64,000 bases of DNA. Source: Octopus vulgaris (taxonomy: Eukaryota). Made by a program: the position numbers and the translations under genes. Where the stretch lies: the NCBI GenBank assembly GCA_951406725.2, contig OX597829.1, forward strand, positions 14,012,001 to 14,076,000, written 5' to 3'. Positions within the stretch are counted from its first letter, which is position 1. Each line of letters opens with the position of its first letter. The notes beneath the pieces were generated by a model. That model was given only the letters and a program-made list of their open reading frames with translations. It was not told where the DNA came from and searched no databases. This document shows positions 1 to 64,000 of the stretch, in pieces.

Positions 1-487
1 GTTACTTCTGCTAAATATATATATATGTATTTATTTATATTTATATATACATACATATATACATACATACATAAATATACATTTGATTGCATGGAATAAG
101 TTATAATTAAATGTTTTGTTCACTAGATGTATATATATTTCTGTCAAATGAATTGAGGTATTTTATGTGAGGCTCATATATGCCTACATACAACACACAC
201 AAACACGCGTGCGCGCTCGCACACACTTACACACACACATATAAGCGTATAACTATGAACATATAGTGGTTTGGTGCATAATTATTGCGGCTTATTTCGA
301 CAAATTTTATTCAACAAAAACAATAGCATGTAACAAATCTTTAAATTATTATTCCGGAGCATATTCACCATCTACTTCAATTACTGCTTCCCATTGGCTT
401 GGCAGACAGTCAAACTGTCATTTAAATATTGTTACTGTTTCTGATTAATAAAGTTGAAAAAAGCCGCAACAATTCCGCACCAACCTA

Positions 488-560
<73 letters not shown>

Positions 561-637
561 TATGTATATATATATGTATATATATATATATATAAATATA
601 CATATATATACATATATATATACATATATATATACGT

Positions 638-693
<56 letters not shown>

Positions 694-694
694 A

Positions 695-751
<57 letters not shown>

Positions 752-1425
752 TGATTTGATTATATTTTCTGGGTAATAATTTATAGCGTTATTTCCAAAG
801 CACTTCTAAGGGCATCGGCTACCAGATGCAATCACACACTATAACTTCTCTTTTTCCTGGACCCCATAGGAAATCAGCGAGCATCCGAAGAGTTTATACA
901 AAAGAATTTAAATACGAGGAGATGCATTGAACAAGCTTTATTACAAATCACTACAATTGTTTCAAGACATCGGTGACGGCTGATACTTACACATACTATA
1001 TACCTTATTGCATGAATGTAATCCAGCAATGGCTGTATACATACTCGTCGTCAGGTGAGCAGCGTCCAGCTGAAACATATTGGCGAAATAATGTTTACCA
1101 TATGTGTAACATTCAGCAATTACCAACCGATAATCATGCACCGTAACTAAAGTATTGATTTGGAACAAAGGTACTACTTTTATATATCTTCTTTTATATA
1201 TGCATATATATAGACACTCATGCGTAAGAAGGCATATATATATATATATATATAATTATGTATATATGTGTGTGTATGCGTGTGCGTGTGTGTGTGTGCA
1301 TATATATTTATGTATATATATATATATATATATACATGTACATATATATGTATATATTTATGTATACATGTATACATATATACATGTGCGTGAGTAGGCA
1401 TATATGTATGTACGCATTTATACAC

Positions 1426-1471
<46 letters not shown>

Positions 1472-1480
1472 TCATATATA

Positions 1481-1774
1481 TTGGGTTTCAGAGGACCACA
1501 GCACTTTAACATCCTCCCTAAATGCCTGAGAGACTTACATGGTGTGGATGTGGGTTTCTTTAAAACTAAACTGGATCTCTTCTTGTTGAGAGTCCCAGAT
1601 GAGCCTACCTCACGACAGGAGACGCGGATGCGGACATCAGCATCGAATTCCCTTGTTGATCAAGTGCCACGTATCAGAGGTGGATTCACAAATTAGTGTA
1701 GCTCATTCAGCGGTGGTGCCCCAGCATGGCCGCGGCCTTCGGGCTAAAACATTTTTAAGGATTTAAGGATTTAA

Positions 1775-1778
<4 letters not shown>
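1481..1778 (+). mobile_element. 3' end of a CR1/L2-group LINE (ORF2 C-terminus, 3' UTR, (TTAAGGA)n tail), 5'-truncated, inserted in (TA)n
   Basis: ORF GPQHFNILPKCLRD...FKTKLDLFLLRVPDEP resembles the conserved ORF2 C-terminus of CR1/L2-group LINEs; tandem tail tttaagga x3 at ~1754-1778. Confidence 0.75.
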
Positions 1779-1834
<56 letters not shown>

Positions 1835-1950
1835 TTCGAGACAAAACCACTATTTTGCAAAACAAACAAATATAATATTTTACTATAAAATTGGATTTAA
1901 TCCTAAATCTGATTTTTTCCCTGTAAATTTGGATTTATTCCCTATATATT

Positions 1951-2033
<83 letters not shown>

Positions 2034-2365
2034 CACATACCAATATCCAAGCTGTGTTTCACATTTTGTTAAGTCGGTCATTGACTATTGATTTCTACAC
2101 CAGATACTTTTCCAGTATATAAAATACGTCACTCAATACTGTACTACCAGTCATATACATATATAGATGTATACAAATATTCAAACGTATGTATATGTGC
2201 ATATATACATGCATATATATATACATATATATATATATACGTATAGATGAAAGTATGTACATATACTCTTGTATATATGCATATATATATATATATATAT
2301 ACATATACATGTATGTATATATATGTATATTTGTATATATATATATATATACAAATATACATATA

Positions 2366-2417
<52 letters not shown>

Positions 2418-2735
2418 TGTATATATATGTATATATATATAAATATATACAAATATACATATACATATATATATATACATACAAATATACATATATATAT
2501 ATATACAAATATACATATATATATATATATACAATTATACATACATATATATATATATAAAAATATACCTACATATATATATATTATATATATATACACA
2601 AATATACATATATATATATATACACAAATATACATATATATATATACAAATATATATATATATACACAAATATACATATATATATATATACAAATATACA
2701 TATATATATATACAAATATACATATATATATACAA

Positions 2736-2804
<69 letters not shown>

Positions 2805-2867
2805 AATATACATACACATATATATATAATATATATATATGTATATTTGTATATATATATATATATA

Positions 2868-3023
2868 GGCTTCTTTCAGCTTCCGTCTACCAAATCCACT
2901 CACAAGGCAATGGTCGGCCCGGGGCTATAGCAGAAGACACTTGCCCAAGGTGCCACGCAGTGGGACTGAACCCGAAACCATGTGGTTGGTTAGCAAGCTA
3001 CTTACCACACAACCACTCCTCCG

Positions 3024-3026
<3 letters not shown>
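2868..3026 (-). mobile_element. SINE family 1, 5' half only
   Basis: Reverse complement of the head ggcgcaggagtggctgtgtggtaag...ggttcagtccc...gaaagaagcc seen in other copies. Confidence 0.9.
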
Positions 3027-3103
<77 letters not shown>

Positions 3104-3341
3104 AGATAAATGAATTATCTTATTACGGATAATTCAAATGATAACTGATACCTGGGTAGCAAAAATCACAACAGAAAAGGCACGGTTGAGGTTACGACCA
3201 TGGGGCCTAAATCCGTGCCTTAGTGCGATATATATATATATATATATATATATACTACTAATATAAGATGAAGTTTTTTTACAAAAAATTCCATCAAAAA
3301 ACATGGCAGCATAATAAAATGCCTGTAAGGTTAAAATTATA

Positions 3342-3412
<71 letters not shown>

Positions 3413-3502
3413 GTGATATTATTAAAATGCCATCACGAGTGGTAAGCGAATTATCAGCCGTATAGGCAAATATAATAAGATGTATACATGCAATATTAGA
3501 TA

Positions 3503-3553
<51 letters not shown>

Positions 3554-3589
3554 GGGTATTACATGAGTACCTATATTTGCTAATGATAG

Positions 3590-3811
3590 AAGTAAAAAAA
3601 TACTTCTGTACCACCGAATAGTCACAAAACTATTACAGACATTATAGGAAAAAATTATCAGCTAAATTTCGAAACTTGTACCAGGCTGACCAGCATTTAC
3701 TTCTTCTGACCCAGTAGAGGTAAGACATTATTATTGCTCACTCATATTGTTTTCCTATTATATCTGTAATAGTTTTATGACTATTCGCTGGTACAAAAGT
3801 ATTTTTTTACT
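3590..3811. repeat. Imperfect inverted repeat, ~70-bp arms (3590-3661 / 3741-3811)
   Basis: agtaaaaaaatacttctgtaccaccgaatagtcacaaaactattacaga vs tctgtaatagttttatgactattcgctggtacaaaagtatttttttact. Confidence 0.85.
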
Positions 3812-4206
3812 TTTTTGCGATTTTTCACATGCGTTCTAATTTTCCACCGTCTATCTCTAGAAAAGCCCTTTTTCTTAGTTCCCTCTCCGGTTATTCCTTA
3901 TTTGTACTGTTCTTTCTACTGTCTTTTCTTCATTTGTATTGCTTTTACGTCCTGTTCTCGTCACTTGTTTTACCCCTCTGCAAAAGAATTTTATTTAATT
4001 CCTTTTGCAGAAAGGACTGCTTCGGCCTGGCCGTGTTCTGTCCGAAACATGCATTGAGCCGAACCAGGGGCAGCTGATGAAGGGAAATTTTCCTTGTATT
4101 CTTTGTCTTGTACTCTGTTTTTTCGTTGTTAAAAAAAAGTCCGTTTCCTTGTTTGATTTTGTTTTCGTTTCTCGTTGGGTCCTACGTTTATTTGTAGTGT
4201 CCTGTA

Positions 4207-4331
<125 letters not shown>

Positions 4332-4522
4332 GCTTGTATATATACATGTAGATGTAAGTATGTACATATATGTATGTATATATGCATATATTTTATTTAT
4401 TTATTATATTGTTATTATATGACCGAACGCATGCGTCGTTTCTCTTCGTCTCTCTTCTCCAAGTAAGTTTATATACATATATATATCAAATGAAAAAATA
4501 ATAAACAGGACACAAAGGATGT

Positions 4523-4616
4523 CACGGTGCACATGTTTCGAGCTTTATAAAATAACTTATTCTTACATCAATGCATAATCAACATAACAGATAGTTTAAA
4601 GCCCTCTTCAGCCGCA
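4523..4616 (-). ncRNA. Hammerhead ribozyme motif with long stem II loop (degenerate at U16.1)
   Basis: Minus strand: UGCGG CUGAAGA GGGCUUUA...UAAAGCUC GAAA CAUGUG CA CCGUG. Confidence 0.65.
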
Positions 4617-4858
4617 TGCAATTGCTACACCAAAGACTTGTATCACATTATGAAAGGTTTGAGAAAGAATAATTGGTATTATTTATAATGGTAGGTAAAC
4701 TGAGTATCACTGAGAAAGTATGTTTGTAAATCTTCATAATCAAATAGGTGTACAGGGTATTATTGGACTCCAAAAATCCGTCCATACCCTTTTCTCACTC
4801 AATATAGAGTGAATACTGGGTAGATTCCGGTTGGGTTCATTCCTCTTGTAAGGGAAGG

Positions 4859-4949
<91 letters not shown>

Positions 4950-5414
4950 TAAATTTTAGGGTAGCAAAAGAATTCTAGAACAATTCTCCGCTACCAGCGG
5001 TCTAGCGTGAAAGAAAAATTACTCGATAGACTATATAATATACATTATATGTATATTATATAATATACATTATAGCGAGAAAGAAAAATTACTCAATAGA
5101 CTATATAATATACATTTAAACACATAAGAGATGGCCATAATAGGACATCTGACTCACTAGAAAGAGCAGTTAAACTCCAAACTACTAATAGTTGTAATTC
5201 TGAAATGGAAAGAGATATAAGCTGATGAAGGGGAATTTTCCTTGTATTGTTTGTCCTGTACTCTGTTTTTTCGTTGTTTAAAAAAAGTCCGTTTCCTTGT
5301 TTGTATTTATGTTTTCGTTTCTCGTTGTGTTCTATGTTTATTTGCATGTATATATGCATGTATATATACATGTAGATGTAAATATGTACTTATATGTATG
5401 TATATATGCATTTA

Positions 5415-5445
<31 letters not shown>

Positions 5446-5504
5446 ACTATATTTGTTCCACGTCCTCGCGTTGTTGTGTTTTTTGTGCTTTCTTGTTTGG
5501 ATTA

Positions 5505-5602
<98 letters not shown>

Positions 5603-6399
5603 TATATGTATGTATATATAATATTATATTATATTATATTATATTATATTATATTATATTATATTATATTATATTATTATTCATTGCGTTTTGGAAACTA
5701 CTCAATAGTGTTTGGATTAATGACTATTGAAAAGGTTGCAAGATGCAACGTAAATTATATTTTAAATATTTAAGTAAATGAGTAGAAACATTACTGGTGA
5801 AAGTGTAAAATTATAAGGAACTAAAAGAGAATGACTCTCCCCATGCATATTTTCTGTCTATGTTTGTCCCCTATCAGTGTTGGTTTCTTTACGTCCCCGT
5901 AAATTGGCAGTTCCGCAAAATAGAACACAGGAATAAGTACTGGTCTTTAAAAAAATAAAACCTGGACTCAATTTCTTCGACCAAAGCCTTCAAGGTGATA
6001 CTCCAGCATGACCGCAATCGAAAGTAACTGCAACAAGTAAAACAATAAAAAAATTTTTAAATACATAAACATGCATATATCATATATATATATATGTATA
6101 TCTGTATGCATACGCATATATAGATGACTATTTTTGTGCGCTTGTGTTCAAGCAGGAATATGTGTGTGTGTACGTGTGTTTGTTTGTGCGTCTGCGTGTG
6201 TGTGTGCGTGTGCGTGTGCGTGTGTGTGTGTGTGTCTGTGTCTGTGTGTGTGTGTGTGCTAATAATAATATTTTATAAGCTTAAAGCTTATAAGCGTTCC
6301 CCGGGCATTGATTTAGGATATCTGGTAAGCGGCTAGTTATTTGGTGAAAATCGGCACCGCTTACCAAATATTCGTTATAAATGTATACGTAAATTTGTG

Positions 6400-6500
<101 letters not shown>

Positions 6501-6546
6501 CAAGTCAAAAATAGAAAATGCTAAAATAATTTTATAGTGAACATTT

Positions 6547-6584
6547 CAGTACCGGTTTCGGTCATTTTGAGACCTTTTCAACTG
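6547..6584 (-). ncRNA. Minimal hammerhead ribozyme, U3-A8 core variant
   Basis: Minus strand: CAG UUGAAAA GGUC UCAAAAU GACC GAAA CCGG UA CUG; second copy at 55916-55952 (+). Confidence 0.8.
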
Positions 6585-6784
6585 TAACGATTAAATAATT
6601 AAATTTAGAAAAATTAGAAGAAAAGTTTTTTTAAAAGAATATTTCTATAGTAGTGTTCAGATTTAAGTGGCATTCTGCCTTTCTCTGACTCCCTTGTTTG
6701 CACTTGTGTGTTCGAGGTAGTTATATATATATATATATATATATGTAAGTGTATATATAAAATATATATATATATATATATATC

Positions 6785-7002
6785 TTTTTTTTTTACTTCT
6801 TTTCGTTATTCTACTGCGGCCATACTGGAGCACCGCCTTTAGTCGAGCAAATTGACACCAGAACTTATTCTTTCGAAGCCTAGTATTTATTCTATCGGTC
6901 TCTTTTGCCGAACCGCTAATTTACGGAGAGGTAAACACACCACCATCAGTTGTCAAGTGATGTTGGGGACAAACGCAGACATGCAAACATTTTCACACAC
7001 AG

Positions 7003-7063
<61 letters not shown>

Positions 7064-7228
7064 AGACCAGCTTTTCTTTGAATTTCCGTCTACCAAGTCC
7101 ACTCACAAGGCTGTGGTAGGCCGAAGTTATGGTAGTAGACACTTTCCCAAAGTGCCACGCAGTGGGACTGAACCCGGAACCATATAGTTGGTAAGCCAGC
7201 TACTTACCGCATAGTTACTCCTGCACCT
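6785..7228 (-). mobile_element. SINE family 1, full length, diverged
   Basis: Head, internal (TA)/(TG) tract and tail all match the family. Confidence 0.9.
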
Positions 7229-7241
7229 ATGTGTGTATATG

Positions 7242-7309
<68 letters not shown>

Positions 7310-7552
7310 TGTATATATACTTGTAGATGTAAATGTGTACATATATGTATGTATATATGCATATATTTTATTTATATATATATATATATATATTTGTATG
7401 TATATGTATGCATATATGTATATGTATGTATATATATATATATGTATATATATGTATATATACATATATGTATATATACATACATATATATATAAATATA
7501 TATATATATGTGCATGCATATATAAATATATATGCATGTGTATGTTTGTATG

Positions 7553-7666
<114 letters not shown>

Positions 7667-7794
7667 CCGTGTACGTATGGATCTGTATATATATATATAT
7701 ATATATATACATTATCGAAGGGACAGAAGTTTGTGATGACAATCTTTTTAAATATTACGTATATAAACATGCATGCGTGTCTTTGTATGTATAA

Positions 7795-7831
<37 letters not shown>

Positions 7832-7938
7832 GATATAGATATATACATACATACATACATACATACAAACACACACATGCATATATATTTATATATATAT
7901 ACAGATACATATATATTCATATATATGTATTATATATA

Positions 7939-8720
<782 letters not shown>

Positions 8721-8858
8721 TAAATGAATATATATTATATACATCTGTATGTTTATATGGATATAAAGAAATATCACATCATATAAAAGTATATAAATGT
8801 ATGTATGAGTACACACACACATATATACACACACATACACACACACAGATACACACAT

Positions 8859-8906
<48 letters not shown>

Positions 8907-8937
8907 AGAGAGAGAGTGTGTGACAGATAGATAAATA

Positions 8938-8992
<55 letters not shown>

Positions 8993-9849
8993 TGTTTCTT
9001 TATTAGCCACACAGGGCTGCACACAGACAGGACAAAATTACAAGGTAGAGCTTTTCTTTTGGGGGTAAAAGAAGGGGGTTTGGTTTTCGATTAAAAGGGA
9101 TCGTAAATGGAAAGAAAGAGGACAAAAAAGGGGGGATAAAATAAGATTAAAAAAAAAAAAGATAGATGATAGATAGATATTATGTGTGTGTGTATACTTG
9201 TGTGTGTGTGTGTGTGTGTGTTTGTGTTTATGTATGTGTGTGTATGTGTGTGTTTGTTTGTGGGCGCGTGACTGACATCTAGTTTATGTACAAGTGTTTA
9301 ATGCATTCCGAAAACGGCCAGAAAATTTTTTTCACTGCCATTCAATTGTTTCTACATGATGTAGATAGGTTGATTTTTGAAAATACCCTTCACACACACA
9401 CACTCACACACTATGTCAACAACTGCCATATATTATGTGGTTGAACAAGTAAATCTCTTTAGTCGTACAATTTTCTTAAAGTGAAATATGTGAGCTTTGT
9501 AAACGCCATTACAATGTATAGCACGGACTATATTTCCCACGGTTGGTCCTTCTCAATGATTAGCTCGCAAAGTTTAAGAACTCTTCTTCTTCTAGCTGCA
9601 TTCATGAGCGCCTACCCATAATATATATGCCAGAATTTCTGCAAATTTAACATAGGCCTCAAAAGATATTTAGTGATCCACAAAGATCAGAAGTTAACTG
9701 CAGCTCTTGGTGGCCCAATTTCGATATCCAATCGATGGGGGTGTCTTCTCAAAACATTGTCTAGCCACATCAAATATCATGATTATTCTAAAGTGTAGGT
9801 ACAGGAGGTATATAAATGCACACATACACATATATATGCATATATATAA

Positions 9850-9900
<51 letters not shown>

Positions 9901-9901
<1 letters not shown>

Positions 9902-10075
9902 TCTTTTACTCTTTTACTTGTTTCAGTCATTTGACTGCGGCCATGCTGGAGCACCGCCTTTAGTCGAACAACTTGGTCTCTTTTGCCGAACCGCTGGGTA
10001 ACAGGGACATAAAAACACCAGCATCGGTTGTCATGCAATGCTAGGAGGACAAACACAGACACACAAACACACACA

Positions 10076-10126
<51 letters not shown>

Positions 10127-10291
10127 ACGACGGGCTTCTTTCAGTTTCCGTCTACCAAATCCACTCACAAGGCTTTGGTCGGCCCGAGGCTATAGTAGAA
10201 AACACTTGCCTAAGGTGCCACGCATTGGGACTGAACCCGGGACCATGTGGTTGGTAAACAAGCTACTTACCACACAGCCATTCCTGCGCCT
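9901..10291 (-). mobile_element. SINE family 1
   Basis: Family sequence with a small internal deletion. Confidence 0.9.
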
Positions 10292-10367
10292 ATATATATA
10301 TATATATACATACATATGTATCTACACATATACATATATATATATACATATATATACATATGCATAT

Positions 10368-10427
<60 letters not shown>

Positions 10428-10428
10428 G

Positions 10429-10521
<93 letters not shown>

Positions 10522-10528
10522 GTTTTGT

Positions 10529-10880
10529 AGGCGCAGGATTGGCTGAGTGGTAAGAAGCTTGCCTCTCAACCACATTGTTCCGGGTTCAGCTCAATGCGTA
10601 GCAACTTGGGCAAGTGTCTTTTACTATGGTAACGGGCCAAACAATGCTTTGTATATATATATATATATATATGCATATATATTTGTGTGTGTCTTTGTGT
10701 TTGTGTTTGTCCCAGCATCATCGCTTGACAACCGATGTTGGTTTGTTTACATTCCTATAACTTAGCACTTCAGTTTACAAAGATTAAGTCCTGGGGTCGA
10801 TTTCTTCGACTTAAACCTTTTAAGACGGTGTTCTAGCATGGCCGCAGTCAAAATTACTGAAACGTGTAAATGAATAAAAG
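10529..10880 (+). mobile_element. SINE family 1, diverged
   Basis: ggcgcaggattggctgagtggtaag...agcatggccgcagtc. Confidence 0.85.
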
Positions 10881-11205
10881 AATATACATATACATATATA
10901 TTTATATCCATACATGTATATATCTATCATATATATATATATATCATATATGTATATGTATAAAAATATATATTTTTTTATACATACACGTATATGTATA
11001 TATATATACTCATATATATCATATATGTATATATATTATATATATATATATTATATATATATATATACTCTCTTTTACTCTTTTTCTTGTTTCAGTCATT
11101 TGACTGCGGTCATCATCAATAACATTTGATCATTCATTTTCCCTGTAACTATGATAGTTAGCACTTCCATCATCATCCTTCTACTTATCATGCTTGGATC
11201 CTGCG

Positions 11206-11790
<585 letters not shown>

Positions 11791-12217
11791 TATGATGTAG
11801 GTATTGTCAAGTTCCAACTGTTTCCTCTTGAAGCACATCTGCTTACTCAATTGTTACAGTCCAATATGAATTGGCTGTCACTTTGTATAGTTGCAAGGGA
11901 CATATTTAAAGTTGAAAGTTCTGTAAATATTGCTTACGGTGATATTTTATAACCAGAAAGTTGGAAATTTTATTTGTATTTTTAATTTACCGTCTTTTAT
12001 GTTCCATTTCCTAATAAGAAATACAGCGTTTTACATGTTAGACGTGTAAGGAATTTCTTCAAATAGAGAAATTAAAGAATAGAAATATTTCATTTGGTTG
12101 ATTCATCTAAATATAAAATTAGTATTCTATTATTTCTGTATATGTCTAACATTTAAAACTCTGTAATTCGAATTATCGAATGAAACATGTGTAATGGTGA
12201 ATATATATATACAGATA

Positions 12218-12282
<65 letters not shown>

Positions 12283-12309
12283 GTGTGTGTATGTATGTAT
12301 ATATGTTAT

Positions 12310-12650
12310 CGAGTTAGAAAACAGAGCGATCTAATGGATACAAAGTAATTTATTAATTAATTCACCAACAATTGTTTCATTTCTCAACCAAAATAAAAAC
12401 TACAAAACACATATAAATATATAATTTTACATTTTAATTACCTTGTATGGAAAATCATCAGGGTGTGTAAAGGATAATAAGGATTACATTAAGATACATC
12501 CTTATGATGATTTTCCATACAAGGTATTTAAAATGCAAAATTATATATTTATATATGTTTTGTAGTTTTTATTTTGGTTGAGAAATGAAACAATTATTAG
12601 TGAATTAATTAATACTTTGTATCCATTAGATCGCTCTGTTTTCTAGCTCG
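12310..12650. repeat. Fold-back inverted repeat, ~150-bp arms, ~45-bp spacer
   Basis: cgagttagaaaacagagcgatctaatggatacaaagt... / ...actttgtatccattagatcgctctgttttctagctcg. Confidence 0.95.
12363..12465 (-). ncRNA. Hammerhead ribozyme motif, canonical core, long stem II insert
   Basis: Minus strand: CACC CUGAUGA UUUUC...GAAAU GAAA CAAUUG UU GGUG. Confidence 0.75.
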
Positions 12651-12823
12651 AAAACAATGTTTGATATATTATGATATCTTATACAATATATTCATTGAAG
12701 AATTGTCTTCTCAAAATATAATGTATTAAACCAGTGTATCTTGGATAAATACCCTTATAAGAGGTTTATATATCCTTATTGTGACTATATATACATACAT
12801 ATATGTATATATGTATATGTATA

Positions 12824-12905
<82 letters not shown>

Positions 12906-12959
12906 TATACAATACTATACATATTTAAGAACACAACTTCTGATTTAATAAAATAACAC

Positions 12960-14010
12960 TTGTCCAACAAAAACTCAATATATTTTCAAACATTTTTGTG
13001 CGGATGTTCTCGCTAAACTATTCTATGAATCCAGCTTTTGTTTCGATGACTCCTTTAATGTGGAACAGGAACCATCGTCATTCCTGCACTAAATCTCTTA
13101 TTCATTTTCTGAAATCACCTTACTATAGAAGCCTTCATTTGACTCTATAGTATTGCGAGGATGTTGATCAGTTACCCACTTACAATATTCCTAATTTTAC
13201 AGCCCGTGGCATTTAAATCTGACGAGCTTGAAGGCCGCATATTTAGTGTTATATGATCATAAAGATTATCGTACATCCATTCTTGCGTTACTTGGGCTTT
13301 GTGAGATGTTGAGTCTTGTTCGAAAAACGAACACCTTGCACTGCATACTTGATCCCATTCAAAAAACAATTCTTTACAGTACCTCAACATATCCAGCAGC
13401 ATTAATTCTAATAACCTATGGAAAAATCTGTGGTGACATGACTTTCATTATTCAACACTTCTAAAATCGTCAGATTTGTAGAAAAATCACTCTGAAGACA
13501 TCAGAAATATCTGCACATAAGTATTTGTCATTTCGCCTTTCAGAATTTTGACGCTGGTAGAATATTTTCTCATCAAAGAACCAAAGCTTAATAAGTTTGT
13601 GAGGGTTTAACTTTGATAAGTAATCTCTTTGTATAGATCAAACGATTTTCCTGAGTCTTTGCAGACATTAATTAGCCTACCCTCAGTAAATACAATTTTA
13701 TTCAGAATGTCCTCGTGCACCACGGTTCTGGTAGTTTGCTCCGACGCCAGTTCTTTGGTGATGGTCCTCGTTAAATTTTCAGTACAATCATCGATAAAGT
13801 TTCAAACACATTGGCTGAATTCGAGTGCCCGAACGTTTAGAATGGCTTCTGTTTCGTTTTTTTCCCTTTGTCTTTGTTTTTTTGTCGTTTTTTTTTTCAT
13901 TGATACATTTGAAACATTCCCGCCAGATGCTTCATTTAAAGTTTGTGTACAAAAGACCTTGTAACATTTAGGAGGCTGGCAATTTCTAAATCGTTGTGTT
14001 CTGCACATAT
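12960..14010 (-). pseudogene. Decayed Tc1/mariner-superfamily transposase, maT/Bmmar1 (DD37D)-like
   Basis: Minus-strand frames give TITKELASEQTTRTVVHEDI, LWFFDEKIFYQRQNSERRNDKYLCAD and FFEQDSTSHKAQVTQEWMYDNLYDHITLNMRPSSSSDLN (cf. FQQDSAPxH...WPPSSPDLNPLD); stops and frameshifts; TIRs not resolved. Confidence 0.75.
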
Positions 14011-14206
14011 AACAATCACAGCCAGTCTTTTATTTTATGTTAGCATTTTATCAGCCAGTAGAGACCTGAGAGAAATAATACCCTTTTAATTGGTCTGAAG
14101 AGAATAATATGCGAATAATATACTGATAATTAAGTGTTCTCAAATACCACTTGCACATGCGCATGAGTATATCTGTGTCTCTATATACACACACACATAT
14201 GTATTC

Positions 14207-14290
<84 letters not shown>

Positions 14291-14447
14291 ATGTATGTAT
14301 GCATGTATAAGATGGATTCTTCCGTCGATTTTGACGAATGAGTTTTCAATTGTTTGATCCAAGTACTATAAAAATACTGCTCTTTGTATTAATGGAAAAA
14401 ATCGGGAAAATTGTTGAGCTTCTTAACCCAACAGGCTTGCTTACATC

Positions 14448-14582
<135 letters not shown>

Positions 14583-14969
14583 TATACACATACACACAAC
14601 ACACATACAAACACATAAACACTCACATACATGAAGGATTACCATAAATACAAGATTGTATCATTTCTCCCTACATATGTTTCAACATTGTGGTTATTTG
14701 GAACTCTTTATTGAGAACTCCAAGTGTAACTGGATATTAAGCGCAACGGACCGTCAGTGAACACTGTATTGCATCATATTACAGGGCGCTGCCTGTAACA
14801 AATGATTTCAGCATGTGCTTATAATAAATGCTCGTACATTTGTTCAGTATATCATAATTAGTAATATCACAACCTGGATGATGATAATTAGCGTGGAGCT
14901 GCAACCTCAACAGAATCAATTGTACATCTATAACTACACACAAGATATAACAGATAGATAGATAGATAA

Positions 14970-15023
<54 letters not shown>

Positions 15024-15028
15024 GGATG

Positions 15029-15362
<334 letters not shown>

Positions 15363-15387
15363 TATATATATTGTCACCACGACTACA

Positions 15388-15432
15388 TGAACCTGAAGAT
15401 TGCATAATTTAATGCATGAAAGTACTAGTTCA
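15388..15432 (+). ncRNA. Minimal type-I hammerhead ribozyme, canonical core
   Basis: UGAAC CUGAAGA U UGCAU AAUUUA AUGCA U GAAA GUAC UA GUUCA: 5-bp stem I, 5-bp stem II, palindromic GUAC stem III loop. Confidence 0.88.
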
Positions 15433-15666
15433 ATCAGAAGGAACATTTAACATTCTATTATTTTATTTTATTTTATTATATTATATTATATTATATTATA
15501 TTATATTATATTATATCATTATAAGATTGTAAATAAAACGTGAAAATCAGACAAGGTTGGAATTCCTTTTATTAATATATTCTTCTATACACTATCACAC
15601 ACACCCGTATGTATATTTTGTGTATTTCACGTTCTTGTTTCTTTATATATAAATTTTATTCCTATA

Positions 15667-15918
<252 letters not shown>

Positions 15919-16114
15919 TTTGGATACTCAATATTTCATATATTCAATAAGACAATCAATACTTCATTTCATTTTACTATATATATATCATTTATACTAT
16001 ATATTCTATATTCTACATTAATATTATAAAGAATATAAATAAGACATTAAAAACAGTGTTGGAATACCTTTGAATAATATATATCCCTTATACACAATCA
16101 TACAAACGCCTTTA

Positions 16115-16187
<73 letters not shown>

Positions 16188-16322
16188 GTATGTATATATA
16201 TATGTATGTATATATATATGTATGTATATATATATATACATATATATACATATATATACACATATATATACACATATATACATACACATATATATAGGCG
16301 CATATATACACATACATATATA

Positions 16323-16553
16323 TATTTCTTTACTACCCACAAGGGGCTAAACACAGAGGGGACAAACAAGGACAGACAAAGGGATTAAATCAATTACATC
16401 GACCCCAGTGCGTAACTGGTACTTATTTAATCGACCCCGAAAGGTTGAAAAGCAAAGTCGACCTCGGCGGAATTTGAACTCAGAACGTAGCGACAGACGA
16501 AATACCGCTAAGCATTTCGCCCGGTGTGCTAACGTTTCTGCCAGTTCGCAGCC
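16323..16553 (-). mobile_element. SINE family 2 (tRNA-derived, gcgagctggcagaa...gagttcaaattcc), full length
   Basis: A/B-box-like head; related copies at ~20470-20640, 20665-20870, 24700-24875, 32235-32400, 33846-34072, 34450-34622, 49470-49575. Confidence 0.88.
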
Positions 16554-16567
16554 TTGATATATATATA

Positions 16568-16975
16568 GGCGCAGCAGTGGTTGTGTGGTAAGTAGCTTGC
16601 TAACCAACCACATGGTTCCGGGTTCAGTCCCACTGCGTGGCATCTTGGGGAAGTGTCTTCTGCAATAGCCCCGGGCCAACCAATGCCTTCTGAGTGGATT
16701 TGGTAGACGGAAACTGAAAGAAGCCTGTCGTATATATGTATATATATGTGTATGTGTGTGTATATTTTTGTGTGTCTGTGTTTGTCCCCCTAGCATTGCT
16801 TGATAACCGATACGGGTGTGTTTACGTCCCCGTCACTTAGCGGTTCGGCAAAAGAGACCGATAGAATATGTACTGGGTTTACAAAGAATAAGTCCGGGGT
16901 CGATTTGATCGACTAAAAGCGGTGCTCCAGCATGGCTGCAGTCAAATGAGTGAAACAAGTAAAAGAGTAAAAGAG
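16568..16975 (+). mobile_element. SINE family 1, full length
   Basis: tRNA-like head with B-box ggttcagtccc, internal (TA)(TG), tail gtaaaagagtaaaagag. Confidence 0.93.
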
Positions 16976-17110
16976 TATATATGTATAACTATATATATGT
17001 ATATATTCATATATGTATATATGTATAACTATAAATATATGTACGTATATTTATATATATGTGTGTGTGTGTGTATGTATGTATGTATCTATCGATTTAT
17101 ATGTAGATAC

Positions 17111-17159
<49 letters not shown>

Positions 17160-17162
<3 letters not shown>

Positions 17163-17335
17163 TTTATAGAAGGAGTTTACAGGACTAGAACTGTTTCATT
17201 CAAAAGAAATCTTCTTTTGAATGAAACAGTTCTAGTCCTGTAGAAGCTCCTTCTATAAAATAAATTAATTTACTCTGCTATGTATTGAGTACCTTATTTA
17301 CTGTGGTTAACCCCGACTCAACCCGGGACCTACAT
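17160..17335 (+). mobile_element. Short fold-back copy of the hammerhead element family also at 53770-55038
   Basis: Hairpin 17160-17262; 17213-17335 is the reverse complement of 53770-53890. Confidence 0.88.
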
Positions 17336-17374
17336 ATATATATATATATGCATAGATATACATATATACATGTA

Positions 17375-17417
<43 letters not shown>

Positions 17418-17419
<2 letters not shown>

Positions 17420-17776
17420 TTTACTCTTTTACTCTTTTACTTGTTTCAGTCATTTGATTGTGGCCATGCTGGAGCAGCGCCTTTAGTCGAGCAAATCGAC
17501 CCCGGGACTTATTCTTTGTAAGCCCAGTACTTATTCTATCGGACTCTTTTGCCGAACCGCTAAGTGACGGGGACATAAACACACCAGCATCGGTTGTCAA
17601 ACAATGGTAGGGTGGACAAATAAAGATACACAATCACACACATACATATATATATACATATATACGACAGGCTTCTTTCTGTTTCCATCTACCAAATCCA
17701 CTCACAATGCATTGGTCGGCCTGGGGCTATAGTAGAAGACACTTGCCCAAGGTGCCACGCCGTGGGACTGAACCCA
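17418..17776 (-). mobile_element. SINE family 1, 5'-truncated
   Basis: Family sequence. Confidence 0.9.
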
Positions 17777-18049
17777 CATTTATATATGTACTTGGACAAA
17801 TCGATCTAAGTACTTATTTTTAAAGTTTGATAGTTACTCACATACACAGACGCAGGTGTGTGTGTGTGTGCGTGTGTGTGTGTGTGTTCACAATTATACA
17901 TATACGGCGCAGCCTAGCACGTACTTTTCGTCGACCAAATTTTATTTAAGTATATTATTAGCATTATCCTGCGTTTTAGAATAAAATTATTTCCAATAAC
18001 GTCGAGTCGAGGTTATTGTAGAACACATTTCCTCCCGGTGCCTACAGTG

Positions 18050-18215
18050 AGACTGTCTGGGGAGACTAATTTTCTTTTTGTGCCTTATACCTTAACACAC
18101 TCACCGGTAATATTTTCACTTATTTCATATTTTTATTTTCCTAAAATTTTCATTGCGTCTTGTGACCTTTTCAATAGACTTGCGAGTCAAGACTATTGAA
18201 AAGGTTGCAAGACCA
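18050..18215 (-). mobile_element. Short repeat with U3-A8 hammerhead-like motif (18141-18177) and partial fold-back; same family as 56693-56860 (+) and 5720-5845 (+)
   Basis: Minus: CUA UUGAAAA GGUCAC AAGAC GCAAU GAAAAUUU UAG; inverted partial copy 18191-18213. Confidence 0.65.
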
Positions 18216-18279
18216 CACAGCCTATATGTATATATATATATATACATATACATATGCATACATATATATATGCATATGC

Positions 18280-18389
<110 letters not shown>

Positions 18390-18687
18390 TTATACATATA
18401 TATATTTATTTATTTACACATATAAATACATATATATATATGCACACACAGAAATATATATGGACACGTATACACATATATAGATATAAATAAATGCGTA
18501 TATTTGTGTATACATCTATACTATATCTAGGAGTCAATTTCATTTGAAATGGGAAAGTTTTAACCACAATGAAAGCATTGTTCCCCTCGTCACACACAGG
18601 CATCCACAAAGATTCGTGGACGCTAACTTACGAACCTTTTAATAAACTTTAGCATAGAATTGGGTCGGTCTAATATTTTGGTGTTAT

Positions 18688-18738
<51 letters not shown>

Positions 18739-18769
18739 TGTGTGTGTGTGTGTATAATATATATACATA

Positions 18770-19155
18770 GGCGCAGGTGTGGCTGTGTGGTAAGTTGCTT
18801 CCTTACCAACCACATGGTTCCGGGTTCAGTCACACTGCGTGGCATCTTGGGCAAGTGTCTTCTGCTATAGCCCCGAGACTTGTGAGTGGATTTGGTAGAC
18901 GGAAACTGAAAGAAGCCTGTCGTATATATGTATATGTATATATATATGTATGTGTGAGTATATGTTTGTGTGTCTGTGTTTGTCCCCCTAGCATTGCTGG
19001 TGTGTTTATGTCCCCGTCACTTAGCGGTTCGGCAAAAAGAGACCGATACAATAAGTACTGGGCTTACAAAGAATAAGTCCCGGGGTCGAGTTGCTCGATT
19101 AAAGGCGGTACTCCAGCATGGCCGCAGTCACATGACTGAAACAAGTAAAAGAGAG
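18770..19155 (+). mobile_element. SINE family 1
   Basis: Family sequence. Confidence 0.92.
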
Positions 19156-19164
19156 ATATATATG

Positions 19165-19258
<94 letters not shown>

Positions 19259-19523
19259 ATATATATATATATATATGTATGTATATATGAATAAATGAAA
19301 AGAGTAAAAGAGTTTTGTTAACATCTTCGTTCGACTCCATTCTTTCATTTATTCATTTATTCATATACAACACACAAATTTCTACATGAGAACCCGGAGT
19401 TTCTACCCTTGACAGGTCGCTTCAACCGTGTTTTCTGACGGGAATTTGCTACCCAGGTTTCGGTTAAACGAATTTTCCATGCTGACGATAAACATAGGAT
19501 AATTCATTCGCCTACTTAATATG

Positions 19524-19554
<31 letters not shown>

Positions 19555-19678
19555 TGGTGCTATTAAGTTAGACATGGCCTGGACCAATCTCTGGTCGAAA
19601 CATATCTAAGTTTTATATATATACATGTATATATGTGCATAGAGAGATAGATAGATACATACAGACATACATGTATGT

Positions 19679-19717
<39 letters not shown>

Positions 19718-20152
19718 CGATATGCACCTTGCGTGTGTTTGTGTGCACGCGTTGTTTGTGTGTGTCTGCATGATTTTGCCTCCAATAATTAGTTAAGATT
19801 GAAAGAAATTATTCTTCTATGCACGTCGTAAATAATAGAAAAACAATTTTATTTGTTTTGTTGTTATTAATTTTTCACTATAATCGTATTCGTTTACAAT
19901 CCGTCTGCTTCTATACTTGTATCTTATGCACAGCCTAGATGTTTCTAATTTCCATTTTCCATTTTAAATCTAATTTTTTTTTATAATCCGCAACAACTAT
20001 CTTCTATCTATTAGCATTCCCTCAACCAGAAGAGTTGTATGAAAATCATTCTATATAAAAGGGTTCGCTGTTAAATCTATATTAACCAAAATATTGTTCT
20101 CCCATAAAAATCGTTTACAATGAAGATTTACAATGTCATGCTGATAAATGAA

Positions 20153-20200
<48 letters not shown>

Positions 20201-20246
20201 GTTATTATTATTATTATTCAGATTAGTTTTATTTTTATTTTTATAG

Positions 20247-20318
<72 letters not shown>

Positions 20319-20355
20319 GTTATTGTTATTATTATTATTATTATTATTATTGTTA

Positions 20356-20455
<100 letters not shown>

Positions 20456-20913
20456 CATTATAAGAAAGGAGGTGAGCTGCCAGAAACTTTAATACGACGA
20501 ACAAAATGCTTAGCGACATTTCGTCCGTCCTTACAATCTGAGTTCAAATTCCGCCGGGGTCAACTGTTCCCTTCATCCTTCGGCGTCAAGTACTGGGATC
20601 GATGTGATCGACTTACCTCCGCTCCCAAAATTTAAGGGCCTTCATTATAATTATAATTATATGTCGGCGTGCTGGCAGAATCGTTAGCTCGCCGGACGAA
20701 ATGTTTAGTGGTATTTCGTCTGCCGCTACGTTCCGAGTTCAAATTCCGCGGGATCCACCTTCCCTTGCATCCTTTCCGGTCGATAAATTAAGTACCAGTG
20801 AAACATTCGCGTTGATGTAGTCGACTAATCCTCTCCACCCAAATTTCAGGTCTTGTGCCTTTAATAGAAAGGATTATTATTACTAGTACCGCTACTACTG
20901 CTACTACAACTAG

Positions 20914-20960
<47 letters not shown>

Positions 20961-21085
20961 TCGTTGTTGCTAAAATTATATATATATTTATATATATATA
21001 ATATATATACACACACATAAAAATATATATACATGTATATATATAACGTGTGTATATTAACATATGTTTATACATATACACACAC

Positions 21086-21126
<41 letters not shown>

Positions 21127-21371
21127 CTTCCGTGTGCGCGCGCACACACGTACACAGACACACATACATACACACATACCTATACTACAAAATGAATAGA
21201 AATGGCTTTCTGATAAATTTTGCACTTTAGTAATTAGAAATCCCAATTAGAAACCCCAAACAATTTATAAACATCTAATTATTAAAGTGAGAAAATTGTT
21301 AGAAAAGTCATTTCCATTCATTTTTCAACCATACATATTATATATTATGGAGGACTTTCTATTTCTTACTC

Positions 21372-21424
<53 letters not shown>

Positions 21425-21509
21425 TGTGTGTGAGTGGCTGGGTGGGTCTGTGTGATGTATGCATGTACGTATAATTATAAATAAATCTATATAAAATACA
21501 TATCATATA

Positions 21510-21566
<57 letters not shown>

Positions 21567-21775
21567 CTTTTACTCTTTTTCTTGTTTCAGTTAGTTGACT
21601 GCGGCCATACTGGAGTACCGCCTTTAGTCGAGCAAATCGACCCCAGGATTTATTCTTTTTAAGCCTAGTACTTATTCTATCGATCTCTTTTGCCGAACCG
21701 CTAAGTTATGGGGACGTAAATACACCATCATCGGTTGTCAAGCGATGCCGGGGGGACAAACACAGACACACAAAC

Positions 21776-21834
<59 letters not shown>

Positions 21835-21987
21835 TACGACGGGCGTCTTTCAGTTTCCGTCTGCCAAATCCACTCACAAGGCTTTGGTCGGCCCGAGGCT
21901 ATATTAGAAGACACTGACCCAAGGTGCCACGCAGTAGGAATGAACTCGAAACCATGTGGTTGGTAAGCAAACTACTTACCACACAGC
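21567..21987 (-). mobile_element. SINE family 1
   Basis: Family sequence. Confidence 0.92.
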
Positions 21988-22228
21988 GTATAAATTGAGG
22001 ATATAATCAAGAAAATGATAAACAAGTGGCCAGCGTATAAAAACCACCATATCGGTAAAATTAATATTTAAGTATATAATTGAAAATATACAGAGATGTA
22101 CTTGCATAGTAAGTGACCTGATCTGAGATCGTGTGGTGGAATGAAAACAATTGCAGCGTGGAAGGTGTTTATAAGCCATTTAAGAAACACACGAAAACCG
22201 TTAGATTCACTTGAGCATTTAAATTTAA

Positions 22229-22279
22229 TTTGTCAAAATATTTTCGTCGCTTTGAGACCGCGACCTGTTCACTGACAAA
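22229..22279 (-). ncRNA. Minimal hammerhead ribozyme, G3-C8 core variant
   Basis: Minus: UUUGUCA GUGAACA G GUCGC GGUCUCAAA GCGAC GAAA AUAU UU UGACAAA; second copy 56322-56375 (+); flanked by inverted duplication 22148-22192 / 22298-22342. Confidence 0.8.
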
Positions 22280-22575
22280 AATATCGTGCTAAATATCGTG
22301 TGTTTCTTAAATGGCTTATAAACACCTTCCACGATGCAATTGAAAATGTACAATTATAATTAAGGGCGCTGGAGGGACAACGCCAATACGCTAGAAGCAC
22401 GTGTCAAATTTCTTCAAACCTCTCTAAATTTGTTCTCCGTTTTGTGCAAGACAGAATACCTTATATATATACATGCAAATTTGTGCTTCCCCTTTGCCGA
22501 TGCGCATAGTTCGGAGGGCGTGGGCACGCAATAACAGGTCGTCAAACGATGGTTGGAGGGGGGAGACACACAAAT

Positions 22576-22606
<31 letters not shown>

Positions 22607-22610
22607 TATG

Positions 22611-22655
<45 letters not shown>

Positions 22656-22739
22656 ATGTATGCATGTATGTATGTATGTATGTGTTGTATATATGTGCGT
22701 ATGGGTGTGTGTGTATAATATATATATGTATATATATGA

Positions 22740-23250
22740 GTGATATCAGAATTCCATAGCAGCTTCTCCTTGGCCAATTCCCAACAGGAGGGGCAATTGA
22801 AAAGTTACTCTTGACCGTCAAAGTCAAGCTAAAAGACAATCTGAAGCGATGCAACGTTCCGTTTTCTTCCTCTAAAAACAAAGCCTAAGAACGCTGTATC
22901 TGGCACCAGTCTTGCTTAATCTCATTTCAAAGATTTGAGTATAGTCGACTCTAATATGGTGACCGACTTTGTGCAAGTATGAAGGCACACTGGCAAAATA
23001 CTGCTGAACTAAATGGAAACCTTACCTGTCATTGTGTTTTATGGAACGAAGCAATGAAGGCCTTGCCGTCCACACAAGAAAACACATAGTAAATGATACA
23101 CAGGCACTCAAAAAAATTTCAACTCTTTCCATTTGCCAAAAGGTTTGCAAGGCACTAGCAGGCCTTAAGAGAAACATTCGCGTCCATAGAATATGATTAA
23201 CGCTTTATATTACTGAAGCCTTATTTGTCGTTCACAAGCGAATCAATCAT
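22740..23250 (+). mobile_element. Decayed 3' fragment of an RTE-clade LINE with terminal C2H2-like finger
   Basis: IRIP*QLLLGQFPTG...KLKDNLKRCNV and SICQKVCKALAGLKRNIRVH. Confidence 0.6.
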
Positions 23251-23541
23251 ACATGTGTGTGTGTATGTGTGTGTGTGCGCGTGCGTGCGTGCGTGCGTGT
23301 GTGTGTGTATTTACGACAGGCTTTTTTCGATTTCCGCCCACCCACAGGGCGTTAGTAGAAGGCAATTACGCAAGGTGCTGCACAGTGCGATTGGATCCTA
23401 GACCATGTGGTTGAGAAGCAAACCTCTTAGCAACATATATATGTAAATATATATATGCAGATATACGTATCTGTAGGTACATATAAATTTACATACATAC
23501 TTACATACATGCATAAATACATACATACATACATACATACA

Positions 23542-23571
<30 letters not shown>

Positions 23572-23572
<1 letters not shown>

Positions 23573-24472
23573 TATTATGGCTGCCCCCTCGTTATCGAGT
23601 ATGGCCATTGCACGAAGCTTAACTGTTACTGGTGCTGTGATCGAATGTGACTTTTTAGCCCAGCTAAAGATCTACAATGTCTTGTACAGAATTGGCAACT
23701 AAAACCTTTACTGGTAATAGCCGGTTATAGTTGTAACTGGGCTTCATGTACCTTTGCATGTCGTTTAAGTCCTCCTGCCGAATTACACTCTCTTCCACAT
23801 GCCCGACAGATATGATTAGTATAGTGTGTTACACCACCAACAGTGGCCAGGTTGTCACTCATCTGTCTCGTTTTATGACTACGAAGATGACTCATGAGTC
23901 CAGCTTTACTGAGGCAGGCTATTGCACAGACATTGCATGTCAGAATCAAAGGAAGACCCTTCCCTTCTGGAAGTGTAACAGCGATGCCCTTCCTCACATC
24001 CCTCCTTACTTTCTCATGTGCAACTCGAGATTTCTCAAACGTGGCTGTCCCCTCATGCACAATCCTTCACCACCTGCTACGATCAATAGCTATGCTTTCC
24101 TATGGTGTCAGGAGAGATGCAAGCATCTCTTAAGGAAGCCTTCAGCAGGTCCTTATACCTCTTTTTTGGTTTATGTGGAGGTCGTTCTCCCTTAGCTAAC
24201 TCTCCATAAAAGAGTTGTTTTAGCATCCTTGAATCCTTCATTCTGACCAGATGACCACTCCATCTGAGCCTTTGCTTTAACACAAGAGCTTCTATACTTT
24301 CACACCAAGAGCCTTCGAGTATTTCAAGATCACTGATGCGGTCCTTCCACTTAATGCCATAGATCCGTCTGAGGCACATTGATGGAAACGTTCCAGTTGT
24401 TTAAGGTGGTATCGATATGTGAACCACGTCTCGCAGGTATAGAGAAGAGAAGGGAGCACACATGCCTTGTAC
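23572..24472 (-). mobile_element. 5'-truncated RTE-clade LINE with two C-terminal C2H2 zinc fingers
   Basis: YKACVLPSLLYTCETW, CLRRIYGIKWKDRIS, RLRWSGHLVRMKDSRMLKQLFYGEL; CNVC...HLRSH and CRAC...HAKVH; frameshifted. Confidence 0.88.
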
Positions 24473-25129
24473 ATACATACATACATACATACATACATAC
24501 ATACATACATACATACATAGCTAGGCAGATATGTGGATAGGAAGGGTGAGAGAGAGAGAGATGAAGATTTTTTGATAGATAGGTTACTAGGCAGGCGGGT
24601 AGGTAGGTAGGTAGGTAGGTAGGTAGGTAGGTAGGTAGGTAGGTAGGTAGGTAGGTGGGTGTGATATCATTATCTAAGTCATGGTTTCAAATTTTGATAC
24701 ACGGCCAGCAATTTCGAGTGGGGAGATAAGTCTATTACATCGAGCCCAGAGCTCTGGTACTTATTTTATCGACTCCGAAATCTATAGATGGCAAAGTCAA
24801 CCTCGGAATGTAAAGACGGACGAAATGCCGCTAAGCGTTTTGTCTGTCATGCTAACCATTCAGCCAGCTCGCCACCATAATCTTTTCAACTATTTGCACA
24901 AGGACTGAAATTTGTGAGGAGGGGCATAACTAATTACTTCGACTCCAGTGCTTGACTGGTACTTATTTTATCCCGAAAATATAAAAGGTTAAATCCACAC
25001 TTGTAAAAATATATCAAAAATATTTTACAATTCCATAATCCGTTGGGTAGTGAGTATATATGTTCACAATCTGCTCGGAATTCTATTTATGTATACACTT
25101 CTGAGAAGAAACTATATAACTATATAACT

Positions 25130-25546
25130 AGGCGCATGAGTGGCTGTGTGGTAAGTAGCTTGCTAACCAACCACATGGTTCCGGGTTCAGTCCCACTGCG
25201 TGGCATCTTGGGTAAGTGTCTTCTACTATAGCTCCGGGCCGACCAATGTGAGTGGATTTCGTAGACGGAAACTGAAAGAAGCCTGTCGTATATATGTATA
25301 TATATATTTATATATATGTATGTGTGTGTGTGTTTGTGTGTCTGTGTTTGTCCCCCTAGCATTGCTTGACAACCGATGCTGGTGTGTTTATGTCCTCGTC
25401 ACTTAGCGGTTCGGCAAAAGAGTACGATAGAATAAGTAGTGGGCTTACAAAAAGAATAAGCCCCGGGGTGGAATTGCTCGATTAAAGGCGGTGCTCCAGC
25501 ATGGCCGCAGTCAAATGACTGAAACAAGTAAAAGAGTAAAAGAGTA
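25130..25546 (+). mobile_element. SINE family 1, full length
   Basis: Family sequence. Confidence 0.93.
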
Positions 25547-25879
25547 ACTATGTGTATAATAAACCATTTTTACGAAAGATTTAAGATGTTTTCGAATTGC
25601 TAAACTAAATTTATGTCTTACTGAACTCTATAACATGAGACTCAATTGTGGAACATACAATGCCAAAAAACTCTTCTGATTAGCTTTCTCTAAAGTATCT
25701 CACGACCAAAATGTAAAAACTCTAAAGTTTAACGCTAAAGTTTAAATAAGTGGTTCATTCATTATTATTAAGAAGATATTCACGATCTGAAAGTGAATCA
25801 GAAACTAGTAATAGTATAGAAAACTTATATATATATAAATGCGTTTTAACATTTGTATGAATGTATTTATGTGTATATA

Positions 25880-27138
25880 CGAGGGGCGTTCAATAAGTAA
25901 TGACCCTGACCCACTTGCAGTTGTTTGATCTAGCTGAAATTTTGCATGTGCACTTACTTGTATCTCTACGGATTAAGTGGTGAATTACAGCTCTGAACTA
26001 ATTGTGGTTTCTGATTTACAGGTGTTTGAACTGAGTCAAGTGTGAAATGGAGCCTGTTGAGTGTCGAGCAGTGATCTGGTTTTTGTATTTGAAAGGACGC
26101 ACACCACGGGAGACTTTTGATGAAAGGAAAGTAACTTATGGTGATGATGCCCCATCATATGACCTTGTAAAACGCTGGCATTGTGAATTCAAACATAGTC
26201 GGAACAGCTGCCAGATCTGGTCGTCCCCTTCTGCCGTTGATGAGATGTCTGTCCGTCAAGTTGAGGCTGCCATTTTGGAAGGTCAACGCATAACTATTCG
26301 CCAAATAGCCCATAAGGTCAAGATTAGTACCGGGTCTGTGGAAACTATCATTCATGACCATTTGCATATGCAAAAGGTGTCTGCCAGATGGATTTCCAGG
26401 TTGCTCACACCTTTCCAGAAGCAAGAACGCGTTGAGTGCTCGAGGATGAATTTGGAGATGTGCCAAGAAGATGAGTCAACATTTTTCAAAAGACTGATCA
26501 CACAGGATGAAACCTGGGTCCATCACTATGATCCATAGACCAAAGCCCAGTCAATGCAGTGAAAGCACCGTGACTCACCTCCTCCAAAGAAGGCAAGGGT
26601 GCAGCCCTCCGCTGACAAGGTTATGCTCACAGTCTTCTGGCACCAGGACGGAGTAGTGATGACAGATTTCCTGGCAAAGGGTACCACAATTACAGGAGCC
26701 TATTATGCTTCACTTTTGAGGAAATTAAGAGAAGCTATCAAAATCAAGAGGCGGGGCAAGATCAGCAAAGGCATCCTCCTCCTGCAGGACAACGCTCCGG
26801 TCCACAACTCGCGTGTCGCCAGATCAGAAGCACAGGCGTGCAGCTATGAACTCCTCCCCTTGCACCCTCTGATTTTCACCTCTTCCCAGCCATGAAGTTG
26901 ATTTTGAAAGGAAAGCGTTTTCCAGATGATGCAGCCTTGATTTCTGAAGTCACGTCGTGGTTGGAGGACCAAGCTGGGGTCTTCTACAAAAGCGGTCTCC
27001 AGAGCTGTATCAAACGATGGGAGAAATGCATAACTCTGGGTAGTTCCTATGTAGGAAAAGACTAATATCTGTGCCAAGTGTCGTTGCTCTACTTCTATGG
27101 GAAGTGGGTCAGGGGCATTACTTATTGAACGCCCCTCG
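25880..27138 (+). mobile_element. Full-length mariner (D,D34D; irritans-like) DNA transposon, 1259 bp, transposase pseudogenised
   Basis: ~37-bp TIRs cgaggggcgttcaataagtaatg(a/c)ccctgacccactt, TA on both sides; ORF from 26047 with WISRLLT, ITQDETWVHHYDP, LLQDNAPVH, LAPSDFHLF; stops at ~26536/26560 and the HPPYSPD segment deleted. Confidence 0.96.
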
Positions 27139-27144
27139 TATATG

Positions 27145-27233
<89 letters not shown>

Positions 27234-27896
27234 ATGTATGTATGTATGTATGTATGTATGTATGTATGTATGTATGTATGTATGTATGTATGTATGTATG
27301 TATGAAAGCAAGTATGTATGTCATTACTCAGTTTTATTTCAAGATTTCTTGCCAATTGAGGTGCCGATTTCTAACTTTGATCCAAGGCTCCTTCACTAGA
27401 ATTTCAACATCAACAGGGTATTTTTTTATATATGTCAGTATATGTGCAGATTTGTGTTTTGTTTTATGTATGTATTCCCATGCATATAGTTGCATTTAGA
27501 CATGCACATATATATACTTAAATGATAAATTCTGGCAAGTTTTACAGATTTTTACAGTTCCAGTGATAGCTTGAATCGGTAATCTTCGAATCAAATGTAT
27601 GTATATGTTTATATAAAGTCCTGGTAGGGTATAAAAGTAAGGTATTTCCAGAGAAGCACTTAATCCGAGTTCTGGGCTATCAACATTTGTCGGATTCCAG
27701 AAAATACTGGCTTCATGGTGGCAAAACCATTATGTGGGTTTAACGAAGAGTAAAAATATAATCCAAATAACAAGAAAAGAAATTCTTTAAGACATCTTTA
27801 ATTATCAGTTATAATTATAACTGATCATTAAAGATGTGTTAAAGAATTTCTTTGTTTTCTTATCGGGAATACACGCAAACACAAACACACACACAA

Positions 27897-27958
<62 letters not shown>

Positions 27959-28978
27959 AGACAGACAGACAGACAGGCAGGCAGACAGACAGAGGCAGAC
28001 AGAGTTAAAGAAAGAGATATACGTATGTACATACATACATACATGCATATATACATACACACATACATACATACATACATACATACACACACACACATAC
28101 ATACATACATACATACATACATTCATACATACATACATACATACATACATACATACATACATACATACATACATACATACATACATACATACATACATAA
28201 TACATACATACATATTATTGACATGGCTGTGTTATTACGAAGCTCGCTTTGCCACCACGAAGTTCCCGCTGCGCGGTACCTTACATAGTTGAATGCGTTG
28301 CAGTGAAGCCCCGGGCCAACCAATGCCATGCGAGTAAATGTAGTAAGACTGAACGCAAAGGGAAGCCAGTCGTATACAATATATCTATCTATTTCAGCTT
28401 GAGTGTCTTTATATATGTACCTCTCACTGCTTGGCAACGGGTGTTGGTTTGTTTCAAAAGCAGATCCGAAGACCAGTTTATTTGACTAAAAGCATTGAAA
28501 GCGGTACTCTATCATAGCCGCGGTCCAGTAACCGAAGCAGTAAAAAATAAAATGTTTTTACATCTAATATAATAAACGAGAAAACTAATTTTGTGTGTCA
28601 GTGTGTCACACTTAGACCTCATCCTTTCACTATTCAATAACCCTCCTACTATCTTTCATGATGGCGTGAGAGTGATAGTAGACATAGAGATGTGAGGGCG
28701 GTGGCGAGGACAGACAGAGAGAGAGAGAGAGAGAGAGAAAGCAAAAGAGAGGGAGAGAAAGAGAGCAAAAGAAATTTAGGGAGAGTTCATGATGTTTTAT
28801 TTAAAGTAGTAGTGTTGCTGGTGGCAGTGGGTGTAATAATAAAAGAGGGAGAAAGAGTGAGCATGTGAGAGAAAGAGGGAGATGATGTATAAATTTGTTT
28901 AACCATGTCTTTTTGACATAAATTCGTGTCGCCAACATACGGAACACTATCATCTTTGTTTTTTTTATTTTTTGCTTT

Positions 28979-29046
<68 letters not shown>

Positions 29047-29130
29047 ACACACACACACGTATACACACACATCTATATATATAAAAAAATACACCTTAAT
29101 TGAAATAAAGTTTCCCCAAAATTAAACACA

Positions 29131-29509
29131 TTTAATATAATAAATGTGGATGTCAGTGTGTCAGTGTGTCACACTTTTGTAACTTTACTCCTAGAGGCCG
29201 TAGCCCAACATATCATACCATTTTGGAATCAGGCTGACCCCGAGAGTAAATTAAACACATTTCAGACCGAATCTAAACCCACAATCCTGAAATATTGGAT
29301 TCCCAAGTTTTTGTTACTGTAATTGTTTTCGGCAATTTTTTTATGTGACATTTTGTGACAAATATGATCATCATTGGGTTATTATGACTCTAGAAGAAGC
29401 AATTTCAACAAATTCTCCAAAACAAGTCAGAGATTTGTTTGCAGATCTTCCCATTTGGGGTCAGTTGCTTAAAAGCCATACACTAACTTAAAAGCCGCCC
29501 TATCGGCTA

Positions 29510-29510
<1 letters not shown>
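29131..29510 (+). mobile_element. Possible non-autonomous Helitron-like element; related 5' fragment at 28563-28615
   Basis: 5' a|tctaatataataaa...gtgtcagtgtgtcacactt shared by both; 3' GC hairpin agccgccctatcggct then ctaa|t. Confidence 0.4.
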
Positions 29511-29589
<79 letters not shown>

Positions 29590-29686
29590 ATATATACATA
29601 GACTGTTTGCTATATATATATGTTTATATACATGTATATGTGTGTGTGTCTATGTATATATATGTGTGTGTGTGTGTGTGTTTGTG

Positions 29687-29739
<53 letters not shown>

Positions 29740-29920
29740 CGTGCGTGTTTATATATATATATGTACATATATATGTATGTGTGGGTGTGCGAGTATCTGA
29801 CGGTAAACGATAATTTTATCCTATATCTATATCATATGTACAAATATATTATATATGTGTGCGTGAGTGTATGTGTGCTTATGTGTGCATATATACATGC
29901 ATACATACATACATACATAC

Positions 29921-29977
<57 letters not shown>

Positions 29978-30075
29978 TATATATATATATATGAATATAT
30001 ATGTATAAGTCTGTCTGTGTCTACGTATGTATGTATTGTAGTCTATGTATTCATGTATGTATGCATGTATCCATA

Positions 30076-30111
<36 letters not shown>

Positions 30112-32107
30112 TGTATGTATGTACGTACGTACGAACGTATGTATGTATATATGTTTACATATATGTTTATATGCATAGCAATTTTTCTCCCCCTCGTAGC
30201 TATAACATCCAATCCATTAGTCAATCCATTAAAGGACATAAAAGATGAAAGTGAAGAAACCAATAAATAAAATGTCATTTCGTCTGGATTACTTCTTATG
30301 TCTCCAGGTAAGCTCAGTATATTATTCTATTATTCGATACGAGGGTTGTGGGATACATTCATTTTTTTTTTCAGACATGACAATGGCAGTTAGTTATTTC
30401 TCGCTTATCTATTGAGACATATGGACCAAAGAAGTTCCTCTCTTACCCGCCAAGAAATTCAATCGATCCATACAGTTTTCTTCGGTAAACAAGAACACAT
30501 CTGGTATGTGTTCCTACATAAATCAAAAAGACCGGGTATATTCGGATATAGATGGCAAACAAATCTTCTTCATCTCTTTGTTCTACGCACTACAATATCG
30601 TGAACAGGCGGATATTTCGTTGGAAAAGTTGGTCTTAAATATATTGTACTTAAAAATAAATGCGCCATGATGGTGTCTGAAGCAGCTATGGTTCTTGAGC
30701 AGGATTGACCTGTGGATAAGCAAGAATATATATATACATATACACACACACACACATATATAATTGTGTGGGGATGTTTGCACATATATATATATATGTG
30801 TGTGTGTGTGTATGTGTGTGTAAAGCCCGTCGTATATATGTCTATATATATATTTTACGTGTGTTGTCCACCTCCACCGATTGACAAGTGATTTGTGCTT
30901 AGCGGTTAGGCAAAAAAATAAGTACCGGGTTTTAAATATAAATATATACTGGCGTCGATACATTCTACTAAAAATATTCAAGGTGGTGCCCTAGCATGGC
31001 CGCTGTCTTATGATTGAAACAAGAAAAAGATATGAAATATATATATATATACACACACATTTACCCACACAGTATAGTGCATGTCCTTGCGTGAGAGTAT
31101 GTGTGAGTGCGTGTGGTTGGGTGAATATATATATATGCACACACACACATTAACACAAACACATGCACATATGGTGTTTGAAGTATATGTGAATGTGAGA
31201 GCGCGTGTATGGGTGGGTGTGAGTACGTGTGTGTATGTGAGTGTGTGTGTGTGTGTGTGTGTGGTAGTCTGTGTTTGTGTGTGTACACGTTCTTCAGTTG
31301 GAGATCCATGCGATCCCTTAAATTTCAATGTAATTTAGTGTTTCTCTATTAAACGAATGTGTCCTTTACATCAGATGATATGATGTGAATTAGGGATTTG
31401 ACTAGAGTTTATACCAAAACCATTGCCGATGTTGTTATTATTGTCGTAACAGTTGTTTAAACTATTATTGTTGGTGGTGGTATATTTCTAGAAACGTTGG
31501 AAAAATTGCTTTGTGGTACTTGCTGCGTCATTTTACGTTCTGAGTTCAAATCTTCTCTTTCATGTAATGTACCTGTAAAACAGTGCATGTAATCGAGTAT
31601 CCTTTTCCCTAAAATCTGCTGACTTTGCGTCTCAGTTATCATCATCATCATCATTGTCATCAACGCCACCACGATCATCATCATCATCATCATCATTATT
31701 ATTATTGTTATTGTTGTTTTAATCTACATATTTGTTACAATCACTTGCCGAGAAACACCCAGTGTCGTAGGGCGAGTGAAGGATACAGTATGACCGAAAG
31801 CTTGTTATATAATAATAGAATGCAATCAATCTACTGTAAACTATATTACTTTATGTAATTTTCATAATATATTACATATATTTAATATTTCGCAATGTTA
31901 TATTTTTTACTATAATTTGTTTCTAAAATTCAAAATATGATACGTTAGAATATGTTATACTTTTATCCATTTCATTATGGTATATATAACGATATATACT
32001 ATATTTCATATATTATATAATTTTATATGTATTATATCATATTAGGCTACAATATAAAATATTATTTATATATATAAAATGTTATATCATATTTCATATA
32101 TATATAC

Positions 32108-32140
<33 letters not shown>

Positions 32141-33049
32141 CAAAGTTATATTATTATATATTATATTAATCATAATATGTTATATTATATTGTATTATAT
32201 CACATTGTATTATATCATATTCTGTTATATTATATCAGTTTCAAATTATGGCACAAAGCCAACAATTTCGTGGGTGGGTCAAGTTGATTACATCGACCCC
32301 AGTTCTCAATGTACTTATTGTAAAGAACCCGAAAGGATGAAAGCAAAGTTGACCCCTTAAAGTTTGAAGAAAGGCCGCTAAGCATTTTGTCTGCACGCTG
32401 CCTTATTATATTATATAATATTGCATGATATCACAAGGAGGCTCCATTGTTAGATCGATAAAGCCTTTTAGTGTTTAATTACGGTCGTTTAGTTTCTGAG
32501 TCGAAATCTGGCCAATTTTAACTTTGCTCTTTATCCTTCGGTGTCGATAAAACAATTTACTTGAATGTATATGTGTGTGCATTTTTGTGCATGTGGGTGT
32601 ATGTATGACCATAGAAAATTTTTTAAATATTCTAAGTAAAAAAAATTAAGCAACATGAAAACATTTGCACAAAAGGGCGTTCGGTGTCGATAAATTAATT
32701 TACAAGTCAAATAATACGGCTGATTTCATCAACTGAGCCTTGATGTCATACTTCTTGTCTTGTGTCTATACAAGAAACTATTATATTGTAATATATTGTT
32801 TTATAGTGTATTATAATATATTAAGTTATGTAACACTATACTACAATATGTTTTACCAAAATCTTATCAAATTTTTCATGTATAACATGAAACAGAAGCG
32901 TAGACAATTCACCCGGCATTAGAACTTTATGGTAAGTAGGCAATCAAATATGGTTGGATAAGAGAAGATCCCTTCAGTTTGGCCTGACATATGAAACAGT
33001 TGGCGTCCCGTCAATTTCACTGAAATTATAAAACTTATCAATTTATAAA

Positions 33050-33715
33050 AGTGATCGTGTTCAGCAAGTGATGTCATAACGGTTTAACACTACAGACCCT
33101 GGAATTCAGATACTCTGGAGTGGTATTATGCCTATCGTAATAGGTAATCCGTCTACATAAAAGTGGTAGTCTCATTCTTGTTGTACCAGTTATAAGTGAG
33201 ACGATGATATATTTCTTGATAACCATAATATCTTTATTTCTAATTCAAGCTCACTCTAATTTTTAGAACTTTCAGTTACTTCTATACATTATAGTTATTT
33301 CGTATTGCTATATCAATTACTAATACGCGATTGTCGTTCTGTTCCTGGACAATGATATCATGCTTGTTATACTGGTCTGTCTAAATATCTCACATTCCAC
33401 AATGTTTTCCCATTATCATTGTTTAAATGAGATGGATATTCTTATGCGTACAACAGAAACTTTTCTCTTAGGAGTTGAAAAAGAGTTGTCAGACATATAT
33501 AGAACATGTTTCCTTGCGTTATTGTGTCTCTAGTTTGATGGTGATATGGTGTAAAATATCCTGTAACAATATTCTCTATACTTGTTTGTCTAAATACACT
33601 TCACGGTCATCTGCGTTTGTTACCTAAATTGCAAGAATTGTTAATATTTCTTTCCATATATACACAGGTGACAGCCTGATCCTCTAGCGCGAATATTGAT
33701 CGGTCCTCACCTCAT
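33050..33715 (-). pseudogene. Highly decayed R4/Dong-like RLE retrotransposon C-terminal region
   Basis: Minus frames: IFALEDQAVT, SIENIVTG, NDNGKTLWN, NKHDIIVQEQNDNRVLVIDIAI (cf. NRPDIVV...LIDVSIP); related scrap DKWYRHHPEA at ~34090-34125. Confidence 0.6.
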
Positions 33716-33804
33716 TAACACAAGATTGATATTATTATTATTGTTAGTAGTAGTGGTAGTAGCAGCAGCAGCAGTAGCAGTAGTAGTAGTAGTAGTAGTA
33801 GTAG

Positions 33805-33842
<38 letters not shown>

Positions 33843-34209
33843 TACCTATTTCTTTACTGCCCACAAGGAGATAAACACAGAGGGGACAAACAAGGACAAA
33901 CGGATTAAGTCGATTACATCACCACAGTGCGTAACTGGTACTTAATTTATCGACCCCAAAATGATGAAAGGCAAAGTCGACCTCGGCGGAATTTGAACTC
34001 AGAAAGTAGCGACAGGCGAAATACGGCTACGCATTTCGCCCGGCGTGCTAACAATTCTGCCAGCTCGCCGCCCTACTACTATACCATTTAGAATAGCCTC
34101 TGGATGGTGCCTGTACCACTTATCATGGGATCTAAATTTGTAGCTATTATTATTAATTTTGTTATCATTAACAACTACCGCAGCAACATTAGTAGTAGTA
34201 GTAGTAGTT

Positions 34210-34273
<64 letters not shown>

Positions 34274-34630
34274 CAGCAGCAGCAGTACTACTACTACTAC
34301 TACTACTATTGCTGTGGTAGTTGTTAATGATAACAAAATTAATTATAATAATAGTAGTAGTAGTAGTAGTAGTAGTACTACTACTACTACTGCTACTACT
34401 ACTAATTCCAATACTGCTGCTGCTATTATTAGTGTTATTATTATTAGGGAGGCGAGCTGTCAGAGTTGTTCGTACGTCGGACAAAAAGCTTAGCGACATT
34501 TCTTCCGACTTTATGTTATGAGTACAAATGCCGCTGTGATCATCTTTGCCTTCATTCTTTTGGAGTCGATAGTACTAGTCAAGCCATGCGTTCCATGTAA
34601 TTGACTACCGCCAACCTCAAGCCTTGTTCC

Positions 34631-35478
34631 GGATCTTTTCAATTGTGTGGCCAGGAGCCCAGATCTTTCTACTTAACTAAATAATTTGAAACTTCGTATG
34701 CTGGTACAGTGTTTCAAAACAAGTCACAGGTTGGAACTAGTTTATTTGAGAAAAATCTATTTTATGACTTTAATCGTAGATTAAAACTGCGAATTTTAAC
34801 CAATGAGATTGCTTGTTTTCATATTTAATACGTTACTGCATTCTGTTAGTGTGACGTAGAAAAGCAGTTTTTCCCTCATCATCCCTCTTTCTCTCTCACT
34901 CTTTCTATCTGTTCATCTCTCTATCACAGTCTGTCAGCCTGTCTCTTTCTTTCTTCCTCTTTCTCTCACTCTCTCTCCCTCTCTTCATCTCTATCTTTAT
35001 CTCAGTTTCTCTCTCTCCCTCTCTCGCTCATCATCTCTCACTCTTTCTATCTGTCCGTCTCTCTATCACAGTCTATCTGCCTAAACATATGGTATGTAAA
35101 CAAATGTAAACAAAACAATAACGATGACATTTTTTACTCGGTGTATGTGTATATGTATGAATGTATGTATGTATGAATGTATGTATGTGTGTATGTATGT
35201 ATGTATGTGTGTATGTATCTATGTATGTGTGTATGTATGTGTGTGTATGTATGTGTGTGTATGTATGTATGTATGTATGTATGTATGGCCGATTCGGTGT
35301 TTACTTTATTTCGAGTTAAAACGAAAGATTATCAAAAAAAATTTTGTTTATATCTTCGATCACTGTCATTATCCCATTGAGTCAACCTCATTATTTTTTA
35401 CATAGCAAAGGTAATCTTTCGTTTTAACTCGAAATAAAGTAAACACTGAATCAGCCATACATACATACATACACACAC

Positions 35479-35519
<41 letters not shown>

Positions 35520-36086
35520 CATACACACACACACACCCATGTGTGACATACACACACACACACATACATACATACACACACACACACATACATACACACA
35601 CACATACATACACACACATACATACATAGATACATACACACACACATACATACAGATACACATACACCGAGTATTCACTCGAAAAACTAAACACCGAATC
35701 GGCCATACATACATACATACATACACACACATACATACACACACATACACACACACACACACATACATAGATACATACACACATACATACATACATTCAT
35801 ACATACATACATTCATACATATACACATACACCGAGTAAAAAATTTCATCGTTATTGTTTTGTTTACATTTGTTTACATACCATATGTTTACTACGTCAC
35901 CAAATTGGTGGTCGAGACGGAGTAAATAGTATGAAGCCGAAAGACGGAATACCATTTTCATTCTGGTTTTCATTCTGGTTTACAATTAAGTTTACTTTTG
36001 ACACATTCTACCAGTATACGAAGTTTCAAATTGTTTGGTTCAGTAGGAAAAATTTGAAAAAACTGGCCTCACAAATGAAAAGATCC
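34631..36086. mobile_element. Non-autonomous TIR DNA transposon (MITE-like, ~1.45 kb), GGATC termini, 8-bp TSD CTTGTTCC
   Basis: cttgttcc|ggatcttttcaattgtgtggccag ... ctggcctcacaaatgaaaagatcc|cttgttcc; ~95-bp imperfect TIRs. Confidence 0.85.
35082..35891. repeat. Nested internal inverted repeat containing (TATG)/(CATA) tracts
   Basis: 35082-35305 pairs with 35688-35891; 35281-35331 also pairs with 35412-35465. Confidence 0.9.
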
Positions 36087-36178
36087 CTTGTTCCTAGAGT
36101 AGACACAAAAATTATTATTATTATTGTTGTTGTTGTTATTATTATTATTATCATTATTATTATTATTATTATTATTAA

Positions 36179-36281
<103 letters not shown>

Positions 36282-36308
36282 ATTATTATTATTATTATTA
36301 TTATTATT

Positions 36309-36863
36309 GAGTGAGAGAGCAGTGCATGCCATCAAAGTGACACTGGGGTAAAATATGCGAAGCCCAATATACCCATCATGACTACCCGTCTGATAAGGGT
36401 ACACCAGGCACAGGCATCACAACCATATGTGCGCGACATGGTGATCTCATATCAAGATAAACATCGCATGACCTATCAGGTGGGGCCCAGTTAGAATTTT
36501 CTTCAGGTTGAGTAGCCCATCCCGCTCAAAAGGTCCCTGAATAAGGGTTGTTTAAGGATGTTGAAAGAACCACCCATGTTTCCAGAGGTGAAATATTCAA
36601 ACCCCAAAGAATCCCTCTCAACACATGGCTATGATGCTCCCCCACTACTTCTGCTCGTGATCAGAGATGCACATATCGTAAGCCACTAAGGGACATGCTC
36701 AACTGGTTAAGGTCAAACAAGTGACAAGCAAATTTGTGGTATTGAGCAGAATATTTGCTGTAGCCCATCTTTTATACCAAGACAAAACAATGTACATGAT
36801 AACACTTCCAATCAGTTAAGATCAGAAGCCATGAGAGCCACTGCCTGGTACTGCATCAGGGCA
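36309..36863 (-). mobile_element. ~555-bp non-coding element embedded in (TTA)n, copy 1
   Basis: Same ends and near-identical sequence to 44031-44586; strand inferred from the polarity of neighbouring Dong-like elements. Confidence 0.85.
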
Positions 36864-36904
36864 TTATTATTATTATTATTATCATTATTATTATTATTAT
36901 ATTA

Positions 36905-38190
<1,286 letters not shown>

Positions 38191-38191
<1 letters not shown>

Positions 38192-41100
38192 CTTCGTAAC
38201 ACAATGTAGGTAAAAATGCACCAGAGTCTTTAGTCACAACAAGGACCTCAGACAGATAATAGTTTCCTTAAGATGTGCACTGTGTCCAATAAGGCAGCTT
38301 TTTGCAAGAAATCAATCTTTCATGGGATTTCCAGTTGCCTTAAGTAGTCTTGAAATTTCAATGGAAATGAGCCCAACGCTCTAATCACCACTGGTATCAC
38401 TTTTACATTACCCTCTCGCATTCCATACAGTCTTGCCATTTCTACTTTCAGTTCATAGTACTTGGTGATTTTTTCAACCTCTTCACTCACAACATTCATG
38501 TCATTTGGTATGGCTACATCAATGATCTGACAGTATCTATCGCTCTTACTCAATATGACAATAACCGGCCAACAATGTTCGATTACATGATCCATCTGAA
38601 AATCATAGTCCCAGAGTATCGTTACTTTTCCATCCTCCTGCATAACTTTACTAGGTACATGCTCATACTAGTTCTCTCTTACTTCATATTGGTATTTATG
38701 GCATAAGATCCTGACGGTGCCTGTATTCTTTTTTTGCAAGACTCTCATATCCACTAACCAACTGGGTCATATTTTCCACACTCTTTCCACAGAGTCTGCA
38801 TTTCTGGACGTCAGAAGTTTTATAGATATTATACTTCATCGAATTGGTAGCCAGAGCCTGGGTTTGTGCAGCAATGATCAGACTTGCGGCGATACGCCTC
38901 AAATCACTTCGCTCAATCCATGCCCACGATGCTGTATTATCCTTAACGCTTTGTGTATTCCTTTCAAACTGTCCATGCATTCCCATTTCATGGTTTTCTT
39001 TTCTCTTCTCCCCAACTCTTTGGTTAAACTATGCCATCCCCATCATTTTATCTGCATTTACACCCATATGTTTCGCTGCATATTGCAGCAGGTCTTCATC
39101 ACTATTTATCAAATACTCGGCAAGCGTTCTCCTTTCATTCCTTTGGTCTATACTAATTAGTCTTCTGCCACCATTCTTTCTTTTCATAGACAGTCTATTT
39201 GCGTTTGCTTTATGGTGCAGCGCCCCATGCAGGGTCATCAATTTCTCACCCTTCTATTCAGTGTTGATATTTACTTCTTAGTCCATTTCAGGATAGACGC
39301 ACTATCTCTGACCACCGCAATTGCCCAGATATTCATTGCAGTAATCGAATTTTTGGCACTAAGGTTGGATTTCAACACCATCTTCAGCCTTTTTTGATAC
39401 GCTTCGTTGACCTTAACTTTCATTTTTCTGTGTAGAATGTCATCCAGCTCCAAAATCCCTAAATATCTATACCCACTACTGTCTGGTCCACCCACGGTCT
39501 CTCCTGATGGTAACCGCAATCCTCTGCAGGCTGGTTTCTTCCCTCTATTCATATTAAGTACTGAGCATTTGCTGATCCCAAATTCCATACCGATGTCCCT
39601 ACCACATTTCTACACTGTTTTGGTTAAGGAATCTATCTGATTTTCAGATTTCTCAAACCATTTCAGGTCATCCATAAACAGAAGATGGTTCAATAATGGC
39701 TCTTCTTCCCGCATAGGTAACCCATGTTAACTTTCCTAAGTGTCATTGTTATGGGTATTACTGTAATTAAAAAAGTAACGGAGAAAACGAGTCACGTTGG
39801 AAGATTCCCCTTTTAATATTAACTTCTCTAAGGAATACATTACTTGAATACAATTTGGTTTGCCACTTTTTTATGCCATGCATCCGAAAATTTGTCAGGT
39901 TGTCAGCAATGCCAAACATCTGCAGGCATTCAACGATCCAAGAATGAGACATCATATCAAATGCCTTCCTAAAGCCAATCCAAGTCATTGATATGTTTGT
40001 ATGTTGTTTTTTACAATGCCTCAAAACTGCTTTATCGATGACTAGGTGATCCTTGGCACCCTGAGAACTCTTCCTACATCCTTTTTGTTCCTTTGGTAGT
40101 ATTTCTTCCTGTGCCGGGAAGGTGTATATCTTTGCCGCACATATTCCAGTGAGTATTTTCCAGATTATGTTTAGGCATGCTATGGGACGGTAGTTTCCCA
40201 CAGTATTCTCCTTTCTTCTGTCTTTCATTACAAGTGATGTCCTCCCAGTCACCATCCACGAGGGGACTGTACCTTTCTGGACACATTCATTCAATTGGAC
40301 TGCTAGTCTTTCATGCACCGTGTGGTATCTCTTCAGCCAGAAGCCATGAATCCGATCTGGTCCGGGGTATTTCCAGTTAGGCACTTTACCCACTTTACCC
40401 GTGCTTATGACAATATTCCTTTCTTTCTTTCCTCCTTGTAATTCTGTCTTGATAGTTCCTATCCACATTGCAGCCCTTTTATGCACCACATTGTTTCCCC
40501 ATAATCCGCTCCAGAACTCCTTGGCTTCATTTGCATCAGGAGCAACATTTTCCTCTCTGTCTCCTAACGTTCGGAAGAATTGCTTCGAGTTATTTTTGAA
40601 CAAACTGTTCTCGAATCTTCTGATCTTCTGGCTCTTTAATCATGATCCTCTGTTTTAACTACATAAAACCAATTCTTCCGTATTTTATGTTTCTTCTCTA
40701 ATTTTTCTCGGTCGCTTTTTTTCCCATTTTTCCAGTTTCCTCTTAACCATTGCTCAATTTTTCCTAGATCTTGCCTTGCCTGCATTATGTCCCTTTCCAT
40801 GCGTCGTTTCCACCATGATTATTTTGCTCCACCATTTTTTATTCACTTAAGTTGTAATTTCTCCTCAACAAGTTGCGTAATAGCTCGGAGAATATTCCCT
40901 GTTTGTGTTATGTTCTCCGTCTGGATGTATGGTATGACAGTATTTTTACTTTTGTGTTACATTATTTATCATACTCCTATATACTCTTCTCATATTCATG
41001 GAGCTTTTTTTCTTCTGGAGCATTCAGTCTGTGAGTCGTCTTTGAATTTCAAGCAATTCATTATCTAGTTGGTTCATTTCCCCTGCATGTCTACCCACCA

Positions 41101-41640
41101 CAGTGTCTGGGTTCACTGTATAACGTTCCAGTTCCTCATCCTTAACAGCCCCATCACTATTCCCCTGTTCCTCCTATCTACTCTTCTCCCTGCTTTCAAC
41201 TCCGACCATCCTTTGTATCCCATCCTAGATATTTCTACTTCAATTAAGTAACTCTTCCTTCTAATCACTCTCACTTGGTTCATCAGTTTATTTTCTGACA
41301 TTGAACACATGTCCTTTTCCATCCAAAATTTCAAGGTAAGTCGGCCTACTCTGCGACTTCTTTCCACCTTTGCTCTTCCATGACATTCAGTTAGTGTATC
41401 GTACTCTTCCTTCGTCTACTTCTGTTTTTGCGCACACCGTGTATGTGATCTGTAGTGACATACCGACTGCCCGAGGCCAGATCACTGCCCCTCATGCGGG
41501 TGGTTTCGGACGTGCCATGATCGGCTATACCTTCATTCTCGGCGTTAATTCTTCCTTGTTGTGTTGCATCATGATTTCATGTGTCGTTCGTGGGGTTCCC
41601 ACGAGTGTTGTTATTGAGATCTCATCTCTCTCTTCCACTC
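38191..41640 (-). mobile_element. Near full-length decayed R4/NeSL-type RLE retrotransposon of a second family
   Basis: RT motifs PGPDRIHGFWLK, NYRPIACLN, EQKGCRK, GIFQRDSFSPLLF, HLLFMDDLK, YRYLGILE; CRLCGK and ILWD RLE region; many frameshifts; 5' limit approximate. Confidence 0.9.
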
Positions 41641-41727
41641 TTTATTTGTATACACATGTGCTCATGTATGTACATACACATATATATATAAATATTTTAC
41701 TTGCATTGTGTCACCTCCATAAACACA

Positions 41728-44004
<2,277 letters not shown>

Positions 44005-44030
44005 TCATCATTATTATTATTATTATTATT

Positions 44031-44585
44031 GAGTGAGCGAGCAGAGCATGCCATCAAAGTGACACTGGGGTAAAATATACGAAGCCCAATATACCCATCA
44101 TGACTACCCGTCTGATAAAGGTACACCGGGCACATGCATCACAACCATATGTGCGCGACATGGTGATCTCATATCAAGATAAACAGCACATGACCTTGCA
44201 GGTGGGGCCCAGTTAGAATTTTCTTCAGGTTGAGTAGCCCATCCCGCTCAAACGGTCCCTGAATAAGGGTTGTTTAAGGATGTTGAAAGAACCACCCATG
44301 TTTCCAGAGGTGAACTATTCAAACCCCAAAGAATCCCACTCAACACATGGCTATGATGCTCCCCCACTACTTCTGCTCGTGATCAGAGATGCACATATCG
44401 TCATCCACAAAGGGACATGCTCAACTGGTTAAGGGTCAAACAACTGACAAGCAAATCTGTGGTATTGAGCAGAATATTTGCTGTAGCCCATCTTTTATAC
44501 CAAGACAAAACAATGTACATGATAACACTTCCAATCAGTTAAGATCAGAAGCCATGAGAGCCACTGCCTGGTACTGCATCAGGGC

Positions 44586-44586
<1 letters not shown>
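44031..44586 (-). mobile_element. ~555-bp non-coding element embedded in (TTA)n, copy 2
   Basis: Matches 36309-36863 end to end. Confidence 0.85.
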
Positions 44587-44682
<96 letters not shown>

Positions 44683-44750
44683 GTTGTTGTTATTATTATT
44701 ATCATTATTTATGGCTTCCTTTCATTATAACTTTATTTCAGATAGTAGTG

Positions 44751-44794
<44 letters not shown>

Positions 44795-46678
44795 TTCATG
44801 GTTAAAATTATAATTCAAGTATTTTCTTTCTTACGTACATTTTGTAAAGCTTGCATAATTAGGCTCATTGTCGTGAAAATACTTCCCTCAACCTGAATAT
44901 TAAGAGTTAACATTTGCTGTATGAGAATGCTCGAACAAATTAACTTGATCTCTAGATTTTTCAGCTCGCAGCATCACAACATTCTTGTTAACTAATAATT
45001 GTTTTGCGATAATTAATATATTATTTTCATTTTTGTTATAGAGAATTTTCTATCTTCATTTTAAAATTCTAGATATTTTTATATTGGAATTTTCTGAGGC
45101 AGGTAGTGGTGCATATAAGTGTGAAAGAAATTTTTTCTATCACAGTGCTTCAAATTTAGTGGTTAGACGTTTTTAGAACACATTTGCAGTTATTTTGCCT
45201 CCAAATATATTTTGTAAAGGCTAATGTTAAACGCCTTGATATAATGAGAGCCGTTATTGTTTCATAGAATGCTCCACACGAGTGATTTTATGATCTATAT
45301 TGTCAAAATTTTTGTCTGCACTTTTAATATATGTAATGTTGATATCTGTCCTTGTAGCACAACTGTTGGTGCTTCTGCGGCTGCTATTTATTCGAGAGGT
45401 GTGTGTACCGACCAGGGATAGGAAGATTCTGACATTAGGATGAATCCATCTAAAACTGTTGAATAATTCTCTATACCTATCATGGCTAGGAAGGAAATGT
45501 TTTAGGATTAAATTTCAGAAGGAGTATGCTATGTTGAGTGGTTAGTGTGTGGATGGTGTAAAGCAAAATGCACTCCGACAGGTTTTCTATATCTTTGTGG
45601 ATCAGGGGTTTGGAATATATTTGATCTTACCTTTGAATTTGTTCGGTTTTAAGGTAATGCCTTATAAAAGATTTCTTTGAGGACAAATTGTAAGCCCTTC
45701 CAGTATAGTAGAAGTCATTGATCTGAGGTGACTTGTATCAGTATCGAACTTGCAACCACTATCTCTTTCCCTTCCTTTTCTCTCTTGCCCTTTCATTTCT
45801 TCTCTCTTTCTCTCTCTCCTCCTCACTCTGCTGATTTGTTTGGGGTTTTGTCTGTTTATAACACAGTCTCGTCCTACAAATAAACTTCTCGATTAATCTA
45901 GCTTTCTCTTTATCATTACCCTTCACTTTGTCTCTTGTCCGAATATGCAACAGGGTAGAATCAGACTTCAGAGACAAAACGGCAAGTCCACAATCTTCTA
46001 AAAATAGATACAGTCTGTTAACGGATTTCCGTCAACCCTGATTTGCTCAAAAGGATTAGACCAAATCGGGGGTGTAAGGAAAGAAAAATCCCAAATATAC
46101 CACGTTGGGTGATCTAATATGAAGCCAGGGATTGCAAGGATTGCAATGGAACTGACTTAATCATTTGGCCATGACCACACCCTCTCAAAAATACCTTTTT
46201 ACCAATGAAAAGTTAATAGGCTCGTACTGAAAGCAGTTTTATACCCGTACAGTGTATTTAAAATTTCTTTTTTTCATATATTTCTTACAAAATATTGTTT
46301 TATAACGATGACTGGTTATAAAGCATACTAGAATATTTCTAGTTTCAGCGGTGACAAGACAAACAAACAAATTGTTAGATGTCTCTAGAAATACAAATAA
46401 TTAAGCAAGCTGCAACAAGTCGTATTTTGTCCAACAGCAGTTAAACCGTGCGGTGTTTTGATGGTTATATGAGCAGTTTGCAGAAACTGTAACGACACCT
46501 TTAAAAACATTACACGCATTAATTCTATCACATTTTCCTGATACATGTGTGTATATCATACGCATATACACGCACACCACTAACACTCACACATTTACAT
46601 ACCTATGCATATATAGACATACAAACATATACATACATGTATATATTACATGCATACACACATATATATATAATATAT

Positions 46679-46734
<56 letters not shown>

Positions 46735-46825
46735 TATATATATATACATAAAATGTGACCTCATGTGTACCGTTGTCAATTTTTTTTCCTCTGTCTTCCC
46801 TTCTCTGGATCTTTCCTTCTCCTAT

Positions 46826-46860
46826 GTTTCCGACGAAGAGCTCCGCTCGAAGCGTTAAAC
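46826..46860 (+). ncRNA. Degenerate minimal hammerhead motif in a short repeat (~46752-46958; 3' piece also at 5446-5508)
   Basis: GUUU CCGACGA A GAGC UCC GCUC GAAG CG UU AAAC (U4C, A15.1G). Confidence 0.55.
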
Positions 46861-46954
46861 CCTCCTTCTTTCCTTCTTTCCTGAGCGTCCAATAATACTA
46901 TATTTGTTCCACGTCCTCGCGTTGTTGTGTTTTTTTGTGCTTTCTTGTTTGGAT

Positions 46955-47052
<98 letters not shown>

Positions 47053-47605
47053 TATATAAATAGATACATACACACATGTATATGTGTATATATAAATACA
47101 CACACATACACACACACACGCAGAACACGCATGCGTCATACATATTACATGTATACAAACATATGAATATGCACATATAAATACCCACAATAATACATAT
47201 ATAACATGCACAATACACATATCACATATCATGCCCACACATACGCCTATGATGTGCATTTCATACAAATGCATCTACACACATATATAAGCACGCAGAC
47301 ATATCGCGCACATTACAAATGAAGCTGAAAATTTCGTGGCTTTGGTTTAAAAGAAAACACAAGAGGATCAATTGATTATCATTTTATTCAACATAACCCC
47401 GTCTCAGATTCACACTCTTATTGCAGCAGTCCTTCAGATTTTCTAAGGCTTGTTAAAGAACTCGGAAGGTTTAGCCTCGAACCAGGTCTTTCGCGAAGCG
47501 TTTAAAGCAAGGAACTTTTCACATACATATCAAAAAACTTCTCGCACACACGCACTATATTCCTACAGGTAAATTCTCCTCAGCTTCATCCTTGTCATGT
47601 CACCA

Positions 47606-47980
47606 ACTGAAAGAAGCCCGTCGTATATATGTATGTATATAGGCGCAGGAATGGCTGTGTGGTAAGTAGCTTGCTAACCAACCACATGGTTCCTGGTTCA
47701 GTTCCACTGCGTGGCATCTTGGGCAAGTGTCTTCTGCTATAGCCCCGACCGACCAATGCCTTGTGAGTGGATTTGGTAGGCGGAAACTGAAAGAAGCCCG
47801 TCGTATATATGTATATTAGGCGCAGGAGTGGCTGTGTGGTAAGTTCCTTGCTAACCAACCACATGGTTCCGGGTTCAGTCCCACTGCGTGGCATCTTGGG
47901 CAAGTGTCTTCTGCTATAGCCCCGGGCAGACCAATGCCTTGTGAGTGGATTTGATAGACGGAAACTGAAAGAAGCCTGTC

Positions 47981-48024
<44 letters not shown>

Positions 48025-48240
48025 GTATGTGTGTGTGTTTGTGTGTCTGTGTTTGTCCCCCTAGCATTGCTTGACAACCGATGCTGGTGTGTTTACGTCC
48101 CCGTCACTTAGCGGTTCGGCAAAAGAGACCGATAGAATAAGTACTGGGCTTACAAAGAATAAGTCCCGGGGTCGATTTGCTCGACTAAAGGCGGTGCTCC
48201 AGCATGGCCGCAGTCAAATGACTGAAACAAGTAAAAGAGT
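47606..48240 (+). mobile_element. SINE family 1 with tandemly repeated head (fragment 47606-47625, head 47642-47805, full copy 47819-48240)
   Basis: Direct repeats of the ~165-bp head separated by short (TA) tracts. Confidence 0.93.
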
Positions 48241-48593
48241 ATAACAGTTTTTTTTACCTTAAATGCTTGAAATGGGTATTTTTCGATGTAATAATCTCGA
48301 TTTCTTTACAGTCTCAGTTTAAAAAAAGGTCATTTAATGAAATGAAAATATATAGAGAGAGATATATTTACATTCATCGCCAATAGAACAGGCGTGTCTC
48401 GCAAAATGGTTCAACTCTTACTCTTATTCTCCATGACGTTTAGGACTGCCTGTCTTTCCAGCTGTGGTCACTCTTCTGCTTTCGACACGGTTACTTTATC
48501 ACCAATCAACTTCGTCATCTGACAAGAAATAGAAAGAGTGTAATGGGATGTTCATATATGTTTAGTTTCTATGCTGCAACTTCGGAGATGATG

Positions 48594-49145
48594 ATCATCA
48601 TCATCATTGTTCGACCGTGGTCGAGACAATCGAAGTTACCATGCTACGGCAGACTTCACGGTCCATCATGGCATTACGGCATTGTGGATGCCTGATGTAA
48701 TCTCCAGGGTAGGAGATTGTGCGCTCTCTGGTATCTCGAGTAGATGGCTTCCAGAGGAGAAGAGTAGAAATTGCCTCGTTTTCAGCTCTACAACAATGTC
48801 TCCTACCTTTCACAAGAGATGACACAGGTGGTAGTTTCCCATATATTTGCATTTTGGTTGGATGACGCTTCCACGAGAGATTTTGAGCTCTCATAAGGAG
48901 GCGAATGTAGGTTCCATACAACCACCTCTCAAGCTTCTTTGATAACGTCCAGGTTTCTGAGCCATATAATAGAATTGGTTCGACTGTGGCTTTGAAGATT
49001 TCAAGTTTGAAGTCTCTACTTAGATTTGATGACCAGATCTTATGCATGTCATTACAGGCTGACCAGGCCATACCCTTTCTAGTTAGAAAATCTTTTCCAG
49101 ATGATGATATGTATGACCCAAGATATTTGTAATCAGAAACTTGTT
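48594..49145 (-). mobile_element. 5'-truncated RTE-type LINE with (ATG)n tail
   Basis: DYKYLGSYI, FKATVEPILLYGSETWTL, RLLMRAQNLSWKRH; tail catcatcatcat on +. Confidence 0.88.
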
Positions 49146-49645
49146 TGCATGATGTGCACACACAAACACTGTCCCACAATATTTCCTCGCTGCTGAGCTC
49201 ACTGCTTGAGAAAATTGTCTTTAGTGCAGATGAGCATTACTATTTTTTTTTATATTTACCTGTTGTTTATGTTGTACTTATTACTACTGTCGCTGTTTAC
49301 GTAGTATTGAAAGAGGAGGAGCTCCCACTTTTACATTTCTCAAGATGGCAGAACTTTGTCAACTAGTCTTGGCTAACACATCTACTCTTTTACTCTTTTA
49401 CTTGTTTCAGTCATTTGATTGTGGCTATGCTGGAGCACCGACTGATAGCAAGGACCACTGTTTTAGGGACAAGGAAGGGGGTAGTTAATACCAGTGGCCC
49501 TAATACTTGACCGGTATTTTATTTTATCGATCTCGAAAGAATGAAATGCAAAGTTTACCTCGCAGGGATTTGAAATAATAACAAGAAGAAGAAGAAGAAG
49601 AAGAAGAAGAAGAAGAAGAAGAAGAAGAAGAAGAAGAAGAAGAAG

Positions 49646-49680
<35 letters not shown>

Positions 49681-49689
49681 CGATAATAA

Positions 49690-50813
<1,124 letters not shown>

Positions 50814-50814
50814 T

Positions 50815-50851
<37 letters not shown>

Positions 50852-50901
50852 TTAATAATAAAAATGATAAAAATAATAATAATAATAATAATAATAATAT
50901 G

Positions 50902-50952
<51 letters not shown>

Positions 50953-50954
50953 TG

Positions 50955-50989
<35 letters not shown>

Positions 50990-51064
50990 TAATAATAATA
51001 ATGATAATAATGATAATAATAATAATAATAATAATATTAATAATGATGATAATAATAATAATAA

Positions 51065-52673
<1,609 letters not shown>

Positions 52674-52678
52674 TGTTG

Positions 52679-52714
<36 letters not shown>

Positions 52715-52731
52715 TAATAATAATAATAATG

Positions 52732-52765
<34 letters not shown>

Positions 52766-52769
52766 TAAA

Positions 52770-52897
<128 letters not shown>

Positions 52898-52933
52898 TAA
52901 TAATAATAATAATAATAATAATGATAATAATAA

Positions 52934-53009
<76 letters not shown>

Positions 53010-53010
53010 A

Positions 53011-53084
<74 letters not shown>

Positions 53085-53367
53085 GCTGCGTAGTGGGGAC
53101 AAAAGAAGTAACAGATACAGCAACGTTATAGCAATAATGTATCAATAAAATTGACAACGTTTACAACAGCCAGCTTTAAGAAATATTTGTAAGATTAGAA
53201 ATACACACAAAGAAGGAGTGAGAAACAGTTGTAATAACATTCACAACAAAAGAAAATATACAATAACTACTATTACTGCTGTTACGACTACTAAAAACAA
53301 CAACAACAATAGTAACAGCTGGAGCTTTGTTGTTAGAATAACATAGAATATATACTGTAACAACAAC

Positions 53368-53416
<49 letters not shown>

Positions 53417-53662
53417 TTGGATTGGCCATAAGGTTTCATCTATTCTTTCATACAAGATGGTACAAAAATATCATTTAGATACAAGACACATATGCTTGAG
53501 TACGTGTGTGTATTTACATACATACATGCATATATACATATATATATATATATACATATATATAAATATGTGTATATGTAAGTATATATATATATGTATA
53601 TGCATGTGTGTATATGTGTGAGTATGTATATATATATATGCATACACACAACACACACATCC

Positions 53663-53719
<57 letters not shown>

Positions 53720-53840
53720 CATGCATACATAATGTATATATGTATATATATATATATATATATATGTATATGTAGGTCCCGGGTTGATTCGGGGTTAACC
53801 ACAGTAAATGAGGTACTCAATACATAGCAGAGTAAAATTA

Positions 53841-54070
53841 ATTTATTATATAGAAGGAGCTTCTACAGGACTAGAACTGTTTCATTCAAGAGAAATCTTC
53901 AGGAAGCTAGTTAACAAGAATTGTATTGGCATTTATACATTTAGGCAGGTTTAAAGGGGTATTGGTGGGGGACTTTTTGGGGGTAGGCATAGCGCAAAAT
54001 ATCATACTTGGGGGAGTGGTCAAGGAGTCAGTGTTAAATTAGATAGAAGAATAAATAAAAAATAAAAAAT

Positions 54071-54138
<68 letters not shown>

Positions 54139-54762
54139 TGGGATAGGGTTTTAGGTAAATAAGGAGATTCTCACTTATACCTATGCACATATGTATACAT
54201 ATATACACACGCATACAAACATATACATATACATACACACATACATACACACACATATATACATATACATATATATACACTTACACATACATATACATAT
54301 CTACACATACACATATATGTATACATACACTCACTCACATGCATACACGTATACACACATGTATATATACACACACACGACAACACATACATATACACAC
54401 AGAAAAATATATATACACATACACACACATACTCACATACACGCATACACACATGCGTGTATGTGAGTATGTGTGTGTATGTGTATATATATTTTTCTGT
54501 GTGTATATGTATGTGTTGTCGTGTGTGTGTATATATACATGTGTGTATACGTGTATGCATGTGAGTGAGTGTATGTATACATATATGTGTATGTGTAGAT
54601 ATGTATATGTATGTGTAAGTGTATATATATGTATATGTATATATGTGTGTGTATGTATGTGTGTATGTATATGTATATGTTTGTATGCGTGTGTATATAT
54701 GTATACATATGTGCATAGGTATAAGTGAGAATCTCCTTATTTACCTAAAACCCTATCCCCCT

Positions 54763-54807
<45 letters not shown>

Positions 54808-55038
54808 TATTTTTTATTTTTTATTTATTCTTCTATCTAATTTAACACTGACTCCTTGACCACTCCCCCAAGTATGATATTTTGCGCTATGCCTACCCCC
54901 AAAAAGTCCCCCACCAACACCCCTTTAAACCTGCCTAAATGTATAAATGCCAATACAATTCTTGTTAACTAGCTTCCTGAAGATTTCTCTTGAATGAAAC
55001 AGTTCTAGTCCTGTAGAAGCTCCTTCTATATAATAAAT
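53841..55038. repeat. Large near-perfect palindrome, ~600-bp arms, 6-nt loop at 54447-54452
   Basis: ORFs 54171-54716(-) and 54183-54728(+) are nearly identical; arms differ mainly in (TA)n length and a few substitutions. Confidence 0.97.
54971..55021 (+). ncRNA. Complete type-I hammerhead ribozyme (GUA site); mirror copy 53858-53908 (-)
   Basis: AGCUUC CUGAAGA UUUC UCUU GAAU GAA ACAG UUCUAGUC CUGU A GAAGCU. Confidence 0.85.
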
Positions 55039-55076
55039 ATATATATGTATATATATATACATATACATATATATAT

Positions 55077-55466
55077 GGATGATACAACCTCGATACAGGG
55101 ACGATACAACCTCGAACGAACGAATAAGTAAAGAAGCTCTCTTTATTACAAAATACAGGCCATTTCTGAACGGGTTTACGACAAACGATATATACACCTC
55201 AGCTTTAGAATAACACAAATACTCACGCCAATATTACATTCCAAAGAATCCATTACAAATCAGCCCCAATCACAGCTATAACCCATAACGTGCCAACTTT
55301 AAGTCATACAACACCTCACTACTTCCACTCATTCATATTCTCCTTCCTCTTTCTTCTTCTTCTTCTTCTTCTTCTTCTTCTTCTTCTTCTTCTTCTTCTT
55401 CTTCTTCTTCTTCTTCTTCTTCTTCTTCTTCTTCTTCTTCTTCTTCTTCTACTACATCCTACTACT

Positions 55467-55529
<63 letters not shown>

Positions 55530-56037
55530 TTCTTCTTCTTCTTCTTCTTCTTCTTCTTCTTCTGCTCCATCTTCTACTTCTTAACTTCATCATTAATGCT
55601 TTTTAGTATAACACCTACGCAAATTCTATAAACAAACCTTTCAATAGAAATATTCTCATGAATTGAACAGCAACTGCTAGCCGCCACTGACCACTCAAAA
55701 TACGACAATCAAGGCACTCCCAAATTCCCCCACCTCTTCATCCTTCTTCTTCTTCCCTACCAAGAATTCACAACGACCTCCAACCCACAAGTGTAAACAA
55801 GAGAGACAGAGAAAGCCAGAAACAAGGAAAATGCCACTTATATTTGAACACTATACAAATATTCCTTTAAAAAACTTTCCTTTTAATTTTTCTAAATTTA
55901 ATTATTTAATTGTTACAGTTGAAAAGGTCTCTAATGACCGAAACCGGTACTGAAATGTTCTTTATAAAATTATTTTAGCATTTTCTATCTTGACTTGTTT
56001 TTTCATATATATCAACTCGTCTGTTCCTTTTCATTCT

Positions 56038-56040
<3 letters not shown>
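55077..56040 (+). mobile_element. 5'-truncated Penelope-like element: GIY-YIG C-terminal remnant, microsatellite-rich UTR, terminal hammerhead
   Basis: 55091-55213 translates RYRDDTTSNERISKEALFITKYRPFLNG...*; hammerhead at 55916-55952; 55855-56005 is the reverse complement of ~6495-6645. Confidence 0.65.
55916..55952 (+). ncRNA. Minimal hammerhead ribozyme, U3-A8 variant
   Basis: CAG UUGAAAA GGUC UCUAAU GACC GAAA CCGG UA CUG. Confidence 0.8.
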
Positions 56041-56082
<42 letters not shown>

Positions 56083-56321
56083 TTGGATAGATAGATAGAT
56101 AGATATAGATTTACATATATATAGATATACATATATATATATATACAAATATGTGTGTGTGTATAGTAGAATAGTTAGCGAGCAATTCTAGGGCGGGCAA
56201 GACTATGATCAGAAGCGAAAGAACATGTCCCTGATTGTAAAGATACAGCGGAATCCTTGGCTTCCACAATTGTTAGCATGTAACAGTAGGTGTTACGGGA
56301 GAGAGAGATGCAACACGAAAT

Positions 56322-56375
56322 TTTGTCAGTGAACAGGTCGCTGTCCCCAAAGAGCGACGAAAATATTTTGGCAAA
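56322..56375 (+). ncRNA. Minimal hammerhead ribozyme, G3-C8 variant
   Basis: UUUGUCA GUGAACA G GUCGCU GUCCCCAAAG AGCGAC GAAA AUAU UU UGGCAAA. Confidence 0.8.
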
Positions 56376-56531
56376 TTAAATTTAAATGTTGAAGTGAACC
56401 TAAAGGTTTTTGTGTGTTTCGTAAATGGCTTATAAACACCTTCCACGCTGCAATTGTTTTCGTTCCAGCACACTATCTCAGATCAAGTCACATGCAAGCA
56501 CATGAATATGCACAATACATGCATACAGATG

Positions 56532-56569
<38 letters not shown>

Positions 56570-56700
56570 CATATGCATACACACACATATATACATACAC
56601 ACACATGTATACATACATGTATACACACAAACACTGACCCACTCACATGCGCAAAAACAGACAAAAGGGAACGCAGTGTAAATAACGGACAGAGTCAAGA

Positions 56701-56737
56701 CTATTGAAAAGGTTGCAAGACGCAACGAAAATTTTAG
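56701..56737 (+). ncRNA. Minimal hammerhead-like motif, second U3-A8 family
   Basis: CUA UUGAAAA G GUUGC AAGAC GCAAC GAAA AU UU UAG. Confidence 0.65.
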
Positions 56738-56886
56738 AAAATAAAAATAAGAAATAAGTGGAAATTTTACCGGTGAGTGTGTTAAATAATAAGGCACTAA
56801 AAGAGAATGACTCTCCCCAGACACAACAGAATATGCTTCAACACACGAACTCATATAAAGAATCTTGCAGAGCAAATCCCAAAACG

Positions 56887-56940
<54 letters not shown>

Positions 56941-57074
56941 ACACACACACATATATATATGTATTTTTTCCGACCTGTCCATCTGATGTAGTTACACATC
57001 GCTGGTCACAATACGTTCGCATTGTTTTAGCCTTCGAATGACGCCACCCCGCTGGCTAAGCGAGCAGGCCAATA

Positions 57075-57213
<139 letters not shown>

Positions 57214-57783
57214 TTCCCGGACTACATGGGGAATATATTCCCCCTTAATGGGACGCCGGTCCGTTGGGGGATTATTAATGTTTGCCAGTTGAGTAGACCT
57301 GGGCCACATGAAATGACGTTTTGTTCTTTTTTATGAAGAACATCCTTACTCTTGAGCCACGACCTCCTCTCGGTTTATCATATTTAAGATATACGCACTG
57401 TTGATGGGTCACTTACTGTGCAATATTTGTCCCAACATAATATCTCTTAAAAACAGCATGTCTTAAAAATATAATGAATATCAGATGAAACATCGCCTCA
57501 ATAACGGCCAACAGATCCATTTCGGCCACGAGAATTCATTGGCCCTGATAACAGAAAATAATAAATAAATGATATAGGAGTTAGTATATAGGTCTTACCG
57601 ACTAACCAAGTACGTTGAAAAGTGTCGGGTGAAGAAATTGTCTTTCTATTGGCTACCATGAACAAAATTGTTGTGAACAAAGTAGCCCTCACGTGCATGT
57701 TGGATTTTCTACATGGTGCTGTTAAGTTTCCCTAAGATTACTTTTCCTCAATTGGAAAGAAAAACTAGAGAATAATATAATTT

Positions 57784-58403
57784 TAGAATGGTTGTATACT
57801 GTCAATTTAACGTGACAGTAGTGGATTACACCGCTGTTTAGCCCTAGGAAGCATCGACGCTTCCTGCCGGCTTCGACACATTTTTTTTCCTGTGTCCTTA
57901 TATATTTACGAAGGGGAGACAAACACCCCCAGCAGCCAGGCCTGCATCTAGAGACACGCATGTTTCAGGATCTTTGTCCATCATCGGTCTAGAGTAGCAG
58001 AAGCCCGCCAGCCGCAGATATCTGTCTCGATTTCGTAAATATATATATCTAATTTTCAGTGAAGTTTATTCACTGATTACCAAATTTAATATTTCTGATT
58101 TTGGTAATCAGTGAATAAACTTCACTGAAAATTAGATATATATATTTACGAAATCGAGACAGATATCTGCGGCTGGCGGGCTTCTGCTACTCTAGACCGA
58201 TGATGGACAAAGATCCTGAAACATGCGTGTCTCTAGATGCAGGCCTGGCTGCTGGGGGTGTTTGTCTCCCCTTCGTAAATATATAAGGACACAGGAAAAA
58301 AAATGTGTCGAAGCCGGCAGGAAGCGTCGATGCTTCCTAGGGCTAAACAGCGGTGGTGTAATCCCCTACTGTCACGTTAAATTGACAGTATACAACCATT
58401 CTA
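57784..58403. repeat. Near-perfect palindrome, ~300-bp arms, 15-nt loop 58085-58099
   Basis: ORFs 57722-57961(-) and 58223-58432(+) share their N-terminal 45 aa. Confidence 0.97.
58191..58237 (+). ncRNA. Type-I hammerhead ribozyme (GUC site, U4C); mirror copy 57947-57993 (-)
   Basis: UCUAGA CCGAUGA U GGA CAAAGA UCC U GAA ACAU GC GUGU C UCUAGA. Confidence 0.8.
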
Positions 58404-58936
58404 TCGCCCCACCACCGTACATATCTCTATGAGATATTTAGAAATTTAATATTTCTAATATAATTTTAGATACACTGAAAGAAATTAAGGAATAAAGGTC
58501 ATGTTTAGAATGAACATACATCTGCTAAGTCAAAATTGAATTGGTGGTAAAAGAAAAAGCAACAACGTAATAATAATATGAGTTCTATTTTTGTTATAAG
58601 TTTTTATACATATATACATACATAATACACATACATACACATACACATACATACGCATACTGATACGTGCACGCATACATGTATACTTAGATACTCATAT
58701 ACATATATATATATATATACACACACACACATATAAACACACACATGCTACAGGTATGTCAGACGTAGTATTTTTATTGATGAACAAATCAATTACATCA
58801 TGTAAAAAATAATACGTTTATTCAGTTAAATAAAGAGTAAAATTGAACAATAATGATTTCAGACATAAATAGTATATAATGCATATTGACCCTTTCTTCT
58901 AAATGTTCATTAACCGAAGAAAACTTATTATTTATA

Positions 58937-58981
<45 letters not shown>

Positions 58982-59015
58982 ATATATATATATGTGTATA
59001 TATATTATATATATA

Positions 59016-59092
<77 letters not shown>

Positions 59093-59115
59093 ACTTATAT
59101 ATATATATATACATA

Positions 59116-59189
<74 letters not shown>

Positions 59190-59196
59190 TATTATA

Positions 59197-59208
59197 GGCG
59201 CAGGAGTT

Positions 59209-59302
<94 letters not shown>

Positions 59303-59341
59303 ATTATATATATATATATACATATATATGTATATTATATA

Positions 59342-59372
<31 letters not shown>

Positions 59373-59769
59373 CATATATATGCGTGGTAAGTAACTTGTC
59401 TACCAACCATATGGTTCTGGGTTCAGTCCCACTGCGTGGCACCTTGGGCAAGTGTCTTCTACTATAGCCTCGGGCCGACCAAAGCCTTGTGAGTAGATTT
59501 GGTAGACGGAAACTGAAAGAAGCCCGTCGTATGTATGTATATATATATGTATATATATATATATATATATATGCGTGTGTGTGTTTGTGTGTCTGTGTTT
59601 GTCCTCTAGTATTTATGTCCCCGTTACTTAGCGGTTCGGCAAAAGAGACCGATAGAATAAGTACTGGGCTTACAAAAGAATAAGTCCCGGGGTCGAGTCG
59701 CTCGATTAAAAGCAGTGCTCCAGCATGGCCGCAGTCAAAATACTGAAACAAGTAAAAGAGTAAAAGAGA
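59197..59769 (+). mobile_element. SINE family 1 with head interrupted by a (TA)-rich tract
   Basis: ggcgcaggagt at 59197-59207, remainder resumes at ~59383. Confidence 0.85.
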
Positions 59770-60050
59770 ATATATATATATATATATATTACTTATTATA
59801 TATTGTTTATTCATTTATGTACTTTTTATGATCTAGTTATATATTTTATAATATATTTTATTTTTTCTTTATTATTTGGTTTATGTCTATCATTGCTTGA
59901 ATTACATAATAGTGTTTTTTCTCTAAGTCATATTTTATATATTTATATTGTGAAATTTGATTTAATACTAAATTGAATTTTTCCCTGTAAGTTTGGAGTT
60001 ATACTCCCTAATATAATAATAATAATAATAATTATTATTATTATAATTAT

Positions 60051-60094
<44 letters not shown>

Positions 60095-60100
<6 letters not shown>

Positions 60101-60320
60101 ATATGTTACAAATATTCAATAGTCAAGATAAAACTCTGAGTTTCAGATGCCGAAGTGGAAATACACAACACCATCTCTTCGAAGAGATGGTGTTGTGGAT
60201 TTCCACTTCGGCATCTGAAACTCAGAGTTTTATCTTGACTACCGAGTAATGTAACATATTATTTTATAGATAAATTTCCTCTATTTACATAATGTTGAGG
60301 TCTCTATCTTAACGTTTTTA

Positions 60321-60323
<3 letters not shown>
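60095..60323 (+). mobile_element. Fold-back copy (loop-less palindrome centred 60180/60181) of the 15130-15362 family
   Basis: agtcaagataaaactctgag...ccatctcttc|gaagagatgg...ctcagagttttatcttgact. Confidence 0.9.
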
Positions 60324-60371
<48 letters not shown>

Positions 60372-60375
<4 letters not shown>

Positions 60376-60740
60376 GGCGCAATGACCCAGGGGTTATGGC
60401 ACCGGACTTGCAGTCGTAGTATCGGGGCTTCGATTCCCAGACTGAGCGTTGTGAGTGTTTATTGAGCGAAAAAAACACCTAAAGCTCCACGAAGCTCTGG
60501 CAGGGGGGGGGGGGGGTAACCCTGCCGCACTCTTTCGCCACAACTTTCTCTCACACTTTCTTCCTGTTTTTGTTGTACCTGTATTTCAAAAGGCCAGCCT
60601 TGTCACACCCTGTGTAACGCTGAATCTCCCCGAGAATTACGTTAAGGGCACTCGTGTCAGTGGCGTGCTCAGCCACTTGCACGTTAATTTGATCAGATCA
60701 ACTGGAACCCTCGTCGTCGTAACCGACGGAGTGCTGCGAT
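60372..60740 (+). mobile_element. SINE family 3 (tRNA-derived head)
   Basis: ggcgcaatgacccaggggtta...ggcttcgattccc A/B-box-like head followed by GC-richer body; single copy here. Confidence 0.6.
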
Positions 60741-60763
60741 GTGTATGTATATATACATATATA

Positions 60764-60794
<31 letters not shown>

Positions 60795-60797
60795 GCA

Positions 60798-60829
<32 letters not shown>

Positions 60830-60874
60830 AATATGTATATATGTATATGTATATATCTTTATATATGTATATAT

Positions 60875-60928
<54 letters not shown>

Positions 60929-60938
<10 letters not shown>

Positions 60939-61285
60939 GAAAGAATGGAGTTGAACGACGATTTAACAAAATTCCTTTATTCTTTGACATATGCTTCGAA
61001 GGCTGCATATTCCTAATTTCGAAGGAATAAGGTGTGCATTATGCTGCCTTCTCATCAGAAGAGACAAGGAATTTATGTCAGCATCAAGATGAACAAAAAC
61101 TCTTAGATGACTGCCCACTCAGAGTCCATAGCGATGTTTTGTTCATCTTGATGCTGACATAAGTTCCTTGTCTCTCCTGGTGAGAAGGCAGCATAATGCA
61201 CCCCTTATTCCTTCGAAATTAGGAATATGCAGCCTTCGAAACATATGTCGAGAATAAAGGAATTTTGTTAAATCGTCGTTCAACT
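60929..61285. repeat. Fold-back inverted repeat (~150-180-bp arms) with a hammerhead in each arm (61173-61253 +, 60981-61062 -)
   Basis: + arm: UCUC CUGGUGA GAAGGC...GCCUUC GAAA CAUAUG UC GAGA; - arm has CUGAUGA but GAAG. Confidence 0.88.
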
Positions 61286-61403
61286 CCATTCATTCATTTA
61301 TTTATATTAAAAAAACACAAATTTCCACAGGAAAGCACGTGATCTCTGCCCTTGGCATGTAGCTTCAACCGTGTTTTTCTGAGGGATAATTCATTCAACT
61401 ACT

Positions 61404-61452
<49 letters not shown>

Positions 61453-61455
<3 letters not shown>

Positions 61456-62210
61456 GAGGGAGATAAATTGAATATTAATTTAATTAATATCAATTTAAAA
61501 CCAGTAGCCTAGCATACAAAAATCTGAAAAATCAGAGAAAATCCTAATACATGTGTATATTTTAAAGTATACCACTATGTGGACAGCCATATACTAGAAA
61601 TAGATCACCTACGATCAAACTACAAAGAAAGAATGTTCTCTAGAGAAAAATTCAGAGGACACCAAAACAATAGGCGGGCAAGATAGATGAAAATTATATA
61701 AAAAAAAACAAGAATTAATCGCAAACCGGTATTAATACCGCAAACATATATTAATTAAATTAATATTCAATTTATCCCCTCATTATTTAAATTTTAAAAT
61801 AAATATGTTCTCTAATAGGCAGCATTAACTGCAGTAAATTATTTACTGCAGTTTTTGTTTCCGGAATTTAGCGCGCCAGAACTCAGACATTTGAAATTAA
61901 CCCCAATGTAATCGGTGGAACTAAGCACGAGTCTGTTTTTATACGGAATACTGGTGGTTAGTTTTACAAATTATATTGCTTTTGGGACAATCGTACTGAT
62001 GAGTCCTACGGACGAAGGATTACGTAAGTGATTTACTTGTTAATAGGCGAAAGCGGTTTGCGATTAATTCTTGTTTTTTATATAATTTTCACCTGTCTTG
62101 CCCGCCTTTTGTTTTGGTGTCCGCTGAATTTTTCTCTAGAGAACATTCTTTCTTTGTAGTTTGATCGTAGGTGATCTATTTCTAGCATATGGCTGTCCAC
62201 ATAGTGGTTT
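61453..62210. repeat. Interleaved inverted repeats (61453-61490/61748-61785 and 61571-61728/62054-62208) around a partial hammerhead core at 61996-62016
   Basis: Arms readable directly; CUGAUGA GUCC UAC GGAC GAA. Confidence 0.85.
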
Positions 62211-62230
62211 TTAGGTCTTAAAATATACAC

Positions 62231-62284
<54 letters not shown>

Positions 62285-63267
62285 CAGGCACAGGCGTGGC
62301 TCTGTGTGGTAAGAAGCTTGCTTCTCAACCACATCGTTCCGTATTCAGTCCCACTGCCTGACACCTTTTGTTACTCTTACTAACAAAGGTTACATGTTAT
62401 TAAACATTTATTAAACATTTAATCCGGTATTGAGTTGTTACAACCCGCCATATAAAAATTTCAACAGCAAGTTTTTTTCGTATCGGGATTAGGATGTTGC
62501 ACTCACAATCGCAATATCATGGCTTTCATTCCTAGACGGGGCCCTGCGATGTGTTCTTAAGCAAATCGCTTCATTTCAAGTTGCTCCCATCCATTCAACT
62601 GTAAATAGCTAACCCTGCAGCGACCAGCATCCCATTCAAGATGAATTTGGTGACCTCAGTTTATTATGCTGTGAAATAACCAACCCTGTGAATCCGAGGA
62701 TTCGACAGTACTTTTTTTTTATTGTATCTACTGCGATAGGTTGTTAAAATGCAATCCACTCGATATAAATAGATTATGAATCACATCCTGATGCCCCAGC
62801 ATGGCCACATTCCAGTGACAAATGCTAAAAGGAGAAAATAATAAAGAACTATACAAACTAGCACACTCGTCTGCGTTGTATATAACCGGACAGATATAGT
62901 TGCCAGCCATGAAAACTAATGTCCACTTGTGTGTGTTTACACAGCTGAACATTGTATGAATACATAGTAATACAGTTAGTTGAGAAACTATCACAAACTG
63001 TCATTATTCAATTACTAGACAAAAACTTGCAGATATTCTTTGAATGGTTTCAATCTTTTAACTACGAACATGCTGGGGTACCATCTTGAAGTGCTTTAGT
63101 TGATCTTGTCGAGGTCAGTGCTTTCTTTTCCTAAATCTATTACTTATTTTATCAATTTCTTTTAATCGCACCGCTAACGGAACATAAATGCAGACACCAG
63201 TATTCTTTAAGTAGTCTCAACTATATAAAGGTAGATACACATATACGCACGTGCTGAAACACATATA

Positions 63268-63645
63268 CTTACCAGCCACATGGTTCCGGGTTCAGTCCCA
63301 CTGCGTGGCACCTTGAGCAAGTGTCTTCTGCTATAGCCCCGGGCCGACCAATGCCTTGTGAGTGGATTTGGTAGACGTAAACTGAAAGAAGCCTGTCGTA
63401 TATATGTATATATATATAAGTGTGTGTGTATATGGTTGTGTGCCTATGTTTGTCAACCTAGCATTGCTTGACAACCGATGCTGGTGTGTTTACGTCCCCG
63501 TCACTTAGCGGTTCGGCAAAAAGGGACTGATAGTATAATTACTGGGCTTACAACGAATAAGACCTGGGGTCGATTTGCTCGACTAAAGGCGGTGCTCCAG
63601 CATGGCCGCAGTCAAATGACTGAAACAAGTAAAAGAGTAAAAAAG
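63268..63645 (+). mobile_element. SINE family 1, slightly 5'-truncated (head-only copy at 62287-62368)
   Basis: Family sequence. Confidence 0.92.
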
Positions 63646-64000
63646 AGAGAGAGTATATCCATACTTGTGTGTGTATGAGTGTGTATGTATGTGTGTGTGC
63701 ATGTGTGTGCGTCTGTTTGTGTCTGGACGTGTGTATGTGTGTGACTCTGTATTTGTACCTGTGTGCCTGTGAGTGTGTTGAGCGTGTGGGGGTGTGGGGG
63801 TGTATGTGTCTGTGTGTGCGTGTGTTGCCAGACCATCAAGTATAAAGAGTAGAATCGGAATGATCAAACTGCCCCTTCCTCGCTTTAAGACTACTAAACG
63901 CAGATACGAAGAAAAGCCCTGAGGCGTCAAGGATTGGTTTGCATAATTACTTGAAGGTGTGTCACTCCTCCGCATGAACTTTGGACATGAACAAACTGCC

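Follow-up and report, generated by a model that had tools for sequence, protein, structure and literature searches.

Two sites in a 64,000-nucleotide stretch of the Octopus vulgaris genome (contig OX597829.1, positions 14,012,001 to 14,076,000 of the forward strand; the window) resemble a hammerhead ribozyme in which the bases of the tertiary 3-8 pair are exchanged, giving G3-C8 in place of C3-G8. The question raised by this locus is whether such an inverted core is a natural state of a hammerhead and, if it is, whether the RNA cuts. In the catalytically active structure C3 is Watson-Crick paired with G8, and a G8C mutant regains part of its activity when C3G is added (PMC8495972, PMC3884650). 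In the sequence-only reading it was taken as established that compensatory swaps at 3-8 restore activity in vitro; rescue has been published, but it is only partial (PMC11167929, PMC3884650), and for the C3G/G8C double mutant the partial in vitro rescue is of a hammerhead from a Penelope-like element (PLE) that needs its protein to cleave (PMC11167929).

The reading that we favour, and consider probable, is that an octopus PLE carries the motif in its pseudo-LTR as a type I hammerhead of the minimal form, with its pair fixed as G3-C8, and that it is weakly self-cleaving, cutting after UU only as a dimer or with the protein of the element. That it is a working natural G3-C8 hammerhead, in a recently active retrotransposon with thousands of copies, whose cleavage is recorded as insertions at the scissile bond, is put forward more tentatively.

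Structure and detection of the motif

Copy 1 is on the minus strand at 22229-22279 (G3 at 22272, C8 at 22267), with the predicted cut after U17 at 22236. Copy 2 is on the plus strand at 56322-56375 (G3 at 56329, C8 at 56334, U17 at 56368). On re-reading, both contain exactly the elements first described for them, in the order 7-bp stem I, core GUGAACA, extra G, 5-bp stem II (GUCGC/GCGAC), GAAA, AUAU, UU and the second strand of stem I. They are 87% identical across 196 columns, and the differences remarked upon earlier were likewise seen: loop II is longer in copy 2, and an A to G change in its stem I retains a U-G pair, this being a recurrent variant found in 13 of 73 copies of the repeat family, here called family A. 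The GAAA (G12 A13 A14 A15.1) and the NUH triplet UUU are present in both window copies and in the majority of family A. The core reads G3 U4 G5 A6 A7 C8 A9 rather than C3 U4 G5 A6 N7 G8 A9; judged by its letters, the family A motif has every sequence feature of a hammerhead save the literal C3 and G8. An extra nucleotide does follow A9, although the analogy first drawn for it, with viroid hammerheads, fits less well than the PLE minimal hammerhead, in which it is the norm (PMC4209133).

The 7-bp stem I and the 5-bp stem II are predicted to fold, with z-scores of about -2.5. Reading of the sequence gives an A15.1-U16.1 pair with the palindromic AUAU; among the predicted dimers, the one joined by a 6-bp intermolecular stem III did not have the lowest energy. 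In the predicted fold G3 also pairs with U17, lengthening stem I; this pair competes with G3-C8 and counts against a weak ribozyme. Both it and the parent element had previously been overlooked.

Descriptors based on CUGANGA miss the motif, as had been expected, and Rfam does so too. No hammerhead was among the 5 matches, with E up to 10, from a 351-nt scan around copy 1. For the whole window, the 150 Rfam matches listed (a further 218 being lower) are all microsatellite-driven and sub-threshold, and include no hammerhead.

Copy number and variation within family A

A pattern free at positions 3, 7 and 8 has 7,079 matches in the genome and none with the reversed control, therefore the motif is not a chance occurrence. 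The G3-C8 pair, present in 95 of the 100 matches listed, is the consensus of the family, which does not have some other core; a natural hammerhead-type motif with this pair is thus borne out. The expectation that G3 and C8 would co-occur holds for these 95 matches, but fails where it would be most telling: only 21 matches have C3, and in all 21 C8 is kept, with G8 in none, so that there is no 3-8 covariation inside family A. In 62 copies chosen by their tails, G3 is present in 59 and C8 in 56, a constancy no higher than that of neighbouring letters, and contigs from four sequencing runs, each labelled as a different other organism, had no variants at 3% or more at either position. Copy-to-copy conservation was rejected as a sign of selection, since the variability of G3 and C8 is about that of the letters around them. 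What the two window copies show is thus descent and not selection, and what had been called conservation in two copies is common descent from a transposon master, the copies being neutral transposon stubs.

The parent Penelope-like element

The host is an octopus, since a protein that its source labels as Octopus vulgaris matches this genome at 100%. Both window sites are stubs of family A, a very common PLE of the octopus. One full-length parent, L290, has the G3-C8 motif in both pseudo-LTRs (at 1741 and 6002), flanking a reverse transcriptase (RT) and GIY-YIG frame, and its terminal repeats are identical at 1003 of 1004 positions. The motif is positioned approximately 1 kb behind the RT and GIY-YIG frame, and the next ORF begins approximately 56 nt beyond it; counted from the predicted cut, the distance is also some 56 nt. 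At another locus, L136, a frame of 839 aa was read by eye as having RT-like motifs, a linker of the form CX3CXXC and an end that is GIY-YIG-like. There is no Pfam match to this frame itself, while its 25 aligned homologues include 4 with an RVT_1 match and 3 with a GIY-YIG match; a PDB search returned two RT matches only, both weak. The element therefore has the organisation of an EN+ PLE, with a single ORF for an RT and, at the C-terminal end, a GIY-YIG endonuclease. In Neptune and Nematis the linker before the endonuclease is CX2-5CxxC (PMC8557442), and the CX3CXXC linker points to an element of this type, as far as can be judged from a motif and an RT tree free of named reference members.

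Pseudo-LTRs, a 5' inverted truncated copy and an optional tail, by which PLEs are recognised, are all present. There are two 3' ends inside the ORF start, with 33 of 80 copies ending at the longer one. The insertions have target duplications and inverted 5' pieces, and prefer (TA)n targets, hallmarks that have been described for PLEs (PMC8557442, PMC11167929). A MITE or Helentron-type element, considered because the termini are complementary over a short length and there is a hairpin at the 3' end, was rejected, the duplications being variable in length and the stub being the end of an RT-EN element.

There are 484 copies that extend upstream through a branch-point-like signal and then, across approximately 1 kb rich in microsatellites, reach the end of the reading frame. 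In L136 this branch-point- and acceptor-like signal is at 8401-8421, directly before the common 5' end of the stubs, and it is matched exactly 484 times. The signal could mark the end of an intron, as it does in Drosophila Penelope, or act as an initiator, or do both. Splicing of a first exon to the AG that precedes the motif was not supported, as a single extra G (18 of 33 junctions) is all that the sequences ahead of AGATG have in common.

Insertions and other repeats in the window

Stub 1 is approximately 200 nt long (22089-22290, minus strand) and is made up of a short leader, the hammerhead and the first 30 or so codons of the ORF, ending at the long tail site. Its ATG is at 22179 and the ORF start matches that of the full-length L203. 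Beside it, at 22296-22342 on the plus strand, is a 47-nt inverted and 5'-truncated copy of the stub's tail (97.9% identical to 22148-22194), a 5' inversion of the kind that is usual in PLE insertions (PMC8557442). A 10-bp target-site duplication flanks the whole, at 22078-22087 on the left and at 22338-22347 on the right, where it overlaps the end of the inverted piece. Stub 2 (56306-56503, plus strand) has the common 5' end, AGATG, and a tail that has decayed; its ORF start is at 56425.

One identical inversion junction is shared by ten copies (L019, L044, L046, L183, L245, L246, L249, L250, L269 and L286). Window copy 1 has 5' letters in common with this group. The shared junction suggests that the inverted-pair stub has itself been amplified as a non-autonomous sub-lineage.

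The window also contains a hammerhead motif of a sister PLE family, C, on the plus strand at 56701-56737. It has a U3-A8 pair (U3 at 56704), is followed by its ORF start at 56807, and is within a family C 3' end at approximately 56491-56900 that is identical at 352 of 388 positions to the 3' end of the RT/EN-bearing L291. Further family C motifs, damaged or truncated, are found at 5727 and 18196.

Other repeats in the window include fragments at 37216-44030 and 48604-49236, which we take to resemble non-LTR retrotransposon RT/endonuclease frames, and one at 26035-26538 that presumably resembles a mariner-type transposase. There are also a 177-bp tandem duplication of a SINE-like repeat (47605-47997), a near-perfect hairpin of approximately 95 nt (15795-15889) and a long, microsatellite-rich inverted repeat (54159-54740).

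Sister families and covariation at positions 3 and 8

Three further families have a motif of the same kind. Family B has the core CUGAUGC, with C3-G8 and C9, in all 54 of the motifs listed, at the same place in the element as in family A; its protein is 54% identical to that of family A, and frames of up to 1,312 aa are found. Family C has the core UUGAAAA, with U3-A8 in 95 of 100 among the matches listed, of 2,655. Family D has the core CUGAUGA, with C3 in 17 of 19 copies and G8 in 17 of 19, and its inner stem I (GUCA/UGAC) is the same as that of family A; its link to the clade is an ORF start like that of family B, with no RT tied to it. Common to the four are the extra nucleotide, which is mostly G, a stem II closed by a G-C pair, the GAAA and the UU. 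Each family has a Watson-Crick pair at positions 3 and 8: G-C in family A, C-G in families B and D, and U-A in family C.

The loss of A9 from family B indicates that the core of the clade is not strictly kept. L145 (G000:C5:115840523-115845895, minus strand) is a young family B element, with copies 99% identical, in which C9 replaces the conserved A9. A foreign relative, L345, also has C9, together with U3-A8. Another octopus repeat, represented by L303 and similar loci, has a canonical CUGAUGA hammerhead with CG or UG in loop III.

A descriptor free at positions 3 and 8 was used to search 73 metagenome loci with related RTs. The 23 sense matches comprise 11 U-A, 11 C-G, one A-G and no G-C, so that 22 of 23 are Watson-Crick, although many of these loci are close kin and do not represent 23 independent events. 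The controls gave no antisense matches and 0.05 matches per shuffle. The RT tree places A, B and C in one group without internal order; G3-C8 is called derived because it is rare, and not because of any order in the tree. The real support for the pair mattering is, on the sequences compared, this Watson-Crick covariation between families.

Evidence for and against cleavage

Of 80 copies selected by their tails, 53 begin between 42 and 62 nt upstream of the cut, 5 begin farther upstream and 3 begin within 5 nt of it; most templates were therefore uncut, as in vitro for PAc (PMC11167929). In 18 of 33 junctions an extra G stands before the common start, and it may be a reverse-transcribed cap, by analogy with LINE copies. 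To these 80 can be added 117 copies unselected for the cut, in which there are 2 breaks between -3 and +1, as background alone predicts. With 3 of 80 and 2 of 117 near the cut, these two sets say little about a break peak there.

A screen at the cut site itself took copies with a letter other than T just before the 3' product, giving 139 matches, with 98 distinct copies read among the 100 listed. Clean 5' breaks at the predicted cut account for 44 of the 98 and a further 8 are ambiguous through stem I microhomology; the remainder are 41 point changes and 5 deletions or duplications. The self-complementarity of stem I could favour template switches at the cut, and these 8 cases were set aside. 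Against an averaged background of approximately 0.3% per position (the 117 copies have 31 breaks in a span of 81 positions), the excess at the cut is roughly 2.5-12 times, the background being a rough average and the denominator an estimate of 3,775-7,583 eligible copies. Breaks exactly at the predicted cut hint, indirectly, at a trace of cleavage left in the insertions.

The favoured weak hammerhead would account for these observations as follows. Transcripts would start, capped, approximately 58 nt upstream of the cut site, and reverse transcription would begin within the first 90 or so nt of the ORF, usually copying uncut RNA to its 5' end. This copying would generate thousands of stubs of approximately 200 nt, like both of those in the window. 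A slow cut after UU, through an AAUAUU palindromic dimer or with protein help, would occur in a minority of transcripts, and the few percent of templates that had been cut would give copies beginning exactly at the scissile bond. The swap might, speculatively, be tolerable because the clade has U17, so that G3 meets only a G-U wobble competitor and not G-C; since U17 offers G3 only wobble competition, this may also be why the swap arose here. A G3-C8 mutant has been stated to do better with G17 than with C17, the data not being shown there (PMC3884650).

It is less likely, though still to be taken seriously, that the motif is descended from a hammerhead and has no useful cutting rate, its fold being kept or carried along for protein binding, promoter function or translation start, with the swap a relic. 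The uncut RNA behind most insertions, the G3-U17 wobble of the predicted fold and the toleration of A9C in family B are all in keeping with this. So are results from elsewhere: catalytic mutants of the PLE PAc (Poseidon of Anolis carolinensis) had no effect on insertion in vitro, its published account gives no RNA-seq reads ending at the PAc cut site (PMC11167929), and Naiads thrive without canonical hammerheads (PMC8557442). A relic does not, however, readily explain why, free position 7 apart, the conserved cores of A and D differ only at 3 and 8, and do so complementarily; a rough count made by hand suggests that two changes placed at random in the core would give this outcome in well under 1% of cases. 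Nor does it explain the three Watson-Crick pair types at 3-8 within the clade or the excess of breaks at the cut.

It is very improbable that the motif cuts efficiently in vivo, with tandem transcripts being processed as a matter of course to unit-length or circular RNA, as has been proposed for retrozymes. Such processing has been proposed for PLE hammerheads (PMC4209133), the palindromic AAUAUU stem III would suit dimers, and stems I and II are strong, but most copies retain the 42-62 nt upstream of the cut. Among the 30 best loci, one is a tandem array, L030 (G000:C27:32596326-32599525), with a period of approximately 426 bp and a unit made up of a family A stub with a damaged stem I plus unrelated sequence. 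Its repeated copies could be taken as processed tandem units; with approximately half of the unit unrelated and stem I damaged, it looks more like later amplification at the DNA level. No junction linking the tail to the cut site was listed in four contig sets guessed to be from RNA, which is a weak test. These four sets cover the motif, and contigs cannot show RNA ends; no RNA record was among the listed sequence sets containing the motif.

That the motif resembles a hammerhead by chance, being a hairpin of some SINE- or MITE-like repeat, could be argued from the lack of an Rfam hammerhead match around copy 1 and of 3-8 covariation inside family A. This can practically be dismissed, as sister PLEs have CUGAUGA or UUGAAAA cores at the same position and share the extra nucleotide, the closing G-C pair of stem II, GAAA and UU, and the motif belongs to an autonomous RT-EN element.

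Comparison with known hammerheads

The closest published relatives are the minimal hammerheads of PLEs (Cervera and de la Pena 2014, PMC4209133), which are slow in vitro and are thought to act as dimers (PMC4209133, PMC6765202). These share with family A the pseudo-LTR location, the extra nucleotide between A9 and G10.1, the G10.1-C11.1 pair, the palindromic 15.2-16.2 region, the NUH site, an AU-rich 3' flank and thousands of solo truncated copies. Family A differs from them in having G3-C8 where they have C3-G8 or natural U3-A8, in having G as the extra nucleotide where their consensus is H, and in a stem I of 7 bp rather than the usual 4-5 bp (PMC4209133).

Natural U3-A8 hammerheads have been published (Perreault et al. 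2011, PMC3088659; the Schistosoma Cercyon PLE, PMC4209133) and are also compensatory at the tertiary 3-8 pair. Octopus family C and 11 of the metagenome motifs are of this kind. The U3-A8 state requires two transitions and keeps the pyrimidine at 3 and the purine at 8, whereas G3-C8 requires two transversions and inverts the pair.

In PAc (Frangieh et al. 2024, PMC11167929), as in family A, the hammerhead adjoins the ORF start, and reverse transcription from two internal sites generates an optional tail. Cleavage is not needed for PAc insertion in vitro and uncut RNA is the main template (PMC11167929). The PAc swap is an engineered, partly active C3G/G8C mutant of a canonical core, whereas that of family A is the natural consensus. 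Animal non-LTR retrozymes (bioRxiv 10.64898/2026.07.22.740005) are likewise short, non-coding, hammerhead-bearing derivatives of PLE pseudo-LTRs. They are, however, head-to-tail tandem units, while family A stubs are dispersed monomers or inverted pairs; the window copies, being solo or inverted, are not retrozymes by this measure.

No natural G3-C8 was found in the literature searched, which did not include Lunse et al. 2017 on PLE hammerhead variants, Przybilski and Hammann 2007, or Nelson and Uhlenbeck 2008. A term search of supplement file 2 of PMC4209133 and the motif table of PMC8557442 gave none, and there was nothing in the available text of PMC10085705, PMC11014351, PMC6155905, PMC13282606 or bioRxiv 2026.07.22.740005. 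Within that literature the natural inverted G3-C8 is new, while the PLE setting, the minimal hammerhead, U3-A8 and the laboratory C3G/G8C rescue were already known; the novelty could be overturned by Lunse et al. 2017.

Significance

The family A motif is neither a new class of ribozyme nor a new mechanism, but an ordinary setting with one unusual core pair. It widens the natural range of hammerhead cores from C3-G8 and U3-A8 to an inverted pair found otherwise, in the literature searched, only as a laboratory rescue mutant, and thousands of such motifs in one genome escape both descriptor and Rfam searches. The clade is a natural allelic series (G-C, C-G, U-A and A9C) on near-identical scaffolds, available for kinetic comparison, and the break-point footprint is a way of asking, from sequence alone, whether PLE hammerheads cleave in vivo. 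Should family A prove to be a working hammerhead whose cuts are recorded in its insertions, those insertions would be evidence of cutting by PLE hammerheads in vivo, and a single octopus clade would be using three of the four Watson-Crick pairs at the 3-8 position of the active site.

Follow-up and report, generated by a model that had tools for sequence, protein, structure and literature searches.

Hammerhead-Bearing Fold-Backs in the Octopus Window

The window analyzed here, a 64-kb stretch of Octopus vulgaris DNA, is AT-rich animal DNA, 22% of which was masked as microsatellite. Twenty-five local inverted alignments were detected in it, and removal of SINE-like pairs, microsatellite matches, and sub-hits left 16 fold-backs. 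A hammerhead motif is carried by 11 of the 16, located with a sequence descriptor or, for families A and I, parsed by hand. In these 11 fold-backs, an inverted, 5'-truncated copy is joined head to head with its counterpart, and since both arms of each fold-back span the same RNA stretch, a palindrome results (Table 1). The arms of two palindromes are ~99% identical (53841-55038 and 57784-58403), and those of the others diverge by 7 to 20%. The spacer between the arms measures ≤15 nt in 7 of the 11.

The descriptor recognized hammerhead motifs in families B, C, D, E, G, H, K, P, Q, R, and S, and inspection added families A and I. At a score of ≥9, it returned 20 sites in the window versus 0 to 3 in each of 8 shuffles, with 7 of the 20 being microsatellite or doubtful. 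The core boxes are accompanied by helices I and II and a palindromic helix III, as in the type I minimal hammerhead (self-cleavage is a prediction); helix III is palindromic in families C, E, H, P, Q, R, and S. A tail on one arm was checked against a second copy for families A, B, and H and is probably also present in families C, E, G, and I. Families A, B, H, and I have (TA)n on both flanks. One clear target-site duplication was found among 13 fold-backs examined, a 15-nt repeat at 57773-57787 and 58456-58470 in family G, the spacer of which copies the tail end.

No telomerase-like reverse transcriptase or GIY-YIG endonuclease was recognized by eye among the 186 frames of ≥90 amino acids in the window. 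A 40-codon frame at 55079-55198, which we take to resemble an endonuclease C terminus, lies ~720 nt upstream of the family S hammerhead and directly after the family B palindrome; the 40-amino-acid peptide gave no Pfam match, and a weak search gave no homolog. The Rfam hammerhead model did not appear among the best 150 of 368 Rfam matches in the window, and those matches were microsatellite driven and of the miRNA type. Non-LTR retrozymes, described in the available part of 10.64898/2026.07.22.740005 as tandem arrays with one hammerhead per unit, were considered and rejected, as the copies here are single or head to head and self-comparison gave no tandem arrays.

Collectively, the window palindromes are short mirror-image insertions of Penelope-like elements, i.e., fragments of the element termini that carry type I hammerhead motifs and have their arms arranged head to head. 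The elements are of a known kind. An earlier interpretation made from the letters of the window (the sequence-only reading) had invoked Penelope elements with inverted terminal repeats, and the head-to-head arms and type I motifs bear this out.

Other repeats were also observed. A short interspersed repeat that has (TA)n as its internal spacer is abundant, occurring at 7921-8501, 10169-10650, 33948-34571, and ~20 other places, partly as inverted partial pairs. Broken frames that by eye resemble non-LTR retrotransposon reverse transcriptases and a mariner-type transposase lie at 37216-44138, 51420-51856, 26035-26895, 48604-49236, and 23725-24686.

Table 1. Hammerhead-bearing features of the window. 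Offsets are counted from hammerhead base C3 = 0, negative values being upstream.
Feature	Coordinates	Strand	Description
Family A inverted arm	60096..60180	-	Tail-less; inner end C4/G5; 93% identity to right arm; spacer 0
Family A sense arm	60181..60264	+	Starts at G5 (GAAGA 60181-60185); GAAA 60217-60220; numbering by inspection
Family A tail	60265..60322	+	58 nt, right arm only, (TA)n end; aligns to 15286-15369
Family A unfolded copy	15200..15362	+	5'-cut at -2; core CCGAAGA at 15202, C replaces U4
Family Q unfolded copy	15372..15459	+	Complete type I motif, core 15393; 5'-cut at -21
Family B fold-back	17159..17335	.	Left arm 17159-17208, 3-nt spacer, right arm from +8 (17212), tail right
Family B fold-back	53775..55038	.	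Turns at -524 (54447-54452); cores 53902(-), 54977(+); tail left
Family C fold-back	12311..12649	.	Left arm complete motif (core 12461, minus); right arm from U4 (12505)
Family D fold-back	18054..18213	.	U3-A8 covariant core TTGAAAA at 18196 and 18174(-); arm ends -8, -12
Family D fold-back	5680..5843	.	Turns at -4, core 5727
Family D unfolded copy	56692..56823	+	Core 56704; reaches at least -12
Family E fold-back	15782..15902	.	Turns at -28, core 15876
Family G fold-back	57773..58470	.	Turns at -97; cores 57987(-) and 58197(+) (CCGATGA); tail to ~58455
Family H fold-back	60932..61407	.	Inner end -40, 38-nt spacer; cores 61177(+), 61058(-); tail right
Family I fold-back	61454..62236	.	Core 61996, hand-parsed, missed by descriptor; left arm to ~+57
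Family P fold-back	22113..22342	.	G3-C8 core (22272(-)); long arm to ~-16, short arm from ~+80
Family P unfolded copy	56314..56491	+	Core 56329; reaches at least -15
Family S unfolded copy	55775..56010	+	U3-A8 core at 55919
Family K motif	4485..4625	-	Complete, core 4611; no fold-back
Family R motif	930..1070	-	Complete, core 1054; no fold-back

Anatomy of Individual Families

The family A palindrome at 60096-60264 is centered at tctcttc/gaagaga with zero spacer, right before G5 as the sequence-only reading had described; its arms end at C4/G5 (+1/+2), with the CG common to both. Cleavage of the sense arm is predicted after 60229, and the 5' strand of helix I is absent, so that no complete ribozyme is present. 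The unfolded copy required a correction. It had been read as 15130-15362, with the element continuing upstream of the core, but in contigs from four runs aligned on 15129-15459, depth is near nil over 15129-15188, and family A depth begins only at 15200 in all four runs and extends to ~15371. The copy is thus cut at -2, a correction that favors the near-core pattern proposed by the same reading. Depth ramps were not treated as a breakpoint distribution. Loose ends before 15200 have a consensus unlike the window (27 to 44 contigs in the three runs listed), and this consensus supplies a helix I strand, GATAA, that pairs with TTATC; the family A helix I, whole in neither window copy, was taken from it. 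Besides the loose ends listed, the four runs gave one opposite-strand joint, at 15200 (-2), in 1 contig of run X6. Sequence shared by family A extends to about -19.

The upstream consensus of family A also contains 9 nt complementary to the helix II/GAAA segment, which may be either a natural competing helix or a recurrent short fold-back in a master copy, and it resembles a 3' splice site 12 nt before the core. Several families carry AG between -1 and -16; that the apparent breaks stem from a 3' splice site located at helix I was considered as a possibility.

For family B, the left arm of 17159-17263, including the spacer, reaches G5, the same core position as had been read for 17160-17262; the right arm enters at +8, and the turn reads GAA-ATC-TTC. 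The other family B fold-back is built differently, one copy turning at +8 and the other at -524. The latter turn (54450) sits inside a co-copied microsatellite flank, with a 6-nt spacer after ~590 nt. Both arms of 53775-55038 contain ~350 nt of this upstream flank and are ~99% identical, hence recent; we regard the flank as a 5' transduction by a read-through transcript. The left arm of the family C fold-back is 44 nt longer than the right, with a 44-nt spacer, and reaches -43. Its right arm starts at U4 (+1), confirming a start at tgatga (~12505) as read for 12310-12650. Likewise, a turn a few nucleotides upstream of the core, described at 18141-18213, corresponds to the arm ends at -8 and -12 of family D fold-back 18054-18213, the right arm of which terminates within helix II. 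In the second family D fold-back, 12 nt of spacer are copied from flank ~190 nt leftward.

The remaining families add several details. In the left arm of family E (15782-15836), 8 nt of helix III are missing; the deletion is flanked by AGT direct repeats and extends up to the predicted cleavage site. Family H has a second copy at 19299-19445, with a match beginning 2 nt past the predicted cleavage site, where a neighboring repeat end blurs the boundary. The right arm of family I extends ~200 nt upstream, and its tail end is re-copied at 61748-61785. Family S has a second copy at 6581(-), with ~143 nt upstream in common. Both family P copies have the core GTGAACA, with G3-C8 covariant and a 7-bp helix I (22236-22272(-) and 56329-56368(+)). 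U3-A8 cores occur in families D and S, and C occupies position 4 in families A and G.

Junction Positions within the Window

The central claim of the sequence-only reading was that fold-back junctions repeatedly fall at the hammerhead CUGANGA box. This holds for 5 of the 11 junctions, the four originally named plus 5680-5843, which end within 12 nt of C3: +2 (60096-60264), +8 (17159-17263), +1 (12311-12649), -8 (18054-18213), and -4 (5680-5843). The other six turn elsewhere: -28 (15782-15902), -40 (60932-61302), -97 (57784-58403), -524 (53841-55038), ~+57 (61547-62236), and +80 (22113-22342), the last being a counterexample via its short arm only. Five fold-backs with no verified core were left out of the count (3590-3812, 11999-12188, 21189-21324, 27759-27871, and 35288-35455). 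In two of these older fold-backs, the turn coincides with a CTGATNA-like word or precedes it by 6 nt. A perfect palindrome center at 27815 lies 6 nt ahead of a CTGATCA word in 27759-27871.

Against uniform ranges of 300 to 150 nt, 5 of 11 junctions within 12 nt of the core gives a binomial P value of 0.001 to 0.025. Permuting arm lengths among events predicts ~1.0 to 1.3 near-core junctions versus the 5 observed (P = 0.0007, or 0.0017 with tail ends estimated by eye). The excess at the 5' edge of the core is therefore real but modest, since the ±12-nt span was chosen post hoc and family D contributes two of the five near-core events.

An Independent Set of Metagenomic Loci

Metagenome contigs were scanned with a generic minimal hammerhead pattern, which retrieved at least 107 loci, most of which look animal and have helix I and helix II pairing. 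Seven were dropped for a GC content of ≥0.5, leaving a low-GC subset of 100. Two loci (L026 and L037) proved to be chance matches in coding sequence without a fold-back, and nine matches in viral contigs were dismissed as being about the number expected by chance (hand estimate). The exact family A pattern had no match in the metagenome contigs. As the scan needs an intact core on one arm, events of the family A and B types (60180 and 17210), in which both arms are cut inside the core, cannot appear in this set.

Among the matches listed, 50 of the 100 low-GC loci contain a fold-back. The inner ends of these 50 listed fold-backs have a median of -52 (quartiles of -74 and -25): 5 lie within 12 nt of the core, 27 at -80 to -24, 11 further upstream, and 7 downstream. 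Junction density in the same 50 is 0.39 per nt at -12 to 0, not above the 0.47 per nt found at -80 to -24. Near-core ends account for 5 of the 44 listed junctions that reach the core and for 3 of the 29 listed core-reaching arm pairs that are ≥85% identical; no duplicate loci were found. All five near-core ends among the 50 listed fold-backs are confined to -3 to -7, and the stretch from -8 to -23 holds no end. This may reflect a small helix I peak; for the two diverged pairs, these ends may instead mark the edge of conservation. The listed ends of one family are spread over -24 to -57, with a single further end at +34. In two families, again among the matches listed, homology between copies stops near -60 to -68, and the diverged loci L030 and L055 both turn at -67, which suggests a boundary that is family specific and lies away from the core.

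Compared like for like, 3 of 9 window junctions and 5 of 44 metagenome junctions (matches listed) are near the core, with no clear difference (Fisher P = 0.12); with 5 of 11 for the window, P is 0.019. Spacers of ≤15 nt occur in 18 of the 50 listed metagenome fold-backs. In 2 of the 50 listed (L112 at +33 and L045 at +34), the inverted arm ends at the predicted cleavage site versus ~0.4 expected, a weak hint of the ends expected if cleaved RNA were copied. Ownership of both spacer and tail could be called in 4 of 42 listed fold-backs, on the same arm in two and on opposite arms in two (one weak); these four calls are too few to separate snap-back from the joining of two cDNAs.

The ribozyme is not a general turning point, as elements in other DNA mostly turn elsewhere. 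The proposal that it is a general hotspot for palindrome formation is not supported: near-core junctions number 5 of 11 in the window but 5 of 50 among the metagenome matches listed, a set blind to events cut inside the core on both arms, without excess over -80 to -24, and 6 of the 11 window junctions themselves lie away from the core.

Comparison with Known Elements

In twin priming of L1, two primed cDNAs are joined by microhomology at an inversion junction. The two parts of an L1 5' inversion cover different stretches of RNA, whereas the arms in the window cover the same stretch and hence form a palindrome.

The remaining comparisons draw on portions of the cited papers. Penelope-like elements form head-to-head inverted copies with one-sided tails (PMC8557442, PMC3846280), and junction palindromes have already been interpreted as self-priming on an antisense template (PMC3846280). 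As in the insertions of endonuclease-positive (EN+) Penelope elements described there, those in the window have an inverted, 5'-truncated copy at the 5' end, a one-sided tail, microsatellite targets, and junction palindromes; they differ in being 100- to 600-nt stumps with no confirmed open reading frame and in having tails of 50 to 130 rather than 30 to 40 nt (PMC8557442, PMC3846280). The portions of both reports used here do not relate junction position to the hammerhead, and no paper that does so was found in the open-access literature.

Metazoan Penelope hammerheads (PMC4209133, in part) share with the window the CUGANGA and GAAA boxes, a short palindromic helix III, U3-A8 cores, and dual motifs on opposite strands, 100 to 700 bp apart. 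The window adds to the examples in that part of the paper: the core of family P is G3-C8, and position 4 is occupied by C in families A and G. For the Drosophila virilis element, transcription starts in the terminal repeat, 46 nt before a 75-nt intron (PMC2377424), which ends at helix I (PMC4209133); the leader of this element is therefore short. The anole Poseidon element PAc (Anolis carolinensis) starts reverse transcription at two adjacent internal sites and extends both target strands in vitro; its protein is a predicted dimer, and ribozyme mutants left insertion size unchanged (PMC11167929). Internal starts at two sites downstream of the hammerhead would explain the tails in the window, and the target is likewise AT rich. 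The main text on PAc, as far as it was available to us, maps start sites rather than stop sites or inversion junctions (PMC11167929).

Where Copying Ends and How the Arms Join

Each palindrome would represent one insertion event in which a Penelope-like element left its hammerhead-bearing terminal repeat. The endonuclease of the element would cut AT-rich DNA, and reverse transcription would start inside the RNA, as is established for the anole element, here probably 60 to 300 nt downstream of the hammerhead. The resulting antisense cDNA, or pair of cDNAs, would be closed head to head, either through fold-back or through the joining of two cDNA ends, via 0 to 5 nt of self-complementarity and sometimes a short template jump, as the junction sequences imply. 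Most ends lie within the ~100 nt upstream of the hammerhead's 5' edge, and the zone that they occupy differs from family to family, most likely because a short leader ends, or loses the enzyme, there. Several octopus families have this zone at the core's 5' edge, as shown by 5 of 11 junctions and by one unfolded copy. Our preferred reading, to which we assign a probability of about 55%, is that cDNA synthesis ended within a short RNA leader, in a zone that depends on the family, that the junction marks this endpoint, and that the folded catalytic core is not the obstacle. Two observations weigh against run-off at the leader end. An RNA start cannot lie inside CUGANGA, yet families A, B, and C end at +1 to +8, so run-off does not explain these ends directly; moreover, the long arm of family C reaches -43 and the shared family A sequence reaches ~-19.

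Reverse transcription runs 3' to 5' on RNA. By the time the enzyme reaches CUGANGA, it has therefore already passed the 3' strand of helix I, the cleavage site, helix III, GAAA, and helix II; at G5, nothing remains of an intramolecular ribozyme. Beyond G5, the 32 nt still to be copied fold more weakly than -3 kcal/mol in 9 of 12 families, compared with -7 to -26 kcal/mol for whole motifs. A block by the fold is expected at its 3' edge (the 3' strand of helix I, at +33 or beyond), not at CUGANGA, which makes improbable the model of the sequence-only reading, that reverse transcriptase stalls at the folded ribozyme core of its template and then snaps back. In its favor are the four junctions originally named plus one more at the core, the mini-hairpin GAA-ATC-TTC that the cDNA end at 17160 can form, and the short spacers common to both sets (7 of 11 in the window and 18 of 50 among the metagenome matches listed); against it, the same fold in other DNA shows no peak. 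As for the snap-back itself, close arm ends imply coupled ends, which fits either snap-back or a coupled enzyme pair, and snap-back is plausible for symmetric junctions. It fares less well where the tail-less arm is the longer one at its 5' side (17160, 61547-62236, and L045), a configuration unlike plain snap-back, although a spacer may flip later through recombination between arms. In addition, 3 of 10 spacers tested copy the tail end or near flank (58085-58099, 5710-5722, and 61748-61785/61729; 0 of 200 shuffles each), suggesting that the template was switched or the junction repaired.

The obstacle could also act in trans. If a second RNA were base-paired with the 5' strand of helix I, or if the element's protein covered that strand, copying would pause at the C3/helix I boundary, and two cDNAs would be joined there. 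The second RNA could be held via a palindromic helix III, as in a dimeric hammerhead, and the seven families with this feature would be candidates. Window ends at +2, +2 to +8, +1, -2, -4, and -8 agree with such a pause, as do the opposite-strand joint at 15200, the five near-core metagenome ends listed, which occupy -3 to -7 and leave -8 to -23 empty, and the anole protein, a predicted dimer needed by its ribozyme (PMC11167929, in part). We nevertheless consider the trans pause unlikely, given that only 5 of 44 core-reaching and 3 of 29 high-identity junctions among the metagenome matches listed are near the core, that helix I is merely 3 to 7 bp, and that the anole ribozyme mutants had insertions of unchanged size in vitro. 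A more elaborate version, quite unlikely in our estimation, would have the palindromic helix III serve as a dimerization signal, keeping two template RNAs together for use by a dimeric Penelope protein; both cut ends would be primed simultaneously, each enzyme would pause where the partner RNA is paired to helix I, on the 5' edge of CUGANGA, and the cDNAs would be joined there. If true, this would give a weakly active minimal hammerhead a job other than cleavage and would explain the near-equal head-to-head arms.

Chance and selection offer a simpler account: the elements are short, the core lies 60 to 200 nt from the start of copying, and the sequence-only reading gave fitting cases only, omitting 6 of the 11 as counterexamples. 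The small sample, the two near-core events from one family, the post hoc ±12-nt span, and the like-for-like Fisher test (P = 0.12) speak for it. It too has a low probability, because permutation yields far fewer near-core junctions than the five observed (~1.0 to 1.3) and because the unfolded family A copy is also cut at -2. Chimeric fold-back reads, a sequencing or assembly artifact, might be suspected for the two palindromes with ~99% identical arms, but the 7 to 20% divergence of the other arms, the one-sided tails, the family G target-site duplication, and the same anatomy in unrelated assemblies render this source highly improbable.

Implications

The junction positions described here refine the known anatomy of Penelope elements and do not demonstrate a new mechanism. 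Such positions provide a cheap genomic record of where cDNA synthesis ended, which bears on the role of the Penelope hammerhead and on the formation of head-to-head insertions. Junctions of some families do accumulate at the 5' edge of the core, even though the core is no general turning point.
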